64,000 nucleotides of DNA from an uncultured Methanosarcinales archaeon (GTDB taxonomy: Archaea; Nanobdellota; Nanobdellia; Woesearchaeales; CAZYIM01), in NCBI GenBank assembly GCA_964647565.1, contig CAZYIM010000001.1, positions 84,184 to 148,183 on the forward strand, written 5' to 3'. Of this stretch, positions 1 to 64,000 are shown one piece after another. The notes under the pieces were generated by a model. It was not told where the DNA came from. It worked only from the letters and a program-made list of their open reading frames with translations, and searched no databases. The stretch's first letter is position 1. Every line of letters begins with the position of its first letter. The position numbers and the translations under genes are program-made.

Positions 1-1
1 T

Positions 2-718
2 ATAGGTGAGAAGAATGATATCCCTGTGATCTATAACAGCAAGGTACGATTCTTTAAGGATAGAAAAAAGAAGTATTCAGACAGGGATACCCTGATAGAA
101 TATGACAAGAAGAATCTTGAGATGCTAAATAAACAGTCTAAAAAAGATGGCTTCACTATTGACCTGATTGCTCTTGCAGGCTATTGGTCAATTGTTTCAG
201 ATCCAATACTAGAAGCGTTTCCTGATAAGATCATCAATAGCCACCCTGCAGACCTATCGATCCTTGATAAAAATGGAAAGAGGGTGTATGCAGGAACCTA
301 TGGCAGTGATTCGATCTACCAGGCTATGCTGAGAGGGGATAAAGGTACAAAGACCTGCATCCATCTAGTCACAGCAGGTATTGATGAAGGTGAGATCCTG
401 GTGACTTCTGAGCCCCTCACATTCTTCAAGGAAGTTGAGGAACTTAAGAATAAAAAATATGTACGGGGTCGAGGTACTCAGCAAGTCTTTAATGCTGTCA
501 AGGAAGCTGGCCTCAGGGCTGCTTCAAGATATCATCAGGAGCTTCAGAAGCAAAGATGCGACTATCCTGCCTATATTACTGCAATGAACCTGATTGCTTT
601 AGACAGGTTTTCGATTGTGGAAGAAGAGGGTGTCAGGCCTATAATCTTCGAAGATGTAGCTGATGAGGTAGAGTTGCCTTATCAAGGATATGACATGGCC
701 AAACGCGGACCTTTCTAG
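2..718 (+). CDS. Formyltransferase family protein (PurN/GAR transformylase-like), 5'-truncated by window edge
   Basis: Motifs LIALAGY, INSHP, IHLVTAGIDEGEIL match the formyltransferase N-x-H-P / H-x-V-x3-D-x-G pattern; frame is open from position 2. Confidence 0.75.
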   Translation: MGEKNDIPVIYNSKVRFFKDRKKKYSDRDTLIEYDKKNLEMLNKQSKKDGFTIDLIALAGYWSIVSDPILEAFPDKIINSHPADLSILDKNGKRVYAGTYGSDSIYQAMLRGDKGTKTCIHLVTAGIDEGEILVTSEPLTFFKEVEELKNKKYVRGRGTQQVFNAVKEAGLRAASRYHQELQKQRCDYPAYITAMNLIALDRFSIVEEEGVRPIIFEDVADEVELPYQGYDMAKRGPF

Positions 719-1695
719 AATACTCCTCCTCTCCAGAGTATGAATACAAGATAGATTAAATACATGACCACAAAGATAACTCCCTGATATACATCCAGCT
801 GCTTTTTTTTCTTGCCCACGAACATAAAGGCGAACAATAAGAATGTTGCAAAGAGCAGGTAGATGATGTCTATAGATATGTTGCCAGGCACTGCAATGGG
901 CTTGATTAATGCGCTTGCCCCGAGCACATATGCAATATTGAAGACATTTGATCCTATTATGTTGCCAACTGCCATGTCAACCTTGTTCTTCTTGGCAGCA
1001 ACAATACAGGTTACTAGCTCTGGAAAAGATGTGCCCAATGAAATTATGGTTGCGCTTATCAGGAATTCTGACATGCCCAACTGCCTTGCCATCACAACCG
1101 CCCCGTCCACAATCCATTTGCCACCCAAGAAAAGACCAATAATTCCTACAACAATCATTCCGATGGAAAGCCAGATATTTCTCTGTTTCACATCAAACAT
1201 ATCACTCTCAACCTGGAGGCGGGTTTTCTTCACCATCTCATAAGCATAGTAAAGGAAGATGAAAAAGAACGCAAGCATCATAATTGCGTCTGACCTGCTG
1301 AATACAGATGTCTGCAGATTGTCAATGACCTTGTCATGCACAGCAACGAACAATATCAATGTCGCCAGGAAGCTGAAAGGTATCTCTTTCCAGACAGTAG
1401 AATGGTGTACGTCGATATGATGTACTAAGGCAGTCACGCCTAATATTAATAAAAGATTGAAGAGATTACTTCCAATGATATTACCAATAGCAATGCCCCC
1501 GCTGCCATTCAGGGCTGCAATCACATTAACTACAAATTCAGGCATGGATGTGCCAAAAGCAACCACTGTCAAACCAATGACCAATGCAGAGACCTTGAAT
1601 CTCTTGGCAATAGAAGATGCACCCTCAACAAGAAGGTCTGCACCCTTGATGATAAAAAAAAATCCTATTACAAACAGTATATAAGTTAATATCAT
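715..1695 (-). CDS. Calcium/sodium antiporter (YrbG-like, CaCA family)
   Basis: Two alpha repeats GTSMPE...GNIIGSN and GTSFPE...GNIIGSN; about 10 TM segments. Confidence 0.93.
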   Translation of the reverse strand: MILTYILFVIGFFFIIKGADLLVEGASSIAKRFKVSALVIGLTVVAFGTSMPEFVVNVIAALNGSGGIAIGNIIGSNLFNLLLILGVTALVHHIDVHHSTVWKEIPFSFLATLILFVAVHDKVIDNLQTSVFSRSDAIMMLAFFFIFLYYAYEMVKKTRLQVESDMFDVKQRNIWLSIGMIVVGIIGLFLGGKWIVDGAVVMARQLGMSEFLISATIISLGTSFPELVTCIVAAKKNKVDMAVGNIIGSNVFNIAYVLGASALIKPIAVPGNISIDIIYLLFATFLLFAFMFVGKKKKQLDVYQGVIFVVMYLIYLVFILWRGGVF

Positions 1696-1736
1696 ATATG
1701 ACTCTCTAGAGTTAAGCTTTAAAAAGTTTGTTGTAG

Positions 1737-2225
1737 TTACAGTCGAATGCTAGGATCCACAACTATCCTTATGTTTGCTTCTCTGACGAATTTCTCAGCA
1801 AGCTCAAAGTTATATGACTGATTCTGCAGCTTTGGAAGAAGGATATGGTTAGCCTTATCCTGGTAGATTTCGTCAGGAGTAACCAATTTCTCTATACCTG
1901 CCTCGACTATGGCTCCAGCACATGTTGAGCAGGGAAACCATTCGTTCATATGTATAGTACCTCCGCCCAATACATAACCAGCTTGTGCTGCATGTGAAAT
2001 GCCTTTTATTTCTGCATGGATGCCAGTACAGAGTTCCATGCCTTCACCAGAAGGATAACCCGCCCTTAGGCAGCCATCATGCGGAATGCCTCTTGTAGGA
2101 GGTCCGTTCCAGCCAAGAATATAATTGTGCGATACAGTCTCGATCACAACTGCAACTGCATGTTTCTCGCAAACTTTCTCCAAAAGAGCTTTATTAAGTA
2201 AATCTCTTATTTTATTCACTAACAA
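1737..2225 (-). CDS. dCMP/cytidine deaminase family zinc protein
   Basis: GWNG, HAE and PCSTC zinc motifs. Confidence 0.85.
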   Translation of the reverse strand: MLVNKIRDLLNKALLEKVCEKHAVAVVIETVSHNYILGWNGPPTRGIPHDGCLRAGYPSGEGMELCTGIHAEIKGISHAAQAGYVLGGGTIHMNEWFPCSTCAGAIVEAGIEKLVTPDEIYQDKANHILLPKLQNQSYNFELAEKFVREANIRIVVDPSIRL

Positions 2226-2281
2226 CCACCCCTGGAATCTAGGATAATCAAAATAATATATATTCTTTTCTATGCTCGATA

Positions 2282-2515
2282 CTATAGTTTAGCTTTTGCT
2301 TCCTTGCCCCAGCGAACAGAATTCCACGCCCGTTCATGTATATAGTAGAAGAGCATCTTAAGACTTATCTCAAAGACACTGACACCTAATGTCAATGTGA
2401 AGCTGCCAGTAAAGATATAGACCAGGATTGCAGTGGTCAACGATGCTATGACCCTCCAGGTTATTGCCTTTACAACGCTCCTTTCATGTTTCTCCTTGAA
2501 TAGTTTTTTAATCAT
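2282..2515 (-). CDS. Small membrane protein, DUF2061-like
   Basis: RSVVKAITWR...YYIHERAW pattern; ATG at 2515. Confidence 0.8.
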   Translation of the reverse strand: MIKKLFKEKHERSVVKAITWRVIASLTTAILVYIFTGSFTLTLGVSVFEISLKMLFYYIHERAWNSVRWGKEAKAKL

Positions 2516-2601
2516 TGAACGCACCTCTTGTAAGAGTTATTAGGAAGTTCTGTTTAATATTTTTCGGTAAGGTTTATATATGTGTTAGATTTAAGATAGT
2601 T

Positions 2602-2931
2602 ATGGAAGTGAAGAACAAAGCAGTGGGAACCAAGGGCTTCAAATTGTTTATTGAGATAAACGGCAAAGAGCTGGCCAGGGCATATCTTTATGTGCTCAAG
2701 AATAACCTGCACCGCCAGCCTTTTGGCCTGATGGAAGATGTCTTTGTCGCTGAAGAATGCAGGGGTAAAGGTATAGGGTCTGAATTGGTCAAACAAGTCA
2801 TTGTAAAGGCTATCTCAATGGACTGTTATAAGCTGATCTGTACCTCAAGGCATTCCAAGCCAAAAGTCCACGAGCTCTATCTCAAGCTGGGTTTCAAGGA
2901 TCACGGCAGGGAATTTAGGCTGGACTTCTAA
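2602..2931 (+). CDS. GNAT family N-acetyltransferase
   Basis: EDVFV..ECRGKGIG acetyl-CoA motif, LYLKLGF; ATG at 2602 follows a TATA-like TTTATATA. Confidence 0.88.
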   Translation: MEVKNKAVGTKGFKLFIEINGKELARAYLYVLKNNLHRQPFGLMEDVFVAEECRGKGIGSELVKQVIVKAISMDCYKLICTSRHSKPKVHELYLKLGFKDHGREFRLDF

Positions 2932-2968
2932 AAAGCTTTTTATATGGACTTGTATTTCCTCTTCTATA

Positions 2969-3271
2969 ATGGAACCTGAAATTAGAGTAGTTGATGGAAA
3001 ATTGGTCTGTGACTATGGATCACACTGCTGGGCTGAAGGTGTTATCGATGGAAATATTTTTAAGATCACTTATCACGAACCAGAACACATAATGATAGGC
3101 AGTGTTGAAGGTAATCCTAATGATATTAAAGAATGCACTATCGAGCACAAACTCGACTGTTTACCCGCAGATCGGATGAAGAGTGCAAGGACAATCTTCA
3201 AAAGGGACCTTGGCTATGTTGCCAGGATAAGCGGAGATCAGTTTCCACCGATGGATTATTTCTTCATGTAG
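2969..3271 (+). CDS. Hypothetical protein
   Basis: 100-aa ORF preceded by TTTTATAT box; no motif recognised. Confidence 0.6.
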   Translation: MEPEIRVVDGKLVCDYGSHCWAEGVIDGNIFKITYHEPEHIMIGSVEGNPNDIKECTIEHKLDCLPADRMKSARTIFKRDLGYVARISGDQFPPMDYFFM

Positions 3272-3939
3272 AACATTCTTTTCTTTTCATCAAACCTTTC
3301 TATAGCATATCTAAGCATGGTCCTGGGCATATGCTTGTAGTGTTTTATTAGGAATCTTTCTTCAACTGCCTGGTCTTTCTTACCTATCTCCCTTAGCATC
3401 CAGCCAACAGCCTTGTGGATCAGGTCATGCTTGTCTTTTAACAGGATTTCAGCGATTTTCAATGAGTCATTGAAATCTTCCTCTCTTATGAAATAGAAGG
3501 TTGAGATAATTGAGATGCGTTTTTCCCAAAGGTCTTTTGATCTGGCTAGTTGGTATAGTATTGATCTGTCCTTGTCAAACAGGTAGTGCCCGACAACATG
3601 AGGAGATGTAACATCGACCAAGTCCCAGTTGTTGATTCTATTAGTGTTTTTTAGGTAGAAATCATAGTATTTTTTCTTGTCTTTTGATTGTTTGTATTTG
3701 TTGACTAACACAATCAAACCTGTCATCCTGTGCTCATGGACTTTACTGTTGAGCAGGGCTTGGATCTCAGTCAATGAAAGCTGAGTGAATTTTTTTGCTA
3801 TAGCTCTCTGCTCAGGCATAGTAACTCCGATGAACTTGTCACCTTCACCATACTGACCCTTGCCTGTCTTGAAGAATCTTTGTAGAATTTTGGCCTTGTC
3901 GGGCCTTGCATGTTTTTGCAGCTCTTTTTTTATATCCAT
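3256..3939 (-). CDS. DNA alkylation repair glycosylase (AlkD family)
   Basis: FFKTGKGQYGEGD, INNWDLVD, HDLIHKAVGWMLRE, MPRTMLRYAIE; start set to MDIKKEL. Confidence 0.92.
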   Translation of the reverse strand: MDIKKELQKHARPDKAKILQRFFKTGKGQYGEGDKFIGVTMPEQRAIAKKFTQLSLTEIQALLNSKVHEHRMTGLIVLVNKYKQSKDKKKYYDFYLKNTNRINNWDLVDVTSPHVVGHYLFDKDRSILYQLARSKDLWEKRISIISTFYFIREEDFNDSLKIAEILLKDKHDLIHKAVGWMLREIGKKDQAVEERFLIKHYKHMPRTMLRYAIERFDEKKRMFYMKK

Positions 3940-3991
3940 GTTCCAAGTGTAAAACATATTATTTATAAATTTTGAGAAATTCCCTTTATTT

Positions 3992-4906
3992 ATGTATGAT
4001 CTGGTTGGTCTGACCAATGCTATCACAGACGTGGTTGTTGGGGTAAAGGAAAAGGATTTAACAAGGTTTGGTCTAAATAAAGGAGTCTATAATCGAAGAA
4101 GTGAAATCCCTTTTGATGAGATTCTCAAATTTATGTCTTTGAGTGATTCTGTATCCATTCCAGGAGGCTCGCCAGCCAATGTTGTGCACGGAGTTGCTAA
4201 ACTTGGTGGCAAGACAGCCCTCTTTGGCACTGTTGGCAAGGATAACTATGGCACCTTGTTCAGAGAGCATATTGTCAGTGCAGGAATAGATCCATTCATA
4301 AGAACAGTCGAGGGAAAAAGTGCGGTATGTTATATTCTAGTTACACCTGATGGAGAAAAGACCCCCTTTGCAGACCTTGGTGTTGCAAACCAGTTTGAAT
4401 ATACTAAGGAACTGATGGCAAATACAAAGATGTTTCACACTTCCGGCTATGAGCTGGTCAACAATCCAGAGAAGACTAGGGAGCTAATTGAATATGCATT
4501 GTCAAGAGGCGCCATTTTGAGCTATGACCTGGCAGCGCCCATTGAGATTGCAAAAGAGAGGAAACAGGTAGAGGATTTATTGGCTGAGGTTGATGTGCTC
4601 TTTTCTACAGAGGAAGAATGCACAGAGATAATGGAGATGGAGCTTGAGTATGCAGAGGCACAATTAGCAGATATTGTACCGGTCCTGGCCTTGAAAAGAG
4701 GTGCAAGGGGATCCACTGTCTATAAAGGCGGGAATAAACAGGACATACCTATAGTTGATGTGAGGATTATAAACAGAAACGGTGCTGGCGATGGCTATGC
4801 AGCTGGTTTCCTGAGCGAATATCTCAAAGGCTCAGATGTTGAAACTTGCGGCAAGAAAGGCAGTGAATATGCTGCGTATGTTTGTTCTAGAGTGCAGCCG
4901 TTTTAA
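3992..4906 (+). CDS. PfkB family carbohydrate/adenosine kinase
   Basis: PGGSPAN, G.VGKD.YG, NGAGDGYAAG signature. Confidence 0.92.
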   Translation: MYDLVGLTNAITDVVVGVKEKDLTRFGLNKGVYNRRSEIPFDEILKFMSLSDSVSIPGGSPANVVHGVAKLGGKTALFGTVGKDNYGTLFREHIVSAGIDPFIRTVEGKSAVCYILVTPDGEKTPFADLGVANQFEYTKELMANTKMFHTSGYELVNNPEKTRELIEYALSRGAILSYDLAAPIEIAKERKQVEDLLAEVDVLFSTEEECTEIMEMELEYAEAQLADIVPVLALKRGARGSTVYKGGNKQDIPIVDVRIINRNGAGDGYAAGFLSEYLKGSDVETCGKKGSEYAAYVCSRVQPF

Positions 4907-7182
4907 GGGTAGGTTTCAGTCTTATGCAAGAAAAGTGAATCATAATCTTTAGCTAAACTTACATCATAATAGTGAAGACGCTCACCTAGCTCTTCAGGTC
5001 CAAAGAAATGTTTTGTCCCATCTGCTTTTGGAAAGGAAACTGCTATATTAAAATAGCTGCATACTGCCCTGAAGAGTTCTTCAGGATATCTGTCAAAAGA
5101 ACTTGTTCCCAAGCATTTCCCAAGATCATATTCACTCTGGTTATGGGTAACCCCGACGAGTTTTGTTTTGTTAATCCTGTCTTCATACATCTCGATCTTG
5201 AGTTTTGTGTACTGCAGCTTGAATTGGTCAATGCCTGCAGGAACAAGACCTGCTTCATGTGACAAGGGCTCCATTACAGTTACATTATCAGTGTCAAGGT
5301 ATGACTTGATCATTTCTGATGAATCATTGACATCCTTATAAGGCAGAACATAAACCTTACCACCTTCTTCAATATGTCTATCAAGATCTGGTTTCATGCA
5401 GAACTCATTGTACTGATACCATTCATTGTCTAGATGTGTTTTGGCCAGATCAGGATGCAAGATGATATAGGCTTCATATTTCCGGTCTGCAGGTTCTGTT
5501 TCGCCTGTAAGCATCTTTTCCTGGGTTATTGCTGTGATCTCAAGAGGTTTTATATCTTCAACGAACTTTTTACTTTTCATTTGTGCAATTCTACCCCTGA
5601 GTTCCGGCAAAGGGATGCCCATGTTGAATTCCAATAATCTCAATATGTTTCCACAAGCCTGATCATCCATTTTCTCGAAATACCAATATCTTGCGCCAGA
5701 TAAAACACCTAAAAGCACATCGTATTGATAAATTTCATCCAAAGTTTCAGGAGTGACAGTTTCCCCTTTTAGTTCATTCTGAGTGACCTTCAAAAGATGA
5801 GCTTTCCACTCTTCCTGATATGGCAGTAAGTTTTCCTCACCACCATGTTTATTATAATGACGTTCAGTTGTAACATCTTCACCACTATTTATCTTATCTA
5901 TATTATCTTGAGATTCTCTACTGTAAACATGACCATTTATCATTCCCCTGCTAGTGCATTCAAGATAATAATGTATGAAATCACTGCTTAAATTTTCATA
6001 ATAGTACCTTATCTTTCCTGCCACCTCAGGATTGAACTTGACAGCTGTATGGCCGATGTCTTCATAGACATAATGAAGGTCATTCCAATTGCCTAATTGG
6101 TCTACATTAAGCTGTGTTAATAAATAGTCAAGCAGGCCCATGCCAATCACTCTCTTTTGGTCTGGAGTGATCTTGTCTTTGATTTTGCTCATTCTAAAAT
6201 GCATTAATCTGAAATGGATGCTCAGTCCTTGATCGATATTATCAATAACCTTATGATAGATTTTTGTAGCTTCTTCGTCTACAGCACCAGTTTCATCAAG
6301 CACTTTTTCTTCCAGTGATTTTTTAAGAAGTTCTTTAACTGGATTTTTGGTTCCATACAGATGATAGAATGCGCCTATCGGCTCATTAGATCTTTTAACT
6401 ATGGCTTTTGTTTCTTGTTTGGGTATTTCTACGCCATATTGAGGGAACAAGGATAATGATTCATCTGACAATGCCCTGAAATCATAAATGCCAAGCCATC
6501 TGTCCCAGAGTGAGCTTTGCCCTCTGTGATCAAAAAAGCCTGGAATCTGTCTTTTTACCAGTTCCTCATAGAACTTGATATATCTGTCATCAAACTTCTT
6601 GATATCCAATGGCTCCAGCTTAACTGATGCTCTCAATGGATTGAATGTAGTAGGTAATAGTAAAAGATTGACTCCATAATAATCCTTCAGCTCATCTGGA
6701 AGCAGATTATATTCTGGAACTTTTAATAGGGTTTTTTTAAGGTTTCTAGCAGAAATATCTGGGTTGGTCCAGGTCTTGCCCTTTTTTTCCAAGATGCCTG
6801 ATTCAAGAAGAGCTCGAGGGATATTACTGGAGATTTCTGTGGCAGCTGTGTCCAATTCATTAAAAGTCTTGAATTCACCTGAATATCCTTGAAAAGATTT
6901 GAAGAGTGATGTTGCAATAGCAAGATATATTGGAAATTTGAAATCTGGTAGAAGAATGCCAGGAATCCTATTAAGCCCTTGAGCAAGTTTCCTTATCCTA
7001 TCCAGCTTGCTCTTATACTCACCTTTTTGAAATTTGTTGTAAGCCCAGTCAACTTCTTGATCCAGGCCAAAGAATCCAAAGTCCGGCGGTGTATCTGCTG
7101 GGAAAAACAGTTCCTGACCATCTTTATCAAGGGCAATGTTCCTAAGATCTGGAACGTCCGAATTCCTTTTTACAGGTAGCAT
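4903..7182 (-). CDS. Large hypothetical protein (~759 aa)
   Basis: Long ORF; start moved to ATG 7182 because the minus-strand TATA (7207-7214) lies inside the longer GTG ORF; no family recognised. Confidence 0.7.
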   Translation of the reverse strand: MLPVKRNSDVPDLRNIALDKDGQELFFPADTPPDFGFFGLDQEVDWAYNKFQKGEYKSKLDRIRKLAQGLNRIPGILLPDFKFPIYLAIATSLFKSFQGYSGEFKTFNELDTAATEISSNIPRALLESGILEKKGKTWTNPDISARNLKKTLLKVPEYNLLPDELKDYYGVNLLLLPTTFNPLRASVKLEPLDIKKFDDRYIKFYEELVKRQIPGFFDHRGQSSLWDRWLGIYDFRALSDESLSLFPQYGVEIPKQETKAIVKRSNEPIGAFYHLYGTKNPVKELLKKSLEEKVLDETGAVDEEATKIYHKVIDNIDQGLSIHFRLMHFRMSKIKDKITPDQKRVIGMGLLDYLLTQLNVDQLGNWNDLHYVYEDIGHTAVKFNPEVAGKIRYYYENLSSDFIHYYLECTSRGMINGHVYSRESQDNIDKINSGEDVTTERHYNKHGGEENLLPYQEEWKAHLLKVTQNELKGETVTPETLDEIYQYDVLLGVLSGARYWYFEKMDDQACGNILRLLEFNMGIPLPELRGRIAQMKSKKFVEDIKPLEITAITQEKMLTGETEPADRKYEAYIILHPDLAKTHLDNEWYQYNEFCMKPDLDRHIEEGGKVYVLPYKDVNDSSEMIKSYLDTDNVTVMEPLSHEAGLVPAGIDQFKLQYTKLKIEMYEDRINKTKLVGVTHNQSEYDLGKCLGTSSFDRYPEELFRAVCSYFNIAVSFPKADGTKHFFGPEELGERLHYYDVSLAKDYDSLFLHKTETYP

Positions 7183-7224
7183 ATATGCAGAAAAACACAC
7201 TTCCTCTTTATAAAGGTTTTGATT

Positions 7225-7248
7225 TTTTACCACTAATGGGTGATAAAA
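7225..7248. promoter_or_regulatory. Best copy of palindromic promoter-proximal motif TTTTACCACT-N4-AGTGATAAAA
   Basis: TTTTACCACT-AATG-GGTGATAAAA, 10 nt from TATA 7207-7214; further copies listed in findings. Confidence 0.7.
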
Positions 7249-7249
7249 C

Positions 7250-7930
7250 TCAAAGCCTGTTTGTCTTTAAATACCATTCCTTGCGGAACTGGATTAAGAA
7301 GGATCTCATAAATGTATGACGATCTTCTGCAAGCTTATGCGCAGTCTCTGTATTCATGTTATCCTTTAATTTCAGCAGTTTATCATAGAAATGATGTATT
7401 GCAGATGGTTCTGCAGCATCATGCTCATCATATGTTGCTTTTTCCTGTACCAGATCAGGATTCCAAAGAGCCATCTTGTGTGCCCCTGCATAGGAAAAAG
7501 CCCTTGAAACGCCTATAGCCCCTAATGCATCAAGGTTGTCTGCGTCCTGAACAATCAAAGTGTTGATGTCAGTGACCTGGTTGCCTTTTTTAGAGAATGA
7601 ATAGTTCTCGTGATGTTCTATGCAGTAAAGGATCATTTTTTGCTTATCCAATGGCATCCTGCACTCATCCAGAATAATCTTGGCTTCACCTAAAGATTCC
7701 TTGGGAGAAACATATTGTTCCCTGTCAACAGACATGAACCTGTGCAGGTCATGGATAGAAAGGGCAGTACCGATCACCAATCTGTCGCCACCTTCACGCT
7801 CCTGTATATAAAGGCCTAGATCTCGTGCTCTCTTGTGATGGTAGAGATCATGATCAGGCGAAAAACAATCAGTATACAACTCCATATGCTTGTCCAGAAT
7901 CATGAATAATTGTTCAAGCTGCTCTTCCAT
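7250..7930 (-). CDS. HD-domain phosphohydrolase (YedJ-like)
   Basis: HD..H, IHDL, EHH, QDADNLDALGAIGVSR, HFYDKLL, A..RH. Confidence 0.9.
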   Translation of the reverse strand: MEEQLEQLFMILDKHMELYTDCFSPDHDLYHHKRARDLGLYIQEREGGDRLVIGTALSIHDLHRFMSVDREQYVSPKESLGEAKIILDECRMPLDKQKMILYCIEHHENYSFSKKGNQVTDINTLIVQDADNLDALGAIGVSRAFSYAGAHKMALWNPDLVQEKATYDEHDAAEPSAIHHFYDKLLKLKDNMNTETAHKLAEDRHTFMRSFLIQFRKEWYLKTNRL

Positions 7931-8393
7931 AAGATTGGGAAAAATTAACTAGTTTATAATCCTTTCTTTTAAGGCGGACATACATCCTCTCGTAAGGGAA
8001 TTGTTTGGTTCCAAAGCCATGCTCATCCCTAAGATAGAGTGCCCTGTTTGAGTCAAAAGCCACCTTGAAATGCGGTGTTTTCTGAGCCCATATAGACTCA
8101 TAGCAGCTTGGTCCAAAATGTATGAATTCGACAAGATGATCTTTCTGCCATTTCCGTTCCATATGGCAGTATTCTAATACGCTTGGTTTTCCCCAGTCCG
8201 GTTGTATATCGTCCTTGAAAAGATCATCAGAAGTGGATGATTTACCTTTTCTCGAATAGAATTCTAATTTCGTTCCCTTGGGTTCAAACAGCTGTTTAAG
8301 TTGTTCTTCAAAAGCCAGGAAGTTATCATACATAAGATCATAAGGTTCCATTGAATTAACTAGTTCTACCAATTGATTGTGGTTAAGAGACAT
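7914..8393 (-). CDS. Hypothetical protein
   Basis: 159-aa ORF overlapping the HD gene start. Confidence 0.6.
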   Translation of the reverse strand: MSLNHNQLVELVNSMEPYDLMYDNFLAFEEQLKQLFEPKGTKLEFYSRKGKSSTSDDLFKDDIQPDWGKPSVLEYCHMERKWQKDHLVEFIHFGPSCYESIWAQKTPHFKVAFDSNRALYLRDEHGFGTKQFPYERMYVRLKRKDYKLVNFSQSYGRAA

Positions 8394-8466
8394 AAAAAAG
8401 GGAAAGATGAGGTAATATTTAATTATTTACGTTAAATTTTTAATATATTTTATCTTTCTCTCCTCT

Positions 8467-8991
8467 ATGAACGTAAAAGAAGCTATTGAAAAAAGAAGGA
8501 GTATTAGGAAGTATGATGACAAAGAGGTTACCGAAGAGGTTTTAAGGGAGCTTATCGACGCTGCTAGACTGGCGCCGTCAGGCAACAATGCCCAGCCATG
8601 GTATTTCAAGATAGTTACCAGTGCAGAGGACAAAAAGAAACTGAAGGATAGTAATATGTATCCGCAGGACTTTGTCTATACTGCACCAGTGCTTATTATT
8701 TGTTGTGCAGATCCAAGCGTCTATCCTGCTGGCGAATTCATCAAGGGCATGGATCATCCAAACCAGGTAAGGGCCATAAGGGACCTGTCGTTGGCTTGCG
8801 AGAATTTAGTGTTAAGAGCTGTTGAGCTTGGACTTGGCACCTGCTATATTGGATGGATGGACAAGGAAAAGGTCAAGGATCTGCTGGATATACCAAAGGA
8901 TTACATTGTTCCCTACACAATAACTGTAGGCTATCCTGCTGGTGGAGCCGGTGAGCCAAAGAAGAAGAGTGCTGACGATATTTTACTTTAG
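8467..8991 (+). CDS. Nitroreductase family protein
   Basis: RRSIRKY, APSGNNAQPW, GLGTCYIG, TVGYP. Confidence 0.93.
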   Translation: MNVKEAIEKRRSIRKYDDKEVTEEVLRELIDAARLAPSGNNAQPWYFKIVTSAEDKKKLKDSNMYPQDFVYTAPVLIICCADPSVYPAGEFIKGMDHPNQVRAIRDLSLACENLVLRAVELGLGTCYIGWMDKEKVKDLLDIPKDYIVPYTITVGYPAGGAGEPKKKSADDILL

Positions 8992-9013
8992 TTGAACATA
9001 TTCAGGTGGTTAA

Positions 9014-9481
9014 ATGCAAGAGCTATACATAGATGATATTATTGAGAAGACTAAGAAATTAAGCAAAGAGAAGAAGCATAAGAAGACAAAATTCTATAAC
9101 TTAATTGGTGAAGTCGTGCCTGATGAATGCCACATCCATCTTTCTACCAAAGAATGCACTATAATCATATTTGACGAAAAAAAACAGAGCTACACGAAAG
9201 CAGCAGTAGATTATAAATCAGGATCATATCAAGGTAGAACAATTCTCCCGACAGATGAAATTTTCAGTCTCGATAACTATAAAGCTACCTCCTCAATTAT
9301 TCCAAGCTATTGCTTTAATTATCCTTCTAATAAATGGACTGTTGGCCCGTTTATTCTGTTTGTAAAAAAAATATTCACACACAATCACTCTCCTGTTGCT
9401 GAAATCGGACAGTTGATAGATAAAGATTATCCTGTAAAGTATTACGCACCAAGAACAGATAAGATACCAACAATAGAATAA
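9014..9481 (+). CDS. IPTIE-array paralogue 1 (unknown function)
   Basis: MQELYIDD...RTDKIPTIE; homologous to next six ORFs. Confidence 0.85.
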   Translation: MQELYIDDIIEKTKKLSKEKKHKKTKFYNLIGEVVPDECHIHLSTKECTIIIFDEKKQSYTKAAVDYKSGSYQGRTILPTDEIFSLDNYKATSSIIPSYCFNYPSNKWTVGPFILFVKKIFTHNHSPVAEIGQLIDKDYPVKYYAPRTDKIPTIE

Positions 9482-9483
9482 AA

Positions 9484-9936
9484 ATGCAAGAGCTATACAT
9501 AGATGATGTGATTGAGAAAGCACATGATCTAGAAAAACAAAAGAAGTATAAGAAAAAGATTTTCACAGAACGTCTCTTGGCTTTGATGCCAAAAAAAGGT
9601 CACATAGTACTCAGCGGCAAGAGGGGAGATATCATCATTTATGATCAGAAAAGCCAGTCCTATAGAAAAGCTTTATTTGATATCGAAGACGGCAATCCGA
9701 TTGCAGGAAACCAACTTTTTGAGATCGAAGATTACAAACCGTCCATACCAATAACTAATGAATACTTGATGGATGAGTTAACCACTGCTAAAGAAGCTGC
9801 AAATTTTATTTGTTTTTTAATAGGATTACATGACAAATACAAATCTCCAGTCATTGAGTTCGGCAGGAGAGCAAACAGATATTTTCCTATAAAGGCTTAC
9901 TCTCAAAGAACAGACAGGATACCAACAATAGAATAA
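9484..9936 (+). CDS. IPTIE-array paralogue 2
   Basis: MQELYIDD...RTDRIPTIE. Confidence 0.85.
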   Translation: MQELYIDDVIEKAHDLEKQKKYKKKIFTERLLALMPKKGHIVLSGKRGDIIIYDQKSQSYRKALFDIEDGNPIAGNQLFEIEDYKPSIPITNEYLMDELTTAKEAANFICFLIGLHDKYKSPVIEFGRRANRYFPIKAYSQRTDRIPTIE

Positions 9937-9938
9937 AA

Positions 9939-10430
9939 ATGGAAATACCAACAATAGATGACTGGCTGGAAAAAGCAGATCAATTAAGCCAAAAGAAAAA
10001 ATATAAGAACAAAAACCTAGTTGAGAGACTGGGCAATATAATGCCTAAAAAAGGTAAGTTTTACCTGTCCGGTAAGCAAGGCACTGTCATATATTTTAAT
10101 ATTCCAAGTGAGAGCTATAAGCAAGCCATCCTGGGATTCAGTAATAAACAAGAGGCCCAGTTCGAATATAATTTAGAATATATCTTTCCGGGAGAAAAAT
10201 CATTCAGTCTTGAAGGCTATAAAGCAACAATTCCAATAACCAACAAAGAATTTTTTTATTATCCCTATAAGTCAGAAGAAAAGCACAATGGTGCTCAATT
10301 CCTTTATTTTATCCTTAAGTTGTTCAAGGAGTACAAATCACCAATCATGCAGATAGGACAAAAAAAGAACAGGTTCTATCCGTTCCAGTTCTACGGCCCA
10401 AGAAAAGACAAGATACCAACAATAGAATAA
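9939..10430 (+). CDS. IPTIE-array paralogue 3
   Basis: MEIPTIDD...RKDKIPTIE. Confidence 0.85.
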   Translation: MEIPTIDDWLEKADQLSQKKKYKNKNLVERLGNIMPKKGKFYLSGKQGTVIYFNIPSESYKQAILGFSNKQEAQFEYNLEYIFPGEKSFSLEGYKATIPITNKEFFYYPYKSEEKHNGAQFLYFILKLFKEYKSPIMQIGQKKNRFYPFQFYGPRKDKIPTIE

Positions 10431-10432
10431 AA

Positions 10433-10924
10433 ATGGAAATACCAACAATAGATGATTACATTGAAAAAGCAGAAGACCTTAAAAAAGAGAAAAGGTACAA
10501 GAAGATGGGAATATGGCAGAGACTTTGCTATGTAATGCCTAAAAAGGGCAAGTGCCATCTGTCTGGAAAGCACGGCACTGTAATCATCTATGACGAAGAA
10601 AGCCAGAGCTACAGGGATGCTATCTTATTTCATTTTGATAAACCAGAAGAATCATATAATTATAGATCACAGTATTTCCTTGCAGGAGAAAAGACCTTTA
10701 GTTTGGAAGGTTATAAGATAGATACTCCAATTATAAATAGAGAAGAAAGGGGGACTCCTAGTGAAGAAAATGTAAACAAATCTGTAGTGCATTTCCTCTA
10801 TTTCTTCCTTAATTTGTTTGAGGAGTTCAAATCACCTGTCATGCAGATAGGCCAGTTTGAGAACCGGTTTTTCCCCTTCCAATTCTACTCATTACGTACA
10901 GATAAGATACCGACAATAGAATGA
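10433..10924 (+). CDS. IPTIE-array paralogue 4
   Basis: MEIPTIDD...RTDKIPTIE. Confidence 0.85.
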   Translation: MEIPTIDDYIEKAEDLKKEKRYKKMGIWQRLCYVMPKKGKCHLSGKHGTVIIYDEESQSYRDAILFHFDKPEESYNYRSQYFLAGEKTFSLEGYKIDTPIINREERGTPSEENVNKSVVHFLYFFLNLFEEFKSPVMQIGQFENRFFPFQFYSLRTDKIPTIE

Positions 10925-10943
10925 AAATATATAAGGTGATAAA

Positions 10944-11516
10944 ATGCAACAAGCAATATTAAACGATTTTTATATGTTAATCATAGACCTGTCAGCAAAA
11001 GCAGAAGAAGAAAAGGAAAACAAGCCCAAGGGAAAAAAACAGCTAGGTTTTAAGTTTCTGAATAAGAAAGATGTTTCAAAATCTGAGACTAACGAAATTT
11101 CCAATAAGATTGATGAGCTGCTAAAAAATAAGAAATTTCTGCTAAAGACTGATTGGGTAACTTATGTTATAGCAGACGAAGAAACAAAGACCTATAGAAT
11201 TGCAGAATTTGACACAATCAAAGGCCAGCCATGCCCTTCAGGACATTTGGTCAATATGAATGATTACAAGCCGGATACAGAGATGTTTATCACAGGTTTC
11301 CCTTGTTCAGAATATCGAAAGGATGGCGGTCCAAAGAATAGGGAGTCAAATACATTAAATTTTTTCGAATCACTTTTAAAGATGCACAGAGCTGAGATTA
11401 TAGAGATAGGAACAAATGAGACATTAGTGTCTACCCAAGCAATAAAAAAAAGATTCTATCCTATGAAATTCTATGGTCAAAGAACAGACAGGATACCAAC
11501 AATAGAGGAGATCTAA
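10944..11516 (+). CDS. IPTIE-array paralogue 5 (longer N-terminus)
   Basis: Ends RTDRIPTIEEI; SD-like AGGTGA upstream. Confidence 0.85.
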   Translation: MQQAILNDFYMLIIDLSAKAEEEKENKPKGKKQLGFKFLNKKDVSKSETNEISNKIDELLKNKKFLLKTDWVTYVIADEETKTYRIAEFDTIKGQPCPSGHLVNMNDYKPDTEMFITGFPCSEYRKDGGPKNRESNTLNFFESLLKMHRAEIIEIGTNETLVSTQAIKKRFYPMKFYGQRTDRIPTIEEI

Positions 11517-12007
11517 TGAAAATGGAAGAACTATATATTGATGATGTGATTGAAAGGGCAAGAAAACTTCAAAAAGATAAGAAGATGAAGAAGAAAACAG
11601 TAGCGCAGCTTATACAGTCTGTATTGCCAACAGAAGGCCATCTCTATCTGTCAGGAGAGCTTGGGACTGTGATTATTTTCGACGATGAAAACAAGATCTA
11701 TAAAGAGGCTGTCTTGGATGTTCGAAAATGCCAACCACTTCCCGGCAATAAGATATTTAGTCTTGCTAATCACAAGTCCAACTCTCCTATAGAGACTGCT
11801 TATTATGATGCAGCAGGAAATTGGGGATATGATGATAAAGATCGCAGGTTACACGCCACAAGTCTAATATTATCCCTAAGGAAAGCACAACATGATTACG
11901 ACGGCCAGGTTATGGAATTTAGCCGGACCATTGGTGACAGTCATAATAGGCAGATATTATTCAAGACTTACATCCTAGACACAGGCAAGATACCAACAAT
12001 AGAATGA
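11516..12007 (+). CDS. IPTIE-array paralogue 6
   Basis: MEELYIDD...DTGKIPTIE. Confidence 0.85.
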   Translation: MKMEELYIDDVIERARKLQKDKKMKKKTVAQLIQSVLPTEGHLYLSGELGTVIIFDDENKIYKEAVLDVRKCQPLPGNKIFSLANHKSNSPIETAYYDAAGNWGYDDKDRRLHATSLILSLRKAQHDYDGQVMEFSRTIGDSHNRQILFKTYILDTGKIPTIE

Positions 12008-12573
12008 AAACACTTAAGATGGCAAAAATCAATCAGATCTATGGTTCATTGCTCGGATACAAGACAGGAAAGAAGTATCTGGAAAAGGATATCTCAGAGA
12101 TTAAATCACTTGACGATCTTTCAGATATGTCAGTTAAAATGTTCAACCAGAGAAAATTTCGTAAAAAGAAGATCAATAAAATCATGGAGATCTTGGTCCC
12201 AAAAGAAGAGGAGCTGCTGTTGAGCTGGAACGGTTCGACAATCATAATGTATGATAAAGAGCGAAAGAACATGTACACTGCTGCTCTTAATGTCGAGAGA
12301 TGTTGGCCATTGGTCACTGATCAGGTTGTAAACCTTGGCAATCATAGCCCCATCTCAGAGTTGAGCACTGAGATGTTCAAATGCAAGGATAGTATTATCG
12401 CAGGTTCCAATCATAAGAACTCTGTAAGATATGTCTTGAAACTGATGAACATAATGAAAAGATATAATGCTCCGTTCATCCAGATAAATGATCACAAGGG
12501 AGATAATTTTTATAGGCGTTTTGCAAGCAAGGCATATTATCTCAACACAGATAGGATTCCGACAATAGAATAG
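12004..12573 (+). CDS. IPTIE-array paralogue 7 (longer N-terminus)
   Basis: Ends NTDRIPTIE; ATGA overlap with paralogue 6. Confidence 0.85.
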   Translation: MKTLKMAKINQIYGSLLGYKTGKKYLEKDISEIKSLDDLSDMSVKMFNQRKFRKKKINKIMEILVPKEEELLLSWNGSTIIMYDKERKNMYTAALNVERCWPLVTDQVVNLGNHSPISELSTEMFKCKDSIIAGSNHKNSVRYVLKLMNIMKRYNAPFIQINDHKGDNFYRRFASKAYYLNTDRIPTIE

Positions 12574-12579
12574 GCGTAT

Positions 12580-13482
12580 TTAAGGCTGCACTGTTATCTC
12601 AGTCTTGACAGATGGGGTGGGGACTCTTATTGAAGGAGACAGGATTTTTTGTTTATAGGGTTTTGGTGGTATGGATGCAGAAAGATACCATTTTAGGTTA
12701 AAATTCTCACCAAATGTTGTTGGAACGACATCTGAAGGTATTCTTGTATCGATTGACACCGAGATCTGATCTTCTTCCTGCGGGATGTCCAGAACCTGCT
12801 TTATGGTGTCTAGGGTTGTATCATTATGATAGCCTTTTGCAACTGCACGTTCAACTGAATATAATTGCAGATGCAATTTGCTGTTGTGGGTTTTGGCCCT
12901 GTCTGTAATTTGTACTTTACCAGATATATTATCTCCACGATTAAATGCAGTCTTTTCGAGAATCAATTGGATCTCAAGATCTTTTGAAGTATAGGGTATT
13001 GGATAAAACTTATTGCGTTCTTCTTCTGGCTCATCTTGTTTCTTTTTTGGGGGAGGTTCCCTTTGTATAGTTATGCCAGAAACATCGACAAGATCAATTC
13101 GAAGAGGAATATCTGCTCGTGTTTTTAACTCATAACTTACAGATGCTTTTTTACCCTTATAGCTGGGAGTTATCTTTTCAGGCAGTTGGATTGAGAAATC
13201 TATCATGTGCACCCCTCTCTTAAAAAGCACATATTGATTCCACTCACCATTCTGGCGCTTCTTTACCACTGCTTCGAAAAGATTCATCCGAGTTGCCCAG
13301 ACCTCATTGATTTCCTTGTGTGTAGAACCTGTATAGATCTCTGTGATTTCTGTTCCTGTAAGCTTAAGGTCCAAATCCCTGATCATAAGTCTGTTGTTGA
13401 CATCGAACATCAATTGACCTGTTACACAGTCATTTGGAAGATATTCTTTCTTCTCAAGCAGTATCTCAAGTTTGTTTGCCAT
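12580..13482 (-). CDS. Arrestin-fold / Spo0M-like protein (two beta-sandwich modules)
   Basis: Internal duplication LEILLEKKEYLPNDCVTG / IQLILEKTAFNRGDNISG, L.G.E, FSIQLP...PSY.G...V.Y.L. Confidence 0.65.
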   Translation of the reverse strand: MANKLEILLEKKEYLPNDCVTGQLMFDVNNRLMIRDLDLKLTGTEITEIYTGSTHKEINEVWATRMNLFEAVVKKRQNGEWNQYVLFKRGVHMIDFSIQLPEKITPSYKGKKASVSYELKTRADIPLRIDLVDVSGITIQREPPPKKKQDEPEEERNKFYPIPYTSKDLEIQLILEKTAFNRGDNISGKVQITDRAKTHNSKLHLQLYSVERAVAKGYHNDTTLDTIKQVLDIPQEEDQISVSIDTRIPSDVVPTTFGENFNLKWYLSASIPPKPYKQKILSPSIRVPTPSVKTEITVQP

Positions 13483-13543
13483 GCTTAAAATAGAATGCGC
13501 TATAATTTAAATAAGTTTCTATCATAACCACTCAAAAGTAACA

Positions 13544-14326
13544 CTAAATCTCCTTTAACAACAGCTCTTCAGCAAGATGCAAGATGAACCTTAGGCTGTC
13601 CTTGAGCTTCTTTGTGTGCCACTTGGGAGCCCACTCCAACTCTGCGATGATGTCGCTGATGGCAAAGACAGAAGCCAATTCTACTTTGCGGTATTTTGCA
13701 ACTGCAAACAATGCAGAAGCCTCCATCTCAACAGTAAGCACTCCATCTTTTTTATACTGCAGCGTCTCATCAATAGTCTCCCTGTAAGGCGCATCTATTG
13801 TCCAACTGGTACCGCAGATGAACTTTTTCTTTTTTTCTTTTAGAAGTGTTTTTACTTTTTCAGTGAACTCTTTATCAGGAAACGCATATTTAGAAGGCTT
13901 GATATAGTGGTAAGAGGTCCCTTCATCTCTAATTGCTCTTTCACAGACAATGATATCACCTGCCTTCAGATTGGATTGAAGGCCGCCAGCAGCACCAATG
14001 GACATGAACTTTTTCACACCTAAAGCAATGAACTCTTCAAATACTGCAGACGCAACAGGAGCACCAATACCAAACCTGCCAACCGCAGCAATCTTTTTCC
14101 TTCTGCCTGGAAGATAACAAACTGTCGCACCAAATGCCTTGGTCTTCTTCACGCCCTTGAGTTTGCATATGTAGTTCATCAGGTTCCTGTCATAGCAAAG
14201 GATGACAGCTTCAGGAACCTTTAACAAGGCAAGTCTCAGGTCTATCTTCTTGTAATAGTTGACAAACTGTTTAGGCTCCAGAGTAGATTTTTTCAGATGT
14301 TTATCCTTGAAGTTTGGATACGCCAT
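13544..14326 (-). CDS. Nucleoside phosphorylase (PNP/UDP family 1)
   Basis: GIGAP, G.AGGL, RDEGTSYHY, WTIDAPYRET, VEMEASA, ISD. Confidence 0.92.
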   Translation of the reverse strand: MAYPNFKDKHLKKSTLEPKQFVNYYKKIDLRLALLKVPEAVILCYDRNLMNYICKLKGVKKTKAFGATVCYLPGRRKKIAAVGRFGIGAPVASAVFEEFIALGVKKFMSIGAAGGLQSNLKAGDIIVCERAIRDEGTSYHYIKPSKYAFPDKEFTEKVKTLLKEKKKKFICGTSWTIDAPYRETIDETLQYKKDGVLTVEMEASALFAVAKYRKVELASVFAISDIIAELEWAPKWHTKKLKDSLRFILHLAEELLLKEI

Positions 14327-14384
14327 TGCTCAGAAGGATTTTATTCTCTTAATAAAGTTTTTCAGAATTAGCAATAGCTCCTAG

Positions 14385-14996
14385 CTAGAGATCTTGATAG
14401 TTATGTTTTTCTCTCAGCATATCGATAGCAGAATCAACATGTTCAACAATAGAATCGTATGTTTTCCTGGAAAGGCCGATATTTGGAAAACCGTAGATGT
14501 CCTTTATGACAGAACAATCAGGCTGTTCATGCTTTTTCATCCTCGAATACATGATCCAGAGCCACTTCACCTTTTTAGGATCATTGACTTTTATTATCTC
14601 CCGAATCTCTTCATAATCATGCGCCCCACCTTGATAGAACCTGTTCTCTAGTTGGGAGCAGATAGCATCCACAGCGCCTGCTTTCATGGCATCTGTATCT
14701 GCATGATCATTGGGCTTGTTGAACATCTGATGATGATACTGGTTAATCTGATGGCACTCGATGGAGGGAAGCACATATTTCTCAAAGAAATCATGATTAT
14801 GGCTTCTGTACTGCATTGAAAGACCCTCTATTACAGGCCAGCTGAGCTTGCTGCCCTTGCCATCCAGATCATGAGGCCTCTGCGGATCACGGATACCGAC
14901 ATCCAGATGTTCGTAAAAGAACTCAACTCTGCATGAATGTTTAATTGTCTGCAAAATCCAGCTCCTTACTTCGTTTGTGCTAGGCTTTATAACCAT
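14385..14996 (-). CDS. Hypothetical protein, possible HD-like metal site
   Basis: H...HD...SKL...H..NQYHH...D pattern; start at MVIKP. Confidence 0.55.
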   Translation of the reverse strand: MVIKPSTNEVRSWILQTIKHSCRVEFFYEHLDVGIRDPQRPHDLDGKGSKLSWPVIEGLSMQYRSHNHDFFEKYVLPSIECHQINQYHHQMFNKPNDHADTDAMKAGAVDAICSQLENRFYQGGAHDYEEIREIIKVNDPKKVKWLWIMYSRMKKHEQPDCSVIKDIYGFPNIGLSRKTYDSIVEHVDSAIDMLREKHNYQDL

Positions 14997-15082
14997 ATGG
15001 GAAGGGAATATGATCTTAATTAAAGGTTTTTCGAAAAAATTAAGATAAATATATAAGTATAAACCCATTTCAATTTTCCAGT

Positions 15083-15469
15083 GTGTTAAAGACCAAATCA
15101 ATATTGGTTGAGCCAGATGAAGGGGATGGCTTGAGGATATGTGTAATGCGGAGTCTTCAGGGACTGAATCGAGTCAGAAGAAAATATAATATCCATTATG
15201 ATATGCATTTTAAATCGTTGGCACCATCAAAGGAATTGATGCAGCAATATGTTAAAGAAAAGAGCATTTCTTGGCAGGATTATGTTAATAGATACCATGC
15301 AGAAGTGCTTAAACTGCAGTTTGATCTGATACATCTGATATCACATATAGCTTTAGAAAAAGATATTACTCTACTATGTTCTGAACGTGAACCTAAATAC
15401 TGCCATAGGAAATTGCTTGCTGAAGAATGCAAGATATACAGGCCTGACCTGGAGGTGATTGTAAAATGA
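15083..15469 (+). CDS. DUF488/YeaO-like protein
   Basis: DGLRICVMR, LAPSKEL, ITLLCSE...CHR. Confidence 0.8.
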   Translation: MLKTKSILVEPDEGDGLRICVMRSLQGLNRVRRKYNIHYDMHFKSLAPSKELMQQYVKEKSISWQDYVNRYHAEVLKLQFDLIHLISHIALEKDITLLCSEREPKYCHRKLLAEECKIYRPDLEVIVK

Positions 15470-16116
15470 AACTTAAGAATGTAAATTTTGAAAACATGAG
15501 CGATCTCGGCTATGTACTGAGAAGACCGATGGATAACATCAAGTTCCCAGGGGCTAATGAAATGGTTAAGATCATGGAAAATGTTGAGCAGAAGATCACA
15601 GTGCATCTCTATTCTGTCTGGGGAGCGCGGAAAAGAAAGAGGCTTCAGGATTTTGACAACGACGTAAAGGCACAATTATACATAGCCATTGACAATGACC
15701 GGATCTATGCTGGCAGGGGAAGCGGTACTGGAAGCGGCACAAGAGAAGAACACAACCGCTTTATTGACGCTTTTCTTTCAAGGCCAGATTTACAGAAGGA
15801 TGTTCCGACAGCAATTTTAATAACAGGCTGGGGGAAGCACCTTGGATATTATTTCTATGAGCATTATGCATACCAGGATAATGTAATTGGATTCAACTGG
15901 GATATCAACTCAGATATTTCGATAAGAGACGCCCTAAAAGAGGCCAACTTACCCCGTTCATACACAGACTATTCTATTAACAAGAGCATATTCCGTAACA
16001 CAACCATCTTCTTTGAGAACAAGGGCGAGAAGGTATTGGTCTATAAGGCGCTAAGAGAGGATATTGTGACTAGGAAGTTCGATAAGACCATAGCCAAGAT
16101 GAGAGAGAATCCTTAA
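15466..16116 (+). CDS. Hypothetical protein
   Basis: 216-aa ORF with ATGA overlap to DUF488 gene. Confidence 0.65.
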   Translation: MKLKNVNFENMSDLGYVLRRPMDNIKFPGANEMVKIMENVEQKITVHLYSVWGARKRKRLQDFDNDVKAQLYIAIDNDRIYAGRGSGTGSGTREEHNRFIDAFLSRPDLQKDVPTAILITGWGKHLGYYFYEHYAYQDNVIGFNWDINSDISIRDALKEANLPRSYTDYSINKSIFRNTTIFFENKGEKVLVYKALREDIVTRKFDKTIAKMRENP

Positions 16117-16187
16117 ACTAGTTAATTCTTTTGTAACAGCTTAAGCTGAAATCTGAAAAGGTTAGATTAGTTATTCTTTCTAAACAA

Positions 16188-16352
16188 GATGCAGAAAAAT
16201 CCTACTCCGCTCAACTCGCTTTGCTCGTTGAACTACGCCGCACCAGTTGCGTTTACTTTGTAAACGACAATCCTAACGGCACTGAGAAATTACTTCGTAA
16301 TTTCTGGTGTCTCGTTCGTATACTCGGAGACAGCAACGGCTTTTTCTGCATC
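16188..16352. repeat. 165-bp intergenic multi-hairpin element closed by a 12-bp inverted repeat
   Basis: GATGCAGAAAAA (16188-16199) / TTTTTCTGCATC (16341-16352) enclosing several triloop hairpins. Confidence 0.7.
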
Positions 16353-16368
16353 AAGGAAGGTGATATAA

Positions 16369-16761
16369 ATGACAGTGGATCAATATGTAACCCAAGACTA
16401 TCCAATTGAATGCAAAGGAAGGGATGCAAATATGCAGGAGGTGCTTGATGAGGCTTTAGAAGTTACAGTACATATACACAAGAGCCCTGGCAGCAGCATG
16501 ATATCAAGCAATGTTGACTGTCCATATAATGTTGGCGGCCATGGAGACAGGTGCAAAGCCTCGCATCCAGATGTGCACAAGATAGGCCGAGGCGTTGGCT
16601 GCCCATACAGCTTTGACATCCCATATGCGCTCGAGTACTATCCTGAAGAAGAAATAAAAGAAAGAGAAACACTTAAGGCACTGCCATTTCCAGTTAAAAC
16701 AGAGCTGATCAGATGCCTGCCCGATGCATGCCAGACTCGATATAGACTACTGACGGATTAG
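16369..16761 (+). CDS. Cys/His-rich hypothetical protein
   Basis: SD AGGTGA upstream; CPY..GGHGDRC..SH....GCPY motif. Confidence 0.6.
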   Translation: MTVDQYVTQDYPIECKGRDANMQEVLDEALEVTVHIHKSPGSSMISSNVDCPYNVGGHGDRCKASHPDVHKIGRGVGCPYSFDIPYALEYYPEEEIKERETLKALPFPVKTELIRCLPDACQTRYRLLTD

Positions 16762-17020
16762 CTACGATCTCTGGAAGCTTGTCATAGGATGTTTGGACAA
16801 AATAGAAATTATCTAAAGCAGTTGTCTGCCCGGGAAATTTAAGATTATGCTTGCCAGGTTTTGCCTTGATGGACGCATTAAAATACATTCTTCTCACATC
16901 CACCTGCCCTATTTCCAGACCAACACCTTCGACCATTCCGTGGAAGGTATGGTTTATGTGAGCATCAACCTTATCACTTTCTAATGCTTCCAATACACTA
17001 TCATTTATTATACTATCCAT
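16709..17020 (-). CDS. Hypothetical protein
   Basis: SD AGGTGG upstream on minus strand. Confidence 0.55.
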   Translation of the reverse strand: MDSIINDSVLEALESDKVDAHINHTFHGMVEGVGLEIGQVDVRRMYFNASIKAKPGKHNLKFPGQTTALDNFYFVQTSYDKLPEIVANPSVVYIESGMHRAGI

Positions 17021-17072
17021 ATTACCACCTGAAAAACTGAGAAAAAATAATTATATTTAAATCCTTTGGAAA

Positions 17073-17504
17073 TCAATAGTTTTTCTTAAGAAAAGTAGGA
17101 GATATTTGTTTCCTTTCAGATACTACCGGAATAATGCCATTTTTTTCAAAATCCTGCTTGATTGCAACAGTGATTAATGTTTTTTGCATTCTTTCGCCAT
17201 AAACCAATCCGCAATTTATACCTACCTCAATTGGTTTATTGTCCTTATGGACACAGACAGTAGCTGTCGAATTTTGTAGATTAAGCCTTGTAGAATGATA
17301 GACAGTCATTTTTTCCCCATCAACAATATATGGCAAAGAAGTATTTATGTGGCGAGGTGAAACAATCTCTGTGTGTTCCATACCTAAAGCATTTCTGACA
17401 GTGGCATCAATATCGTCTGGATCGCCGTCTGCCCATGCAATAAATGCAGCTCTCATGCCGCCATTATCAAGCGGTTGGTAATGTACTAATTTTTCATCAA
17501 TCAT
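17073..17504 (-). CDS. Hypothetical protein
   Basis: Leaderless-type promoter (TATA 17525-17532). Confidence 0.6.
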   Translation of the reverse strand: MIDEKLVHYQPLDNGGMRAAFIAWADGDPDDIDATVRNALGMEHTEIVSPRHINTSLPYIVDGEKMTVYHSTRLNLQNSTATVCVHKDNKPIEVGINCGLVYGERMQKTLITVAIKQDFEKNGIIPVVSERKQISPTFLKKNY

Positions 17505-17615
17505 ATGTACTAGAAAAAAATGTCTTTATAAAGTTTGCGATTTTTTACCACTCATCAATGATAATAATTTCTGTGAACGGATAAATATTAATAAATAAAG
17601 AAAAAAAAGAGAAAA

Positions 17616-18302
17616 TTAAATGAGACCAACATCAGACAGTTGTTTCCACTCAGGATCTTTCATTTCTTCTGGAAGGTTATTATAACCAAGTACACGCTTC
17701 TCGATGACCAGGTTCTTACCCGTCTGGTTCCATCGATCATACCCGCCAACAAGTTCGGTCAGCTTAGGTTCTAAAAGTACAGGCACGACATCATTGTAAT
17801 CAGCACTATCAGACTTTCCAACACCCTGCGAATATGCTTGTGCAAGGGTTCCTACAACCCTATCAACAACTTCTGCAGGAAGTGCTTTATCTGCGTAAAC
17901 ATTGCATGATTTTTCCATAAAATATCTTGTACCATTTGGCGATTCCCTTTGACCACTCCATTCAGGTGCAAGAATGGTTATTTTTGCACCATATTCAGGC
18001 AGCTCAAATGAAACACTCTGAGACCAGATAGAACCATCTTCTGTTTTCACATTAAAAGAACTTACCTCAAGTGGTTTAAGCTCCCCTTTCTTAAAACCAA
18101 GGGTATCCCTGCTCGTTATTTGATTAACAACAGTCTGCAACAGAATCCCTGCAACCTGACGAGTATTCATTATCACGTTCAAGTCATCTATGCTCTTAAC
18201 ATCTTCTTTCGAATATTGGATTGGAAAGTCTTCATTCAAAGGGATTCTCATTTCAGGCAGATTCCTAAAATCTAATTTTTTTTTCATAAAGAGATTAACC
18301 AT
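17616..18302 (-). CDS. Hypothetical protein
   Basis: SD GAGGTGA and TATA 18357-18364 upstream. Confidence 0.65.
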   Translation of the reverse strand: MVNLFMKKKLDFRNLPEMRIPLNEDFPIQYSKEDVKSIDDLNVIMNTRQVAGILLQTVVNQITSRDTLGFKKGELKPLEVSSFNVKTEDGSIWSQSVSFELPEYGAKITILAPEWSGQRESPNGTRYFMEKSCNVYADKALPAEVVDRVVGTLAQAYSQGVGKSDSADYNDVVPVLLEPKLTELVGGYDRWNQTGKNLVIEKRVLGYNNLPEEMKDPEWKQLSDVGLI

Positions 18303-18397
18303 TTTAAATTTTCACCTCAATTTTTAAACCTATTTATATCAATATGTTATTTAATCTTTATAAAGTTTTCGGTTTTTTACCACTGGATAGTAGAAAC

Positions 18398-19063
18398 TTA
18401 CTCGAACTCTATCGCACCCTTGAGAAAGACACCTTTGTCCAATCTAACAGGCCTCCATTTGTCAAGAATCAGCTTGGCATCAAGCCAGTCTGCGAGCTCC
18501 TGCGGATTGCCTATAGTGGCAGAAAGTGCAACCAGTTGAAGTTTGGGAAGCAACTGCCTCAATAATGTCATGACCACTTCCAGAGTAGGCCCTCTTCCAT
18601 GATCGTTCAGCAAATGCACTTCATCGATAACAACCACTTTTAAGTTCTGGATCCATGCAGCCTTGTGTCTCATCAACGAATCCAGTTTCTCACTTGTTGC
18701 AATAATCAGGTCATAGTTCTTCAGGTATGAATCTGCGCTGTCAATATCTCCAGAGCTGATAGCCACCTTGAAATCCTTGCCATATAATCTCTGGAATTCT
18801 TTGTACTTTTCAGATGCCAAAGCTCTCAATGGTACAACATAGACTGCCTTGCCTTTATCGTGATAGATTGCATTAAGGATCGCTAGCTCTGCAACCAATG
18901 TCTTGCCTGATGCAGTCGGCGTGCAGACAACCAGGTTCTTGTCCTTGAATAATCCTGCATTAATGGATTTAGTCTGGCAAGGCCTCAGAGTCTTAAAGCC
19001 TCTCTTGGAAAGAACAGAGTATATCTTAGCAGGTATCTTTTTTTTATACTTTGAGAGCTGCAT
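18398..19063 (-). CDS. Ski2/Hel308-like helicase, N-terminal RecA-like domain only
   Basis: Q-motif LRPCQ, PTASGKT, PLRALASEK, DEVH, LSAT, WRPV; stops at 221 aa. Confidence 0.85.
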   Translation of the reverse strand: MQLSKYKKKIPAKIYSVLSKRGFKTLRPCQTKSINAGLFKDKNLVVCTPTASGKTLVAELAILNAIYHDKGKAVYVVPLRALASEKYKEFQRLYGKDFKVAISSGDIDSADSYLKNYDLIIATSEKLDSLMRHKAAWIQNLKVVVIDEVHLLNDHGRGPTLEVVMTLLRQLLPKLQLVALSATIGNPQELADWLDAKLILDKWRPVRLDKGVFLKGAIEFE

Positions 19064-19157
19064 AGATAATGAAAATCAATGTATGGTTTAAAATTTATTG
19101 GTTTTTAAGCGAAAAATTTATATTATATAAGTATATACCATAGTATAAATATATAAA

Positions 19158-19427
19158 ATGCAAAAGCAAGTATTACATTATCCCAGATTGGACACAATCT
19201 TGAACGTGGAGAATGTTGTTAAACAGGCAAAAGAGCCTCTCTCAAAAAACGAGATAGATAGACGGCTAAAAAAGAAGATCATGCGACCAACCCTTAATCT
19301 TATTCTGAACTATCTGGAAGAGTCCGGAAAAATCGCCATACTCGAAGAAGGCATAATATGGATTTTCCGGGAAGACATCAGTAAGACACTTAAAGCCAAG
19401 CTTCGAAAAGGAGTTAATGTCCTTTAA
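19158..19427 (+). CDS. Winged-HTH protein, putative antitoxin
   Basis: HYPRLDT..., LNYLEESGKI; overlaps next gene. Confidence 0.6.
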   Translation: MQKQVLHYPRLDTILNVENVVKQAKEPLSKNEIDRRLKKKIMRPTLNLILNYLEESGKIAILEEGIIWIFREDISKTLKAKLRKGVNVL

Positions 19428-19797
19428 GACCAAAAAAGAAGTTTTTGTCCGATTTGATGAAGAAGCCTATAATGAGTATAAAAAACTCAAGGAGGCAGTT
19501 TCAAGGGGAGAAAAGTCTAGGCAAGAGCCAACATATGAACAGCTTCTTAATTCAATTAACAAGGCAATAATAAACCTTAAGATTAATCCCCATTCAGGGG
19601 ATTTGATACCAAGAAAATATATACCCAAAAGAACTGTGAAAATATATGGAACCGATAAAATATTCAAGGTTAACCTTGTCGGTTATTGGAGGTTATTATA
19701 CACTCTCATCGGTTCAGAATTAAGGATAATTGCATTTATTCTCGAATATATGGATCATTCTAAATATAATAAATTGTTTGGTTATAAGAAAAAGTAA
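19417..19797 (+). CDS. RelE/ParE-like toxin
   Basis: LKINPHSGD...IFKVNL.GYWRLLYT...DHSKYNKLFGY. Confidence 0.7.
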   Translation: MSFKTKKEVFVRFDEEAYNEYKKLKEAVSRGEKSRQEPTYEQLLNSINKAIINLKINPHSGDLIPRKYIPKRTVKIYGTDKIFKVNLVGYWRLLYTLIGSELRIIAFILEYMDHSKYNKLFGYKKK

Positions 19798-20481
19798 TCA
19801 TTTCCTGTTCAAGATTATTATATTACCCTTGCCTTTCTTAATCTTATGGAGATAGTTCTTGTCCTCTAGATCTGCAATGATCAGGCTGATCTTGGCTTCT
19901 GATTGTGGGAAGTTTTTTCTTATCTCTTTTTGTGTTGTCCGGCCGCCCTCTTTCTTGATGTACATCAATACCTTCTGGCTTTCCTCGTCTAACTGCCAGA
20001 ACTTGTTTATCCTTTTCCTTTGCTTCTTGATTAGGACAATCAGGATAATAATGCCTATGATCAGGGCTGCAAGCACTATGCCTAATACAGTAAAGTTAAA
20101 GCCCTTCTCAGAATATGTCACATCAGGGATGACAACATCCTCATCAAGGAGTTCATCACTATCAGAAATATCTGGAAACAATATCATGTCAAGCACATAG
20201 TCGCCGTCATCAAGTATAGAGAATTCCTGTTCATCAACATATACTGTTCCCTTATCATTATAAGCAGCCCTTATATAATAGGTGCCGGGCGAGAGTGTGA
20301 ATGTGAAAGTGCCGTCTTTTGAGACAAAAGTCTGTTCTGGTGTCGAGTTGATAGTCAATACAGTATTAGGCAAAAGGTCAAGGCTGGAATCGTAGATTGA
20401 ACCTGTAACTGTTGCTGCAGAGACATAGGATGAAATTACCAATAGAAAAATTAGCATGAAAATAGTGATTCTCTTTAGCAT
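19798..20481 (-). CDS. Membrane-anchored wHTH regulator (signal peptide, Ig/carboxypeptidase-regulatory-like domain, TM, C-terminal HTH)
   Basis: Signal peptide, G.F.F.L.PG.Y, TM helix, GGRTTQKEIR...SEAKISLII.DLE. Confidence 0.75.
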   Translation of the reverse strand: MLKRITIFMLIFLLVISSYVSAATVTGSIYDSSLDLLPNTVLTINSTPEQTFVSKDGTFTFTLSPGTYYIRAAYNDKGTVYVDEQEFSILDDGDYVLDMILFPDISDSDELLDEDVVIPDVTYSEKGFNFTVLGIVLAALIIGIIILIVLIKKQRKRINKFWQLDEESQKVLMYIKKEGGRTTQKEIRKNFPQSEAKISLIIADLEDKNYLHKIKKGKGNIIILNRK

Positions 20482-20668
20482 GCTCTTATTTCGGATATCA
20501 AGTTTAAAAATTTTACTGTAAAGTAAAAGAAGGTCAAATAAAGCTTTGTAAAGGGTAATAAAGTATTTTTCGCTTCTAATTTGGTCAGTTATGTAAGTTT
20601 ATTTATAAACAACCTTTGCAATCTAATGCTTAAATGATTTGGAAAAAGATAACAAAAGGTGATAAGCG

Positions 20669-22309
20669 ATGAAAAAAATATATGTATATTTTGTTTTGGC
20701 ATTGCTGGTTATGGCGATGATACCAGCAACAATAGCCCAAACAAATGATAATGCGCCAACCCCCCGGGCCGTCAGGGCACATAATGTTAATGCCAGACAG
20801 GCTGTTGAAGGCCAAAGGCCTGACGCCCCGCCAAGAGCAACCCCTGCAAGAAATATAGCCCAGCAAGGTATTGCAAACAGGCTTAGGGTTTGCCACGATT
20901 TTCTGAAAAAGAATGATCTGGCAGAGAAACCAATCGAGGCATGTAAAAAGATTCTTGACAAAGAGTTGGATTGTGTTGAGTTCCTTACAGATAAGGGTGT
21001 TGATGAACCCGTTGCTAAATGCGACAGGTTGTTTGCAGCAGGTGCAAAGATGATAAAAGCAAGATCACATCTTAGTCCAGCTGTGACAAATGCATTAAAA
21101 GAGAATAAGCTGAAAAATCTAGATAGGTTTGTTGATGCACATCCTGAAGTAGAGGAATTTGTCCAAAGCCTGGAACCTGAAATGGCTGAATTGTTTGCAC
21201 ACCTACCTAGAGGCATCCAAATAAAAATAGCAGATTCAGACACTCCGTTAGAAGATCTGTCCAAATATGAACTGCATACTGTAGCTCAAGGACAGTTATT
21301 CAAGGCCAGAAAAATCGGCGCAGGTGTTTTGGCTAATGCAAAAGCTGCATTCAACAATGCAAAAGAAGGCTATAACCAAGCCAACAATATATATAATGAG
21401 AAAAAAGAAAATTTTCTCAAAGTCAAGAATCAACTTGAGGCTTGCAAGGGTCAGGATACAGAAGAATGTGTCAACCTCAGAAACAAGGCAATGGAAAATG
21501 CCCAGGCATTTGTCGCTAAGACAGGTGAGATGGCCATAAAGCATCTTGAGAAGATCAAGAGCAAGGCAGAAGGCGCTGAGAATCTTGACCAGGAAAAAGT
21601 TGACGAAATAATCGCAGATGTAGATGCTGCAATTGAAGAGCTTCAGGCCGCGATAGATGAAGTCAACGCAGCCACAACAAAAGAAGAAGTCCAGGCTGCA
21701 GCAAAAAAGATTGATGAAATCTGGAATAGGATACGGCACAAGGGAAAGCTGGCCGCTGCCAGGATTGTCAATGCAGCTGTCGGTGAGATCATTGACAGGA
21801 GCGAACATCTTGAGTCCAAGCTTGACTGCACTTTGGCTGCCATGGAAGAGCAGGGCATTGATGTCAATGCAATTGACCTTTTGGTCGAGGATTTTTCCAT
21901 GAAGATACAGGATGCCAATGAGAAATATGACCTTGCACAGGAATACTTTGAACAGGCAGAAGATCTTAAGACAGAGAATCCTGATGAGACTGAAATCCAG
22001 GAAGTGATGAAGCTGGTCAACAGAGGCAGAGAGCTTATGCGACAGGCACATACAGATCTTAAGGATGCACACCAGGTGCTCAGGCATATCCTAAGAGAGA
22101 TAAGGGCCAATGGAGGCAATATCGAAGCCTGTGAAGAAGAAGGCGAAGAGGAACTTGTTGTTGAAGAGTTGGATGATGACTCCGAAGAAGAGGAAGAAGA
22201 GACTGAAGACGATGACACAGAAGACGAAGATGAAAATGATGAAGAAGAGGAAGACGAAGAAGACAATGACAACGACGAAGATGATGGAGACAACGAGACC
22301 AGCAGCTAG
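20669..22309 (+). CDS. Secreted coiled-coil protein with long acidic tail
   Basis: N-terminal signal peptide, Cys pairs, long Ala/Glu/Lys helical region, ~55-aa D/E tail. Confidence 0.75.
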   Translation: MKKIYVYFVLALLVMAMIPATIAQTNDNAPTPRAVRAHNVNARQAVEGQRPDAPPRATPARNIAQQGIANRLRVCHDFLKKNDLAEKPIEACKKILDKELDCVEFLTDKGVDEPVAKCDRLFAAGAKMIKARSHLSPAVTNALKENKLKNLDRFVDAHPEVEEFVQSLEPEMAELFAHLPRGIQIKIADSDTPLEDLSKYELHTVAQGQLFKARKIGAGVLANAKAAFNNAKEGYNQANNIYNEKKENFLKVKNQLEACKGQDTEECVNLRNKAMENAQAFVAKTGEMAIKHLEKIKSKAEGAENLDQEKVDEIIADVDAAIEELQAAIDEVNAATTKEEVQAAAKKIDEIWNRIRHKGKLAAARIVNAAVGEIIDRSEHLESKLDCTLAAMEEQGIDVNAIDLLVEDFSMKIQDANEKYDLAQEYFEQAEDLKTENPDETEIQEVMKLVNRGRELMRQAHTDLKDAHQVLRHILREIRANGGNIEACEEEGEEELVVEELDDDSEEEEEETEDDDTEDEDENDEEEEDEEDNDNDEDDGDNETSS

Positions 22310-22333
22310 TGTTGCTGAAGAGAGGTGTATAAA

Positions 22334-22573
22334 ATGCAAAAAGCAACACTATTGGTAATAATTGCACTTGCTGCAATGCTGTTAGTCACTGCCTGTGCCA
22401 AGACAACAGAAGAGATTGGTGAAGATGACACTGGTGCTAAGGATGCTGGAGAGGATGATTCAATCAACCTTGAAAATGCCGGCAATCCTGATGACATCGA
22501 CGCCATAAGCAATGAGCTGGAAGACGAAGAACTGGACGAGATAACAGGTGAGATTGCTAACATCGACTGGTAA
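22334..22573 (+). CDS. Small acidic lipoprotein
   Basis: SD GAGGTG; hydrophobic N-terminus ending LLVTAC (lipobox-like). Confidence 0.7.
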   Translation: MQKATLLVIIALAAMLLVTACAKTTEEIGEDDTGAKDAGEDDSINLENAGNPDDIDAISNELEDEELDEITGEIANIDW

Positions 22574-22648
22574 TAATTATTTTTTATTTTTTTTAATTTT
22601 TTTCTTAATCAAAAGTTTTTTAACCATATCCTGCTTCTTAACACTCAC

Positions 22649-22744
22649 GCCAAGGTCGCATAATCCGGTATTGCGGCGGTCTCGAACAATCTTTCGAGCT
22701 AACCGCTCCCTTGGGGATTCTCGGTTCGAATCCGAGCCTTGGCG
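22649..22744 (+). tRNA. tRNA-Ser(CGA) with 14-nt intron (22687-22700) at position 37/38
   Basis: Acceptor GCCAAGG/CCTTGGC plus G73; anticodon stem GCGGT/ACCGC, anticodon CGA 22683-22685; long variable arm; T-loop TTCGAAT; BHB with CTCG/CGAG central helix; CCA not encoded. Confidence 0.93.
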
Positions 22745-22805
22745 TAACGAAGTGAAGTCAAGCTCGGGCCCAGCAACTCTGTTGCTCGTGTCCGAGCCTT
22801 GGCGT
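22731..22805 (+). repeat. 15-bp direct repeat of tRNA 3' end
   Basis: TCCGAGCCTTGGCGT at 22731-22745 and 22791-22805. Confidence 0.85.
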
Positions 22806-22954
22806 TTTTTCTTCGAAAAAACTTAAGTCCTGATTCGAACATCTTCGCAAAACAAGTTTTACTTGAGTTACTCGAGCTAAGGAGCAAAGGTAAGAAATTC
22901 CTCAAGAAGTACAAGGTCATAAGGAAGTTTGTCGACAGTTTCAGGGTATAAATT

Positions 22955-23899
22955 CTAGAAATCTGTTGTCCTTGTCAGCATGAATTGAGTATCTTTATTT
23001 CCACCTGTCAGCCAGAGATAGTCATTGATGCCCATCTGGGTTGCTTGGATGTTATATAGCTCTTCTGCAATATATTTTACTGCCCAGATCGTGTTTGCTC
23101 TTATCTCATTGACATATATACCCCTGGTCGCTAATACCACTCTGTTTTCTATCTTTTCTTCCAGCTCAGGGCTGTATTCCAATATTTTCTTTTCATATAA
23201 CTCTTTTGGCACAATATAATCTGCAAGAGCAGTAAGTCGGTCAATATTAGTAAGTTTTCTTAGGAATGAGTGCGTGCTCTGGACCAGAGCCTGTGCTCTT
23301 TTCTGGAAATAGATGGTCTTTTCTTTATATTGTGCTGTGTCTGAAAATGATGGAAACTCTTCTGTGATTATATCAAGGAGATCAACTGCATCATCATTTG
23401 AAGCTGCCACCACATCCCTAAAATCACCATCATATTTATCCTTTAATGATGAACCGACTGATTGCAAGATTTCCAGTCTCTCTTTAAATAAAGGTATTTG
23501 TCTGTTTGCCCTAAGCATTATTCCTAGATCATCTTTTGATATTGAGGATTGATAATCCGCATCAAGGATAGGCAAACCTTCTTCTCTTGCTCTTAGGATT
23601 GAAGCAACCAGGCTCCATGAACCTCGTTTAAAAGTTTGGTTCTGATAATGTACCTGCCAATAGGGAGTTCCCCAGTACGAGAAGCTGAGTGCATTGAAGA
23701 GCAAGACAAAGTTAGCTTTCTCTTTTTCATCCAAAACTTTCAGGTCAAATGGCGTGTTTTCCAGCCAGTTCAAGGATATGTTATCAATCGATTCAATATT
23801 ATCACAGAATTTTTTTATCTGGCCTTGGTTTATCTTGACATGTTCAGAATTATCCACAACATATCTGGTGCTTTTTAGGATCTTTTCTATCTGGATCAT
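22955..23899 (-). CDS. Queuosine salvage family protein (QNG1/DUF2419-like)
   Basis: FNALSFSYW, F.KRAQ, LTALADY.VP, L.YSPEL, EIRA, YLW, TRT. Confidence 0.8.
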   Translation of the reverse strand: MIQIEKILKSTRYVVDNSEHVKINQGQIKKFCDNIESIDNISLNWLENTPFDLKVLDEKEKANFVLLFNALSFSYWGTPYWQVHYQNQTFKRGSWSLVASILRAREEGLPILDADYQSSISKDDLGIMLRANRQIPLFKERLEILQSVGSSLKDKYDGDFRDVVAASNDDAVDLLDIITEEFPSFSDTAQYKEKTIYFQKRAQALVQSTHSFLRKLTNIDRLTALADYIVPKELYEKKILEYSPELEEKIENRVVLATRGIYVNEIRANTIWAVKYIAEELYNIQATQMGINDYLWLTGGNKDTQFMLTRTTDF

Positions 23900-24564
23900 G
23901 CAACCACCTTTGCATATATAGCTATGTTATGCTGTACCTTTGAACTTGAAACCTCAGTTGAGAGATTCGCATCTCCAAGTTCACAGAATATTTCTCTTGC
24001 TGTTTGGAGATTGGAAAACTGGAAATAGGTCTGGATGATCGAGACTTTTGAGAAATGATTTGATAGAAGCCAGTCCTGGATCTCCTCATTTGATGTGTTA
24101 TTCTTGATTATCTGTTCAAACTCGCAACCACCATTGTTTTCGATAACATAAATAGGATTCCCTTTCCTGATGACACGCTCTGCTTCAGAAAATGCCTGAT
24201 TCCTTGTTTCAAGATCAGAGATTGCCCCAAAAGCCCAGGCTGCCAGGACAATATCTACAGATTGATTGGGCAGAGGCATATCCTGAGCTGATGAGCAAAA
24301 GAATTTGGTGTTTTGACAAAGCTTTTCTCGGGCTATCTTCAGTTGTTCTGTCGCGATGTCCAATCCATAATAACATTTTGATACGGGTGCCAGTAATTGA
24401 GCGTATTTGCCAGTGCCACAGCCAAGATCAAGAACAATCTTATCCTCGATTTTTGGCTTAATGTATTTGGCGATCAACTCGGGATAGTCTTCAGCCTGGC
24501 TAAATGAATCATATATTATGGATTTTTCATAATAGGCTTCAGATATTGATTTGTAATCACTCAT
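23896..24564 (-). CDS. Class I SAM-dependent methyltransferase
   Basis: VLDLGCGTG, GLDIA, MPLP.QSVD; ATGA overlap with QNG1-like gene. Confidence 0.88.
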   Translation of the reverse strand: MSDYKSISEAYYEKSIIYDSFSQAEDYPELIAKYIKPKIEDKIVLDLGCGTGKYAQLLAPVSKCYYGLDIATEQLKIAREKLCQNTKFFCSSAQDMPLPNQSVDIVLAAWAFGAISDLETRNQAFSEAERVIRKGNPIYVIENNGGCEFEQIIKNNTSNEEIQDWLLSNHFSKVSIIQTYFQFSNLQTAREIFCELGDANLSTEVSSSKVQHNIAIYAKVVA

Positions 24565-24657
24565 AAATAGTTAAATAATTTTATTTGTTTATTAAATTAT
24601 GCATCAATATTTCCACAATAATAAAGTTTATAAAGCCAGAAAGTTTATTATTATGTA

Positions 24658-25602
24658 ATGATAGATAAAATTGACAAAAAAATACTTTTGGCGCTGATCA
24701 CGGACTCAAGAACTCCAATCAGCACGATTGCCAAGAAAGCAAACATCTCAAGGGATGTAACCAATTATAGAATTAACAGGATGCTAAAACAAGGCATCAT
24801 CAGGGATTTCATAACTATAATAGACACCCAAAAACTAGGCTACACATCTGCTTTGTTCTTTGTGTCAATCAATGCTAAAGTTGAAAGGGAGTTTATAGAA
24901 TACATCAACCATCTCGACTTCGTCTCATGGGCAGGCACACATCTGGGCTTCTGGAACATGGGAATGGCCATATATGGTAAGAACAATGATGAAGTTGAGA
25001 AAAGGTTCCAGATCATACTCAAGAAATTCAAGGAACATATCATCAACCATCGATTTGCATTCTATAAGAATACAAAGTTCTTTACAGAAAAGTATTTTGG
25101 CGCTAGTGTTTCAAGGCTTGCCCCTAAAGTTAAGGTTGAAGAATACAAGATAGATAAATATGACAAGATAATACTGAAAAATTTATCAAAGAACGCAAGA
25201 GTGTCAAGTGTGGAGCTTTCAAAACAGATTCCGCTTACTGCTCCCGCAATTAGCCAGAGGATCTCAAAGCTCAAGAAAAGTGGATACATACTTCAGTTTT
25301 CAGCATACATCAATGTTTTCAAGATAGGCATGTACCAGTTCATATTCTTCATCACCAACAGGAAATTAGACGATAGGAGAAAACTGTATGAATTCCTGGA
25401 GTTCCATCCTAAAGTTCCCTTGTTGCTTGACTATGTTGGAGATCCATTCATCGAATTCGGCATATTTGCCCAAGATCCATACGAAGCAAGGGCAAGCCTA
25501 CAGGAGATTAAAGAGATGTTCCCTGACAGCCAGCTGGTTGATTTCTTCATGTCACAGGAGGACTTTATATCCTATGGAGCTCCTGATTGTGTCTTTGAAT
25601 AA
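24658..25602 (+). CDS. Tandem (double) Lrp/AsnC family regulator
   Basis: Two HTH-AsnC units: DKIDKKIL...DSRTP and DKYDKIIL...NARVS. Confidence 0.85.
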   Translation: MIDKIDKKILLALITDSRTPISTIAKKANISRDVTNYRINRMLKQGIIRDFITIIDTQKLGYTSALFFVSINAKVEREFIEYINHLDFVSWAGTHLGFWNMGMAIYGKNNDEVEKRFQIILKKFKEHIINHRFAFYKNTKFFTEKYFGASVSRLAPKVKVEEYKIDKYDKIILKNLSKNARVSSVELSKQIPLTAPAISQRISKLKKSGYILQFSAYINVFKIGMYQFIFFITNRKLDDRRKLYEFLEFHPKVPLLLDYVGDPFIEFGIFAQDPYEARASLQEIKEMFPDSQLVDFFMSQEDFISYGAPDCVFE

Positions 25603-25604
25603 AA

Positions 25605-26345
25605 ATGTACAAAACAAAAAGTATTGATGGCGAAGAGCTGCAATATCTGCACAAAGGAAAAGGAGATAAGGTAGTTTTCCTGCATAGTTTTGGCTGTCCT
25701 CCGCACGAGTATAGGCTTCTTGATCTATTGGCAGAAGATCATGAACTGATTGCGCCTAAAATGTACAGCATGAACTATCTTAAAAAGCAGCCCACAACTC
25801 TAAAGGGTTATACAGATCTTACAAGGAAATTCATTGAGAGTTTTAGCTGGAAAGAATATCACATAGTCGGCCATTCAACAGGCGGCACAGTGGCCTATCT
25901 GTTGGCAGATGAAAAAGCTATTGATGTTGCAGGATTGGATCCGCTAATGCCTGTCGATTATGGATTGTTCCAATTTGCTTTGAGAGGCACTCTTCTTGGC
26001 TTAAGGGAAATGTCAGGCATCGCAGCAGGATGGAAGAGCGTGAAATTCACCAACAAGCTGGCCTTGCCTCTGGTTGTGGATTTGTTTCGAAACCTGCCTG
26101 CAACTCTAAAAGTAACCAAGGATATCTGCAGGTTTAATTATTCTAATCTAAATGTTAAGAAAAAAGCAGTATTATTGATGGGAGCGCATGATGAATACTT
26201 CAAGGTCACTGAAAAAAGCAAGACACAGCTGAAGCAATCATTCAAGCAAATCGAAATAAAGATCCTGAAGGGAAAGAACCATGACTGGCCTATCTTTTAT
26301 CCTAAGATGGCAAAAAAAGAATTGAAACAATTCTGGAAAAAGTAA
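25605..26345 (+). CDS. Alpha/beta hydrolase
   Basis: FLHSFG, GHSTGG nucleophile elbow, G..D, H.W. Confidence 0.85.
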   Translation: MYKTKSIDGEELQYLHKGKGDKVVFLHSFGCPPHEYRLLDLLAEDHELIAPKMYSMNYLKKQPTTLKGYTDLTRKFIESFSWKEYHIVGHSTGGTVAYLLADEKAIDVAGLDPLMPVDYGLFQFALRGTLLGLREMSGIAAGWKSVKFTNKLALPLVVDLFRNLPATLKVTKDICRFNYSNLNVKKKAVLLMGAHDEYFKVTEKSKTQLKQSFKQIEIKILKGKNHDWPIFYPKMAKKELKQFWKK

Positions 26346-26418
26346 TCATCCAGTCAAAGCCAGGGCATTAATTTCTTTAATCGAAATATTTATAAGCTTA
26401 AGTACATTTTTATACCTT

Positions 26419-27033
26419 ATGGTAAATTATTATACCTACTTGGAAATTTATCTAGATAATCTAGATAAGCATGTGAACCTTAATGAGTTTGAAAAACATT
26501 TCAAGAGACCTCATCAGACAATAAAGAGATATTTGGACAATCTTGTAAAGAACAAGATCCTTTTAGAAGAGAAAAAAGCCAGGTTTAGGTTCTATACGCT
26601 TAACAAAGAAAACCAGCTCATCTTTGAATACATCTCAATCTGCGAGAAACAGAGATTGTTCAGGCTATTGGAAAAACCTCTTTTAAGAAGGCTTTATGAT
26701 TTCTTAACTCCCCATTTGGCAAATAATAAAATATTAGTATTCGGCTCATCGCTGACCAAGAAAAGCTTCAGCGATATAGACTTGTTGATCCTATCTGACG
26801 ATGCAGAGATTCTTGAAACACTCGATAAGTTCCAAAAAACGTATTCTGTAGAAATTCATGCTATCCAAACATCTTCCGAAAATCTTGGCCAAGCTTTTAT
26901 TAAGGAGATTATCCAAAATCATGTCATCCTAAATAGGCATGATTATTTCGTGAAACTTTTGTACAAGAATGACATCCAAAATTCACTGGTGCATCCAAAA
27001 GAAGAGAGGAATCAAGTTTATCGAGCCAAATGA
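26419..27033 (+). CDS. wHTH + minimal nucleotidyltransferase (MNT)
   Basis: N-terminal HTH; VFGS.....SDIDLLI. Confidence 0.8.
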   Translation: MVNYYTYLEIYLDNLDKHVNLNEFEKHFKRPHQTIKRYLDNLVKNKILLEEKKARFRFYTLNKENQLIFEYISICEKQRLFRLLEKPLLRRLYDFLTPHLANNKILVFGSSLTKKSFSDIDLLILSDDAEILETLDKFQKTYSVEIHAIQTSSENLGQAFIKEIIQNHVILNRHDYFVKLLYKNDIQNSLVHPKEERNQVYRAK

Positions 27034-27439
27034 CAATCTATCTGAGGAGTATTATTCAACAGCAGAAGAGACTTTAAGGATCGCTAATCAGATAAAAGAC
27101 AGCGGATCAAATATGTGGTTAGCCACACAAAAATATTATACAGAATATTTCGCTGCTTATGCGCTTCTAATGAAGATCGGCATAAAATCCGAGATGCATA
27201 GCTGCACAATAGAAGTTATTAAACTCCTGGAAGAAGAGAAACTAGTTGATTTTGATTTTACATCTATTTTAAACAAAGATAAGCAATTGCGAATAGACAA
27301 CCAATATTATCTTAAGAACAGATCAGTTGAGCTTGATTCAAAAAAGCTTGCTGAATTACTGCTAAGGATCAGAAAAGTGCTTGATGAGATAGATATGGAA
27401 ATAATAAAAAAATTAAGGAAAAAGATAAATATGCTATAG
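26969..27439 (+). CDS. HEPN-domain protein
   Basis: YYTEYF...GIKSEMHSCTI...RIDNQYY; follows MNT. Confidence 0.75.
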   Translation: MTSKIHWCIQKKRGIKFIEPNDNLSEEYYSTAEETLRIANQIKDSGSNMWLATQKYYTEYFAAYALLMKIGIKSEMHSCTIEVIKLLEEEKLVDFDFTSILNKDKQLRIDNQYYLKNRSVELDSKKLAELLLRIRKVLDEIDMEIIKKLRKKINML

Positions 27440-27524
27440 AATTCTTATGTAACTAATTTTTTAAACAATTAGTAATCTTTGCAAAAGTGAATGATAAGTC
27501 TGTGTTCCGCAAGTGAGCTATTCT

Positions 27525-27887
27525 TCAGTATTGCTCAAAATTATAATCTTGATCCAAAAGACTCTGCTGCTGGCAAAACCCGCATTCTACTTTAGGCAAA
27601 TCACTTTCGGCATGCCGCATTTCCTGCTCGAGATGTTCTCCAACATAAGTCCATTCACACTTTTTTGTGAAAGCGTCGCACATAAGCGCCATCGGAGGAT
27701 GATTATCATCATAAGCAAACATCCGCGGAGTTCCTCCATGTCTTGCCACAATTAGCTGGCCATCGTAATCAGTCATTCGCATGACACTGGAATTTTCTGG
27801 AGGCAATGGTGTGGAAGCTATAATTTTATCTAAATTACTCATATTGATTAATTCTATATTTAGTAATGGTTGTTTTGGTTTTTTCAT
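27525..27887 (-). CDS. Hypothetical protein
   Basis: SD GAGGGG upstream; C-terminal CGFC. Confidence 0.55.
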   Translation of the reverse strand: MKKPKQPLLNIELINMSNLDKIIASTPLPPENSSVMRMTDYDGQLIVARHGGTPRMFAYDDNHPPMALMCDAFTKKCEWTYVGEHLEQEMRHAESDLPKVECGFCQQQSLLDQDYNFEQY

Positions 27888-28002
27888 AGTATATCCCCTC
27901 TTTAATTGAGAATAATGTAAAAATAACCGCCTCTGTTATAAGGGTTTGTGGTGCTACCCAATCACCACAAGTTTTTTATATGAAAACAACATTTCATATA
28001 TT

Positions 28003-28746
28003 ATGTCGCTGGAATCCTTACAGGCACTAGGCTTGACTGCAAACGAGAGCAATATATATCTTTGCCTATTGAAAAGGGGAAGTAGTCTGGCAGGAGAGAT
28101 TACAGAAAAATCAGGCATACACAGAAGAAATGTATATGATTCCCTGGAGCGGCTTATCCAAAAAGGCCTGGTCAGCTTTGTTGTAATCAACAAGAGGAAA
28201 TATTTCTCTGCAACTGATCCAAAAAGATTCTTAGGTATTATCGGGGAACAGGAATTGGCGCTCGAAAGGCAGAGACAAGAAGTTCAAAAAATGATTCCTC
28301 AGCTTATCCAACAAAAAGACAGCGAAAAGTTACTGCAGGATGTTCATTTTTTCAGAGGGGTTGAAGGATTAAAATCGCTATATGAAGAGATACTGCAAAC
28401 AGGAAAAGACTATTTCGGCTATGGTCCAGGAGACCGGCTTGAAAAGATTCTCAGGTTCTATTTTGACCATTTCCAGACCAGGAGAAAAGCAAGCAGAATA
28501 CATGCACGATTAATTTATGGCGAAAAAGCAAGAGGAAAAAAATACAGTGCAACCAACCAGCTCAACAATATAAGATTCCTGCCAGAGGAATACTCCAGTC
28601 ATGCAGCGCTTAGGATATTCGGCGACCATGTAGCCATACTATTGCTTGAGGAAGACCAGCCCCTGGCCATTGTAATCAAGAACAGGCAGATAGCACTGGG
28701 CTACAAAAAATACTTCGAAGTCATATGGCAAACAGCCAGGGAGTGA
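28003..28746 (+). CDS. TrmB family transcriptional regulator
   Basis: LGLT.NE..IYL.LL..G, HRRNVYDSL..LIQKGLV, F.GVEG, YFE..W. Confidence 0.88.
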   Translation: MSLESLQALGLTANESNIYLCLLKRGSSLAGEITEKSGIHRRNVYDSLERLIQKGLVSFVVINKRKYFSATDPKRFLGIIGEQELALERQRQEVQKMIPQLIQQKDSEKLLQDVHFFRGVEGLKSLYEEILQTGKDYFGYGPGDRLEKILRFYFDHFQTRRKASRIHARLIYGEKARGKKYSATNQLNNIRFLPEEYSSHAALRIFGDHVAILLLEEDQPLAIVIKNRQIALGYKKYFEVIWQTARE

Positions 28747-28755
28747 GGGCTATTT

Positions 28756-29781
28756 TCAAGGGGCAGGCTCTGTATGGCCCAGGCTTCTATGTTGTTCTAG
28801 ATAGAGCCTCAATTCATTGTTCAGCTTATCAACCAGATTCTGGTCGTATCTCTCTGTCTTGAAAAGCTGCTCTGCTGTGCTCTTGCTCAATAGTTCATGC
28901 CTGATATCAGTCATCCTTCCAAAAAAAATATTGGCTTCAACAGGTATTATATCCTTTCTCGGATTATAGGGTGAACTGGTCTTAAAGCCTTCTATCTCTA
29001 TATCTGTCCAGTCATCCCAGAAATCCTCGCGATATGAGGATGTTTGAATGATTTCAGTCTTCTTATTTAATTCAGGAAATTCCAGCTCGTATTCTGTGAA
29101 AGATCTGTACCCGATGATCCAATCAGCAATCTCTTTTACCAAATAATGATCTTTGTCATCAAGATCTTTTTTATTCAATAGATGCAATTTCTCGAGTTGA
29201 TTTTTTCCTTTTTGTTTCAAGCCAGTAAACTCACTCCAGCCGCAGGGTATCTTAAGCTTAGCATATCTATCTTCAAAGCGCTTGTCCTCTGCTAACCAGC
29301 TTTTAGTCCCATTTACAGGTTGATGTCGCTTGAGAATTTTCTTCTGCTGCCTTCTGACATCTGTATCAGCTGTCAAGACCAGCCAATCACCATCCATCAT
29401 TATCCTTACAGCAGCATCATACTCATTATGCCAGGAAGAATCTTCCCTGTTTGCTGAAAAATACTCAATCCTTATGTCATCTTTTGCTGTTTTCTCATAT
29501 ATGCTCATCAGGCTTATATCATCATATCCGCCCCATTCCCGCCAGCGATTGGGTATCCTGTCTGTTGATGACAGGTAGATAAGGCTTTTTCTGCTGTTCT
29601 TTTTTTGCTCAAGATAATCTGATAACTCATCAGTCATCTTTGCCAATTTTATATCTGAATCTGATTTGTTCGGATAGAAATAAGCCATGCAACTCCTGTT
29701 TTTGTTGGCTTCTTTAAAGTCTGCATTGGCTTTTTCCCAGTCAAACTGGCTCTTGATAAGGTTTTTCAGGTTTTTTTTCAT
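28756..29781 (-). CDS. Hypothetical protein
   Basis: 341-aa ORF, SD GGAGGT upstream. Confidence 0.65.
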   Translation of the reverse strand: MKKNLKNLIKSQFDWEKANADFKEANKNRSCMAYFYPNKSDSDIKLAKMTDELSDYLEQKKNSRKSLIYLSSTDRIPNRWREWGGYDDISLMSIYEKTAKDDIRIEYFSANREDSSWHNEYDAAVRIMMDGDWLVLTADTDVRRQQKKILKRHQPVNGTKSWLAEDKRFEDRYAKLKIPCGWSEFTGLKQKGKNQLEKLHLLNKKDLDDKDHYLVKEIADWIIGYRSFTEYELEFPELNKKTEIIQTSSYREDFWDDWTDIEIEGFKTSSPYNPRKDIIPVEANIFFGRMTDIRHELLSKSTAEQLFKTERYDQNLVDKLNNELRLYLEQHRSLGHTEPAP

Positions 29782-29783
29782 TT

Positions 29784-30470
29784 TCAGTTACCTCCTATGA
29801 TTTTCTTAGAATTTCTTTTTAGCTCAAAATCAAGAATCTCCCTGGAAGCATAAGCAGTATGATTCGTAGTTTCCCATCTAATATCTGCTTCACTTGTCCA
29901 GTCAAAATATTTCTTTGTTGAAGTCTCAGATCTATCAGGCCCAAAAGTCAACCGTAGATCAACGCTGTCAGCCTCTAGATGCAAGGGTTGATATAGTCTA
30001 ATCCGGGGAACAATAATATTTGTATAAGGTTCTGTCCGGACTATTTTTATCAGGTCGTACAAGGATTCATAGGATTGCTTAATCTTTTTTTCCATTTTGC
30101 AGTCTTCAGTGATTGTTTTCTCCCATTTTATTGCTTGTATAGGCTCGATTAGCTTATGCCTGCGAGTGTTGGGAAATGTTGTAAACGGCATTAAATATTC
30201 ATAAGCCATACTGGCCTTGGACCACGGGGGATGAACGCTTTTCCAGCTATGTTCATAATCCATATATGCAAGCTCACTATATCGATATATCCGATTCCTT
30301 ATAGTTCCAATACTGCAGTTATTTTGACATGCGTTGCTGGTCTCTCGGTTGTTGTATTTCCTGACAAGTTCCAGGTCGATAATCCTTGTTAAAAAGCTGT
30401 CAAAGCAGTTGGGTTGTTTCTGGAGTTTAACATGAACAGGATCAAGCCATCTCAATTTTTGTTGTTCCAT
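29784..30470 (-). CDS. Hypothetical protein
   Basis: 228-aa ORF, SD GGTGA upstream. Confidence 0.65.
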   Translation of the reverse strand: MEQQKLRWLDPVHVKLQKQPNCFDSFLTRIIDLELVRKYNNRETSNACQNNCSIGTIRNRIYRYSELAYMDYEHSWKSVHPPWSKASMAYEYLMPFTTFPNTRRHKLIEPIQAIKWEKTITEDCKMEKKIKQSYESLYDLIKIVRTEPYTNIIVPRIRLYQPLHLEADSVDLRLTFGPDRSETSTKKYFDWTSEADIRWETTNHTAYASREILDFELKRNSKKIIGGN

Positions 30471-30577
30471 TGTTTATCACCAATAATAGGAGTAATTCTA
30501 GAGATTTAGTAATGATTGATATGAATCATATCATTAATATCACAACATTTAAATATAAGCTATGATATCATATGCTC

Positions 30578-31447
30578 ATGAGACGGAAATTGATCCGGCA
30601 AGGGCGAGGGGGACTCACCTTTTACATACCAAAGCAGTGGACAGAGGAGCGGAAACTGACTGCGGGGGATGAAATAGACGTAGAGGAGGTTGAAAATAAC
30701 CTCCTTATTTCTTCTGACAAGAGGCACAAGCAAAAAGAGATCGCATTAAGTCTAGGCAATGAAAGCCAGGAATTTATCCGGAACTACTTGAACCAGCTAT
30801 ACAAGTTGGGCTATGACAAGATAAGCATAAGCTCCAAGAGTGCGTCAAAGCTCTTATTGTGCAAGAAGTTCACAAGCATGTTTTTACTCGGGTTTGAGGT
30901 AATAGAGGACAAAAAGGGTCTGTTGGTTCTTGAGAACATAACAGGCCCAAAGAACGAGAAGGAAGATATCCTCTTAAGGAGGATGTTCTTTCTGATTCGG
31001 GATTCATACAATATGCTGATAGATGACCTGGAGAACAAACAATCCGAACATCAAAAAGACGTCTTCAGAAACACCAGGAAGGTAACAGAGTACGACAACC
31101 TGCTCAAAAGAGGATTGGTCACCCAGAATTTTGCATTTGGCCACCAGTTCTTCAAATGGGAGATGTACTCATCTCTGGTATTGATACAGCACCACTTCTA
31201 CCACATCTATGCTCAATCGATGAATATCACAGACAGAGATTATCTTGATCAGTTATTTGAAAATTTCAACGGCATCTACGAAGCATTCTACAAGAACGAT
31301 CAAACTAGCTTAGACAAGCTCCAAAAAGAGGCCAACAGGCTCTGGGTTGAGGGACTGACGAGCCTTTTGGCTGATTTCGCAAGACTGCAATATCTATTGT
31401 GTACGCCTATAATAGGATTGAAGACAAAAAGCAAAGAAGAAAAATAA
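30578..31447 (+). CDS. AbrB-domain / PhoU-like phosphate uptake regulator family
   Basis: MRRKLIRQG..GLT.YIPK.W...L..GDEI, LY.LGYD, LLGFE, LRRMF. Confidence 0.8.
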   Translation: MRRKLIRQGRGGLTFYIPKQWTEERKLTAGDEIDVEEVENNLLISSDKRHKQKEIALSLGNESQEFIRNYLNQLYKLGYDKISISSKSASKLLLCKKFTSMFLLGFEVIEDKKGLLVLENITGPKNEKEDILLRRMFFLIRDSYNMLIDDLENKQSEHQKDVFRNTRKVTEYDNLLKRGLVTQNFAFGHQFFKWEMYSSLVLIQHHFYHIYAQSMNITDRDYLDQLFENFNGIYEAFYKNDQTSLDKLQKEANRLWVEGLTSLLADFARLQYLLCTPIIGLKTKSKEEK

Positions 31448-31451
31448 GAAA

Positions 31452-32273
31452 TTACAATTTTGTTAGTGTACAGACCTGTGGCCCACGTTCTTTTACATAA
31501 GTCGTATAAGAGTCTACAAGTCTCTTGCCTAGAACAGCGATTGAGTTATTGTATTGCTCTGCGGTCTGGGATAGAGTCTTAACAGGATCATGCTCTATCT
31601 TAGCAGGTCTGAATTTAAGATCATAGACTGGATCTAACATGAAATTTGCAAAGTTGAAGCCGATCTGTCTCCAGCCATCCATTAACACCTCGTTTAAGAT
31701 AGTAGATGCGATGATTAGACCTTCCTTCATACTTCCAAGCTCTTCATTAAGGCTTGTGCTGACAGTTGACATCGTATACATCATGTCTATTGCATCAGTA
31801 AGGTAGTTCTTGAAATTCTCTGATTTTGGGAACATTTCCCTGATTGCAGACTTAATATTTTGGTCATGTGCCAGCGGCTGTTGTTCCATTGCCTTACTCA
31901 TATTTTCTCGCACTTCCTCACCAGCCTCAAAGGCCTGCATAAAGCTTTGGATTGCTTCGAAACACTTTAATCCCTGCAAACTTGACCCGAGGGTCTTATA
32001 CTGAGTATAAAGTTTATTCATATCACTCTCTCCTAAAATACCTTCCAGATATGCCCTGTATGCTTCCTGCGGAGTCTTAGGATTACATTGCTCTGTCAGA
32101 AGCTTTTGGGCTGAAATCCTTCCAACTTGATTCAACTCATCAATTTCCATTATTTCAGCTATCACATCAAGATACTTTGTTTCCTGTACTTTGAAGATTC
32201 CAGAGTGTTCTTTAGCAAAATTATCTAAATGTGATGTTAGATATCTGCCCATATTTTCTACTACATTTTCCAT
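31452..32273 (-). CDS. Hypothetical helical protein
   Basis: 273-aa ORF, SD GGTGG upstream. Confidence 0.65.
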   Translation of the reverse strand: MENVVENMGRYLTSHLDNFAKEHSGIFKVQETKYLDVIAEIMEIDELNQVGRISAQKLLTEQCNPKTPQEAYRAYLEGILGESDMNKLYTQYKTLGSSLQGLKCFEAIQSFMQAFEAGEEVRENMSKAMEQQPLAHDQNIKSAIREMFPKSENFKNYLTDAIDMMYTMSTVSTSLNEELGSMKEGLIIASTILNEVLMDGWRQIGFNFANFMLDPVYDLKFRPAKIEHDPVKTLSQTAEQYNNSIAVLGKRLVDSYTTYVKERGPQVCTLTKL

Positions 32274-32357
32274 TTATTACCACCCGAATATGTTTTAAAA
32301 ACAGAATAATTATAAGCTATTTAAAACTTTCTACAATTCATAACTATGAAGTGAATA

Positions 32358-33497
32358 CTACTTCCTTAGTACGGGCGCCAGCTTATCAAGAACTTCTGCA
32401 TAATCAATGCCTTTTGAGCTGTCTACTGCATGATAAAAACCGTGATGCATCGATGCCTGGCCTGCTTGTATCATCTCTTCCAACTTGCCATTAGGCATCT
32501 GCAGTTTCAGCTTATTGTCGAGATGCTGCAGGTCAAGATTATCCCTTTCTTTGCATCTCCTGATCCTTTCAGTAAAATCACAATTAATCAAGATGCAATT
32601 ATAGTTGACATGAGGTAGCATGTTATATTCGACTATATAAGCAGCATCCACCAATACGATGCTCCTTTTCTTGAATCTGTATTCTGCCAGTTCCTCCTCA
32701 AACTGGACATGTGAAGGGATACCGAAGATACTGTTCAGCTTCTGCATGGATTCATGATTGCCAAAGGCTATCTTAGACATCTTTTTTCTGTCAATCTTAT
32801 CTGCAGTTATAATACCTTCACCGAAAATTTCTATCATTTGCTGTCTTGCCTGCTCATATAAAGGTCCCTCTTTTTCAAACACCTTTTTTCCAAAGGAGTC
32901 AAAATCAATATGGAATAAATTATCATAGCCTGCTTTTTTTGCATATTCAATCAATTCCTGGCAAAAGGTAGTCTTGCCTGAGCCCATGTTTCCTGTCACA
33001 CCTACCAAAGTCTGGTTCCATATCTTCTCTTCAAGGCCTTGTTTGACAGCAGGATGCACATAGTCATGTACAAAGCTGCCTGATTTCACTATTGCCTTGA
33101 CCATGGTTGAACTTACATCCCTAAAGCCGTTTGGAGCAGGAATAACAAAGGTCTGCAATCCAAATTCATTGTTAAAGTCAGATAGTCTCTGTTCATACTC
33201 AAAATCCATAGGTTTCCTTGAACCTCTTATTATGAATTTGGCGCCCTTTTGCACTACATAATTCCGTAATACACCCTCAAAACTCTCCACTATCACATTC
33301 TCTACGCCAGCAGTTTTGACTGCCTTTTTAGCCAACTGTATCCTTTCACTCATACTAAAGAGGCAGTTCTTTTCTGGATTGGGTCCTATTGAGAAATATA
33401 TCTTTTCAAAGAGCCTTGATTTGGCAGCCGCACTCAAAGTATAGATGTGGCCATTGTGTATGGGATCTGCAGATAAAGGATAGACAGCTATTGCCAT
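32358..33497 (-). CDS. coaD: Fused phosphopantetheine adenylyltransferase (bacterial-type CoaD) + dephospho-CoA kinase (CoaE)
   Basis: DPIHNGH, IRGSR...DFEYE, VSSTMVK; then GVTGNMGSGKTT, IDRKKM..IAF, ERI.R..ERD. Confidence 0.85.
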   Translation of the reverse strand: MAIAVYPLSADPIHNGHIYTLSAAAKSRLFEKIYFSIGPNPEKNCLFSMSERIQLAKKAVKTAGVENVIVESFEGVLRNYVVQKGAKFIIRGSRKPMDFEYEQRLSDFNNEFGLQTFVIPAPNGFRDVSSTMVKAIVKSGSFVHDYVHPAVKQGLEEKIWNQTLVGVTGNMGSGKTTFCQELIEYAKKAGYDNLFHIDFDSFGKKVFEKEGPLYEQARQQMIEIFGEGIITADKIDRKKMSKIAFGNHESMQKLNSIFGIPSHVQFEEELAEYRFKKRSIVLVDAAYIVEYNMLPHVNYNCILINCDFTERIRRCKERDNLDLQHLDNKLKLQMPNGKLEEMIQAGQASMHHGFYHAVDSSKGIDYAEVLDKLAPVLRK

Positions 33498-33594
33498 TTT
33501 TTATCACCAGTCCTATAATCCCCCAGGAAAATATAATTCTATTCTATAAAGAAATTTAAAGAAAGTAAAAAGTTTAAATAAGAATGAATAAAAG

Positions 33595-33903
33595 TTATTT
33601 AGTCAGAATGATGCTTTCAAGCTGTCGCTTTATTTTGCCTGCTTCCTTTCGGTCATTGTTGGGTTCAAAGATCTCAAAATGAAGATGCTCATGCTCGTAA
33701 TGCAACTTCAGTCTGCAGCCGTCTTTGAGATTATATTCCTGACGTGCAGGTATTCCCTTAAAAGAATTCTGTTCCTTCTCGCCTTTATAATCTTCATAGT
33801 TCAGGCTGTTTTCCTCGAGATATTCCTCAAGTTTTGACCAGCGATCATCATGTATCAGGATATAGTTGATGATCTTGTCAATGATGGGTTTTTCCTTGCT
33901 CAT
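33595..33903 (-). CDS. Hypothetical protein
   Basis: ATGA overlap with upstream ORF. Confidence 0.6.
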   Translation of the reverse strand: MSKEKPIIDKIINYILIHDDRWSKLEEYLEENSLNYEDYKGEKEQNSFKGIPARQEYNLKDGCRLKLHYEHEHLHFEIFEPNNDRKEAGKIKRQLESIILTK

Positions 33904-34238
33904 TTGTTTAGCTCTATAAGTTGACATATGGGTCGTCTAATTTGAGTTGCCTGTCTCCAGCCTAAAGCTGAATAGACACCGACTTGTAAAGAATTATCTC
34001 TCCTGGTCAGGTAGATTTCTGAAGCTGTTTGGGGTAAATCAAAAATATATGTGGTCTGTATGACCTGGCCAGGCATATTTGATGATAGGTTGGCCTTCTT
34101 GTTGATTTTCAGCCTCTTTTTTCCACCCTGATCGTTAATATAACTCTCAATTTGCGGCCATAACGAACCAATCGTGTCTGCACCTAACTTCTTATAAGAT
34201 TTTGATGTTTGTGTTTTTTTCAAAATTGCCGGCGGCAT
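33900..34238 (-). CDS. Hypothetical protein
   Basis: ATG 34238 lies ~23 nt past TATA 34261-34268. Confidence 0.6.
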   Translation of the reverse strand: MPPAILKKTQTSKSYKKLGADTIGSLWPQIESYINDQGGKKRLKINKKANLSSNMPGQVIQTTYIFDLPQTASEIYLTRRDNSLQVGVYSALGWRQATQIRRPICQLIELNK

Positions 34239-34425
34239 GCCAACAAAAAAGATATTCCCCTTTATAAATATTCTCATTATTTACCACTTAAAAGGGGTGA
34301 TTAAGCACACTAGAAAAGATTTATCATAAAAATCATTTTGATTTCTATGACTTCGCTTTGCTCGTTCCTCAACTTTTGCTATATGCTAGAAAAATTTTAT
34401 AAATACTACCGATTTCTACTACTAC

Positions 34426-34491
34426 ATGGCTACTGTAATAGCAAAAGAGTTAAAAACTATTGCCAGTATTATTTCTATCATTATCATGTGA
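34426..34491 (+). CDS. Putative Ile-rich leader peptide MATVIAKELKTIASIISIIIM
   Basis: ATG ~22 nt downstream of TATA TTTATAAA (34396-34403); 7 of 21 codons Ile; 68 nt upstream of ileS. Confidence 0.7.
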   Translation: MATVIAKELKTIASIISIIIM

Positions 34492-34559
34492 TTAGCTGGT
34501 TCTTTCTAGGACTGGCAGCCGAATGATGGTAGAATAAAGAAGATAAAGGTGCATTTCAA

Positions 34560-37500
34560 ATGAAAATCGAAAAGAACTATGATTTCAAAAAGATAGAAAA
34601 CGAGGTCCATGCGCTCTGGAAGCGAATAAAGCTGTTGGAGCTTTGGCAAAAACAGAATGCAAAGGGCGAGAAATACTTTTTGCTGGACGGACCGCCGTAT
34701 GCCAACTATGTCCCGCATGTAGGTCATATCAGGAATACTGTCTTTAAGGACATGTATATCAGGATCGCTTTTCAGGAAGGCAGGAATGTCTTCTTCCAGC
34801 CTGGTTTTGACACCCACGGCCTGCCTATCGAGAATATGGTGGAAAAAAAGCTTAAGCTAACATCCAAAAAGGATATCCAGAAGATGGGCATAAGAAAATT
34901 CATGAAAGAGTGCAGGGACAGCGCCGCCCTAAACAAGGACCTCTGGCTGGAAGCCTACAGGAACCTGGGTTCAGTATATGCATGGAACGATCCCTATCTG
35001 ACTTATGAGAACAGCTATATCGAATCTACCTGGTGGTCTTTCAAGCAACTCTGGGACAAGGGCCAAACGTATGAGGGTAAGAGACCTGTATTCTGGTGTC
35101 CAAAGTGTGAAACTGCTTTAGCAGGCTACGAGGCTACAGACTCTTATAAGAATGTTTCAGACCCTTCTGTGATTGTAAGATTCAAGGTAAAGGGAACCCA
35201 GGACGACTATCTATTAGTCTTCACAACAACACCCTGGACTCTTCCTGCCAATGCAGCTATTGCAGTCAAGAGTGATGAGGATTATGTTAAGGTCAAGACA
35301 GAGCAGTGGGATAACCTCATACTGGCCAAGAACTGCCTAAAACTACTAGACCAAATAAAGGTCAAATATGATATTATTGAGACCTTCAAGGGTGTGAAAC
35401 TTGACGGAATGAAATACGAATCATTATTGGATGTACCCTGTCAAAAAGAGCTGCAAAATAATCCAAATGCATTAAGGGTCTATTTGTCAATCCCTATCCT
35501 AAAAGAAAGAGTGGCCTCAAAGGTTGGAGCAAAGAAGGGCATCACAACAGGTGATGTATTTGAGGATTTTGTCACAGTCGAAGACGGAACAGGTATGGTC
35601 CATACTGCGCCAGGACATGGAAAGACAGACAATATGGTAGGTCTTCACTATAAGATTCCTGAGATCAGTCCCCTTGATGATGAATGCAAGTTCACAGATG
35701 AGGCTGGCAAGTATCAGGGCATGTTTGTCAAGGATGCAGACCATGTGATCGCAGAAGACATGCATCAGCAAAAGAAGCTTGTGCACTTTTCAAGGATAGA
35801 GCACTCCTATCCATTATGCTGGAGATGCAAAGCACCTTTAATTTTCAGAATGTCCAACCAATGGTTTTTGAAAATCGATCCTGTAAGGGAAAAGATGTTA
35901 AAGGCTAATGAAGAGGTCAACTGGCAGCCTGAATTTGCAAGAGACAGGTTTAGGGACTGGGTGGCCAATGCAGAGGACTGGAACTTCTCAAGGCAGAGAT
36001 ACTGGGGCATCCCTATCCCTATCTGGAAGTGTGAATGCGGAGATATGAAAGCTATTGGCTCTGTAGAGGAACTAAACAAGGATGCTGTTAAGAAAGTTGA
36101 TGAAAAGTTCGATCTTCATACTGTCAATGATGTGAAATTAAAATGTAAGTGCGGAAAGGAGATGACCCGGATCAACGAGATCTTTGATGTCTGGTATGAC
36201 TCTGGAAGCTCACCTTATGCAGCTATGGGATATCCGTTCAAGAACAAGGAACTTTTCGAAAGCCACTTCCCTGTAGACAGGATTAATGAATCCCAGGACC
36301 AGGTAAGAGGTTGGTTCTATTCCCTTATGTTCTGCGGCATATCTGTCTTTGGCAAGGCCCCATACAAAACAGTGTCCATGCCTGGCTGGGTAGTTGACAA
36401 GATGGGCGATAAGATGTCAAAATCAGTAGGCAATGTGGTCTTTGCAAAGGATGCACTGAATGATTTTGGTGCAGATGCACTACGCTTCTATTATTGCTGG
36501 GATATTGCAGCATATAGTCTGCAGAAGTTCAACACTGAAACCATAAAGACTGAAGTCTCTAAGTTATTCAATATTCTCTGGAACCTGCACAACTTCGTAT
36601 TGAATCATGGCGAGCAGATGAAAGAGCCAAAAACTGAGAAGATAGAGGACAAATGGATTCTCTCAAGATTAAATAGTGTAATCGGTTCTGCTAGGACGAA
36701 CCTGGCAAGCTATGAGATACACCTTGCTGGCAGGAACATCTATGACTTTATTTTGAACGACTTATCAAGGAGCTATGTACAGATCATAAGGGACAGGTTG
36801 GAATATGACCTTAATCCTATATATCTGATAAATTATTGCTTGAAGAAGATGGTGACGCTGATGGCACCGATATCTCCGTTCGTAACAGAGCAAATCTATC
36901 AGGACCTTAAGCAGGTCAATGATGGATTGAAGGAGTCTGTTCATCTTGAACTATTGCCAGACGCTGGCAAGTCAGATGAGAACTTGGAGAATGAGATGAA
37001 GGCTGTCTTTGATATCATGGGTGCTGTACTCTCTGCAAGAGACAAAAGACAATTAGGAGTAAGATGGCCCTTGCAAAAAGTTGTTGTGGATACTGCGGAC
37101 AAGACAGTTGTCAAGGCTTTGACAGATCTAAAAGAGCTGTTTTTAAAACAGGTCAACATCAAGGATGTCAAGTTTGAATCCTTTAAGGTAAATCTGAAGA
37201 TCAAGCCCAACTATAGGAATCTTGGAAAGGCCTTTGGCCAGGAAACCGCAGACGTCATCGGCGCTATAAAAGAAGCTGAAAATGCTATTGTCAAAGAGTT
37301 AGAAGCTGGCAAGGAAGAGTTTTCTGTTGGCAAGTACAAGATCAAGAAGGATCATCTTGAGATCACGAAAGAGACTTCCGAGGATTTTGAGATGGCTGAA
37401 TTCAAGAGCGGTTGTGTCTTTATTGAGACTCATCTGACTCCTGAATTAGAGGCAGAAGGCTTTGCGCGGGAGGTTATGCGAAGGGTTCAACAGCTTAGAA

Positions 37501-37709
37501 AGAAAGCTGATCTGCACAAGAGCAACATGATAAAGCTAGCTGTTGAGACTGATATGCATGACACTTTAGGCAAGTTCGCAGATGAGATCAAGGGCAAGGT
37601 CGGTGCAGAAGAGATCTTGATAGTTGAAAAAAGCGACAAAAAATATGCATATATTTCAGAAGAAAAAGTGAAAGGCAGGGTTTTCAAGATACTCCTGGAA
37701 AAAGTATAA
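34560..37709 (+). CDS. ileS: Isoleucyl-tRNA synthetase (archaeal/eukaryote-type IleRS2)
   Basis: DGPPYAN..HVGH, GFDTHGLPIE, TTTPWTLP.N, DWNFSRQRYWG, DQVRGWFY, KMSKS, EGFAREV.RR.Q..RK. Confidence 0.97.
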   Translation: MKIEKNYDFKKIENEVHALWKRIKLLELWQKQNAKGEKYFLLDGPPYANYVPHVGHIRNTVFKDMYIRIAFQEGRNVFFQPGFDTHGLPIENMVEKKLKLTSKKDIQKMGIRKFMKECRDSAALNKDLWLEAYRNLGSVYAWNDPYLTYENSYIESTWWSFKQLWDKGQTYEGKRPVFWCPKCETALAGYEATDSYKNVSDPSVIVRFKVKGTQDDYLLVFTTTPWTLPANAAIAVKSDEDYVKVKTEQWDNLILAKNCLKLLDQIKVKYDIIETFKGVKLDGMKYESLLDVPCQKELQNNPNALRVYLSIPILKERVASKVGAKKGITTGDVFEDFVTVEDGTGMVHTAPGHGKTDNMVGLHYKIPEISPLDDECKFTDEAGKYQGMFVKDADHVIAEDMHQQKKLVHFSRIEHSYPLCWRCKAPLIFRMSNQWFLKIDPVREKMLKANEEVNWQPEFARDRFRDWVANAEDWNFSRQRYWGIPIPIWKCECGDMKAIGSVEELNKDAVKKVDEKFDLHTVNDVKLKCKCGKEMTRINEIFDVWYDSGSSPYAAMGYPFKNKELFESHFPVDRINESQDQVRGWFYSLMFCGISVFGKAPYKTVSMPGWVVDKMGDKMSKSVGNVVFAKDALNDFGADALRFYYCWDIAAYSLQKFNTETIKTEVSKLFNILWNLHNFVLNHGEQMKEPKTEKIEDKWILSRLNSVIGSARTNLASYEIHLAGRNIYDFILNDLSRSYVQIIRDRLEYDLNPIYLINYCLKKMVTLMAPISPFVTEQIYQDLKQVNDGLKESVHLELLPDAGKSDENLENEMKAVFDIMGAVLSARDKRQLGVRWPLQKVVVDTADKTVVKALTDLKELFLKQVNIKDVKFESFKVNLKIKPNYRNLGKAFGQETADVIGAIKEAENAIVKELEAGKEEFSVGKYKIKKDHLEITKETSEDFEMAEFKSGCVFIETHLTPELEAEGFAREVMRRVQQLRKKADLHKSNMIKLAVETDMHDTLGKFADEIKGKVGAEEILIVEKSDKKYAYISEEKVKGRVFKILLEKV

Positions 37710-37997
37710 ATCATCGACGCATGGAATGGGACTCCAAGTGAAACGAAGGACGTCCCATACTAATCTCGGTGTCAATGGACGAAACCATTGGAAGAAACAG
37801 TCAAAAGCAGAAAGTTCAAGATATTTCTAGAGAAGATATAGATTTCCAAATTGTATCCCATAACTGTAATATTTAATTATTTGTAGCCCATAACTTTTGT
37901 ATTGTAAGGGGTGAAATAAAACTAACATCGAAGATTAATGTTAGTTTAGAAAAGGTTTAAATATAACTTAGTTTTTATCAGTTTTAGGTGGTTGAAC

Positions 37998-38432
37998 ATG
38001 AATGTACAAGAATCTGCAATAGATACCTATGTAAGAAAGATCATTCCAGAATACAATATTTCTGCTTTAAAGATTGAAGAAAAACCTGAAGATATAAGCC
38101 TACATCTTCATGCTAAGAGACAGCATAAAATGTGGTCCAGCATGTGGGGACCGACCAAGCTAAAACAAGCCCTGGACTCTGCAGGATTACCTTATAATAT
38201 AGGTCATGGAAATATTTGCTGTACTTTATATAATGGAAAATCTGATGAATTGGGAAACTTCAGTCTGCAGGCAAAATGGGGAGCAGATCTATTCTTTACA
38301 CCTGTACCCATACATGTTGGTGGCGGCCCTTCTTTTTACGACACTTTCTGCCTGAAGATTGAGAATGCAAGAAACGTTCAGGAAGTCAAGAAGTTAGTTG
38401 GTATTGTCAAGGATATGGTTGTTAAAAAATAA
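37998..38432 (+). CDS. Hypothetical protein
   Basis: SD AGGTGG and TATA 37956-37963 upstream. Confidence 0.65.
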   Translation: MNVQESAIDTYVRKIIPEYNISALKIEEKPEDISLHLHAKRQHKMWSSMWGPTKLKQALDSAGLPYNIGHGNICCTLYNGKSDELGNFSLQAKWGADLFFTPVPIHVGGGPSFYDTFCLKIENARNVQEVKKLVGIVKDMVVKK

Positions 38433-38444
38433 GCTGGCATATTT

Positions 38445-39191
38445 TCATCTGAGATTTATTGGAAAGTACTTGCCATTCGCATGATCGAGTTTTACTATCT
38501 GCTCTTCGATCTGCCTTATCTTGGGTTCGATGACTGCTATTATGAATCCATCTCTTAATGTTTCCATATTATTAGAATAAATCTCATTAGCAAGTTCACA
38601 ATGAGCACTGTCAATAGAGTTAGGGTTAAAAAAAAGTTTGCCCCATTTAGTCTGAGCAAGTTTGATATGATCTTTGGTATGATCCAGGACATTGAACTCA
38701 GGTTGCATTTTCAACTTATTTCCTTGATTGTCATAACCAATGAAAATTTCATCGACACCCTCGTCAACTGCTGAGAAGAGCAGTCCATATTTATTCTTGA
38801 CAAGCACATTAAGGCTCTTATACCTAAGTTCTTCACTATCTAACCTCTCCTTTTGTTCAAGCAACTCCAGATCAACGTTATTACCTGAATAAGGATCAAT
38901 ATAATCGATAAATTTTGTGTTGCCAAATGCTTCAGTTAGACTGTCTGCAAATTCATCCATGTATTCTATTATCATAGAGGAAACTGGCGCCTTGGTTTGG
39001 CAAAGTTCTCTTAACTGTTCGACACTCTCAGTCAGCTCATACCTTTTGAACTGATAGTCAGAAGCGAGCTCACGCAAAGGAGTTTTCTTTTCACTCTTTG
39101 TATTATGCCGAGAATTATCACTGGCGACACCATAAGCTAGCAAGATAATTGAACAAATCGTAGTTAGGATCTTTTTCTTAGTCAATGCCAT
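38445..39191 (-). CDS. Hypothetical protein with N-terminal signal/TM
   Basis: MALTKKK plus hydrophobic stretch; last gene of a four-gene minus-strand operon. Confidence 0.65.
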   Translation of the reverse strand: MALTKKKILTTICSIILLAYGVASDNSRHNTKSEKKTPLRELASDYQFKRYELTESVEQLRELCQTKAPVSSMIIEYMDEFADSLTEAFGNTKFIDYIDPYSGNNVDLELLEQKERLDSEELRYKSLNVLVKNKYGLLFSAVDEGVDEIFIGYDNQGNKLKMQPEFNVLDHTKDHIKLAQTKWGKLFFNPNSIDSAHCELANEIYSNNMETLRDGFIIAVIEPKIRQIEEQIVKLDHANGKYFPINLR

Positions 39192-39211
39192 GATGTCACC
39201 GGAATAAAAAA

Positions 39212-39883
39212 TTAAGCTGCGCCTGCTGGATTTTTTGAATCTTCTTTTTTCTCAGGATTATGTTTAACGAGATTAGACATTCTCGAATACAAGGAGTCCT
39301 TTATTTCTATAAGACCAATAACAGGTTCAGAATCTTTTCCAGTATCATCCTTGTTCATAAAATTTTTAATTTCCCGAGCAATCAATCCACCTGCAATTGA
39401 ACTAAGCATCCTCCTTTCTGGTAAAAGATGGGATCTTAAGAAAGGATGCGTATAACGCTCACACACAATTGGCCCGCCAAATAGAAGATCTTGATTCCAT
39501 TTAATATTTTCCAATTCTAAGTATGGATTCATCTGTACAAGCACATGATTATCATATCCCCTTTCTTCTCTTTTTGCAACAGTCTCGGGATCTTCTACGC
39601 CGTGCCGCTTTAGAGCCATGTTCACAAATACAAAGTCTCCTCTTGTACCGTGCTGCTCGTATTTTTCGAGAGTCTCCATAACTCCAGCATCGTTCATGTC
39701 GTTTCTCAGGTGGTCTCTTTGAGTTCCTTTTTCCATAGCAGAGTTGATGGTCTTGGCCCTTCTCAGCTTCTTGAAGGTCCATCCGACATTTGCACCATGA
39801 AGAAAATTACCTATAGCCTGGTAAAAATTATTTGTATTATCTACTCTTGATTTCAATCCCAAATCTTTTTTATGGTTATACAT
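39212..39883 (-). CDS. Hypothetical protein
   Basis: SD GAGGTGG before ATG 39883. Confidence 0.65.
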   Translation of the reverse strand: MYNHKKDLGLKSRVDNTNNFYQAIGNFLHGANVGWTFKKLRRAKTINSAMEKGTQRDHLRNDMNDAGVMETLEKYEQHGTRGDFVFVNMALKRHGVEDPETVAKREERGYDNHVLVQMNPYLELENIKWNQDLLFGGPIVCERYTHPFLRSHLLPERRMLSSIAGGLIAREIKNFMNKDDTGKDSEPVIGLIEIKDSLYSRMSNLVKHNPEKKEDSKNPAGAA

Positions 39884-39897
39884 TAATTCCACCTCAA

Positions 39898-40497
39898 TTA
39901 TTTTGTTTTATTATTGTCACACTTGTATTCTGGGAAGATTCTCTGGACATCCTGCATAGTTTGTTTTTCATGCATATCCCTGATTCTTTTTTCAGATACT
40001 AAGTCTATATTCCCTTTTTTGGATTGTTTTTTTGCTGCATCATATCTTTCAATTGCATTTATTTGTTTTTCCCGAGCAGCCATATAGTTTTTAGCAGTTT
40101 TGAATTCTGATCTTACAGCTTCATCAAAAGTTTCAACTTCGCCTTCATGAGAAAAGAGACTTTTATAGAATTCTAGTTGGCCTTTGAAAGCATCAAATTC
40201 AGCGTCTATTACAGGTTGATATTGTTCAATATTTTGAAAAGTTCCTGCATGATGATTACTAACCACTGTTGCCCGGACAGCAGTATCATCAATTTCCGCG
40301 TCTTTAAATTGATAAGCTGCTTCTATGATATGTTTTTGTTTTTCAAAAACAATATCTCGATAATTTTTTTTGTTTAACTTTATCGCTCTATAAATAAGAT
40401 TTATAGCTAGAAATACAGGGCTATGTGTGTTGAGTTTCGCCCATGTATCATTGTGTTTTTGTCTTTCAATATCAATAACATCCTCAAGTAATGCCAT
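39898..40497 (-). CDS. Hypothetical protein
   Basis: SD GAGGTGG before ATG 40497. Confidence 0.65.
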   Translation of the reverse strand: MALLEDVIDIERQKHNDTWAKLNTHSPVFLAINLIYRAIKLNKKNYRDIVFEKQKHIIEAAYQFKDAEIDDTAVRATVVSNHHAGTFQNIEQYQPVIDAEFDAFKGQLEFYKSLFSHEGEVETFDEAVRSEFKTAKNYMAAREKQINAIERYDAAKKQSKKGNIDLVSEKRIRDMHEKQTMQDVQRIFPEYKCDNNKTK

Positions 40498-40511
40498 ATT
40501 TTCCACCTCGT

Positions 40512-40760
40512 TTATTTTATAGAATATGCAAATATGCCTCGTTTAGATTTAATGACTCCGCTAACACCTTCGGAAGTTTTCACTTCATTTAAAGTAGCAT
40601 CAGCTCCAAAGACATGCTGAATAAGGGCTGGGTCACAAGGGTCTGCAGCTGCTGCCTGCGGCCCGAACATGCCTCCAACACAATACATTCTATCACGCAT
40701 CTTTTTTTGGAGCTGTTCCATAGCTTCAGGATTTTTTAATATATCATAGTTAGGTGTCAT
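40512..40760 (-). CDS. Small hypothetical protein
   Basis: First gene of operon, TATA 40786-40793. Confidence 0.6.
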   Translation of the reverse strand: MTPNYDILKNPEAMEQLQKKMRDRMYCVGGMFGPQAAAADPCDPALIQHVFGADATLNEVKTSEGVSGVIKSKRGIFAYSIK

Positions 40761-40803
40761 TTTAGTCTATTTATGGATTTGCTAGTATATAAATGTTTCG
40801 GTT

Positions 40804-40827
40804 TTTTACCACTATTTAGTGATGAAA
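40804..40827. promoter_or_regulatory. Same palindromic motif between divergent promoters
   Basis: TTTTACCACT-ATTT-AGTGATGAAA, 10 nt from TATA 40786-40793. Confidence 0.7.
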
Positions 40828-40858
40828 AGGTTAATTTTAAAAAGGACAAAGGCCTTCT

Positions 40859-41407
40859 ATGGCCATAATGAGCGAGAAAAAGCTAACTATGGCCGAAATC
40901 AAGCATGTCATAGATTCTAACAATACAAGACACGTGAAGAGATTCATGAGGGAAAACTTCCCGACCATAGAGAATCTGGAGAACTGGAAACATCTTGAAG
41001 AGATCAAACTAAAGGAGATCTGGGTCGGCGTCAGTCTGGAATATCTCTATCCAGATCGACATACTTCAACCCCCATTGATGACTTGGAAAGAGTGCTGCC
41101 TGGCGGAAAAAGAGGATTACCAGACATACAATGGGAGCCTGTTGTGCACATGCATTACGAGGCATTCACCCAAAGCGAGGATTTCTATGCCCATCTTTGG
41201 ACTCTGCAAGCAGAAGACCAACTTATAAGAGAAGGCATCGTCGATAGGAGAGGGGAATTAAGGAGTCTTTTCCAGGGCTGCACAGTATATCCCAGTTATG
41301 CAATGAGAGATTACAAAAAAATGAACTTCAGGTGCGCCAGGGACATAATCAAAGACGGTTGCCTGGATGTCCAGCTCAAAGTCTACAAGGCATGGCAGAC
41401 CAACTAA
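40859..41407 (+). CDS. Hypothetical protein
   Basis: 182-aa ORF, divergent from operon. Confidence 0.6.
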   Translation: MAIMSEKKLTMAEIKHVIDSNNTRHVKRFMRENFPTIENLENWKHLEEIKLKEIWVGVSLEYLYPDRHTSTPIDDLERVLPGGKRGLPDIQWEPVVHMHYEAFTQSEDFYAHLWTLQAEDQLIREGIVDRRGELRSLFQGCTVYPSYAMRDYKKMNFRCARDIIKDGCLDVQLKVYKAWQTN

Positions 41408-41450
41408 ATTTCAATAAAGCTTAAATAAAACAAACCATTAAAATTTGAAA

Positions 41451-42395
41451 ATGAAAACTTCACAATTCATAAAGTCAATGATCAGCTATTTTGCAAAGAC
41501 AGTTCCAGGTTCAATTGTAAGCACAGTAACTAAAAAACAACCTGAACTGGAAGAAAATGAGTATATTGCAGACCTGCACGCACACCCCTATATTGTGAAG
41601 GAAAAAGACTTGATAGACACCTTGGACATAATGGCGGACAATAATGTCAGCTTGCTGTCCATAACCAGCCACGGCCAGGGCCATAGCAATGAATGCGACC
41701 TGAATATGGCCAAGCAGATTCTAAAATATACAGATTTTGCTAAAAATACTGATTATTTAGAGCTAGAAAATTCTATTCATCTTAACCATCGCGGAAAACA
41801 ACTCACACTTATAGGCGGATTCGAGTATAGCCTGGCTGTTGAAGGTATAAAAGGCAAGATGGATTTTATTGCGCTTATGCCTGACCCGGAGTTTGATAGA
41901 AGTCTTGATCCGAAGTTTGTGACTTTTGAGCAATTCATATCTGCCAGCCAGGAATATAATGCAATAACCATGGCAGCACATCCCTACACACTCTCAGACC
42001 CTTACGGCCCATTCGGCTTTTTCAAGTTTAGATTGGCAGATCAAAAAGAAAGGGAGATAATCAGAGATAATGTTTTTCCAAATGTAGATACTGCAGACCT
42101 GGTGGCATCCAACTGTGCATGGATGGTCTATAGCAATGAACAGGTTGAAGAAGACTATCACGGCAAGCCATTGACTAATTCAGACACTCATGGAGTAAAT
42201 CACTACACCAGAAAAGAGATCGGCAGGGCAGGCAACATATTTTCATTTCCCAGAGAAAAAAGCGATGAAGCCCTCTTAAGAGAAAAACTACATGAAAATA
42301 TCAAGCTTGGAAACTTCAGGTCTTATCTCAACTATACCCCGTCTCTGCAGTTCATTACAGGTGTTGCCTTCAACAAGCTTATGGTGCGACGCTAA
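41451..42395 (+). CDS. PHP-domain metal-dependent phosphoesterase
   Basis: ADLHAH, SITSH, G.E, AAHPY, NSDTH. Confidence 0.75.
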   Translation: MKTSQFIKSMISYFAKTVPGSIVSTVTKKQPELEENEYIADLHAHPYIVKEKDLIDTLDIMADNNVSLLSITSHGQGHSNECDLNMAKQILKYTDFAKNTDYLELENSIHLNHRGKQLTLIGGFEYSLAVEGIKGKMDFIALMPDPEFDRSLDPKFVTFEQFISASQEYNAITMAAHPYTLSDPYGPFGFFKFRLADQKEREIIRDNVFPNVDTADLVASNCAWMVYSNEQVEEDYHGKPLTNSDTHGVNHYTRKEIGRAGNIFSFPREKSDEALLREKLHENIKLGNFRSYLNYTPSLQFITGVAFNKLMVRR

Positions 42396-42730
42396 ACAGC
42401 AGGTCTATTTGGCTCAACAACCTTAATCTCAATTGACTCTGTAGGTATTAGCTGGGTCTTGCCTTTTTCTACAACCATAGGTCTTCTCTTGACAAGTTTG
42501 AAATAACCTTCATTTATTGCAAAGAGATCCTTCTTATTATCAACCAAATCACCCATTCCTCGCATGAACTTAGGAACATTGTCTGATTTCCATATGTAGA
42601 TAGATGTATGATAGTATTGGTGGCCTGTGTCATACTCGCTGTTCATCTTAGCCTCATGGATCTCTATTCCACTATGAGAAAGCTGCCTCATCACAGTCAT
42701 GCCAAGATCAGGGGGATTGTATTGTTCCAT
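42392..42730 (-). CDS. Hypothetical protein
   Basis: 112-aa ORF. Confidence 0.5.
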   Translation of the reverse strand: MEQYNPPDLGMTVMRQLSHSGIEIHEAKMNSEYDTGHQYYHTSIYIWKSDNVPKFMRGMGDLVDNKKDLFAINEGYFKLVKRRPMVVEKGKTQLIPTESIEIKVVEPNRPAV

Positions 42731-42823
42731 TTTATTCTAATAAAACTTCAGTTTTTCTTAAGTCTTTCTGTTTTAGTCTTCAAAAGGGCAAATATTATTA
42801 AATTCAAGCTCATTTCCTATTTT

Positions 42824-43498
42824 ATGCAGGATTTTCATCGATTGGTCAAAGAGGCTTTGGAAGAGGACAGAGTCAAGAATTTTCTAAAAGACTGGAATGC
42901 AGACAAGAACATAAAGCTATCTCTTTCTCCCGCATATGTACATATAAAAAAAAATGCATTTTTCAAGGACACCAGCGGAGTCAACTCTTTGCAGCACATC
43001 TATCAAAGAAGCAAACAGACCAATGATGAGATTGCCTTCACAGCCATCTTTGATCCAGATTTCCTGACTATCCACGAGATCATCAAGGGAAGAACAGGCG
43101 ACAGCAATGCTTGCGACTGGAACAAAGGAAACCTTCTCAAGGAATCCTATAAACAGGCGGATATTGTCAGGTACAAGGTCATGCTCTGCCATACACATCC
43201 AAAGAAGAAATGGACAAATGGCAAGCCTAAGCCATATGGAGCAATATGTTCTAAGATCAAGTGGACAAAAAAAGATTTAAAAGCAGTTCATGATGACGGT
43301 ATTGCCAAGAAGATGCTTGATACAGGCATCTATAAGACATATGGCGGGGATTATTGTGAGATGTACATGAGGGCAAAAGAAGAAGAAAAAGTCTGTGACC
43401 ATTTTCTTATCATAAGCCCCAGATGCAATCAACTCGGAATTTTTAAAATCAAATCTAAAGGTAGAGTGGTCTATCATCCCTGGATATTGATAGATTAA
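42824..43498 (+). CDS. Possible JAB/MPN-like metalloprotein
   Basis: E...CHTHP...S...GGD arrangement with insertions; family call tentative. Confidence 0.45.
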   Translation: MQDFHRLVKEALEEDRVKNFLKDWNADKNIKLSLSPAYVHIKKNAFFKDTSGVNSLQHIYQRSKQTNDEIAFTAIFDPDFLTIHEIIKGRTGDSNACDWNKGNLLKESYKQADIVRYKVMLCHTHPKKKWTNGKPKPYGAICSKIKWTKKDLKAVHDDGIAKKMLDTGIYKTYGGDYCEMYMRAKEEEKVCDHFLIISPRCNQLGIFKIKSKGRVVYHPWILID

Positions 43499-43509
43499 AA
43501 AAAGAAAAA

Positions 43510-45165
43510 TTACATGCCTGGAGGCATACCGCCCATTCCAGGAGGAGGCATTCCACCTGGTGGCATACCGCCACCGCCGCCCATGCTGTCGCCTGCTATG
43601 ACATCATCAATCCTTAATATCATAATTGCAACTTCTGAAGCACTTGAGACTGCCTGGGTCTTGATCTTTAATGGCTCTATGACACCTGATTTCCATGCAT
43701 CCATTGCCTTGCCTGTAAAGACATTCACTCCAGCCCACTTCTGTCCTTTATCATGAGCTGCTTTAAGTTCTGTCAGGACATCGATTGGGTCAAGGCCTGC
43801 GTTTTCTGCCAAGGTCCTTGGTATGATCTCCATTGCCTCTGCAAATGCTAAGGCAGCCAACTGCTCTCTTCCAGAAAGTGAGTCTGAATATTTCCTGAGC
43901 TGTTTTGACAGCTCGATCTCTGGCGAACCTGCGCCTGCAACCACTTTCATGCTTTTCATTGATGCTATGATATCTCCAATCGCGTCTTCCATTGCTCTCT
44001 TGATCTCATCGATTATGTGTTCTGAACCACCGTGCACTAACAAAGTCACGGCCTTAGGATTCTTGCAGTCCTTGACATAGGTCATAGACTCGTCATTGCC
44101 TGTCCTGACCTCTTCAACTTCACCTGCGTTTCCAAGATCTTTAGCAGTTAGTGTCTGAAGCTCTGTAACCACTGATGCTCCTGTTGCCCTTGCCAATTTG
44201 TCCATGTCTGATTTCTTTACTCTTCTCACAGCAAAGATACCTTTCTTGGCCAGGAAGTGTTGTGCCATGTCATCAATGCCCTTTTGGCATATGACTACAT
44301 TGGCGCCTGCCTTTACAATCGCATCGACCATTTTCCTAAGCATGTTCTCTTCCATGTCAAGGAAAGCTTGCAATTTGTCAGGGTCTGTTATCTGGATCTT
44401 GGCATCTGTCTCTGTGTTTTTTATTTCCAGTGCAGAATCAACGAGCACTATCTTGGCATTTTTTATTATGCTCGGCATGCTGCTGTGCACCTTTTCCTTG
44501 TCCAGCACTATACCCTTGATTAAGTCGGTCTCATCTACTGAGCCTCCAACCTTTTTCTCGATCTTGATATCATCTGTATTGATCACAAACTTATCTTCTG
44601 CTTTCTCTGCAACCTGGTAGACTGCATTGACTGCCAAGTCTGCAAGAAGCTCTTTTGAGGACTCTGCACCCTTGCCTGTCATGGCTGTGATAGCTATCTT
44701 TTTTAGGATATCCTTGTTCTTTTCTGTTATGGTCTCAGCCATGTTGTTGAGCACTTTTAATGCCTGGTCTGCTGCCAGCCTATATCCTTTGGCAATCACA
44801 GTAGGATGGATATTCTTTTCAAGCAGATCCTCTGACTGTTTTAGAAGCTCTCCTGCCAATACAACAGCAGTGGTTGTGCCGTCGCCAATCTCGTCTTCCT
44901 GTGTCTTTGCTATCTCAACAACCATCTTTGCAGATGGGTGTTCGACCTTCATCTCTTCGAGTATGGTCACACCATCATTGGTAACAGTAATATCATTCAT
45001 TGAGTCAACAAGCATCTTGTCCATGCCCTTTGGCCCAAGTGTTGTCCTGACTGTCTCAGCGACAAGCTTGGCTGCCAGGATGTTCATTCTCTGAGCATCT
45101 CTACCAGTTGTTCGTTTGGTATCTTCTGGTAAGATAAATATTGGTTGTACATTGTCTTTATTCAT
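43510..45165 (-). CDS. thsA: Thermosome subunit (group II chaperonin)
   Basis: [31 protein letters not shown], Gly/Met/Pro tail; alpha/beta assignment not resolvable. Confidence 0.96.
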
Positions 45166-45271
45166 TTTAAAACCCTCTTGTTATCAAGCATAAAATCCCC
45201 TCTGATTTATGCATAAATTCGAGAAAAATCAGTTATATTTAAAGCTTATGGTGATGTGTCTTGTGGAAGTC

Positions 45272-46063
45272 CTAATGTGCACAGTAGAGCCTTGAATGTC
45301 TGCAGACACCGCAATTCTTGAAGAATCCGTCTGTCAGTTCCCAATATGGTCTTTTGTACATGCCTTTTGCATCTTTTTTCAGCCAGTCCATTGCTTGGGG
45401 CATCTTTTTTTCTATAAGTGCCACTTCGTCCCAGGTCAGGTTAGCTCCGTACATTTTGACTGCACCCGTACCTAAAGGAATATCAGAAATCTCATTTAGC
45501 TGTGTTTGTACAGTCCAATTTTGAGGAATCCTCTTAAGAGGTTTTCCTTCGTAGGTTGCGTTTTGTTCTGAATCAAGATCAAGTCTGAAATCAATTGTTT
45601 TGAGACCTGAATTTCCATTTCTGAAATAAAGCTCTAATCTTGATTCTGTCCACCAGCTCATCCTTGCATATTGGAATCGCATACTGGTTGCAGGGGTGAG
45701 AGCATTTTCAAGGGACTCATCTGTAAGTGGGCGAAAGCTCATGCCGCATTTTCTTTTATCTACTGAAAATGTATTTTTTATGCCTTGTACAGCTCCTCGG
45801 CTAGCTTTGTGTCTAGAATCCTTGCCATCAACAGCCAGGTTCACGTTTTTCTTTTCAAGACTGCTTTCAACAGCAGTCAATGCTCCAGGCATATAGTTGA
45901 TTGTAAGCAGCCCTTGATCATGGAACTCAATTATGATAGAGTCTGAATTCTCATTCTTATCAAGAAGGATCTGGCTTAGTTCACTGTCAGCGTATCTTTT
46001 ATTGAGCTCTTCAAATACTCTAGAATTCTTAAATTCAGTGAATATGTGAATTTGGTTTGCCAT
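45272..46063 (-). CDS. Hypothetical protein with C-terminal CxxC...CxH
   Basis: Ends NCGVCRHSRLYCAH. Confidence 0.6.
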   Translation of the reverse strand: MANQIHIFTEFKNSRVFEELNKRYADSELSQILLDKNENSDSIIIEFHDQGLLTINYMPGALTAVESSLEKKNVNLAVDGKDSRHKASRGAVQGIKNTFSVDKRKCGMSFRPLTDESLENALTPATSMRFQYARMSWWTESRLELYFRNGNSGLKTIDFRLDLDSEQNATYEGKPLKRIPQNWTVQTQLNEISDIPLGTGAVKMYGANLTWDEVALIEKKMPQAMDWLKKDAKGMYKRPYWELTDGFFKNCGVCRHSRLYCAH

Positions 46064-46126
46064 AGGGGCTGAAAATCAGTTTTCATTTATAAAGTTTATG
46101 GTTTTTACCCCTGCTTAGTGATTAAT

Positions 46127-46504
46127 TTATATTAAATCAGAAAGAACATCATATTTTACCAATCCAACTTCTTTTAGGTTGTCAGCAGGGAATATGCCTT
46201 TACCGCACAATTCTATACCACTTTCTAATTGATCTTGATAGCAGAACAACAGGTCAACTTTGATGCCTGCCAAGCGCGAATAAGGCTTTGTAATGTCTTT
46301 CATTTCTTCGCACAAGCCCATCGGAAACCCTTCAAGGTCCAGAATCATCCCCCTAATGTGATCATCCAGCACAACTGCAATATCTACGTCGCTATCAGCC
46401 TTCATTGTATTTTTTGAAACAGAACCAAATAGAAGTATCTGGCTGACATATCCCACGTCTTCTAGTTCCCTTATAACTTCATTTGCTAGCTGATTATGGT
46501 TCAT
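46127..46504 (-). CDS. Stand-alone minimal nucleotidyltransferase
   Basis: LFGSV.......SDVDIAVV...KVDL. Confidence 0.8.
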   Translation of the reverse strand: MNHNQLANEVIRELEDVGYVSQILLFGSVSKNTMKADSDVDIAVVLDDHIRGMILDLEGFPMGLCEEMKDITKPYSRLAGIKVDLLFCYQDQLESGIELCGKGIFPADNLKEVGLVKYDVLSDLI

Positions 46505-46553
46505 ATGCGGCAGGAAAAAAGAATATATATTTTAAGTTATTGGATAGTGCTGC

Positions 46554-47198
46554 TCAAAGCTCATCCAGGGCCCCTTCTAGATCCTCTGGTTTTTCTATAT
46601 AGAACAATCTGCCGCCTGTCTTCTCGATGTATTTCTCGAGCTCAAAGGGCAGCAGTTCCTTTAGGAATGGCTTGTAGACGATGACTGAGAATGGAAAGCT
46701 TTCCCCCGCCCTGATATCCTTATGGATCTTCTTCTGCAATACCTTGACGCCATCCTTTTGTCCCATGAACAACTTGTAAAGGTAGAAACCAGCTGATATC
46801 TCTCTTAATGTACCAAGTGAAATACCCAACATCAATATTGCATCGCCAAAGGTACAATAACAAAGGTCCTTCTTGAACCAGTTGTCAGCGTCAATAAACT
46901 CATCAAAGATCTTCTTACCATTCAACTCTGCATCCATAGTGGCGTTCAGGTGCTCAATGCCAAAGTCCTTGTCCTTCATCGGAACAATACCAATAGCTTT
47001 TTTCCCCTTGTGGTGCTTGTATCTCTTGGTCAGTTCAAAATTCGTGCCTTTGTCAGGAGAAAGTATCAGTTCAACATCATCCTTGGCAAGTATCTTGGCA
47101 ATCTCATCTAATTGCTTGTTGAAATCCTCTTTAGAGATATCTAACATCTCACAGAAATGAAAGTCAATGTCTCCTGGTGAAATCAGCGAAAGTCTCAT
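46554..47198 (-). CDS. SLOG/LOG-fold nucleotide-binding protein (tentative)
   Basis: PDKG, AIGIVP, GDAIL.LG.S.GTL.E. Confidence 0.55.
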   Translation of the reverse strand: MRLSLISPGDIDFHFCEMLDISKEDFNKQLDEIAKILAKDDVELILSPDKGTNFELTKRYKHHKGKKAIGIVPMKDKDFGIEHLNATMDAELNGKKIFDEFIDADNWFKKDLCYCTFGDAILMLGISLGTLREISAGFYLYKLFMGQKDGVKVLQKKIHKDIRAGESFPFSVIVYKPFLKELLPFELEKYIEKTGGRLFYIEKPEDLEGALDEL

Positions 47199-48037
47199 TT
47201 TAGTTCGTCCTTTCCGAACACTTGAGAGACAATATTATCCACAAAGACAGCCTCCTTGGTCTCTTCATGCACAGATTGATTGGCAGTAGCCATGCTTAAT
47301 CCTAATAAAGATCCAAAAATCCCAAACGTCAACCTGTTGCTGCCCCTGAACAGAAATCCCCTTCTGCCAATCTCCGGCTCTCCAGTCTCTTTTCGCCTTT
47401 TGCGCTCATATTCAGAACAGGTCATGTCTTTGGGAGGTTTTTTCCACGGAAGCATGTATGTGAACATATCAACTACTGTACTCCTAAGAAGTTCTTTGGG
47501 TTCAGGTCCCTGATTCTCAGGACTGATAACAACAGGCCTTTTGGGCATAGGTTTAAAATCCATAGAATGTCCCAGCAAATACATAAAACCACCAAAAAAG
47601 ATAGGATTCATCAACAAACTCCCAGAGGGTATGGTCCTTTGGCCTGTAATCAATTTATACTGTGCCTCACGCACCTTGTCCTCTTCTGTTCTATTAATCA
47701 GGCTCGGATAAATGTTGTGCCAGCCCAGGTATTTTGCGAAAATCTCATCATGAGCTTCCTTGGTTGTGGTTCTGCCTTCGATTATATCAGACAATAGTGG
47801 ATTATTCTTATTCCACTTATTGAAAGCACTTTTATATGCAACTGTCTTTGTTGTAGCGGGTATATTATAGTCCTTGAAAATGATCTTCAATTCATTGTGA
47901 AGACAAGAATATTGCTTGCCCGGATCATAAGGACGGGTATAGTCTGACTTGAATGTAAGCTTAGCAGGTACTGTTGCAGCAACCGCTCCCCCACCCAAAT
48001 ACTTGATAAAATTCCTTCTTGAAAGGTTTTTTTGCAT
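47195..48037 (-). CDS. Hypothetical protein with two twin-arginine-like motifs
   Basis: SRRNFIK at N-terminus, GRRGFLF near C-terminus; SD GAGGTGA. Confidence 0.6.
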   Translation of the reverse strand: MQKNLSRRNFIKYLGGGAVAATVPAKLTFKSDYTRPYDPGKQYSCLHNELKIIFKDYNIPATTKTVAYKSAFNKWNKNNPLLSDIIEGRTTTKEAHDEIFAKYLGWHNIYPSLINRTEEDKVREAQYKLITGQRTIPSGSLLMNPIFFGGFMYLLGHSMDFKPMPKRPVVISPENQGPEPKELLRSTVVDMFTYMLPWKKPPKDMTCSEYERKRRKETGEPEIGRRGFLFRGSNRLTFGIFGSLLGLSMATANQSVHEETKEAVFVDNIVSQVFGKDELK

Positions 48038-48111
48038 GACCATCACCTCGAATAATTTCATTAAGATTGATATTATTTAAAGCTTATGACACCACCGATG
48101 CAACACAACAT

Positions 48112-48861
48112 CTATTCAAGCAAAAACTTAAGCGCTATCATAAATGATATACCAACTATGAACATGAAGAATGAGAGCAGGGATTTTTTCAACTTGGACT
48201 CCTTATGAAGTTCAGGGATTAAGTCTGATGCGGCAATATATATGAAGCCTCCTGCTGCAAATGGAACCAGGAAACTGGTGAAGCCTTCTACAATGCCTGA
48301 AAGAGCAATACCAACAACAGCTCCTACCATAGCTGTGACTGCAGAGATAAAGTTGAAGAATAGGGCCTTATTTCTCTTCATACCTCCATAGATCAATACC
48401 CCGAAATCGCCGATCTCCTGGGGTATCTCGTGCATTATAACTGCAATCGTGGCTGTGAATCCAAGCTGAAAGCTGGTTATATATGCTGCTGCAATCACCA
48501 ACCCGTCTATGAAGTTATGCAATCCATCTCCAATCAGGTTAAGATATGTGAACATATGTACATCGCAATGCCCGTCGTGGCAGTGCCTCCAGTGCAGGAT
48601 CCTTTCCATCAGGAAAAACACTACAAAGCCAGTCATGACAAAGACCATTACTGCAAGGGGTTCTTTACCCTCAACAGCTTCAGGTATCAGATGAAAGAAC
48701 GCACCTCCCATCAGTGCGCCTGCTGAAAATGCCACAAGCACAAATACAAGCTTGTCAAGCAACTTCTTATTGATTGCTAGAGTGAACACTCCGATAAAAG
48801 ATATCAGGCTGACAGCCAGGGTGCTGAAAAATGCCCATAAAAAGGCAGTATATAGATCCAT
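48112..48861 (-). CDS. ZIP family metal transporter
   Basis: HLIPE, HWRHCH, GLHNFIDG, HEIPQEIGDF, DLIPELH. Confidence 0.93.
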   Translation of the reverse strand: MDLYTAFLWAFFSTLAVSLISFIGVFTLAINKKLLDKLVFVLVAFSAGALMGGAFFHLIPEAVEGKEPLAVMVFVMTGFVVFFLMERILHWRHCHDGHCDVHMFTYLNLIGDGLHNFIDGLVIAAAYITSFQLGFTATIAVIMHEIPQEIGDFGVLIYGGMKRNKALFFNFISAVTAMVGAVVGIALSGIVEGFTSFLVPFAAGGFIYIAASDLIPELHKESKLKKSLLSFFMFIVGISFMIALKFLLE

Positions 48862-48945
48862 GTAACCATCCTAGGATATTGTATTTTATAAAGATTTTGT
48901 TCAGGAAGGGTAATCTTTAAATATTAAGTGCAAAAGGTAAACATT

Positions 48946-50040
48946 ATGGGGGTTAAATTCAAGCACAAGCTAAGCCTGACCAAGCCCGAGATGCTAAAGG
49001 TGGGGGATCAGCTGCCAGAGCTGCCCTTGCGAAAGTCGCTCAGCTGCAATGACTTAGTTGAACACGATGGCAAATACTATCTGGCCTTTCGCTCTGCATC
49101 AGGCCACTACCCATCTATAAATTCTGTACTATATATATTAAGTTCAAAAGACTGCAGGAAATGGGCCCATGAGCACACTATCTTCATGGACGCAGACTTA
49201 AGGGAGCCAAGATTCCTGTCTTTCAAGGGTAAGTTGTCATTGTATTTTTTTATGGGAAGCATCCACACCTTCAAGTTTATCCCAAAAAACATCTATTGCA
49301 TCCAAAAAAAGAACGGCAAGTGGCAGCAGCCCGCCATAGCATATAAAGAGGGTTTTGTGCCATGGAGGATCAGGATCTTCAATGGCAAGGCCTACATGTC
49401 TATTTATTATGGCAAGGAGATCTATCATAAGAGACATAATTTTGCAGTCCATCTGCTCGAGTCTTCCAATGGTAAAGACTGGCAGCAGATTACAAAAGAT
49501 CCTCAAATCACCAGGAAGGGTGCCACTGAAACTGAGTTTGAGTTTGATGATGACGGCAATATCTATGGCACCGTAAGGTTGGAGGGTTATGGCAGTCTTG
49601 TCTTTCACGCTCCAAAAGATGATCTTGGAAATTGGAAGACCCGATATAACTATTTCAAGCATGATTCTGCATTGCTGCTAAAGCATGAGAATGAATTGTA
49701 TCTGATCTCAAGGAAAAATTCATTGGGCCCTGCAGACATTTCCCCGCCATTCATGCCTGACTGGTTCAGGGCTTGGCACAACATGATCCAGTATTCATTA
49801 ACTCCAAAAAGGACAGCAATATATCATTTTAACAAAGAGCAGTTGAGGATTAGGGGGTTAAAGACACTCCCTTCAAGAGGCGATACCGGTTTTCCTTCTG
49901 TTATGAAACTGGACAAGAACAGGTATTTCTTGCTAAACTATAGCAGCAACCTCAGGCTTCCGATCAACATCCCATGGATCTTCGGCCAGTTCGCAAACAC
50001 AAATCTCTATTCCCAGGAACTGAGATTTGGGAGGACATAA
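48946..50040 (+). CDS. Beta-propeller (sialidase-like) hypothetical protein
   Basis: Asp-box-like SSKDCRKW and ESSNGKDW, DLREP, GDTGFP. Confidence 0.6.
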   Translation: MGVKFKHKLSLTKPEMLKVGDQLPELPLRKSLSCNDLVEHDGKYYLAFRSASGHYPSINSVLYILSSKDCRKWAHEHTIFMDADLREPRFLSFKGKLSLYFFMGSIHTFKFIPKNIYCIQKKNGKWQQPAIAYKEGFVPWRIRIFNGKAYMSIYYGKEIYHKRHNFAVHLLESSNGKDWQQITKDPQITRKGATETEFEFDDDGNIYGTVRLEGYGSLVFHAPKDDLGNWKTRYNYFKHDSALLLKHENELYLISRKNSLGPADISPPFMPDWFRAWHNMIQYSLTPKRTAIYHFNKEQLRIRGLKTLPSRGDTGFPSVMKLDKNRYFLLNYSSNLRLPINIPWIFGQFANTNLYSQELRFGRT

Positions 50041-50041
50041 G

Positions 50042-51202
50042 ATGAAAATAGCACTATTTACAGAAACCTTTCACGAGCCCAATGGGGTCGCAACCACTTA
50101 CCAGCATCTTGCCAAGTATTGCAAAAAAAAGGGTATCAACCTGGACATCTATACATACTCCAAGACCCGAACATATATCGAATTGGATGGCTCTGTGCGG
50201 ATTCTCTATTTCAAGCCCCTGATACCTGTGCAGATTTATTTTGACATCATCTTTGATCTACCAGTATTGCATCTGGATGTGCTTTCAATGGCTGACAAGA
50301 TAGATTATGATATCATCCAGGTGGCATCGCCAGGCTCTATGGGCATGCTCGGCCAGATGATTGCCCAAAAAAAAGAGAAGCCCATGGTTGGCATATTCCA
50401 TACTGCTTTTGAAAAGAATGTCAGGCTGCGTGTTGAGGATGTATTGGAAAAAAGACAGCTTTTCCCCAAATCAAGACAGAAAGTTGGAGAGTTCTCTGAA
50501 AATGTGACCTGGGATTATCTAAAACGCTTCTATCTAAAGTGCCAGCTGGTATTGGCACCTTCAAGATATACTCTTGATCTCATCCAGAAGAAGTTCGGAT
50601 TAAAAAAAAACAGATCAGGCATCTTCACTAGGGGTATTGATACTGATTTCTTTAGTCCGGAATTCAAAAAAGAGCATAAAGAACTGGTTGCTCTCTATGT
50701 AGGAAGGGTTTCTGTGGACAAGAATCTTGAGATGCTTGATTTTTTTGCAAAGAAAAAACATGTCAAGCTGAAGATAGTTGGTGACGGTGATTCTATGGCA
50801 GATCTAAAGAAAAAACTGCCCAATGCTGTGTTCACAGGTTTTGTGAAGGGTGAAAAGCTAAGGAACATCTATGCTTCTGCCGATTTCTTTGTCTTTCCTT
50901 CAGTGTCAGATACCTTTGGCAACGTGGTATTGGAGGCAATGGCATCGGGTCTGCCTGTTGTGGTGACTGACAAGATGGGCCCTAAAGAAATGGTGAAGGA
51001 TGGTGTTAATGGTTTTATAGCTGATAATAAGAGGGATTTTAAGAAAAAGGTTGATCTGCTGATAAAAGACCAAGAGCTAAGGATGTCTATGGGTGGAAAT
51101 GCAAGGGAGTACACAGAGACCCGAAGATGGGATTCTGTCTTTGACGATCTGATTGAGAAATATTCAAAACTAATTGAATCACATGTTGTAAAGAAAAGTT
51201 GA
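50042..51202 (+). CDS. Glycosyltransferase family 4 (GT-B)
   Basis: MKIALFTETF..PNGV, RGID...F, YVGR, DTFGNVVLEAMASGLP. Confidence 0.92.
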   Translation: MKIALFTETFHEPNGVATTYQHLAKYCKKKGINLDIYTYSKTRTYIELDGSVRILYFKPLIPVQIYFDIIFDLPVLHLDVLSMADKIDYDIIQVASPGSMGMLGQMIAQKKEKPMVGIFHTAFEKNVRLRVEDVLEKRQLFPKSRQKVGEFSENVTWDYLKRFYLKCQLVLAPSRYTLDLIQKKFGLKKNRSGIFTRGIDTDFFSPEFKKEHKELVALYVGRVSVDKNLEMLDFFAKKKHVKLKIVGDGDSMADLKKKLPNAVFTGFVKGEKLRNIYASADFFVFPSVSDTFGNVVLEAMASGLPVVVTDKMGPKEMVKDGVNGFIADNKRDFKKKVDLLIKDQELRMSMGGNAREYTETRRWDSVFDDLIEKYSKLIESHVVKKS

Positions 51203-51595
51203 TTTTCTTCCAGGAGTCATTGTTGCATGGTTAGGTATGCTGCCAAGATGCTTTTCTATTGAAGGTTTGAGATTATTGGAGACATAACTTCCCATTACTT
51301 TTTGCATGGATTTTTTCTTTAAAATATTAGGGTTATTGCTGCCGTTATGATTGGGGTTATTGCTGCCGTTATGATTGGTCAGGAAAACCTTGCCGTCTTT
51401 TATGGTTACCAGATAGGGCATTCTTTTGCCACTCTTGCTTCTAATTATATGGCAATGATATCCCATGCCATGGTTCTCTCTTCTATCCAGGAAGAACTCA
51501 GGACCCATGAAGGTACCTTCAGGGATGACATCGTGATCTCTAGCTAAATGAAGCTGTTTTTTTATCCTTTCAATAAGATTCGATGACATATTCAC
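51179..51595 (-). CDS. Hypothetical protein containing an 8-aa tandem duplication
   Basis: NHNGSNNP twice (24-bp unit, 51330-51377). Confidence 0.55.
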   Translation of the reverse strand: MNMSSNLIERIKKQLHLARDHDVIPEGTFMGPEFFLDRRENHGMGYHCHIIRSKSGKRMPYLVTIKDGKVFLTNHNGSNNPNHNGSNNPNILKKKSMQKVMGSYVSNNLKPSIEKHLGSIPNHATMTPGRKSTFLYNM

Positions 51596-51666
51596 TATTT
51601 AACAGTAGTTATTTATAAAGTTTTTTATTGGTTAACTATATAAATAGGTAAAATAGGAATAAAAAC

Positions 51667-52140
51667 ATGAACATGCTAGCTCACATCCTGATATCTTACC
51701 TGGTCTTTAGTCTATTTTTACCAGAGACCCAAAAATTTCTATTGCCTATTGCCATCTTTGCTGTTATCCTGGATCTTGATCATATCCCTGGCTATATCAA
51801 AGTGAGATTGATGCCAAAGAAAAAAAGAAAGAAGCTGACTGGCGAAGACTATTGCCATCTTTGTAGGACCATTATGCAAGAACCATTGGGCATCTTGGTT
51901 ATTGAGGTTATTTTTCTTGTCTTCTACTTGTACGGCGTAAAAAGCCCTTTGCTTTTCATTGCTGCAGCCTCTTTACCTATACACTGGCTGGTTGATTTCC
52001 TGACAGTACATACGAAACCCTTGGAGCCATTGAGTTCGAAGATAGTATGTCTGTTCTTTTCAAGCATAAAGCAAAGAAAGATTTCTGAGATAATTATTTC
52101 AGCGATAGCTGCTGTTTTGTTTTTGATTGTTTATTTTTAA
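51667..52140 (+). CDS. Membrane metal-dependent hydrolase (YdjM-like)
   Basis: H...DLDH...H..VD.LT with TM helices. Confidence 0.7.
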   Translation: MNMLAHILISYLVFSLFLPETQKFLLPIAIFAVILDLDHIPGYIKVRLMPKKKRKKLTGEDYCHLCRTIMQEPLGILVIEVIFLVFYLYGVKSPLLFIAAASLPIHWLVDFLTVHTKPLEPLSSKIVCLFFSSIKQRKISEIIISAIAAVLFLIVYF

Positions 52141-52201
52141 TCGCAAATCCTCCGATTACCTGTGGAAAAATATATAAAGCTTGATTGACTTTTATTCTTG
52201 T

Positions 52202-52336
52202 ATGTCTAATCATGCAGAAGCTGTTGTCAAAGAGGAAGAATTTTCTAGAAAGGACCCTGAAAAAGACGAACTTCTTATCCAGCTTGACAAAAGCATCGAA
52301 GATGTGAAAAAAGGTAGGATTAGGCGAGTATATTAG
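52202..52336 (+). CDS. 44-aa antitoxin-like protein (not in ORF track)
   Basis: MSNHAEAVVKEEEFSRKDPEKDELLIQLDKSIEDVKKGRIRRVY; TATA TATATAAA upstream; S.ED.K.GR tail resembles small archaeal antitoxins. Confidence 0.55.
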   Translation: MSNHAEAVVKEEEFSRKDPEKDELLIQLDKSIEDVKKGRIRRVY

Positions 52337-52650
52337 TTCTCCTTAAGTTTGTCCCTAATCTCATAATTAAGTTCTATGAATCTCTCTTTAATACCTGCTA
52401 TTGTCGAGTGTTGTGCTTTCTTATCGCTGATTCCTGCTAGTAAGATTGAAAGAATATCTTCATATACTAGAAAATACATTCTTTTTCCGTTCAATCTCTT
52501 TTCTCTTAGGAAATTATAACCTAACGGCCTGCCAACAAACTGATTGTTTATTAGTTTTTTCTCAATCAAATCAATTCTTGTTTGAGTTGATGGGGGTAAT
52601 TTATCATATTCTTCTTCAAAGTTCAATGTCCTGAAGATCTTAAACTTCAT
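52333..52650 (-). CDS. RelE-like toxin
   Basis: FRT..FEEEYDKL...GRPLGY.FLREKR..GKR.YFLVY...SDKK.Q. Confidence 0.65.
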   Translation of the reverse strand: MKFKIFRTLNFEEEYDKLPPSTQTRIDLIEKKLINNQFVGRPLGYNFLREKRLNGKRMYFLVYEDILSILLAGISDKKAQHSTIAGIKERFIELNYEIRDKLKEN

Positions 52651-52719
52651 GAACTGGTTTTTCAAACCAGTCTTCATTAATCTATAGAGAGAAAAATCGG
52701 AAAGATTGCGGACTGATTA

Positions 52720-53361
52720 CTATTTCTCAAATTCATCCCTGCAAAATTCGAGCATATGCGTGTTATCTTTATCAAATATCCACTTGCAATCCTCAACTGT
52801 TCCTAATGCAACAAGGCAGGTAGATTGGTCCACGCCACTAAGCAATTGCTTGCAGTCCATAGGCTCGCCGCCTATCCTGGTAAAACACCCGAGCCTGTCT
52901 TCTCGATTCAAAACCTCTTGACATTGCTCAATCTTGTCCCCATAAAGCATATAACAATTGCCCACAGCACTGGCGTCATCATAGTCATCGCAATCATCTA
53001 TATCTGCATATTCTCTAATGCAGTCTTGCTGTATCTGCGAATCATGAACTGTCTGGCAGGCCATAGGATCGCCTTCTGTATTGATTTCATGTTCTTGGAA
53101 TGAGAAGCATTGTTTTCCGACTTGTATCGGGTACTTATCCCCACAAACACAGTCCTCATAGTATTTGACCATCCTTGGCGAAGGGCACTTCTCATCATCT
53201 TTATCTCCGCCACCACCTTTTCCCTGCACCCCGCAGACAATCTTCATGATAACGCCCTTGTCCTCATCACTGCAGATGACATCCCACCAGTCTATATCAT
53301 CGCAGGCAGTAAGAAATAACATACAAAGAATAAGTAATGTAAAAATGACCTTCCCCCTCAT
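52720..53361 (-). CDS. Cys-rich lipoprotein
   Basis: Lipobox-like FLTAC; repeated C-x(10-11)-C units. Confidence 0.7.
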   Translation of the reverse strand: MRGKVIFTLLILCMLFLTACDDIDWWDVICSDEDKGVIMKIVCGVQGKGGGGDKDDEKCPSPRMVKYYEDCVCGDKYPIQVGKQCFSFQEHEINTEGDPMACQTVHDSQIQQDCIREYADIDDCDDYDDASAVGNCYMLYGDKIEQCQEVLNREDRLGCFTRIGGEPMDCKQLLSGVDQSTCLVALGTVEDCKWIFDKDNTHMLEFCRDEFEK

Positions 53362-53400
53362 GGTTTTTGATAACTATTTGTTATTTAAAAATTTTCTGGA

Positions 53401-54039
53401 TTATCGGGATTTTTTCACACCCTTCCTCGGACAAAGTTTTCCTATCGGACATTCCGAACATTTAGGACTTATGGGAGTACAGATACTCTGGCCGTGAACT
53501 ACAAGCAATTCGTTTACGTCCTGCCAGTATTTCTTTGGGATGTTCTTCATCAGGATTGCTTCTGTCTGCTCAGGTGTTTTTGTTTTTGCCCAGCCTAAGC
53601 GATTTGATATTTTAAAGACATGTGTGTCCACAGGGATTGCGTCTTTTCTGAATGCATATACTAAGACACAACCAGCTGTCTTCCTTCCGACGCCTGGTAA
53701 AGAAACTAGTTCTTCCATTGTGTCAGGGACGTTTCCGTTGTATTTGTCTAAAAGAATCTTTGAGACTTCCTTGACTCTTCTGGCTTTGGTCTTGTAGAAA
53801 CCTGATTTCTTTATTCTTTTCTCTACGTCCTTTAATGGGGCTGATGCTAACTGTGTGGGTGTCTTGTACTTGGCGAAGAGAGTCTTGGCTGCGATTATTG
53901 TCATCTCATCTCGGTTCCTTGCAGAAAGGATGGTGGAAATGAGGATGTAGAAAGGCGAGTTTTTCGAGAACTGGCCCAGCATGGAGATGCCTTGCTGTTT
54001 CCTGAGCAAGCGGATGACAGAAGAGATGTTCTTGATCAT
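53401..54039 (-). CDS. nth: Endonuclease III
   Basis: LPGVGRKTA (HhH), PVDTHV (GPD), C-x6-C-x2-C-x5-C. Confidence 0.93.
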   Translation of the reverse strand: MIKNISSVIRLLRKQQGISMLGQFSKNSPFYILISTILSARNRDEMTIIAAKTLFAKYKTPTQLASAPLKDVEKRIKKSGFYKTKARRVKEVSKILLDKYNGNVPDTMEELVSLPGVGRKTAGCVLVYAFRKDAIPVDTHVFKISNRLGWAKTKTPEQTEAILMKNIPKKYWQDVNELLVVHGQSICTPISPKCSECPIGKLCPRKGVKKSR

Positions 54040-54100
54040 AGGATAACGTTATAATTCTGATTTTAAAAACTTTTTTAAAGCCCTAGGTCTTAATAATATA

Positions 54101-55891
54101 GTGGCAAAAGACACAAAAAAAGAGGCAGACATCCACAAAAAATATCCTTTGGCACGAGTGTTTAAGGATTTCTGGGATTATGCAGAGGGGTATAAGAAGC
54201 AGGTAATTATTTACTTAGTCCTCAGCATCATCACAGCCCTTATTGCAATGGCCCCACCCTATCTATATGGTACTATCATCGACCAGCTTACAGAAGGAAT
54301 ATATAATGAGATCTTTATCCTATTAGGTTTTCTGGCCATCAGTCATATCTGCTTCCAGGTCCTATCCAACTTTGTTGTCTACAAGACCAAGCTGCTTTCT
54401 TCTATTATCAGGAACCAGGCAAGAATAAAGGCATTCAGACATCTGTTCGGCCTGGATTACGAGTTCTATGAGAAGAACCCTCTGGGTAAGCTTTTTGCAA
54501 GAATTGACCTGGGATCCCAAGCATTGCGGGAGTTTGTCAAGATAGTCTATAAAACCACTTTTGTCAGGTTTTTCGGAATGTTCTTTGCAGCAATCTTCCT
54601 CTTCAGCATCAACTGGATTGTCGGGCTTTTTGCAGCGGTCTTCATGCTCGTCTATTTCATGTACGGTTTTTGGAGCTCCAAAGTGCTTCTTAATCTTGAG
54701 AACAGGGTGCACCGAGTCTCTGAAAAGGTGTATTCCAAGGTCTATGATTTCTTTTCCCACATATTGATTGTCAAGCTGCTGAATATCAAGGAGAAGCTTA
54801 TTGGTATTTTGAGCAAGTCTTATGAGTCCGTAATCGATGAGCAGAAGAAATCGAGGAAATTTGAGAGACAGACTGTTGCTGTTTCCAAGCTGATGATAGA
54901 TCTTGCTGCTGTTGCAGTTCTGACATACCTTGCAGTTGAGGTTATGGGTACTAGGATGACTATTGGAAAGGCTGTCATGATCTATGGCTTTTTCATCAAG
55001 TTTGCAGATTATTCCAAGAAGCTTTATGCAGACTATCAGGATCTGATTGCAAAAAGAACTGGCATGTACCGGCTGTCTCTGATATATAACAATACACCTA
55101 CTATTGGTGAGCCAAAAGTGCCTGTAAGGCCTAAGAACTGGAACAGAATCCTCTTTGATGATGTGGTTTTCAAGTATTCTTCAAAAAAGACTGCTGCTTT
55201 GAAAGAAACCAGTCTAGTAATTAACAAGGGTGAGAAGGTTGCAATTGTTGGCCTGTCAGGATCTGGCAAGTCAACCTTTGCAAAACTATTGTTGAAACTT
55301 TACCTGCCGAATGAAGGAAAAATCAGTATAGGAAATGTTGACATCCGTAACATCCATTCAGATGACCTCTATAATATGATCAAGATCGTTCCACAGGATA
55401 ACGAACTGATGGACGCAACAATAATTGAGAATCTTGAGATGGCAGTTGTCCAGAAAGTGAACAAGAAAGACTTTGTGAAATCTCTTAAGGATGCAGCCGC
55501 CTGGGACTTTGTAAAAAGACTGCCAAAAAAACTCGATACACATGTCGGGCCTCAAGGTATTAAGATCAGCGGAGGAGAAAAGCAGAGACTCTGCATCGCA
55601 CGAGCACTGCTTTCAAAGCCAGAAGTGCTTGTTCTAGATGAAGCCACCTCAAACCTTGATGTGATCACAGAGAAGAAAGTGCACACTGCCCTGCACAAGA
55701 TGCCGAGGAAGATGACTATTATTGCAATAACCCACAGGATATCATCAGTCTATCTATTCGACAGGATCATAGTAATGGACAAAGGCAGGATTGTTGGCGA
55801 AGGCACACACAAAAAGCTTTTAAGAAAAAATAAATATTACAAAAAGCTGCAGGCAGCAACACAAAAAGAGATAGAGAAGAAGAAAAACTAA
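54101..55891 (+). CDS. ABC exporter, fused permease/ATPase
   Basis: TM domain; GLSGSGKS, ISGGEKQR, VLDEATS, H-loop. Confidence 0.93.
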   Translation: MAKDTKKEADIHKKYPLARVFKDFWDYAEGYKKQVIIYLVLSIITALIAMAPPYLYGTIIDQLTEGIYNEIFILLGFLAISHICFQVLSNFVVYKTKLLSSIIRNQARIKAFRHLFGLDYEFYEKNPLGKLFARIDLGSQALREFVKIVYKTTFVRFFGMFFAAIFLFSINWIVGLFAAVFMLVYFMYGFWSSKVLLNLENRVHRVSEKVYSKVYDFFSHILIVKLLNIKEKLIGILSKSYESVIDEQKKSRKFERQTVAVSKLMIDLAAVAVLTYLAVEVMGTRMTIGKAVMIYGFFIKFADYSKKLYADYQDLIAKRTGMYRLSLIYNNTPTIGEPKVPVRPKNWNRILFDDVVFKYSSKKTAALKETSLVINKGEKVAIVGLSGSGKSTFAKLLLKLYLPNEGKISIGNVDIRNIHSDDLYNMIKIVPQDNELMDATIIENLEMAVVQKVNKKDFVKSLKDAAAWDFVKRLPKKLDTHVGPQGIKISGGEKQRLCIARALLSKPEVLVLDEATSNLDVITEKKVHTALHKMPRKMTIIAITHRISSVYLFDRIIVMDKGRIVGEGTHKKLLRKNKYYKKLQAATQKEIEKKKN

Positions 55892-55978
55892 TTTCTCGAG
55901 TTTATTTCTCCCACTCCCACTGGACACTCCCTCGCGAGCTATTTAAAGCGTTCTTGATTGTTGTCTTTTGGGGAGACA

Positions 55979-56449
55979 ATGATATATAGGGCAGGCGCAC
56001 CTATGGTGCTTTCAGGAAATCTGTTGATGGTCATCAATACAGTCCGCATCCTATCTCTTGAGCTTCAGAAGAGGTTCAAGAGAATCCTGGTCATCGACAC
56101 CCTGAACTGCCTGGATCCCCACAGCATCATATATAATAGGCAGCAATTGAAGAACATCTACTGCGTCCGGACTCCAAATCCTTATGACCTGATTGCAAGG
56201 CTGGGCACCTCTGAGAGTTTTATTGCAAAGCAGAAGATAGGCGCTATCCTGGTCAACTCGCTAAGCAATATCTTTGAAGATACCACACCCTACGAGGCAG
56301 AGGCCCTGTTGAAGCATGTCCTAAGGTCTCTTGAAGAGCTGGCAGCGAAACACAAGCTGGTTGTTGTGGTTGGAAGCAGTCCGAACGATGAACCCGGTGC
56401 AATGAAAGTGCACCAGTTGTTGAAAGAAAGAAAAGCAGTGGTGATATGA
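55979..56449 (+). CDS. Degenerate RadA/RecA-like protein lacking Walker A
   Basis: LVIDT.N..DP, IY..R..NPY.L, ILVNSLSNIF; first gene of PolB2 operon. Confidence 0.65.
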   Translation: MIYRAGAPMVLSGNLLMVINTVRILSLELQKRFKRILVIDTLNCLDPHSIIYNRQQLKNIYCVRTPNPYDLIARLGTSESFIAKQKIGAILVNSLSNIFEDTTPYEAEALLKHVLRSLEELAAKHKLVVVVGSSPNDEPGAMKVHQLLKERKAVVI

Positions 56450-56757
56450 TGGGTCACACAGTCCATCCCATGCGCTGGGTTGTCTACAGCAAGCTTAACC
56501 AGTTGAGAAAACTTTGCAAGGGATTGAGAGAGCCTGAGAAGTCAATTGCTGAGAGTTTGTTGATACATGTGCATAAAAACATCTCTGCATTGAACTACGC
56601 CAACCCTCTGCCAAGAGAGATTGAAAATAATATGTTGTTCTTGATGCTGATGGAAGAAAAGAAAAGGCGAGGGTTGATAATTGACGATCTTACACTGCTT
56701 GTGTTTTCGATAATGGTTAGGGGGTTAAAAGAAAAAGATGAAAGGAACTTTTATTGA
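56446..56757 (+). CDS. Small PolB2-associated protein
   Basis: MGHTV.PMR...LRE.E.....L motif; between RadA-like gene and PolB2. Confidence 0.6.
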   Translation: MMGHTVHPMRWVVYSKLNQLRKLCKGLREPEKSIAESLLIHVHKNISALNYANPLPREIENNMLFLMLMEEKKRRGLIIDDLTLLVFSIMVRGLKEKDERNFY

Positions 56758-58936
56758 CTGTTACTTGCAGGGGGATGATGTGGTTGTATGGCTGAAGAGC
56801 TGTGGCAGGGATCTTCGGCTGGTTGACTCGTTTGTCCCTCGCATCTATATCCGCGGAAAGGACTTGGAAAGAGTTCGGAGTAGATTGTTTTCTAGGGGTA
56901 TTCGGTCTGGCTTTGTGAAAAAGAAAAGTTTTTTTCTTGGCAAGGAACAATGGGTCCTGGAAGTGCCTGTTGAGAAGCTTTCTTCATTTCATCATATTGT
57001 CAATCGCATAGAGAGATGGTTTGATTTTTCTTTGGAGCTGTACAACGCAGATCTGAAGTTGGAAGAGCATTACATGTTCGATAAGGGTCTGTTTCCAACA
57101 GCCAAGGTAAGTTTTGAAGTTGAAAACAATAGGATTGTTTCTATCAATGCATTAGATGATGCAGAAGAGCTGGACTATTCGCTTCCTAAATTCAAGGTTG
57201 CAGACCTTAAGGTGAAAACTGCAGACAATCTCTTCAAGGGAATGGATTCTGAGTTAGTGGCTGTGTTTTTTGGCAACAAACTGTACAAAAGCTCTGAACA
57301 GGAAATCCTGAATGATTTCAAGAAAGCCTTTGAAAAGAAAAATCCTGATATCATATGGATAGAGAACGGGAATTTGATTCTGCCTTTCCTAAAAGAGAAG
57401 TTCAGGGAATATAATATTGATTTTTGTTTTAATCGTTTTGAGAAGGATGACTTCGAGTTCAAGCAGGGCGATGTCTACACCAGCTATGGCAGGGTGTTCT
57501 ACAGGAGCCATTCGATATTTCTCAGAGGCAGGCTTCATTTCGATGCGCGCGCATTCTTTGCAGATGACACCGGACTGCATGGAATTGTGGATGGCGCAAG
57601 GGTTGCCAGGCAGCGCATCCAGAGAACAGAGATGCGGTCTGCAGGTGCTTGCGTAACCAACATGCTTTTGTACACTGCATGGAAAATGGATTTTCTATTG
57701 CCCTACAAGACAGGCATGTATGAGCGATTCAAGACTATGTACCAGCTCTATCAGGCAGATCGCGGGGCGTGCATCTTTGAGCCCAGGGTTGGCTTCCACA
57801 ACCATGTAACTGAGTTTGACTTTGTATCGTTATACCCCAACATCATGAACAAGTATAACCTGAGTCCTGAAACCTTGTTCTGCAAGTGCTGCAAAGATAA
57901 AGTGCCTGGATTACATTATCATTTCTGTCAGAAGACAAGGGGAGTTGTGCCAATTGTCGCTGAAAAGTTGATCAGGAGAAGGATAACTCTAAAGAAAAAA
58001 GGAACTCCTGAGTCAAAGCAGAAATGCGACTACATCAAATGGTTATTGGTCACTATGTTCGGCTACCAGGCCTTCAAGGGCAAGAAGATAGGCATTATCG
58101 AGATACATGAATCTATCCAGGCCTATGCCCGCCAGGTCATCATGAAATCTTGCAGGGCTGCTGAGAACCTGGGCTGGGATGTTGTGCATGGCATCATTGA
58201 TTCTGTCTATGTGAAAAAAAGGAATTTCTCCAAGAAGGAGCTGGAGATTGTTGAGAAGGAGATCTTCAATGCAACTGGAATGGAAGTCAAGCATGAAGGA
58301 AATTATAGATGGATTGTCTTCCTGCCTTCATTGGTAAATCCTAATGTACCGGTGCCTACCCGCTATTACGGTGTTTTTGAAGATGGGGAGTTGAAGTGCA
58401 GGGGTATCGAAGCCATAAGAAAGGATTGTCCTCCAATAGTCGCAAAGATGCAGAAGAAGATGATCGAGCTGCTTGCCAAGGCTAAAACTGAGGATGAGTT
58501 TAGACGGTTGTTTCCTAGTGTCTTTGAACTGTTGAAAAAATATGTGGCTGCCTTGGATCATGCCACCAAGGATGAATTGGCTATTGTCAAGATGATCAGC
58601 AAGCTGGACTACTCTGGCTCTATTGCCCAGGGCATTGTGGTAAGCCAGATGATCGAAGAGGGCTATGACGTAAAGCCAGGCCAAGCCATCGCCTATATCA
58701 TAAGGGATGTCAAACACAAGGATCCAAGAAAAAGATATATTTCCCTGGACAGGTTTAGTGGCGAGTTTGACAAACAGAAATATATTGAATTTCTTGTCAG
58801 GGCAACGTTCTCTATTTTACAGCCATTTGATATCAGCATGGACTTGCTTTTTGAATTGGTTAAAAACACAAAACAAATAAAGCTGGACAGCTTCAATGTC
58901 CTGGTTGAACGAAAATGTGTGGAAGATTCACCTTGA
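56738..58936 (+). CDS. Family B DNA polymerase, PolB2 group
   Basis: DFVSLYP, KWLLVTMFGY, HGIIDS (for YGDTDS), RYYG, RGIE.IRKD; degraded exonuclease motifs. Confidence 0.88.
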   Translation: MKGTFIDCYLQGDDVVVWLKSCGRDLRLVDSFVPRIYIRGKDLERVRSRLFSRGIRSGFVKKKSFFLGKEQWVLEVPVEKLSSFHHIVNRIERWFDFSLELYNADLKLEEHYMFDKGLFPTAKVSFEVENNRIVSINALDDAEELDYSLPKFKVADLKVKTADNLFKGMDSELVAVFFGNKLYKSSEQEILNDFKKAFEKKNPDIIWIENGNLILPFLKEKFREYNIDFCFNRFEKDDFEFKQGDVYTSYGRVFYRSHSIFLRGRLHFDARAFFADDTGLHGIVDGARVARQRIQRTEMRSAGACVTNMLLYTAWKMDFLLPYKTGMYERFKTMYQLYQADRGACIFEPRVGFHNHVTEFDFVSLYPNIMNKYNLSPETLFCKCCKDKVPGLHYHFCQKTRGVVPIVAEKLIRRRITLKKKGTPESKQKCDYIKWLLVTMFGYQAFKGKKIGIIEIHESIQAYARQVIMKSCRAAENLGWDVVHGIIDSVYVKKRNFSKKELEIVEKEIFNATGMEVKHEGNYRWIVFLPSLVNPNVPVPTRYYGVFEDGELKCRGIEAIRKDCPPIVAKMQKKMIELLAKAKTEDEFRRLFPSVFELLKKYVAALDHATKDELAIVKMISKLDYSGSIAQGIVVSQMIEEGYDVKPGQAIAYIIRDVKHKDPRKRYISLDRFSGEFDKQKYIEFLVRATFSILQPFDISMDLLFELVKNTKQIKLDSFNVLVERKCVEDSP

Positions 58937-59589
58937 AGTATCCGGTGCAGGAAGTGTTGAGTGCCTTCGGCATAGGAAAAACAGATATTGAATATACTCC
59001 TAGCTATAATGTTGCTCCGCAGCAGGACATCATTGGTGTTGTTGATGATCAGGGCGAGCTTGGGCTTGAGCAGTTCCGCTGGGGCCTGATTCCTTTTTGG
59101 GCTAAGGACGAAAAGATCGGATATAAGATGATCAATGCAAGGGGTGAGACCATTGCAGAGAAGGCCTCTTTTCGGACCAGTTTTAAAAGTAAGAGATGCC
59201 TGGTGGCTGCAGACGGTTTCTATGAGTGGAAAAAGGTGGGCAATTCTAAGGTTCCTTTTTATTTTACTCTTGCAAACAGGAAGGTGTTTGGCTTTGCAGG
59301 TCTTTGGGACCAATGGAACTCTCCGGATGGTAAGGCCATAAAAACTTGCACAATCGTTACAACCAATCCAAATCCTTTGTTAAAGCAGGTGCATGACAGG
59401 ATGCCAGTCATCATTGAAAAAAAGGATGAGAAAAAATGGCTGGGACAAGAAACAGATATAGATGAATTGCAAGCACTTATCAAGCCTTATCCTGAAAAAC
59501 TGATGAAGAAATCTCAGGTCACCGAGTTTGTCAATTCTGTGAAGAACAATTCTCCAAAATGCATCGAAGCCCAGCAGACATTATTCTGA
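58915..59589 (+). CDS. SRAP (SOS response-associated peptidase, YedK/HMCES family)
   Basis: MCGRF, YNVAP, WGLIP, INARGET, GFYEW, HDRMP. Confidence 0.95.
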   Translation: MCGRFTLKYPVQEVLSAFGIGKTDIEYTPSYNVAPQQDIIGVVDDQGELGLEQFRWGLIPFWAKDEKIGYKMINARGETIAEKASFRTSFKSKRCLVAADGFYEWKKVGNSKVPFYFTLANRKVFGFAGLWDQWNSPDGKAIKTCTIVTTNPNPLLKQVHDRMPVIIEKKDEKKWLGQETDIDELQALIKPYPEKLMKKSQVTEFVNSVKNNSPKCIEAQQTLF

Positions 59590-59594
59590 AATTG

Positions 59595-60018
59595 TCAAAA
59601 AGGAATTCTGACTTTTTTCAAGCATATCTTTTTTTGATCATGTTTGAAAGTGATATGAAAATGCTCAAAAAAGACATTTCTCCCCAGCAGAAAGGGAACA
59701 TCTGATTCTGGATCTTGAATTATCATGGCAGGAACAGTCAAGAAATATTGCTCTTTATTATTTTGAATAGTAACCCGCAATTCTGAATTTCTTACTTTTA
59801 CTGTGCCCCCTACGCCACCCGAATAAGATAAATTTCCAGATTCCCGCATTCCAAGCATTGCAGCCATTTGTTTAGGAACAACTGCACCAGAATCAACAAG
59901 AGCATTAATCTTCACTAATCTATCTAATTCTGTTCTGACAAATATTGGGATGAACGGAGCATTTTTTAATACCCCCATCAGGTCTGTCAATAGAGGTATA
60001 TCTAAATGTGATTGTCAT
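59595..60018 (-). pseudogene. Retropepsin-like aspartyl protease, frameshifted
   Basis: ATG 60018 MTITFRYTSIDRPDGGIK shifts frame at an A6 run (59962-59967) into NAPFIPI...ALVDSGA...LLGR. Confidence 0.65.
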
Positions 60019-60033
60019 TTTTCTAAGATTTAT

Positions 60034-60219
60034 TCAGAATAACCAGATATCACTAGCAGGTATCTTGGTTATAGTGGGTATTGATTTACAGTTATTGATA
60101 CATTTGTTTAATTTAGCCAGATTCTTGTTATGACCAATTACCTTGTCATCGCAAATTACGATCCATTCTCCAACGTAGTTTGAAAATTTGATTTTGGGTA
60201 AGACATCCTTTGCAACCAT
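60034..60219 (-). CDS. DUF5678-like small protein
   Basis: YVGEWIVI.DDKVI.H pattern; directly upstream of the aspartyl protease. Confidence 0.65.
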   Translation of the reverse strand: MVAKDVLPKIKFSNYVGEWIVICDDKVIGHNKNLAKLNKCINNCKSIPTITKIPASDIWLF

Positions 60220-60317
60220 TTTTAATAACTTAATAAGTATGCAGAAGTTTAAAAATTTTATTGAAAAAAATCTGAAGAATTTCCGATTAAATATCCTGCA
60301 GACATTATTCTAAGAAA

Positions 60318-60920
60318 TTATTTCAGATAGCTGTTTAACACTGGCGCCATCTTTTGTATAGAACCGTCAAAATCAACATCAGTCTTTTGGAGAGCATTTG
60401 ATGGCATAGCATTTCTATAGTTACCCACTGCATCTGAAGCATCGTCATCTTGAAGACTGCCATTTTCTGATTGAACAAATGTGGCACCGCCGCACTGCTG
60501 GATGTGGTTAAGGCCTCTCATTCCGTCTTTGCCCAAGCCGCTTAGTACCACACCAACACATTTCTCTTTATAGAACTCTGCTGCACCGATCATCAAACGG
60601 TTAATATTTCCATCTGAATGCCGCTGTCCTGTAAAGACAATTCCGCCCTCTTTGAACTCTGATTCCTTGAATCTTTCACAAGATGACCAAAACTTAGGTG
60701 AAGCAACATAGACCTTTCCAGGTTCAAAGGTTGTATTGTCTTTTACACCGACAACATCAACATCAGTTGTTACTAAATGAGTATATATTTCATCAGAATT
60801 GACATGAGGCATCAGGAAAACAGCTGCAGATCCATTTAACTCTAACTTAGGCACAAGGTAAGACATTGCCTCATATCCTCCGCTGGATGAACCCATTATT
60901 ACGAATCTCTCTATTGGCAT
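60318..60920 (-). CDS. Stand-alone CheB-like methylesterase domain (copy 1)
   Basis: GSSSGG, MPH, GVVLSGLGKDG..GL, Q...MP..A. Confidence 0.8.
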   Translation of the reverse strand: MPIERFVIMGSSSGGYEAMSYLVPKLELNGSAAVFLMPHVNSDEIYTHLVTTDVDVVGVKDNTTFEPGKVYVASPKFWSSCERFKESEFKEGGIVFTGQRHSDGNINRLMIGAAEFYKEKCVGVVLSGLGKDGMRGLNHIQQCGGATFVQSENGSLQDDDASDAVGNYRNAMPSNALQKTDVDFDGSIQKMAPVLNSYLK

Positions 60921-60983
60921 GCAAATAAACAAGGATTTTCTATTTATAAATGTTTTGTTTTTTACTACTTAGAAATGAAGAAA

Positions 60984-61607
60984 CTATACCATATAGCTGT
61001 TCAATACTGACGCCATCTTTTGTATAGAGATTGAGAAATCAACATCTGTTAAGTCTCTCGCATTTTCAGGCATCTCACTAACATAGTTGCCCACTGCATC
61101 TGAAGCATCGTCATCTTGAAGACTGCCATTTTCTAACTGGACCAGGGTAACCCCGCCAAGCTCGCTGATACGGTTAAGGCCGTCTGCTCCATCATCCCCA
61201 AATCCGCTCAGGACAACACCCATGCATTTCTCTTTGTAGAACTCTGCAGCACCCTCCATCATACGGTCGATATTTTGTCCTCTTTGTATCGAATGCGAAA
61301 AAACAATCCCTTTTTCGTTGAGATAAGCATGCCTGAACAGATTTTCCGAGTCAAAAAAAGTATGTGCGGCCAAATAGATCTTACCAGGCTCAAGGTCAGT
61401 AGTCTCCGCCACACCAACGACTTCAATTCCGTTCTTCTTGAGATTTTGATATGTGGTCTTGGTCCTAATGTGGGGCATAATAAAAACAGTCGAAGATTCA
61501 TTCAGCTTCAACTGAGGAATTAGATATTCTAAAGCTTCTTGTCCTCCTGATGAGCTACCCATTATTACGAATCTCTCTATTGGTTGAGATTGTTTTTCTG
61601 TTGGCAT
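60984..61607 (-). CDS. Stand-alone CheB-like methylesterase domain (copy 2)
   Basis: GSSSGG, MPH, GVVLSGFGDDG..GL. Confidence 0.8.
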   Translation of the reverse strand: MPTEKQSQPIERFVIMGSSSGGQEALEYLIPQLKLNESSTVFIMPHIRTKTTYQNLKKNGIEVVGVAETTDLEPGKIYLAAHTFFDSENLFRHAYLNEKGIVFSHSIQRGQNIDRMMEGAAEFYKEKCMGVVLSGFGDDGADGLNRISELGGVTLVQLENGSLQDDDASDAVGNYVSEMPENARDLTDVDFSISIQKMASVLNSYMV

Positions 61608-61713
61608 GTCACGTTCTAGGAATTCATCATTTATAAATGTTTTGGAAATTAACTACTCGCAAGTGATGATGTGGGAAATATTTATAAACATCTCTGGATT
61701 CTTGCAGATTACA

Positions 61714-62625
61714 ATGGTGGCAATTCAAGAAATAAATAAAATTATAATAGATGGTGCAACACTCGATATGATATCTCATGGCAATCAGGCTATTGTCAGC
61801 TTAGGAAAACCCTTTCCAGGCGATACTGGTGCAGAAAGGAGAGGTAATTGGGCAAATTCAGAGAAAGGTGCTTATTCGAGTGCTTTGGTAACATTAGAAA
61901 ATGGGCAAGAGACAGGTAGGAAAATGCTTGATCCATATGCACAATCCCTTGCAATCAATGACAACGGAGAAACATTTATTGCAGCTTATCGAGACATAAA
62001 ATGGATCGGATCAGAGATATGCAGCATAGGTGCAGCTGAGCAGCTTGCCAGCTTATGTAAAATAGAAAGTGACTTGGTGCCTTCAATGGCATTTGCAAAT
62101 GGAGAGTTGTATGCAGCTGTCCAGACATCTTTCACAGGACCAATAGCACTCTGGAATGAAGAGTCCTTTGTCGGCAAGATAAAAGAAGGAGAATTCAAAC
62201 CAGTAGCAAAAGTGGCAGAAAGAGTAAACAGAGATGGGCTCGAGGTCACCTGTCTTGCACCTTACAATAACGGTTTTTTAGTCGGTCTTGCAAGAGAAGG
62301 CGGCGGAAGACTGATCTATCTGAATGAAAAGAATGTTATAGAGAAAAGCTCAGACCAGCCACGCGGAGTCTGGGGCATAGATGTAGATAAGCAGAATAAC
62401 ATATATGTTGCTTATGGAAACATGGATAAGAATAGTGCTATAGGAGATCTTTTAGTCATCAAGGATTTTGAGAAAAAAAGCCCTCAGACAATAGGACAAT
62501 TACATTTTTCAGACCAGGCAGCTTTAGATGTCAGTGTTGTACAAGATGGAACAATCTACACGCTTTTATCTGACACTGCTGATGGTAAAAGGAATGATGT
62601 GCTCTCTGTCATGAAAATGGATTAA
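61714..62625 (+). CDS. Beta-propeller-like hypothetical protein
   Basis: Repeats SLAINDNG.TFIA, GIDVDKQNNIYVA, DVSVVQDGTIY; TATA at 61681. Confidence 0.6.
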   Translation: MVAIQEINKIIIDGATLDMISHGNQAIVSLGKPFPGDTGAERRGNWANSEKGAYSSALVTLENGQETGRKMLDPYAQSLAINDNGETFIAAYRDIKWIGSEICSIGAAEQLASLCKIESDLVPSMAFANGELYAAVQTSFTGPIALWNEESFVGKIKEGEFKPVAKVAERVNRDGLEVTCLAPYNNGFLVGLAREGGGRLIYLNEKNVIEKSSDQPRGVWGIDVDKQNNIYVAYGNMDKNSAIGDLLVIKDFEKKSPQTIGQLHFSDQAALDVSVVQDGTIYTLLSDTADGKRNDVLSVMKMD

Positions 62626-62678
62626 ACTTTTTCTTTTTTCCAAAGAATTTAAAAACAGTAATTTATTACCCCTAGGGG

Positions 62679-64000
62679 ATGGGTGTGGATCAGTTAGATA
62701 AAAAATTAGCGGCTGAGCCTGAAAAGGAGGAAAACACAATTCTTTTCCAGTCTATAGAGCCGCAAGAGAACTCCAAGCTGGTTGTATCTTCAAAATTCAA
62801 TTCAAGGCAGGCCGACCAGCTGCTCAAGGATTTCTATTCAGTCGATAACAAGAAGGATGAAGAAAGGCTCTATTATTTCACAACAGCCCATATCGGCTCG
62901 CAATCTTATATGGGCATGTTCGGTGATTTTGCTCCGTCTATTGTATATGCTGCAAACAAATTCCATAATCTCCATCTGCCTTACAGGGAGAGCTATCTGC
63001 AAGAGTTTGCATATTCAAAATTATTGCATCTTTATTGTACCTTAGACAGGTCTATCATGTTCGGATACTACAACAGGCATATTGCCAAGAGCAAGGTCTT
63101 CAACCTTAATTCAGTGGCAGCCATAATGAAGCATCCAGAACTTAGTTTGGAGTACGATCATCTTGAAAAGAAGGATGTGCCAGATGAAGAATTGAGAGCC
63201 ACTTTGTTCCAGGTCAAACTGAACGCCACTAAACTGGTCAAGTATGTCAAGACTGATTTTTCCGGTTATAAAAAGAAAAAAGCCACCAAGCACCGGTTGT
63301 CATATCCTGGCCAGCTCGAAGATATGTTCGGCAAGAATCTTAAGGGCATCCTATTGTATGGCTCGAGTGCAAGAGGCAAGGGCAAGGACTTTGACAATGT
63401 TGTCGTACTAAAGACTCTTCCCAAGAACCTTTATGAAAAGATCCACATGATGAAACCTGATGAAAAAGGCAAGGATGTAGGCCACATCTTCATGCCAGCT
63501 CATGTTGTCGAGAAATTCCTCTATATAAATGTCAGCAACACATTATTCAGGGATCATGCCAAGGTATTGCATGGCGAGTTCAAATTCCCTATAGACTCAG
63601 AAAGGTATAAAGTGTTCAAGGAGATGTATCACGCAGGATTTGGTTCTGGCAAGTTGATATCCTCAATGAACCTGGCATACAGGGAGCCAGAGATCTTCTT
63701 TGACAAGGAAGGCTTGTTTGAGTATTTCATGAAACTAAACAGGTTTTCACTTCACGGCCTTTTGCAAAAAGACGGCTATGTGACGCCTGAAAAAGAGGAG
63801 TTGATGGAGATCCTAAGAGATGAATATGATTTTGAGGTGCCTGAGTTTCGGGCAGACAAAAGCTATATCCAGGAATGGTTTTTGAGAGCCAACAAAGCCT
63901 CTGTAGCCCTAGCAAGAAAACTCTATGAACCCAATCTAGCTAAAGAAGAGGGTGAGCACCTGATCAACATAAAGGGCCAGATAGAGGAAAAGATCTACAC
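62679..64000 (+). CDS. Large protein with internal nucleotidyltransferase domain, 3'-truncated by window edge (absent from ORF track)
   Basis: Open frame from ATG 62679 to end; ILLYGSSARG.GKDFDNVVV near 63350-63410. Confidence 0.75.
   Translation, partial: MGVDQLDKKLAAEPEKEENTILFQSIEPQENSKLVVSSKFNSRQADQLLKDFYSVDNKKDEERLYYFTTAHIGSQSYMGMFGDFAPSIVYAANKFHNLHLPYRESYLQEFAYSKLLHLYCTLDRSIMFGYYNRHIAKSKVFNLNSVAAIMKHPELSLEYDHLEKKDVPDEELRATLFQVKLNATKLVKYVKTDFSGYKKKKATKHRLSYPGQLEDMFGKNLKGILLYGSSARGKGKDFDNVVVLKTLPKNLYEKIHMMKPDEKGKDVGHIFMPAHVVEKFLYINVSNTLFRDHAKVLHGEFKFPIDSERYKVFKEMYHAGFGSGKLISSMNLAYREPEIFFDKEGLFEYFMKLNRFSLHGLLQKDGYVTPEKEELMEILRDEYDFEVPEFRADKSYIQEWFLRANKASVALARKLYEPNLAKEEGEHLINIKGQIEEKIY

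Follow-up and report, generated by a model that had tools for sequence, protein, structure and literature searches.

Docking peptides at the extreme C-terminus are known from several systems, among them the encapsulin cargo-loading peptides, the ClpX-binding tail of SspB and the PIP-box, a C-terminal Qxx(L/I/M)xx(F/Y)(F/Y). Tandem arrays of diverged immunity genes are held by polymorphic-toxin and bacteriocin loci, and RiPP loci typically carry several precursor genes, each with a constant and a variable part. Small-genome archaea of the DPANN type are, in addition, rich in unexplained lineage-specific genes. The C-terminal GPTIEEVD of Hsp70 is bound by dicarboxylate-clamp TPR domains, whose ligands end in EEVD-COOH and are gripped through the carboxylates of the terminal Asp (PMC5641545).

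The locus described here lies in a 64,000-nucleotide stretch of DNA (hereafter the window) from an uncultured marine archaeon, probably of DPANN type, with a genome of 2.68 Mb vs. 0.6-2.1 Mb in relatives of its order. Downstream of a nitroreductase gene, seven ORFs of 150-190 aa follow one another head to tail on the + strand (9014-12573), and the encoded proteins share a C-terminal peptide, which reads IPTIE in six copies and, two residues longer, IPTIEEI in copy 5. The genes, and the word found at their junctions, are:

8467..8991, + strand, nitroreductase-family gene, 174 aa, 22 nt upstream of copy 1
9014..9481, + strand, paralogue 1, 155 aa, ends RTDKIPTIE, upstream Shine-Dalgarno-like site AGGTGG
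9464..9486, + strand, 23-nt junction word ATACCAACAATAGAATAAAAATG (genome word search), comprising tail, stop, 2-nt spacer and start
9484..9936, + strand, paralogue 2, 150 aa, ends RTDRIPTIE, without a Shine-Dalgarno-like site
9939..10430, + strand, paralogue 3, 163 aa, starts MEIPTIDD, ends RKDKIPTIE
10433..10924, + strand, paralogue 4, 163 aa, starts MEIPTIDD, ends RTDKIPTIE (one tail codon a synonymous CCG), 19-nt spacer downstream
10944..11516, + strand, paralogue 5, 190 aa, ends RTDRIPTIEEI, with its own upstream site AGGTGAT
11516..12007, + strand, paralogue 6, 163 aa, ends DTGKIPTIE
12004..12573, + strand, paralogue 7, 189 aa, extended by ~30 aa at the N-terminus, ends NTDRIPTIE

Like the docking peptides of adaptors and cargo, the array tail is short, flexible, acidic/hydrophobic, placed at the extreme C-terminus and constant on different proteins. 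It has PTIE in common with the Hsp70 peptide (PTIEE in copy 5), a four-residue match that could easily be chance, but unlike the Hsp70 tail it contains no EEVD and no terminal Asp, ending instead in IPTIE or IPTIEEI. Because copy 5 continues beyond the Glu, a free C-terminal carboxylate at that residue cannot be essential. The host genome encodes TPR proteins (six matches, one above cut-off), and its own DnaK ends in ...KKEDKK. PIP-box ligands are unlike the array tail, as TD(K/R)IPTIE has neither the Gln nor the aromatic pair, and an encapsulin shell gene (PF04454) gave 0 matches in the host genome, which at 86.9% completeness does not prove its absence. Among the matches listed in the full-text literature, all unrelated word fragments, no printed description of the IPTIE motif was found.

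Consecutive copies are separated by 2, 2, 2 and 19 nt and then overlap by 1 and 4 nt, copy 2 starting 2 nt past the stop of copy 1 (TAA AA ATG), and copy 7 is followed by a convergent gene, with no same-strand gene next. Shine-Dalgarno-like sites are present in copies 1, 5 and 6, with none in copies 2, 3, 4 and 7. The nitroreductase gene (PF00881, E 1.6e-32; PF14512, E 9.6e-21 in the Pfam scan) is probably the first gene of a transcript common with copy 1, and with the seven translationally coupled genes it probably makes up an eight-gene co-transcribed block. Scans for sigma-70 promoters (16 vs. 14.8 expected) and intrinsic terminators (4 vs. 3.0 expected) remained at shuffle level, with models that are not applicable to archaea. 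The GC content of the array (0.36-0.37) is below the window's usual ~0.40. The array is covered by Logan contigs from four runs of two studies, which show 0 differing letters and reach across most junctions; since these contigs are independent, the array is not an assembly artefact. The same contigs, which drop rare variants, are free of joints, copy-number variants and fused forms.

Pairwise identity among the seven copies is 20-54%, with copies 5 and 7 the most divergent (down to 20-30%), and only nine columns of the seven-copy alignment (A1) are invariant, five of which are the terminal I-P-T-I-E. The initial annotation had described seven abutting or overlapping ORFs of 150-190 aa behind a nitroreductase, with a near-invariant C-terminal IPTIE, and both points are borne out, the former by the ORF coordinates and the PF00881 match and the latter in all seven copies (with EI added in copy 5). 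The other shared motifs that it listed were likewise recovered, namely an N-terminal IDD (looser in copies 5 and 7), the block LSG..G..I.YD...Y..A and (R/N/D)(T/K)(D/G)(K/R) preceding the tail, and copies 3 and 4 do begin with the peptide it had pointed out (MEIPTIDD in both). Its highly variable middle segment, a putative recognition module, corresponds to a variability maximum at consensus columns ~91-110, a surface loop with indels and low model confidence. No 19-residue Kyte-Doolittle window exceeds 0.9 in the seven proteins, which agrees with the lack of a TM helix first noted. In the dN/dS analysis along the alignment, synonymous sites were saturated in 21 of 21 copy pairs (dS at least 1.5 or undefined).

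To evaluate the distribution of the family, a profile search was made of 1.84e9 representative proteins, which returned 22 matches: six of the array's own proteins, one false positive and 15 remote relatives (91-245 aa, E 1.6e-20 to 5.4e-4). Across draws of 400 genomes from the order or the phylum, the only credible match besides G000 was G138, which holds two tandem distant homologues, and the family is missing in three of the four sampled genomes of the G138 genus. The tail is absent in all of the relatives found (the 15 remote relatives and the G138 pair), and no further copies occur in the host's own genome, where all seven profile matches fall at one locus. In the tree, the seven copies stand on one side of a branch (support 84/88), sister to P0007/23/24/8/10 (97/96), with copies 3 and 4 as sisters (100/99) and with long branches after duplication (1.84 for copy 5). 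Because the seven copies form one clade, the expansion is placed in situ: a single gene, of a family that is very rare and has no name, gave rise to all seven in tandem. This upholds the lineage-specific array of the initial annotation, and the comparison of copy number in related genomes that it had proposed yielded the one distant tandem pair among the 400.

No synteny was found between the window and the G138 locus, the 775-aa and 721-aa neighbours being unrelated and likewise the 158-aa and 184-aa neighbours. With P0007 or alignment A4 as query, no confirmed related locus was obtained in genome, metagenome or viral contigs, and the contigs that bear relatives are 2.5 kb or shorter. Weak matches in G078 (E 9e-4) and G029 (E 0.008) were treated as spurious, as both have stop codons inside the match. 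P0019 (1486 aa, seven matched stretches) was rejected as a fused multi-domain form, being an FN3-like repeat protein, and a profile search without length limits gave no true fused form; P0009, in which a dihydroorotate-dehydrogenase-like N-terminus precedes a part identical to P0008, was left out as a probable chimera at a shared LFR.

Family searches with the seven proteins gave best E-values of 0.026 in Pfam (all below gathering scores), 0.0025 in PHROGs (a family of unknown function) and 0.0097 in PADLOC, and a best NCBIfam score of 12.8 bits vs. a cut-off of 770. Pfam also gave no match for 17 relatives, a PDB sequence profile search reached E 0.053 at best, and the ESM Atlas held no usable match for P0007 or copy 4. 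AlphaFold models of copy 1 (model 1; pLDDT 83.7, pTM 0.76) and copy 4 (model 2; pLDDT 88.6, pTM 0.82) have a common topology, in which two N-terminal helices are followed by a beta-meander, a long helix and finally two strands that close the fold; in model 1, residues 2-5 at the N-terminus make up a further strand, and the tail is mostly only moderately confident. To consider a fold as matched, we required a Foldseek E ≤ 1e-3 or a Z of about 8 or more. Foldseek against the PDB gave best E-values of 0.06 and 0.39 for the two models, VIA-align against 48,161 chains gave best Z of 4.2 and 3.0 (0 chains at Z ≥ 5), and predicted viral folds (BFVD) gave E 9.5e-3 at a TM of 0.23. The Foldseek search of predicted structures proposed in the initial annotation therefore matched no characterised family or fold, and its reading of the array stands in this respect.

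The only structural neighbours that recurred with both models, over residues ~45-155, were YbjQ (DUF74), YdgH/BhsA/YahO (DUF1471) and RcsF (entries 3qkb, 4evu, 2ma4, 2ma8, 2y1b and 9biy), which are bacterial periplasmic or stress proteins without sequence signal to the array proteins and unlike them, with a Z of only 2.5-3.4 over 63-75 aligned residues at 3-12% identity, far below what the tool treats as meaningful. HTH-like matches (IdeR, TetR, JetA; Z 2.5-4.2), obtained with three helices of model 1, were dropped, as they were absent with model 2. The array proteins belong to an unnamed soluble alpha/beta family without a recognisable fold or conserved catalytic residues. The missing match does not prove a new fold, and the locus could still prove to be no more than an ordinary orphan expansion.

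Co-folding of copy 3 (chain 1) with copy 4 gave ipSAE values of 0.76, 0.76 and 0.77 vs. 0.06 for the best control, with at least 96% of contacts in common between runs and a partner pLDDT of at least 84. Among solved complexes, 116 of 157 attain this ipSAE mark, and among mismatched pairs 2 of 215; these counts apply only roughly here, where the input was two homologous chains with our own shallow alignments. The predicted interface is two-fold symmetric (residues 52-60, 95-104 and 138-150 of both chains), and its columns are somewhat less variable than the other columns (entropy 1.93 vs. 2.27; permutation p-value 0.025), a weak support, as 11 of 131 circular shifts give an equally low value. 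The best-conserved motifs of the family (an IIYD strand, a KPxxPI strand and the last strand, NRYFPxxxY) are predicted to form a two-fold dimer interface, and for this reason homodimers as well as heterodimers of the paralogues are probable. The tail (155-163) and the N-terminus lie outside the confident contacts, where a contact may still exist, and head-to-tail strand insertion is therefore not supported: the strand-swapped assembly suggested in the initial annotation gives way to a predicted symmetric dimer via core strands, and the multimer prediction of copies 3 and 4 showed no confident contact for an IPTIE inserted into the neighbour. That both termini carry the same peptide holds for copies 3 and 4 but, confined to this sister pair, is more simply put down to local gene conversion than to assembly.

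At the DNA level, the 14-nt word ATACCAACAATAGA occurs eight times in the window at ≤ 1 mismatch vs. 0.03 expected, a pattern that is thus not chance, and its seven exact copies in the array are the only ones in the 2.68-Mb genome. The longer ATACCAACAATAGAATAAAAATG recurs without mismatch at three of the junctions (9464, 9919 and 10413), and its inner 14-mer is also found at 9945, 10439, 11493 and 11990 and, with one mismatch, at 10907. A genome-wide search for other proteins ending in IPTIE, as proposed at the outset, found none beyond these seven among 16,237 stop-to-stop ORFs (≥ 50 aa), and the eight-residue extension TD(K/R)IPTIE is unique to the array and changes only synonymously. The tail DNA (7x15 nt) contains four nucleotide differences, all synonymous (CCG in copy 4, GAG in copy 5, ATT and CCG in copy 7), for a synonymous share of tail sites of ~24%. 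Where residues are identical, codon identity amounts to 79% for the tail (83/105) vs. 46% elsewhere (423/925), and is raised also in the head (119/200) and the last block (73/129). By independent codon choice, ATA CCA ACA ATA GAA would be expected at ~0.009 per copy from genome codon usage, and it is found in five of the seven tails. These substitutions indicate purifying selection on the tail, a genuinely constant element. Its DNA is homogenised between copies as well, since the excess codon identity and the 23-nt junction, exact at three joins, point to a DNA-level contribution to its invariance. As a consequence, protein-level selection on the tail may be weaker than apparent. Of the constant docking tail in the initial annotation, the constancy is thus upheld (purifying selection, four of four changes synonymous), but a confident tail contact in the dimer is not predicted.

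We tentatively favour, at somewhat less than even likelihood, a reading in which the seven are modules that dimerise, have no enzymatic role and carry a lineage-specific peptide for docking to one shared partner. An enzyme is argued against by the near-absence of invariant residues, only one Leu and one Tyr being invariant across 21 family members. The tail would emerge from the last interface strand as a flexible short linear motif and, as the docking peptide common to the seven diverged modules, would tie them, as dimer combinations, to one putative partner, and the variable loop beside the interface would give each copy a different surface. If so, a docking tag on combinatorially dimerising modules would be a new adaptor principle in archaea, and it would explain the 3.5 kb spent on seven copies in an unusually large symbiont-type genome. 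The locus is also a tractable orphan case, with confident models, a testable predicted dimer and a short invariant peptide usable as bait.

The junction data would also suit a reading, unlikely yet deserving of some weight, in which tail invariance is mainly a DNA- or RNA-level matter, arising from short-tract gene conversion or unequal crossing-over together with termination-reinitiation coupling, the peptide having no binding role. Such a process is favoured by the raised codon identity in tail, head and last block, by the three junctions that share the 23-nt word down to stop choice and spacer, by the codon string common to five tails, by the distribution of Shine-Dalgarno-like sites (none in copies 2, 3, 4 and 7) and by the coincidence of the copy 5 EEI extension with the GGAG site of copy 6. 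However, IPTIE is kept in copies 4 and 7 though neither precedes a coupled gene (a 19-nt spacer and a gene with its own AGGTGAT site follow copy 4, and a convergent gene copy 7), the tail differences in copies 4, 5 and 7 are all synonymous, and conversion alone leaves unexplained the origin of the tail and its fixation in every copy, copies 5 and 7 being otherwise only 20-30% identical. Should the tail be only a by-product of junction homogenisation, the array would still illustrate well how protein termini can be shaped in nature by gene conversion and translational coupling. Two further readings draw on the N-terminus, whose ancestral form in the alignment of relatives is x-(L/I/V)-T-I-D-D, so that the tail resembles the family's own first strand. 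According to one, to which we give a slim chance, the seven would form one hetero-oligomeric assembly of new fold, the tail copying the N-terminal TIDD as a self-derived plug that docks in the N-terminal-strand site of another subunit or in a shared hub protein; this self-mimicry would then be an undescribed docking-tag system in DPANN archaea, in which the combination of copies into dimers would provide up to 28 different surfaces. The other, that of the initial annotation, has IPTIE mimic the N-terminal IPTIDD strand and insert in the next subunit of an ordered seven-paralogue hetero-oligomer, and its chances appear slimmer still: the strand at residues 2-5 of model 1 and the identical 14-nt word at head and tail of copies 3 and 4 would fit it, but the predicted complex is isologous, with confident contacts that include neither tail nor N-terminal residues, and the IPT head is found in only two of seven copies, which are sister paralogues. 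In these two copies, 12 nt separate the head word from the tail word upstream of it, and with exact identity over 14 nt at this distance, local gene conversion suffices as the simpler account.

A repertoire of a conflict system, in which immunity- or antidote-like proteins or anti-virus decoys would each face a different attacker variant, is distinctly unlikely, if somewhat less so than either assembly just described. As in immunity arrays, the paralogues are head-to-tail, small, cytoplasmic and fast-diverging and their phyletic distribution is patchy (G138 alone besides G000 in each draw of 400 genomes), and the lower GC, the long post-duplication branches and the many neighbouring ORFs without family point the same way. 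The array differs from them in its invariant tail, in the missing immunity-family match (Pfam, PADLOC) and in having no adjacent toxin gene: Pfam, NCBIfam and PADLOC gave no toxin, nuclease or defence domain in eight neighbouring ORFs and no toxin domain at 4903-8393 and 12580-18302, and the same-strand gene upstream is the nitroreductase. Moreover, PADLOC and PHROG matches of the seven are only noise, no relatives came from viral contigs, no integrase or mobile-element gene was present among the scanned ORFs (23 in the window and 5 neighbours), and we know of no immunity array with a shared invariant C-terminal tag. The nitroreductase enters into a further, very improbable reading, in which the seven are substrates or carriers, RiPP-like or carrier-protein-like, for C-terminal chemistry by this co-transcribed nitroreductase-fold flavoenzyme. 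It would be consistent with the operon-like arrangement (22-nt gap, AGGTGG site) and with the terminal Glu in six of seven copies, but copy 5 ends in EEI, and no NCBIfam model reaches its cut-off for the nitroreductase (SagB, TIGR03605, 19.9 bits vs. 78.4). Unlike a TOMM/SagB locus, the array has folded domains of 150-190 aa in place of short precursor peptides rich in Cys/Ser/Thr, and beside it lies no gene for a cyclodehydratase, ATP-grasp enzyme, protease or transporter.

Three smaller features of the block can be added. An AT-rich stretch that may be TATA-like lies ~20-30 nt upstream of the nitroreductase ATG. The extra codons of copy 5, GAG GAG ATC, resemble the ribosome-binding site of copy 6, and copy 6 itself has an alternative start at a second ATG (11522), which would give a protein of 161 aa.

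The array and its immediate neighbours are organized as follows:

8467-8991: nitroreductase-family gene, 174 aa (PF00881, E 1.6e-32), 22 nt ahead of copy 1
9014-9481, forward strand: copy 1, 155 aa ORF
9484-9936, forward strand: copy 2, 150 aa ORF
9939-10430, forward strand: copy 3, 163 aa ORF
10433-10924, forward strand: copy 4, 163 aa ORF
10944-11516, forward strand: copy 5, 190 aa ORF, ending IPTIEEI, two residues beyond the tail
11516-12007, forward strand: copy 6, 163 aa ORF
12004-12573, forward strand: copy 7, 189 aa ORF
12580-13482, reverse strand: arrestin-like gene (Arrestin_N, E 2e-14; Arrestin_C, E 4.9e-12), 6 nt past copy 7 and convergent with it

The seven proteins can be aligned end to end, with pairwise identities of 20–54% (highest between copies 3 and 4), and nine alignment columns in all are invariant, five of which are the terminal I-P-T-I-E. 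The tandem arrangement, the invariant IPTIE tail and the other motifs named in the initial annotation were all recovered. The most variable stretch (consensus columns ~91–110) is a loop with indels, where model confidence is also lowest. All seven proteins are hydrophilic (GRAVY −0.5 to −0.75), and since hydropathy never exceeds 0.9 over any 19-residue window, they contain no membrane segment. At the nucleotide level, the window contains 8 occurrences of ATACCAACAATAGA when up to one mismatch is allowed (vs. 0.03 expected), and its 7 exact copies in the 2.68 Mb genome all lie inside the array. The genome-wide search for IPTIE suggested initially found no protein end outside the seven among 16,237 stop-to-stop ORFs of at least 50 aa, and a looser tail pattern added two unrelated ORFs from the same set. 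Logan contigs from 4 runs in 2 marine/seawater metagenome studies, one run possibly being the source sample, covered the array with zero differing letters and bridged most of its junctions.

In the genome collection used, the host genome (86 contigs, 86.9% complete) has no companion from its own family or genus; its order spans well over 100 families, with genomes of 0.6–2.1 Mb among the rows listed. Genes in the window itself include those for a thermosome subunit, a family B DNA polymerase and an archaeal-type IleRS. Our analyses show that the array family is rare and its expansion local, and that the tail is both confined to the array and under selection. The seven proteins had no match among curated families (Pfam, NCBIfam, PHROGs, PADLOC) or in a PDB sequence search (best E 0.053), and they belong to none of the families tested. 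When 1.84 billion representative proteins were searched with a profile, 22 matches emerged, i.e., 6 from the window itself, 15 remote relatives (E 1.6e-20 to 5.4e-4) and one false positive, the repeat protein P0019, which was ruled out. Word-based searches added five further relatives (P0023-25, P0027, P0028), and all relatives derive from short metagenomic contigs except P0027, which comes from a genome of the same order (G138). Full-length relatives (165–198 aa) start with x-(L/I/V)-T-I-D-D-I-(R/K)-x-Y-V-E-E-x-G-P-K, have the motifs LSG..TVIIYD, GQPxP, AAxFLE and PVxEIG...NRYFPxxxY in common, and terminate 1–8 residues past the last conserved Tyr; TD(K/R)IPTIE is absent from all of them. In one database protein, P0009 (245 aa), the N-terminus resembles dihydroorotate dehydrogenase and continues, from a shared LFR, into sequence identical to that of the relative P0008; a chimeric contig or an artefact of gene calling is a more probable origin than natural fusion.

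Across three partly overlapping draws of 400 genomes each (two from the order, one from the phylum, the host genome counted), the single credible match besides the host was G138, which belongs to another family of the order. There, an overlapping tandem pair of very distant family members (C12, L010 513-1932; 247 and 228 aa, E 2.2e-6 and 2.8e-11 against the family profile) has no tail, a longer N-terminal part and a neighbourhood unrelated to that of the window; P0028 (205 aa, from a metagenome) shares 46% identity with one member of the pair. A maximum-likelihood tree with 24 members separates the seven copies, which have long terminal branches, from the others by a single branch (84/88, present in 84% of bootstrap trees) and places them as sister to the P0007 group of database relatives (97/96). 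The array has thus arisen by expansion in situ of a gene that was already rare, and the tail was acquired within this lineage. The proposal of a lineage-specific repertoire with a constant tail is therefore upheld, both by the tree and by the missing tail in relatives and G138.

Within the 7 × 15 nt encoding IPTIE, four positions differ (CCG twice, ATT and GAG), and 4/4 changes are synonymous although only about a quarter of tail-coding sites are, a pattern indicative of purifying selection on the peptide. The tail is retained in copies 4 and 7, which have no coupled gene behind them. Codon identity at identical residues was 83/105 (79%) in the tail vs. 423/925 (46%) elsewhere, and was raised in the N-terminal heads too; synonymous sites outside the tail were saturated (pS 0.65–0.95), the chance of the exact tail codon string was ~0.009 per copy given genome codon usage, and an exact 23-nt string (tail + TAA + AA + ATG) was common to three junctions. 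This excess of codon identity and these exact junctions show that the junctions have also been homogenised, or are constrained as nucleic acid. Shine-Dalgarno-like sites, called against the anti-Shine-Dalgarno sequence, lie upstream of copies 1 (AGGTGG), 5 (AGGTGAT) and 6 (GAGGAGATC); none precedes copies 2, 3, 4 and 7, which must be translated by coupling. The extra EEI of copy 5, encoded by GAG GAG ATC (the GAGGAGATC region), coincides with the site of copy 6 (11507-11524). Copy 6 itself has two candidate ATG starts, 11516 and 11522, the second in line with the MEELYIDD heads of other copies.

In copies 3 and 4, the identity between head and tail is precisely a 14-nt word, 12 nt downstream of the previous tail word, and loss of the 26 nt between two such words would produce an in-frame fusion of neighbouring genes (455 − 26 = 429 = 3 × 143). 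The tail may descend from the family's ancestral TIDD head; somewhat more likely, an adjoining tail overwrote the head in the common ancestor of copies 3 and 4, because this takes no more than a single local event in one pair of sister copies (100/99).

AlphaFold2 models of copy 1 (7-row alignment; pLDDT 83.7, pTM 0.76) and copy 4 (21-row alignment; pLDDT 88.6, pTM 0.82) agree in the order of their elements: at the N-terminus a short strand or bridge, then two helices, a six-stranded meander, a long helix, two closing strands and an unstructured tail. The structure search advocated in the initial annotation gave no confident match to a characterized family: Foldseek against the PDB found no convincing neighbour (best E 0.06 and 0.39), exhaustive alignment against 48,161 chains reached Z 4.2 and 3.0 at best, with none at 5 or above, and the best BFVD match had E 9.5e-3 and TM 0.23. 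As even unmatched models usually reach Z 7–8 with this alignment tool, the array models are unusually isolated structurally; the family is undescribed and is predicted to have a new-looking alpha/beta fold, a missing match not being proof of novelty. Across 21 family sequences, the invariant residues are one Leu and one Tyr, and the lack of any conserved polar residue argues for binding or structural proteins rather than enzymes.

Co-folding of copies 3 and 4 yielded scores of 0.76, 0.76 and 0.77 (best control 0.06), with at least 96% of contacts common to the runs and partner pLDDT of at least 84; the co-fold mark was reached by 116/157 solved complexes and 2/215 mismatched pairs, a calibration that is only rough here as the alignments were self-supplied. 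The predicted interface is two-fold symmetric, involving residues 52–60, 95–104 and 138–150 of each chain (symmetric pairs 100-100, 148-148 and 150-150), and corresponds to conserved motifs of the family, i.e., the end of the IIYD strand, the K-x-x-x-P-I strand and the last strand G-Q-x-x-N-R-F-F-P-F-Q-F. It is somewhat better conserved than the rest (entropy 1.93 vs. 2.27; permutation p 0.025), although an entropy no higher than this also came from 11 of 131 circular shifts. Because copies 3 and 4 are homologous, the prediction effectively applies to dimers throughout the family, and homodimers and heterodimers of the array proteins are both plausible.

We tentatively propose that seven non-enzymatic modules would pair as homo- and heterodimers, each showing a common flexible peptide that would dock it to one shared partner, with the variable loop beside the interface setting the copies apart; we hold this reading to be possible, at somewhat under even chances. 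The strand-swapped head-to-tail assembly suggested from the repeated peptide was not upheld by the multimer prediction, as the model is symmetric and both the tail (155–163) and the N-terminus are absent from its confident contacts, which leaves strand insertion very unlikely. That the tail is mainly an artefact of junctions or coupling, as the shared junction strings might suggest, seems unlikely to us given the synonymous-only changes in the peptide. An immunity-like conflict repertoire is a less likely reading still: the array has the right look, but gene scans beside it found no toxin or defence neighbour. We give almost no credence to the array proteins serving as substrates or carriers of the nitroreductase, probably encoded on the same transcript, which scored 19.9 bits against SagB, far from the cut-off of 78.4.

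For the favoured reading, dimers with a docking peptide, the nearest concept is that of C-terminal docking peptides. According to PMC5641545, the Hsp70 peptide GPTIEEVD is bound by TPR clamps; the array tail has PTIE in common with the peptide as given there (PTIEE in copy 5), but lacks EEVD, and the organism's own DnaK, unlike that peptide, ends KKEDKK. TPR genes are present in the genome and form the sole link between the tail and a TPR-clamp system. The tail contains no PIP box, no encapsulin shell gene was found in the 86.9%-complete genome, and a full-text literature search for the IPTIE motif yielded nothing but noise among the matches listed. The array offers a clean, testable orphan system, but expansions of orphan genes are frequent in archaea of this kind.

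Around the array, the arrestin-like protein (300 aa) carries both arrestin domains and also matches Rgp1 and Spo0M more weakly; small genomes of archaea seldom encode proteins with the arrestin fold. A 776-aa ORF at 4903-7233 (reverse strand) has no Pfam, NCBIfam or PADLOC match and forms an orphan-rich stretch together with further ORFs lacking annotation (7914-8393, 14385-15101, 15466-16116 and 17616-18302). The 221-aa ORF at 18398-19063 (reverse strand) encodes a DEAD/ResIII N-terminal helicase domain alone (E 4.5e-36), possibly because the gene is split or truncated. An Rfam scan of the whole window gave nothing at gathering score, and ARAGORN called a 98-nt tRNA at 22648-22745 (forward strand), type undetermined and with a four-letter anticodon string (cgaa), which is probably an intron-containing archaeal tRNA.

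Follow-up and report, generated by a model that had tools for sequence, protein, structure and literature searches.

A short upstream open reading frame (uORF) with an isoleucine-codon run at its 3' end precedes the isoleucyl-tRNA synthetase gene ileS in the DNA analysed here, a stretch of 64,000 nucleotides (the window), and we consider it probable (roughly 0.7) that this frame, at positions 34426–34491, is a true ileS leader-peptide gene that would sense charged tRNA-Ile by ribosome stalling and so set the amount of IleRS. Judged from sequence, it belongs to a set of putative cognate leader peptides (Ile, Thr, Val and Leu) preceding aminoacyl-tRNA synthetase (aaRS) genes in Woesearchaeota/Pacearchaeota-type DPANN archaea, and at this level the comparisons described below establish that the element exists, is specific to the cognate amino acid, recurs and has a common build. 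The core idea of the initial annotation of this DNA, namely a cognate-codon leader at an archaeal aaRS gene, receives strong support from comparison across the pairs Ile/ileS, Thr/thrS, Leu/leuS and Val/valS, a pattern suggesting that archaea sense amino-acid supply through the ribosome, as bacteria do.

The window is archaeal by content, encoding a thermosome and an archaeal PolB, and its closest named relatives are Woesearchaeota, Nanoarchaeia and Pacearchaeota MAGs. The ileS gene (34560–37709, on the forward strand like all features given here) encodes an isoleucine--tRNA ligase of 1049 aa assigned using Pfam (tRNA-synt_1, Anticodon_1 and DUF5915) and NCBIfam (TIGR00392 at 804.5 bits), with the Shine-Dalgarno (SD) sequence AAGGTG (34546–34551) lying 8 nt ahead of its ATG. 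Upstream, a TATA box read from the sequence (TTTATAAA, 34396–34403) starts 30 nt before the ATG at 34426, which opens a frame of 21 codons plus TGA translating as MATVIAKELKTIASIISIIIM, and the stop of this uORF is separated from the ileS ATG on the same strand by a gap of 68 nt. Isoleucine accounts for 7 of the 21 codons, five of them within codons 15–20, which form the putative sensor run ATT ATT TCT ATC ATT ATC (I I S I I I; 34468–34485) and are followed by ATG and TGA. Three nucleotides past the stop begins a hairpin of 9 bp, three of them G-U, with the loop UUCU (34495–34516; -11.2 kcal/mol). The heptamer TGCCAGT (34461–34467) is the perfect complement of ACTGGCA (34511–34517) in the 3' arm of this hairpin, giving a possible competing helix, and a second segment, the 'anti-run' ATGATGGTAGAA (34523–34534), is complementary to the Ile-codon stretch 34473–34484 according to RNAduplex; a mini-ORF of four codons, ATG ATG GTA GAA TAA (34523–34537), begins inside it. 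The uORF with its coordinates and isoleucine content, the complementary segments, the hairpin and the ileS SD had all been described in the initial annotation, and each was found in the sequence as described there.

Among 2500 crude ORFs of this genome, the start of a TATA-like octamer lies at -31 from the ATG in 105, at -30 in 167 and at -29 in 110, a sharp peak of the kind typical of leaderless mRNAs, and the 30-nt spacing between TATA box and ATG of the ileS uORF is the modal spacing of the genome. The view that the TATA box at 34396–34403 aims at the ATG at 34426, rather than at ileS, is supported by this agreement. Because of the genome-wide peak the ileS uORF looks leaderless, i.e. promoter geometry suggests a leaderless cistron with the ORF start at the 5' end of the transcript. 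When the upstream stretches of 14 Ile leaders were read by eye, the TATA box was seen to start 28 to 32 nt ahead of the uORF ATG in 12, in agreement with the genome-wide peak. No TATA box stands at -30 of the ATG of ileS itself in the window sequence, so that the leader transcript appears to carry ileS as its second cistron. A TATA box belonging to ileS itself lies ~29–38 nt ahead of its ATG in nine Pacearchaeota-like relatives, where the uORF could therefore form a small transcription unit by itself. The same leader build thus exists in a one-promoter form and a two-promoter form.

The whole genome (38% G+C, with Ile making up 8% of codons) was scanned by ranking 1635 ATG uORFs before 1410 crude genes by the count of any one amino acid in their last 7 codons. 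The ileS leader is the sole uORF among the 1635 with at least five Ile in this tail; eleven further uORF entries have four. Thr x6 ahead of thrS, Ile x5 ahead of ileS and Leu x5 ahead of leuS are among the eight distinct top loci, the chance of at least three cognate placements among eight such loci being ~2e-8, and these three are the strongest single-amino-acid tails among synthetase-preceding uORFs, each lying ahead of its cognate gene. Among 106 intergenic leaderless-type short ORFs three share first place, namely the ileS leader, the leuS leader and a Val-rich frame. On these counts the ileS uORF lies far beyond chance: the isoleucine enrichment, which the initial annotation had set against that of random short ORFs, proved unique, and the scan upstream of other aaRS genes that it had suggested returned cognate uORFs at thrS and leuS. 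No cognate uORF was seen at 18 of 22 surveyed aaRS-like genes, the rest being thrS, ileS, leuS and pheS, and the valS upstream contains an N gap. Phe-rich ORFs before pheS (here with a TTG start, and also at loci L315 and L319) were rejected as leaders, having no TATA box; those of this genome and of L319 sit in a T-rich stretch that we interpret as terminating a conserved gene upstream. The genome, a bin of 86 contigs, contains hisS and AspRS-like genes in duplicate, and the co-occurrence of leaders in the 'same genome' therefore depends on binning.

The survey of ileS upstreams was extended to Woesearchaeota/Pacearchaeota-type archaea, using an Ile-tail criterion set in advance of the hold-out tests. 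Ile-tailed uORFs lie ahead of ileS at 9 of 69 usable metagenome loci (other tails: Leu 3, Glu 2, Lys 1) and at 6 of 60 non-duplicate named-genome loci. Pooled and with this genome excluded, they occur at 19/155 ileS upstreams vs 0/55 thrS plus leuS upstreams (Fisher p = 0.0023), and Thr-tailed uORFs occur at 4/28 thrS upstreams vs 1/182 others (p = 0.0012), p-values that are overstated because related genomes are not independent. With a TATA box at -30 demanded, Ile-tailed uORFs are retained at 11 of the 155 ileS upstreams, and the count is zero for every other amino acid. A further genome (G020) has a Val x5 uORF (MICVVVVVA) ahead of valS as well as Ile and Thr leaders. The distribution is patchy: approximately 88% of the surveyed ileS upstreams are without an Ile-tailed uORF, and no Ile-run ORF in any frame was present in the 260 nt upstream of eleven of the closest ileS genes, nine of which encode proteins 48–69% identical over the N-terminal 400 residues. 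The expectation of Ile-rich uORFs in related genomes therefore held in part, in that the element recurs at ileS but is missing from these eleven close relatives. No leuS leader was found in 27 relatives, no His-tailed uORF in 30 upstreams of hisS, and no uORF with at least two Trp in 28 upstreams of trpS.

Where leaders occur they share a common build. The order TCT, Ile, Ile, Ile stands right before the stop codon in 12 of 14 Ile leaders, whilst the run codons vary synonymously (ATT/ATC/ATA for Ile, ACA/ACC/ACT/ACG for Thr and GTA/GTT/GTG for Val), which we count for a coding constraint. A MAFFT alignment of 14 leaders was anchored merely at the stop codon. A post-stop hairpin is present in 14 of 15 candidate leaders, the exception being the doubtful L215, and in these 14 it sets in 2–7 nt from the point where the stop codon begins, the stem sequences differing; in the Ile leaders it starts 0–4 nt past the stop codon. 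Its energy is -8 kcal/mol or lower in 11 of 14 leaders (L215 dropped), compared with 4–5% of ordinary gene 3' flanks in this genome (binomial 1.5e-12).

That the run amino acid agrees with the downstream synthetase for Ile, Thr, Val and Leu argues against reading the uORF as an independent small gene, encoding a hydrophobic (e.g. membrane) peptide in a short unit of its own closed by the hairpin, with an adjacency to ileS that is not regulatory. Such a gene would fit the nine Pacearchaeota-like relatives, in which the ileS TATA box lies 3' of the uORF and hairpin, and the N-terminal parts of several Ile leaders, which appear conserved (MA.DN..G..SAGII); yet ileS in the window has an SD and is without its own TATA box, the Thr6-8 tail makes no membrane segment, and placement of the uORF at ileS is found across many families. 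The Val-rich leaderless short ORF of this genome, with the same run-stop-hairpin build before a gene that lacks an evident valine link (no Pfam match), is a further point in favour of a small gene, a reading that we judge unlikely overall.

The initial annotation had also proposed that the leader RNA switches between competing helices, a part of the proposal that stays hypothetical. The helices exist here, and the hairpin at 34495–34516 belongs to the minimum-energy fold; the TGCCAGT/ACTGGCA helix is missing from that fold and was read from the sequence of this leader. Pairing of 34473–34484 with 34523–34534 (12 bp, 2 G-U, RNAduplex -12.6 kcal/mol) is equalled by 1.3% of 300 shuffles (p ~0.013), and the pairing of Ile run with downstream sequence is better than in shuffles in 4 of 14 leaders, with similar run pairings in L147, L153 and L217. 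Of the competing helices looked for in relatives, only the post-stop hairpin recurs; RNAalifold was run on the hairpins of five related leaders from a poor, misaligned alignment.

These pairings bear on a second alternative, a translational attenuation of the mycobacterial poly-Cys type, in which the free Ile run would pair with 34523–34534 and mask either the ileS SD or the beginning of the mini-ORF ATGATGGTAGAATAA, a stalled ribosome would unmask it and ileS translation would rise. The leaderless poly-Cys short ORFs of mycobacteria are a precedent (10.1101/834739, in its accessible part), and besides the 12-bp duplex and its three counterparts the reading could draw on the SD-like GAGG/GGAG motifs or ATG found downstream of the hairpin in most Ile leaders (an ATG lies between hairpin and ileS in 10 of 14). 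Unmasking of the SD by a stalled ribosome was nevertheless rejected, since the predicted unpaired probability of the ileS SD and AUG is alike whether the RNA is free (0.63), carries a ribosome stalled on the run (0.67) or carries one at the stop (0.65), and aaRS SD/AUG accessibility shows no consistent shift with a modelled stalled ribosome across 21 leaders. A relay through a second mini-ORF past the hairpin was likewise rejected (predicted start accessibility 0.55 vs 0.57, rising in 2 of 10), and in 10 of 14 leaders the run pairing falls short of significance, leaving this alternative little probability. A chance ORF, open by luck behind a TATA box in AT-rich intergenic DNA full of ATT, ATA and ATC, is very improbable and on sequence evidence close to refuted: base composition, the eleven uORF entries with four Ile and the ordinary whole-leader fold energy (z = -1.05) would suit it, but the uniqueness of the ileS tail in the uORF scan, the cognate placements at thrS and leuS, the restriction of the hold-out enrichment to Ile and ileS, and the conserved post-stop hairpin all contradict it.

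Under the preferred reading of a leader peptide sensing charged tRNA-Ile, we infer translation, stalling, control in cis and the output step with its sign as follows. Transcription would begin ~30 nt past the start of the TATA box at 34396, placing the uORF ATG at or beside the 5' end, and the uORF would be translated as a leaderless cistron, with ileS, served by its own SD, as the downstream cistron of one transcript. The sensor would be formed by the last codons (I I S I I I M stop). If charged tRNA-Ile were scarce, the ribosome would stall on the run with its leading edge against the hairpin 3 nt past the stop, whereas if it were plentiful the ribosome would unwind the hairpin, terminate and depart, and the stalled or released ribosome would decide what becomes of the RNA downstream and hence the level of IleRS. 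The presumed direction of the response is more IleRS at low Ile-tRNA. The likeliest route may be a gating of the post-stop hairpin region that leads to premature 3'-end formation, factor-dependent (FttA/aCPSF1-type) termination or processing. It is possible, and we put it forward only tentatively, that ileS, thrS, valS and leuS form a DPANN 'ribulon' in which each is gated by its own leaderless mini-ORF, the stalled ribosome acting directly on a stop-abutting hairpin or U-rich signal, with no antiterminator/terminator switch, through archaea-specific machinery; this machinery could be ribosome-RNA polymerase coupling together with FttA/aCPSF1 cleavage, or 5'-to-3' decay. If true, this would be a mechanism without a bacterial counterpart and the first ribosome-mediated attenuation in the archaeal domain.

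In bacteria, leader-peptide attenuation is textbook knowledge, the pheST attenuator of Escherichia coli using the pheM leader peptide and the classical attenuators being those of trp, his, leu, thr and ilv. Like these, the leaders described here are short ORFs rich in cognate codons directly before the gene to be regulated (an aaRS gene in pheST) with the run near the ORF end, and Ile, Thr, Val and Leu are among the amino acids of the classical systems. They differ in that the host is an archaeon, in that the uORF appears leaderless with a TATA box at -30 rather than SD-led, and in that neither a U-tract terminator hairpin nor conserved antiterminator/terminator alternatives were found in place of the single stop-abutting hairpin. 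In tnaC/Rho-type attenuation a ribosome arrested at the end of the leader ORF blocks the termination factor beside the stop codon. The sensing codons at the extreme ORF end and the regulated RNA element straight after the stop are alike in the two cases, but the signal would be cognate-codon starvation here and is a free amino acid inside the ribosome there. In place of Rho, archaea have FttA/aCPSF1, according to the available text of a recent review (PMC13675443).

In mycobacteria, the accessible part of Canestrari et al. (10.1101/834739) describes leaderless poly-Cys short ORFs that control Cys-metabolic operons by unmasking a downstream RBS. As described there, these resemble the archaeal leaders in having a leaderless sensory first cistron, a cognate run towards the 3' end and several loci per genome (a 'ribulon'), and differ in relying on a single amino acid (Cys), whereas here each amino acid goes with its own aaRS in another domain of life, and in their unmasking of the RBS, a change not seen in the predictions for the present leaders. 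Translational ileS T-boxes are reported from Actinobacteria (PMC1262725, available portion); like the leader proposed here a T-box couples expression of aaRS genes, ileS included, to cognate tRNA charging via the 5' leader, but it binds uncharged tRNA directly and needs no translation. Rfam gave nothing in the window at the gathering score, and at E values up to 10 only chance-level matches within 34200–34700, with no match to a T-box covariance model in either search; the thrS, leuS and pheS loci likewise gave chance-level matches only.

To our knowledge, the regulation of archaeal aaRS genes is largely unknown, and full-text literature searches found no example of archaeal leader-peptide attenuation. 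The word stem 'attenuat' is absent from the available text of a 2026 cross-domain review of transcription termination (PMC13675443). Two archaeal Ribo-seq papers on the small proteome raise uORFs merely as a possibility. The element is found in host-dependent DPANN archaea, which are generally described as poor in amino-acid biosynthesis. In such cells the sensing of tRNA charging may be a main readout of host supply. A recurrent, cognate-specific and sequence-defined element makes aaRS regulation in archaea testable, and its unusual build, in which the stop codon of a leaderless uORF adjoins a hairpin, provides a search signature for archaeal sensory short ORFs: TATA, 30 nt, ATG, cognate run, stop, hairpin.

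With regard to the candidate output signals, the earlier statement that the ileS leader lacks a terminator consisting of a hairpin and a U-tract was confirmed on the sequence, no U-tract following the hairpin at 34495–34516 and no intrinsic terminator being recognised between the uORF and ileS. Since the ordinary terminators of this genome are T-tracts without hairpins, the ileS hairpin is, for both reasons, not recognisable as a terminator. A post-stop pyrimidine/T tract was considered as a terminator and rejected, windows of 10 nt with at least 8 pyrimidines occurring in 67% of 24 leaders vs 40% of 1191 control uORFs, a modest excess. In the leuS leader of the same genome, the hairpin is followed by T6.

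The Ile-rich short ORF that the initial annotation proposed as a ribosome-sensed leader-peptide attenuator precedes the isoleucyl-tRNA synthetase gene ileS (34560-37709; Pfam, and TIGR00392 at 804 bits), and all the sequence features described for positions 34396-34560 were found again in the stretch 34200-34800. Reading of the sequence placed the TATA box TTTATAAA at 34396-34403, the complementary pair TGCCAGT/ACTGGCA at 34461-34467 and 34511-34517, and the ileS Shine-Dalgarno (SD) sequence AAGGTG at 34546-34551; the uORF opens with ATG 34426, reads MATVIAKELKTIASIISIIIM and ends with its stop codon at 34491. RNA folding gave a post-stop hairpin at 34495-34516, the Ile run at 34473-34484 can form a 12-bp duplex with 34523-34534 (two G-U pairs), and a second mini-ORF, ATGATGGTAGAATAA, lies 3' of the hairpin at 34523-34537. 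The upstream neighbour (33900-34277), which had no match in a Pfam-type family search, is on the opposite strand, so that the 282-nt spacer is a divergent promoter region. No Rfam family matched in the window, in a separate search of 34200-34700 or at the thrS, leuS and pheS loci. The window (G000:C1:84184-148183) belongs to a bin, G000, of 86 contigs, 2.68 Mb and 38% G+C, and its genes for a thermosome and for an archaeal family-B DNA polymerase mark it as archaeal; among named genomes, the closest ileS relatives come from MAGs with the labels Candidatus Woesearchaeota, Nanoarchaeia or Nanoarchaeota, and Pacearchaeota, which fits the earlier suggestion of DPANN.

Using a crude whole-genome set of 2397 ORFs (100 aa or longer), we listed 1635 ATG uORFs of 6-45 codons, up to 300 nt upstream of 1410 genes with a spacer of at least 40 nt, and ranked them by the count of one amino acid among the last seven codons. 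Eight distinct loci scored at least 5, and three of these precede the cognate synthetase, namely thrS on contig C48 (Thr uORF MKNNIENKSNVGSKHFFLASSTTTTTTI), leuS on contig C4 (Leu uORF MQTDCYNYLLALLLLV) and ileS of the window, a result with a probability of ~2e-8 for at least three cognate placements in eight, given one cognate target per 1410 genes. The Ile uORF, whose enrichment the initial annotation had set against that of random short ORFs, is the only one of the 1635 with five or more Ile among its last seven codons, and the suggestion to look at other synthetase genes of the genome was borne out at thrS and leuS. In an annotation-independent list of 106 intergenic short ORFs with an ATG ~30 nt after a TATA-like octamer, a score of 5/7 was reached by three, namely the leaders of ileS and leuS and one Val-rich short ORF. 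A survey of 22 aminoacyl-tRNA synthetase (aaRS)-like genes of G000, found via ten Pfam families, returned cognate-rich uORFs at thrS, ileS and leuS; the region upstream of valS is interrupted by an assembly gap. A TTG-start Phe-rich ORF before pheS was rejected as a leader, as were the Phe-rich ORFs at two further pheS loci (L315 and L319), all three being without a TATA box; those of G000 and L319 lie inside a T-rich stretch, which we interpret as terminating a conserved gene upstream.

The thrS leader of G000 (L031, G000:C48, 2250-2640, minus strand) has its own SD (GGTGG) and is separated from thrS by 299 nt, which hold a stretch that is rich in GC and strongly structured (fold z = -3.04) and has no Rfam match. 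A 52-nt piece of this structure has an 83% identical intergenic copy at G000:C27:9637-9688, so that it may belong to an inserted repeat or to some uncharacterised small RNA motif. The leuS leader (L032, G000:C4, ~904-1024, plus strand) has a TATA box at -30 and, directly after the stop codon, the hairpin AGACCCU/AGGGUCU, with T6 ~12 nt on, an SD and leuS, and is the most terminator-like of the leaders. The Val-rich short ORF MSTTNLISIVLILVVVVLV (L247, G000:C15, ~1103-1246, plus strand) is of leaderless type, with five Val in its tail, and is followed directly by the hairpin GCAAGGCC/GGGCUUUGC, an SD and a 117-aa ORF without a Pfam match; its build is that of the aaRS leaders and its downstream gene has no evident valine link. 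At a contig end (L248, G000:C30, 1-170, minus strand) the leaderless-type short ORF MTGLICYYCCC, whose Cys-rich tail recalls mycobacterial poly-Cys short ORFs, is followed by T5 and T7 tracts, a hairpin, an SD and a truncated gene starting MIYENVLDTI, an N-terminus that may resemble that of cysteine synthase.

The relatives comprised 40 genomes of one order, from 40 different families. An exploratory look at 30 ileS loci found Ile-run ATG uORFs in five besides G000: MLQTLVASMIII (L002, genome G034), MEQKIEILISII (L013, G020), MTGSCSIRNGISIII (L016, G019), MNETIVYIIGIVASLVSIIIIIS (L028, G005) and, at locus L006, a similar one 310 nt from ileS. A criterion was then set before its use on unseen loci: an ATG uORF of 8-40 codons, its stop codon at most 200 nt from the gene, with the same amino acid in at least three of the last six codons. 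Among 69 usable metagenome ileS loci of 80 (11 were excluded for a missing N-terminus or short flank), uORFs of this kind were tailed with Ile in nine, Leu in three, Glu in two and Lys in one, and seven of the nine Ile hits were clear (MAKQNSQSILQIAIII, MAADNLKIGKIVSAGIILSKISIIII, MHFIEEEALAKIII, MTADNKINGVIISVISIII, MARDKSFNFGIIPAIASIIIII, MAVRNLNFIGKISPAIALSIIIK, MAVDNLHIGKVVSAGIIHSIISIII). From named genomes 70 of 73 loci were usable, ten of them duplicates of earlier loci; of the 60 that were left, six had an Ile tail, a clear one in L183 and L217. With duplicates removed and G000 left out, Ile-tailed uORFs preceded 19/155 ileS genes versus 0/55 thrS or leuS genes (Fisher p = 0.0023), and Thr-tailed uORFs preceded 4/28 thrS genes (MASKKTTTTN, MMNKNINLNSVLFSLVVSITTTNTTTTTTTTA, MVVNNIFETQVLTTTTTTA, MVLDYLFEIIFDLPLYSSTTTTTC) versus 1/182 other upstream regions (p = 0.0012), p-values that overstate the case since related genomes are not independent. 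When a TATA box at about -30 of the uORF ATG was also demanded, 11/155 ileS genes were left and other amino acids fell to zero. Genome G020 carries, besides Ile and Thr leaders, the uORF MICVVVVVA 57 nt upstream of valS, with TATA at -31. No leuS leader was found before leuS in 27 relatives, no His-tailed uORF in 30 hisS upstream regions and no uORF with at least two Trp in 28 trpS upstream regions. The expectation that related ileS genes would carry Ile-rich uORFs held for these 19, but the distribution is patchy: eleven of the closest ileS genes have no Ile-run ORF in any frame within 260 nt upstream (N-terminal 400-residue identity 48-69% in the nine measured), and several of them have TATA at about -30 of ileS itself.

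The leaders share a common build. The run always lies within the last three to six codons, and in 12/14 Ile leaders it is preceded by Ser, always encoded by TCT, a codon with a 26% share among Ser codons of G000. Run codons for Ile, Thr and Val vary synonymously between leaders, which points to selection at the level of the amino acid, and the fixed UCU argues for an additional RNA- or decoding-level constraint. Counted from the first base of the stop codon, a hairpin starts after 2-7 nt in 14 of 15 candidates, the exception (L215) being of doubtful leader status and excluded from the 14 counted. These hairpins (-5.4 to -15.3 kcal/mol; z -0.9 to -4.5 against dinucleotide shuffles) differ in stem sequence, and in one pair, L136 and L153, an alignment read by eye gave a common register with two fully compensatory pair changes. 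A hairpin of -8 kcal/mol or below occurs in 11/14 leaders versus 4-5% of ordinary gene 3' flanks of G000 (binomial 1.5e-12), 36-38% of which have T5 or longer tracts without hairpins, and this excess marks the hairpin as a specific leader part rather than a generic terminator. The leuS leader of G000 has the same run-stop-hairpin order as the ileS leader, then T6. The Thr/Val leaders L048, L054 and L266 have a short hairpin across the stop codon (ACAGC-RUAA-GCUGU and GGUGGC-GUGA-GCCACU), then a U-rich stretch; CAUUGUU is common to the G020 thrS and valS leaders and the G000 thrS leader, and UCAUUGUUCUCU to the G020 valS and G000 thrS leaders.

Across 2500 crude ORFs of G000, TATA-like octamers start at -31 from the start codon in 105, -30 in 167 and -29 in 110, and the same -29 to -31 peak is seen in related metagenome loci (L100-L173), suggesting that most promoter-proximal genes of these archaea are leaderless. 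The uORF ATG at 34426 is exactly 30 nt from the start of its TATA box, and upstream sequences read by eye place TATA at -28 to -32 in 12/14 Ile leaders. The ileS gene of the window has an SD and lacks a TATA at -30, which makes it the apparent second cistron on the leader transcript. By the same kind of reading, nine Pacearchaeota-like relatives (L116, L119, L129, L136, L137, L147, L153, L183 and L217) have a second TATA ~29-38 nt before the ileS ATG, near typical leaderless spacing, several of these ileS genes being without an SD, so that the uORF-hairpin unit lies upstream of ileS's own promoter. There either read-through tops up a basal level, or the unit disturbs the ileS promoter, or, on a rival reading that an own TATA downstream of the unit would allow, it is an independent small gene.

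What the sequences establish is that the uORF is specific to the cognate gene, recurs, has the position of a leaderless cistron and is followed by a hairpin touching its stop codon. Judged from sequence, we put at about 70% the probability that the element functions as a cognate sensor and acts on ileS, in which case scarcity of charged tRNA-Ile would stall a ribosome on the terminal Ile codons and the stalled ribosome would alter ileS expression in cis. The leading edge of a ribosome lies roughly 12-13 nt past the first base of the A-site codon. By such general footprint figures a ribosome paused where the terminal run begins, at its first Ile, would abut the hairpin base, and could read the final two or three codons and the stop codon only by unwinding the hairpin, so that run and hairpin appear positioned to interact through the ribosome. 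Homeostasis and bacterial analogues suggest that low Ile-tRNA would give more IleRS, a sign that the sequence does not decide.

Translational outputs were modelled by ensemble folding with a 30-nt masked ribosome footprint, which supports neither SD unmasking nor use of the second mini-ORF start. The ileS SD and AUG had a predicted unpaired probability of 0.63 in the free RNA; a stalled ribosome gave 0.67 and one placed at the stop codon 0.65, and no consistent shift on stalling was seen across 21 leaders. A second mini-ORF 3' of the hairpin occurs in 10/14 Ile leaders, and its start became no more accessible with the modelled ribosome (0.55 versus 0.57). The sensor half of the original proposal is thus supported by the cognate, recurrent uORFs, but its translational switch is not. 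Similarly, the 12-bp pairing of the Ile run with the downstream segment was confirmed in the window (-12.6 kcal/mol, p ~0.013), but across leaders it is a weak tendency rather than a conserved helix, better than shuffles in 4/14 (mean z -1.1). For the cognate sensor, our best but tentative guess at the output is that the ribosome, by stalling or leaving, controls whether the RNA is processed or given a 3' end at the hairpin or shortly past it. The route might be polymerase pausing and factor-dependent termination via FttA/aCPSF1, a factor that a 2026 cross-domain termination review describes as recognising nascent RNA rich in U and as linked to the polymerase through Spt5 (PMC13675443). Alternatively, the ribosome might shield the transcript from 5'-to-3' decay.

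Open full-text literature yielded no leader-peptide attenuator in archaea or before archaeal aaRS genes, although subscription papers and supplements may hold one; the word stem 'attenuat' is absent from the same review (PMC13675443), and uORFs are named only as a possibility in the accessible text of two archaeal Ribo-seq small-proteome papers. The closest analogue in logic is the E. coli pheST leader. In build it is the mycobacterial leaderless poly-Cys short ORFs (10.1101/834739), and in task the T-box, a class to which translational elements before actinobacterial ileS also belong (PMC1262725). Our verdict is that the element would constitute a new archaeal variant of leader-peptide control; its build, a leaderless uORF with a hairpin at the stop codon, is unusual, and its output mechanism probably differs from known leader-peptide control.

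Elsewhere in the window, ARAGORN reported a 98-nt tRNA-like gene (22648-22745, plus strand) with an undetermined four-base anticodon (cgaa), which may contain an intron or be unusual in some other way, and eight consecutive, tightly packed ORFs of 150-190 aa each (8467-12573, plus strand) look like small paralogous genes arrayed in tandem. The G000 bin also holds two hisS genes (C58 and C8), a second, partial thrS on C79 (53% identical) and five Asp/Asn/Lys-type class II synthetase matches (C5, C15, C25, C58), one of them inside an ORF of 952 aa with a further match to part of the AlaRS family; either the bin is composite, or these are paralogues in a DPANN genome of unusual size (2.68 Mb).
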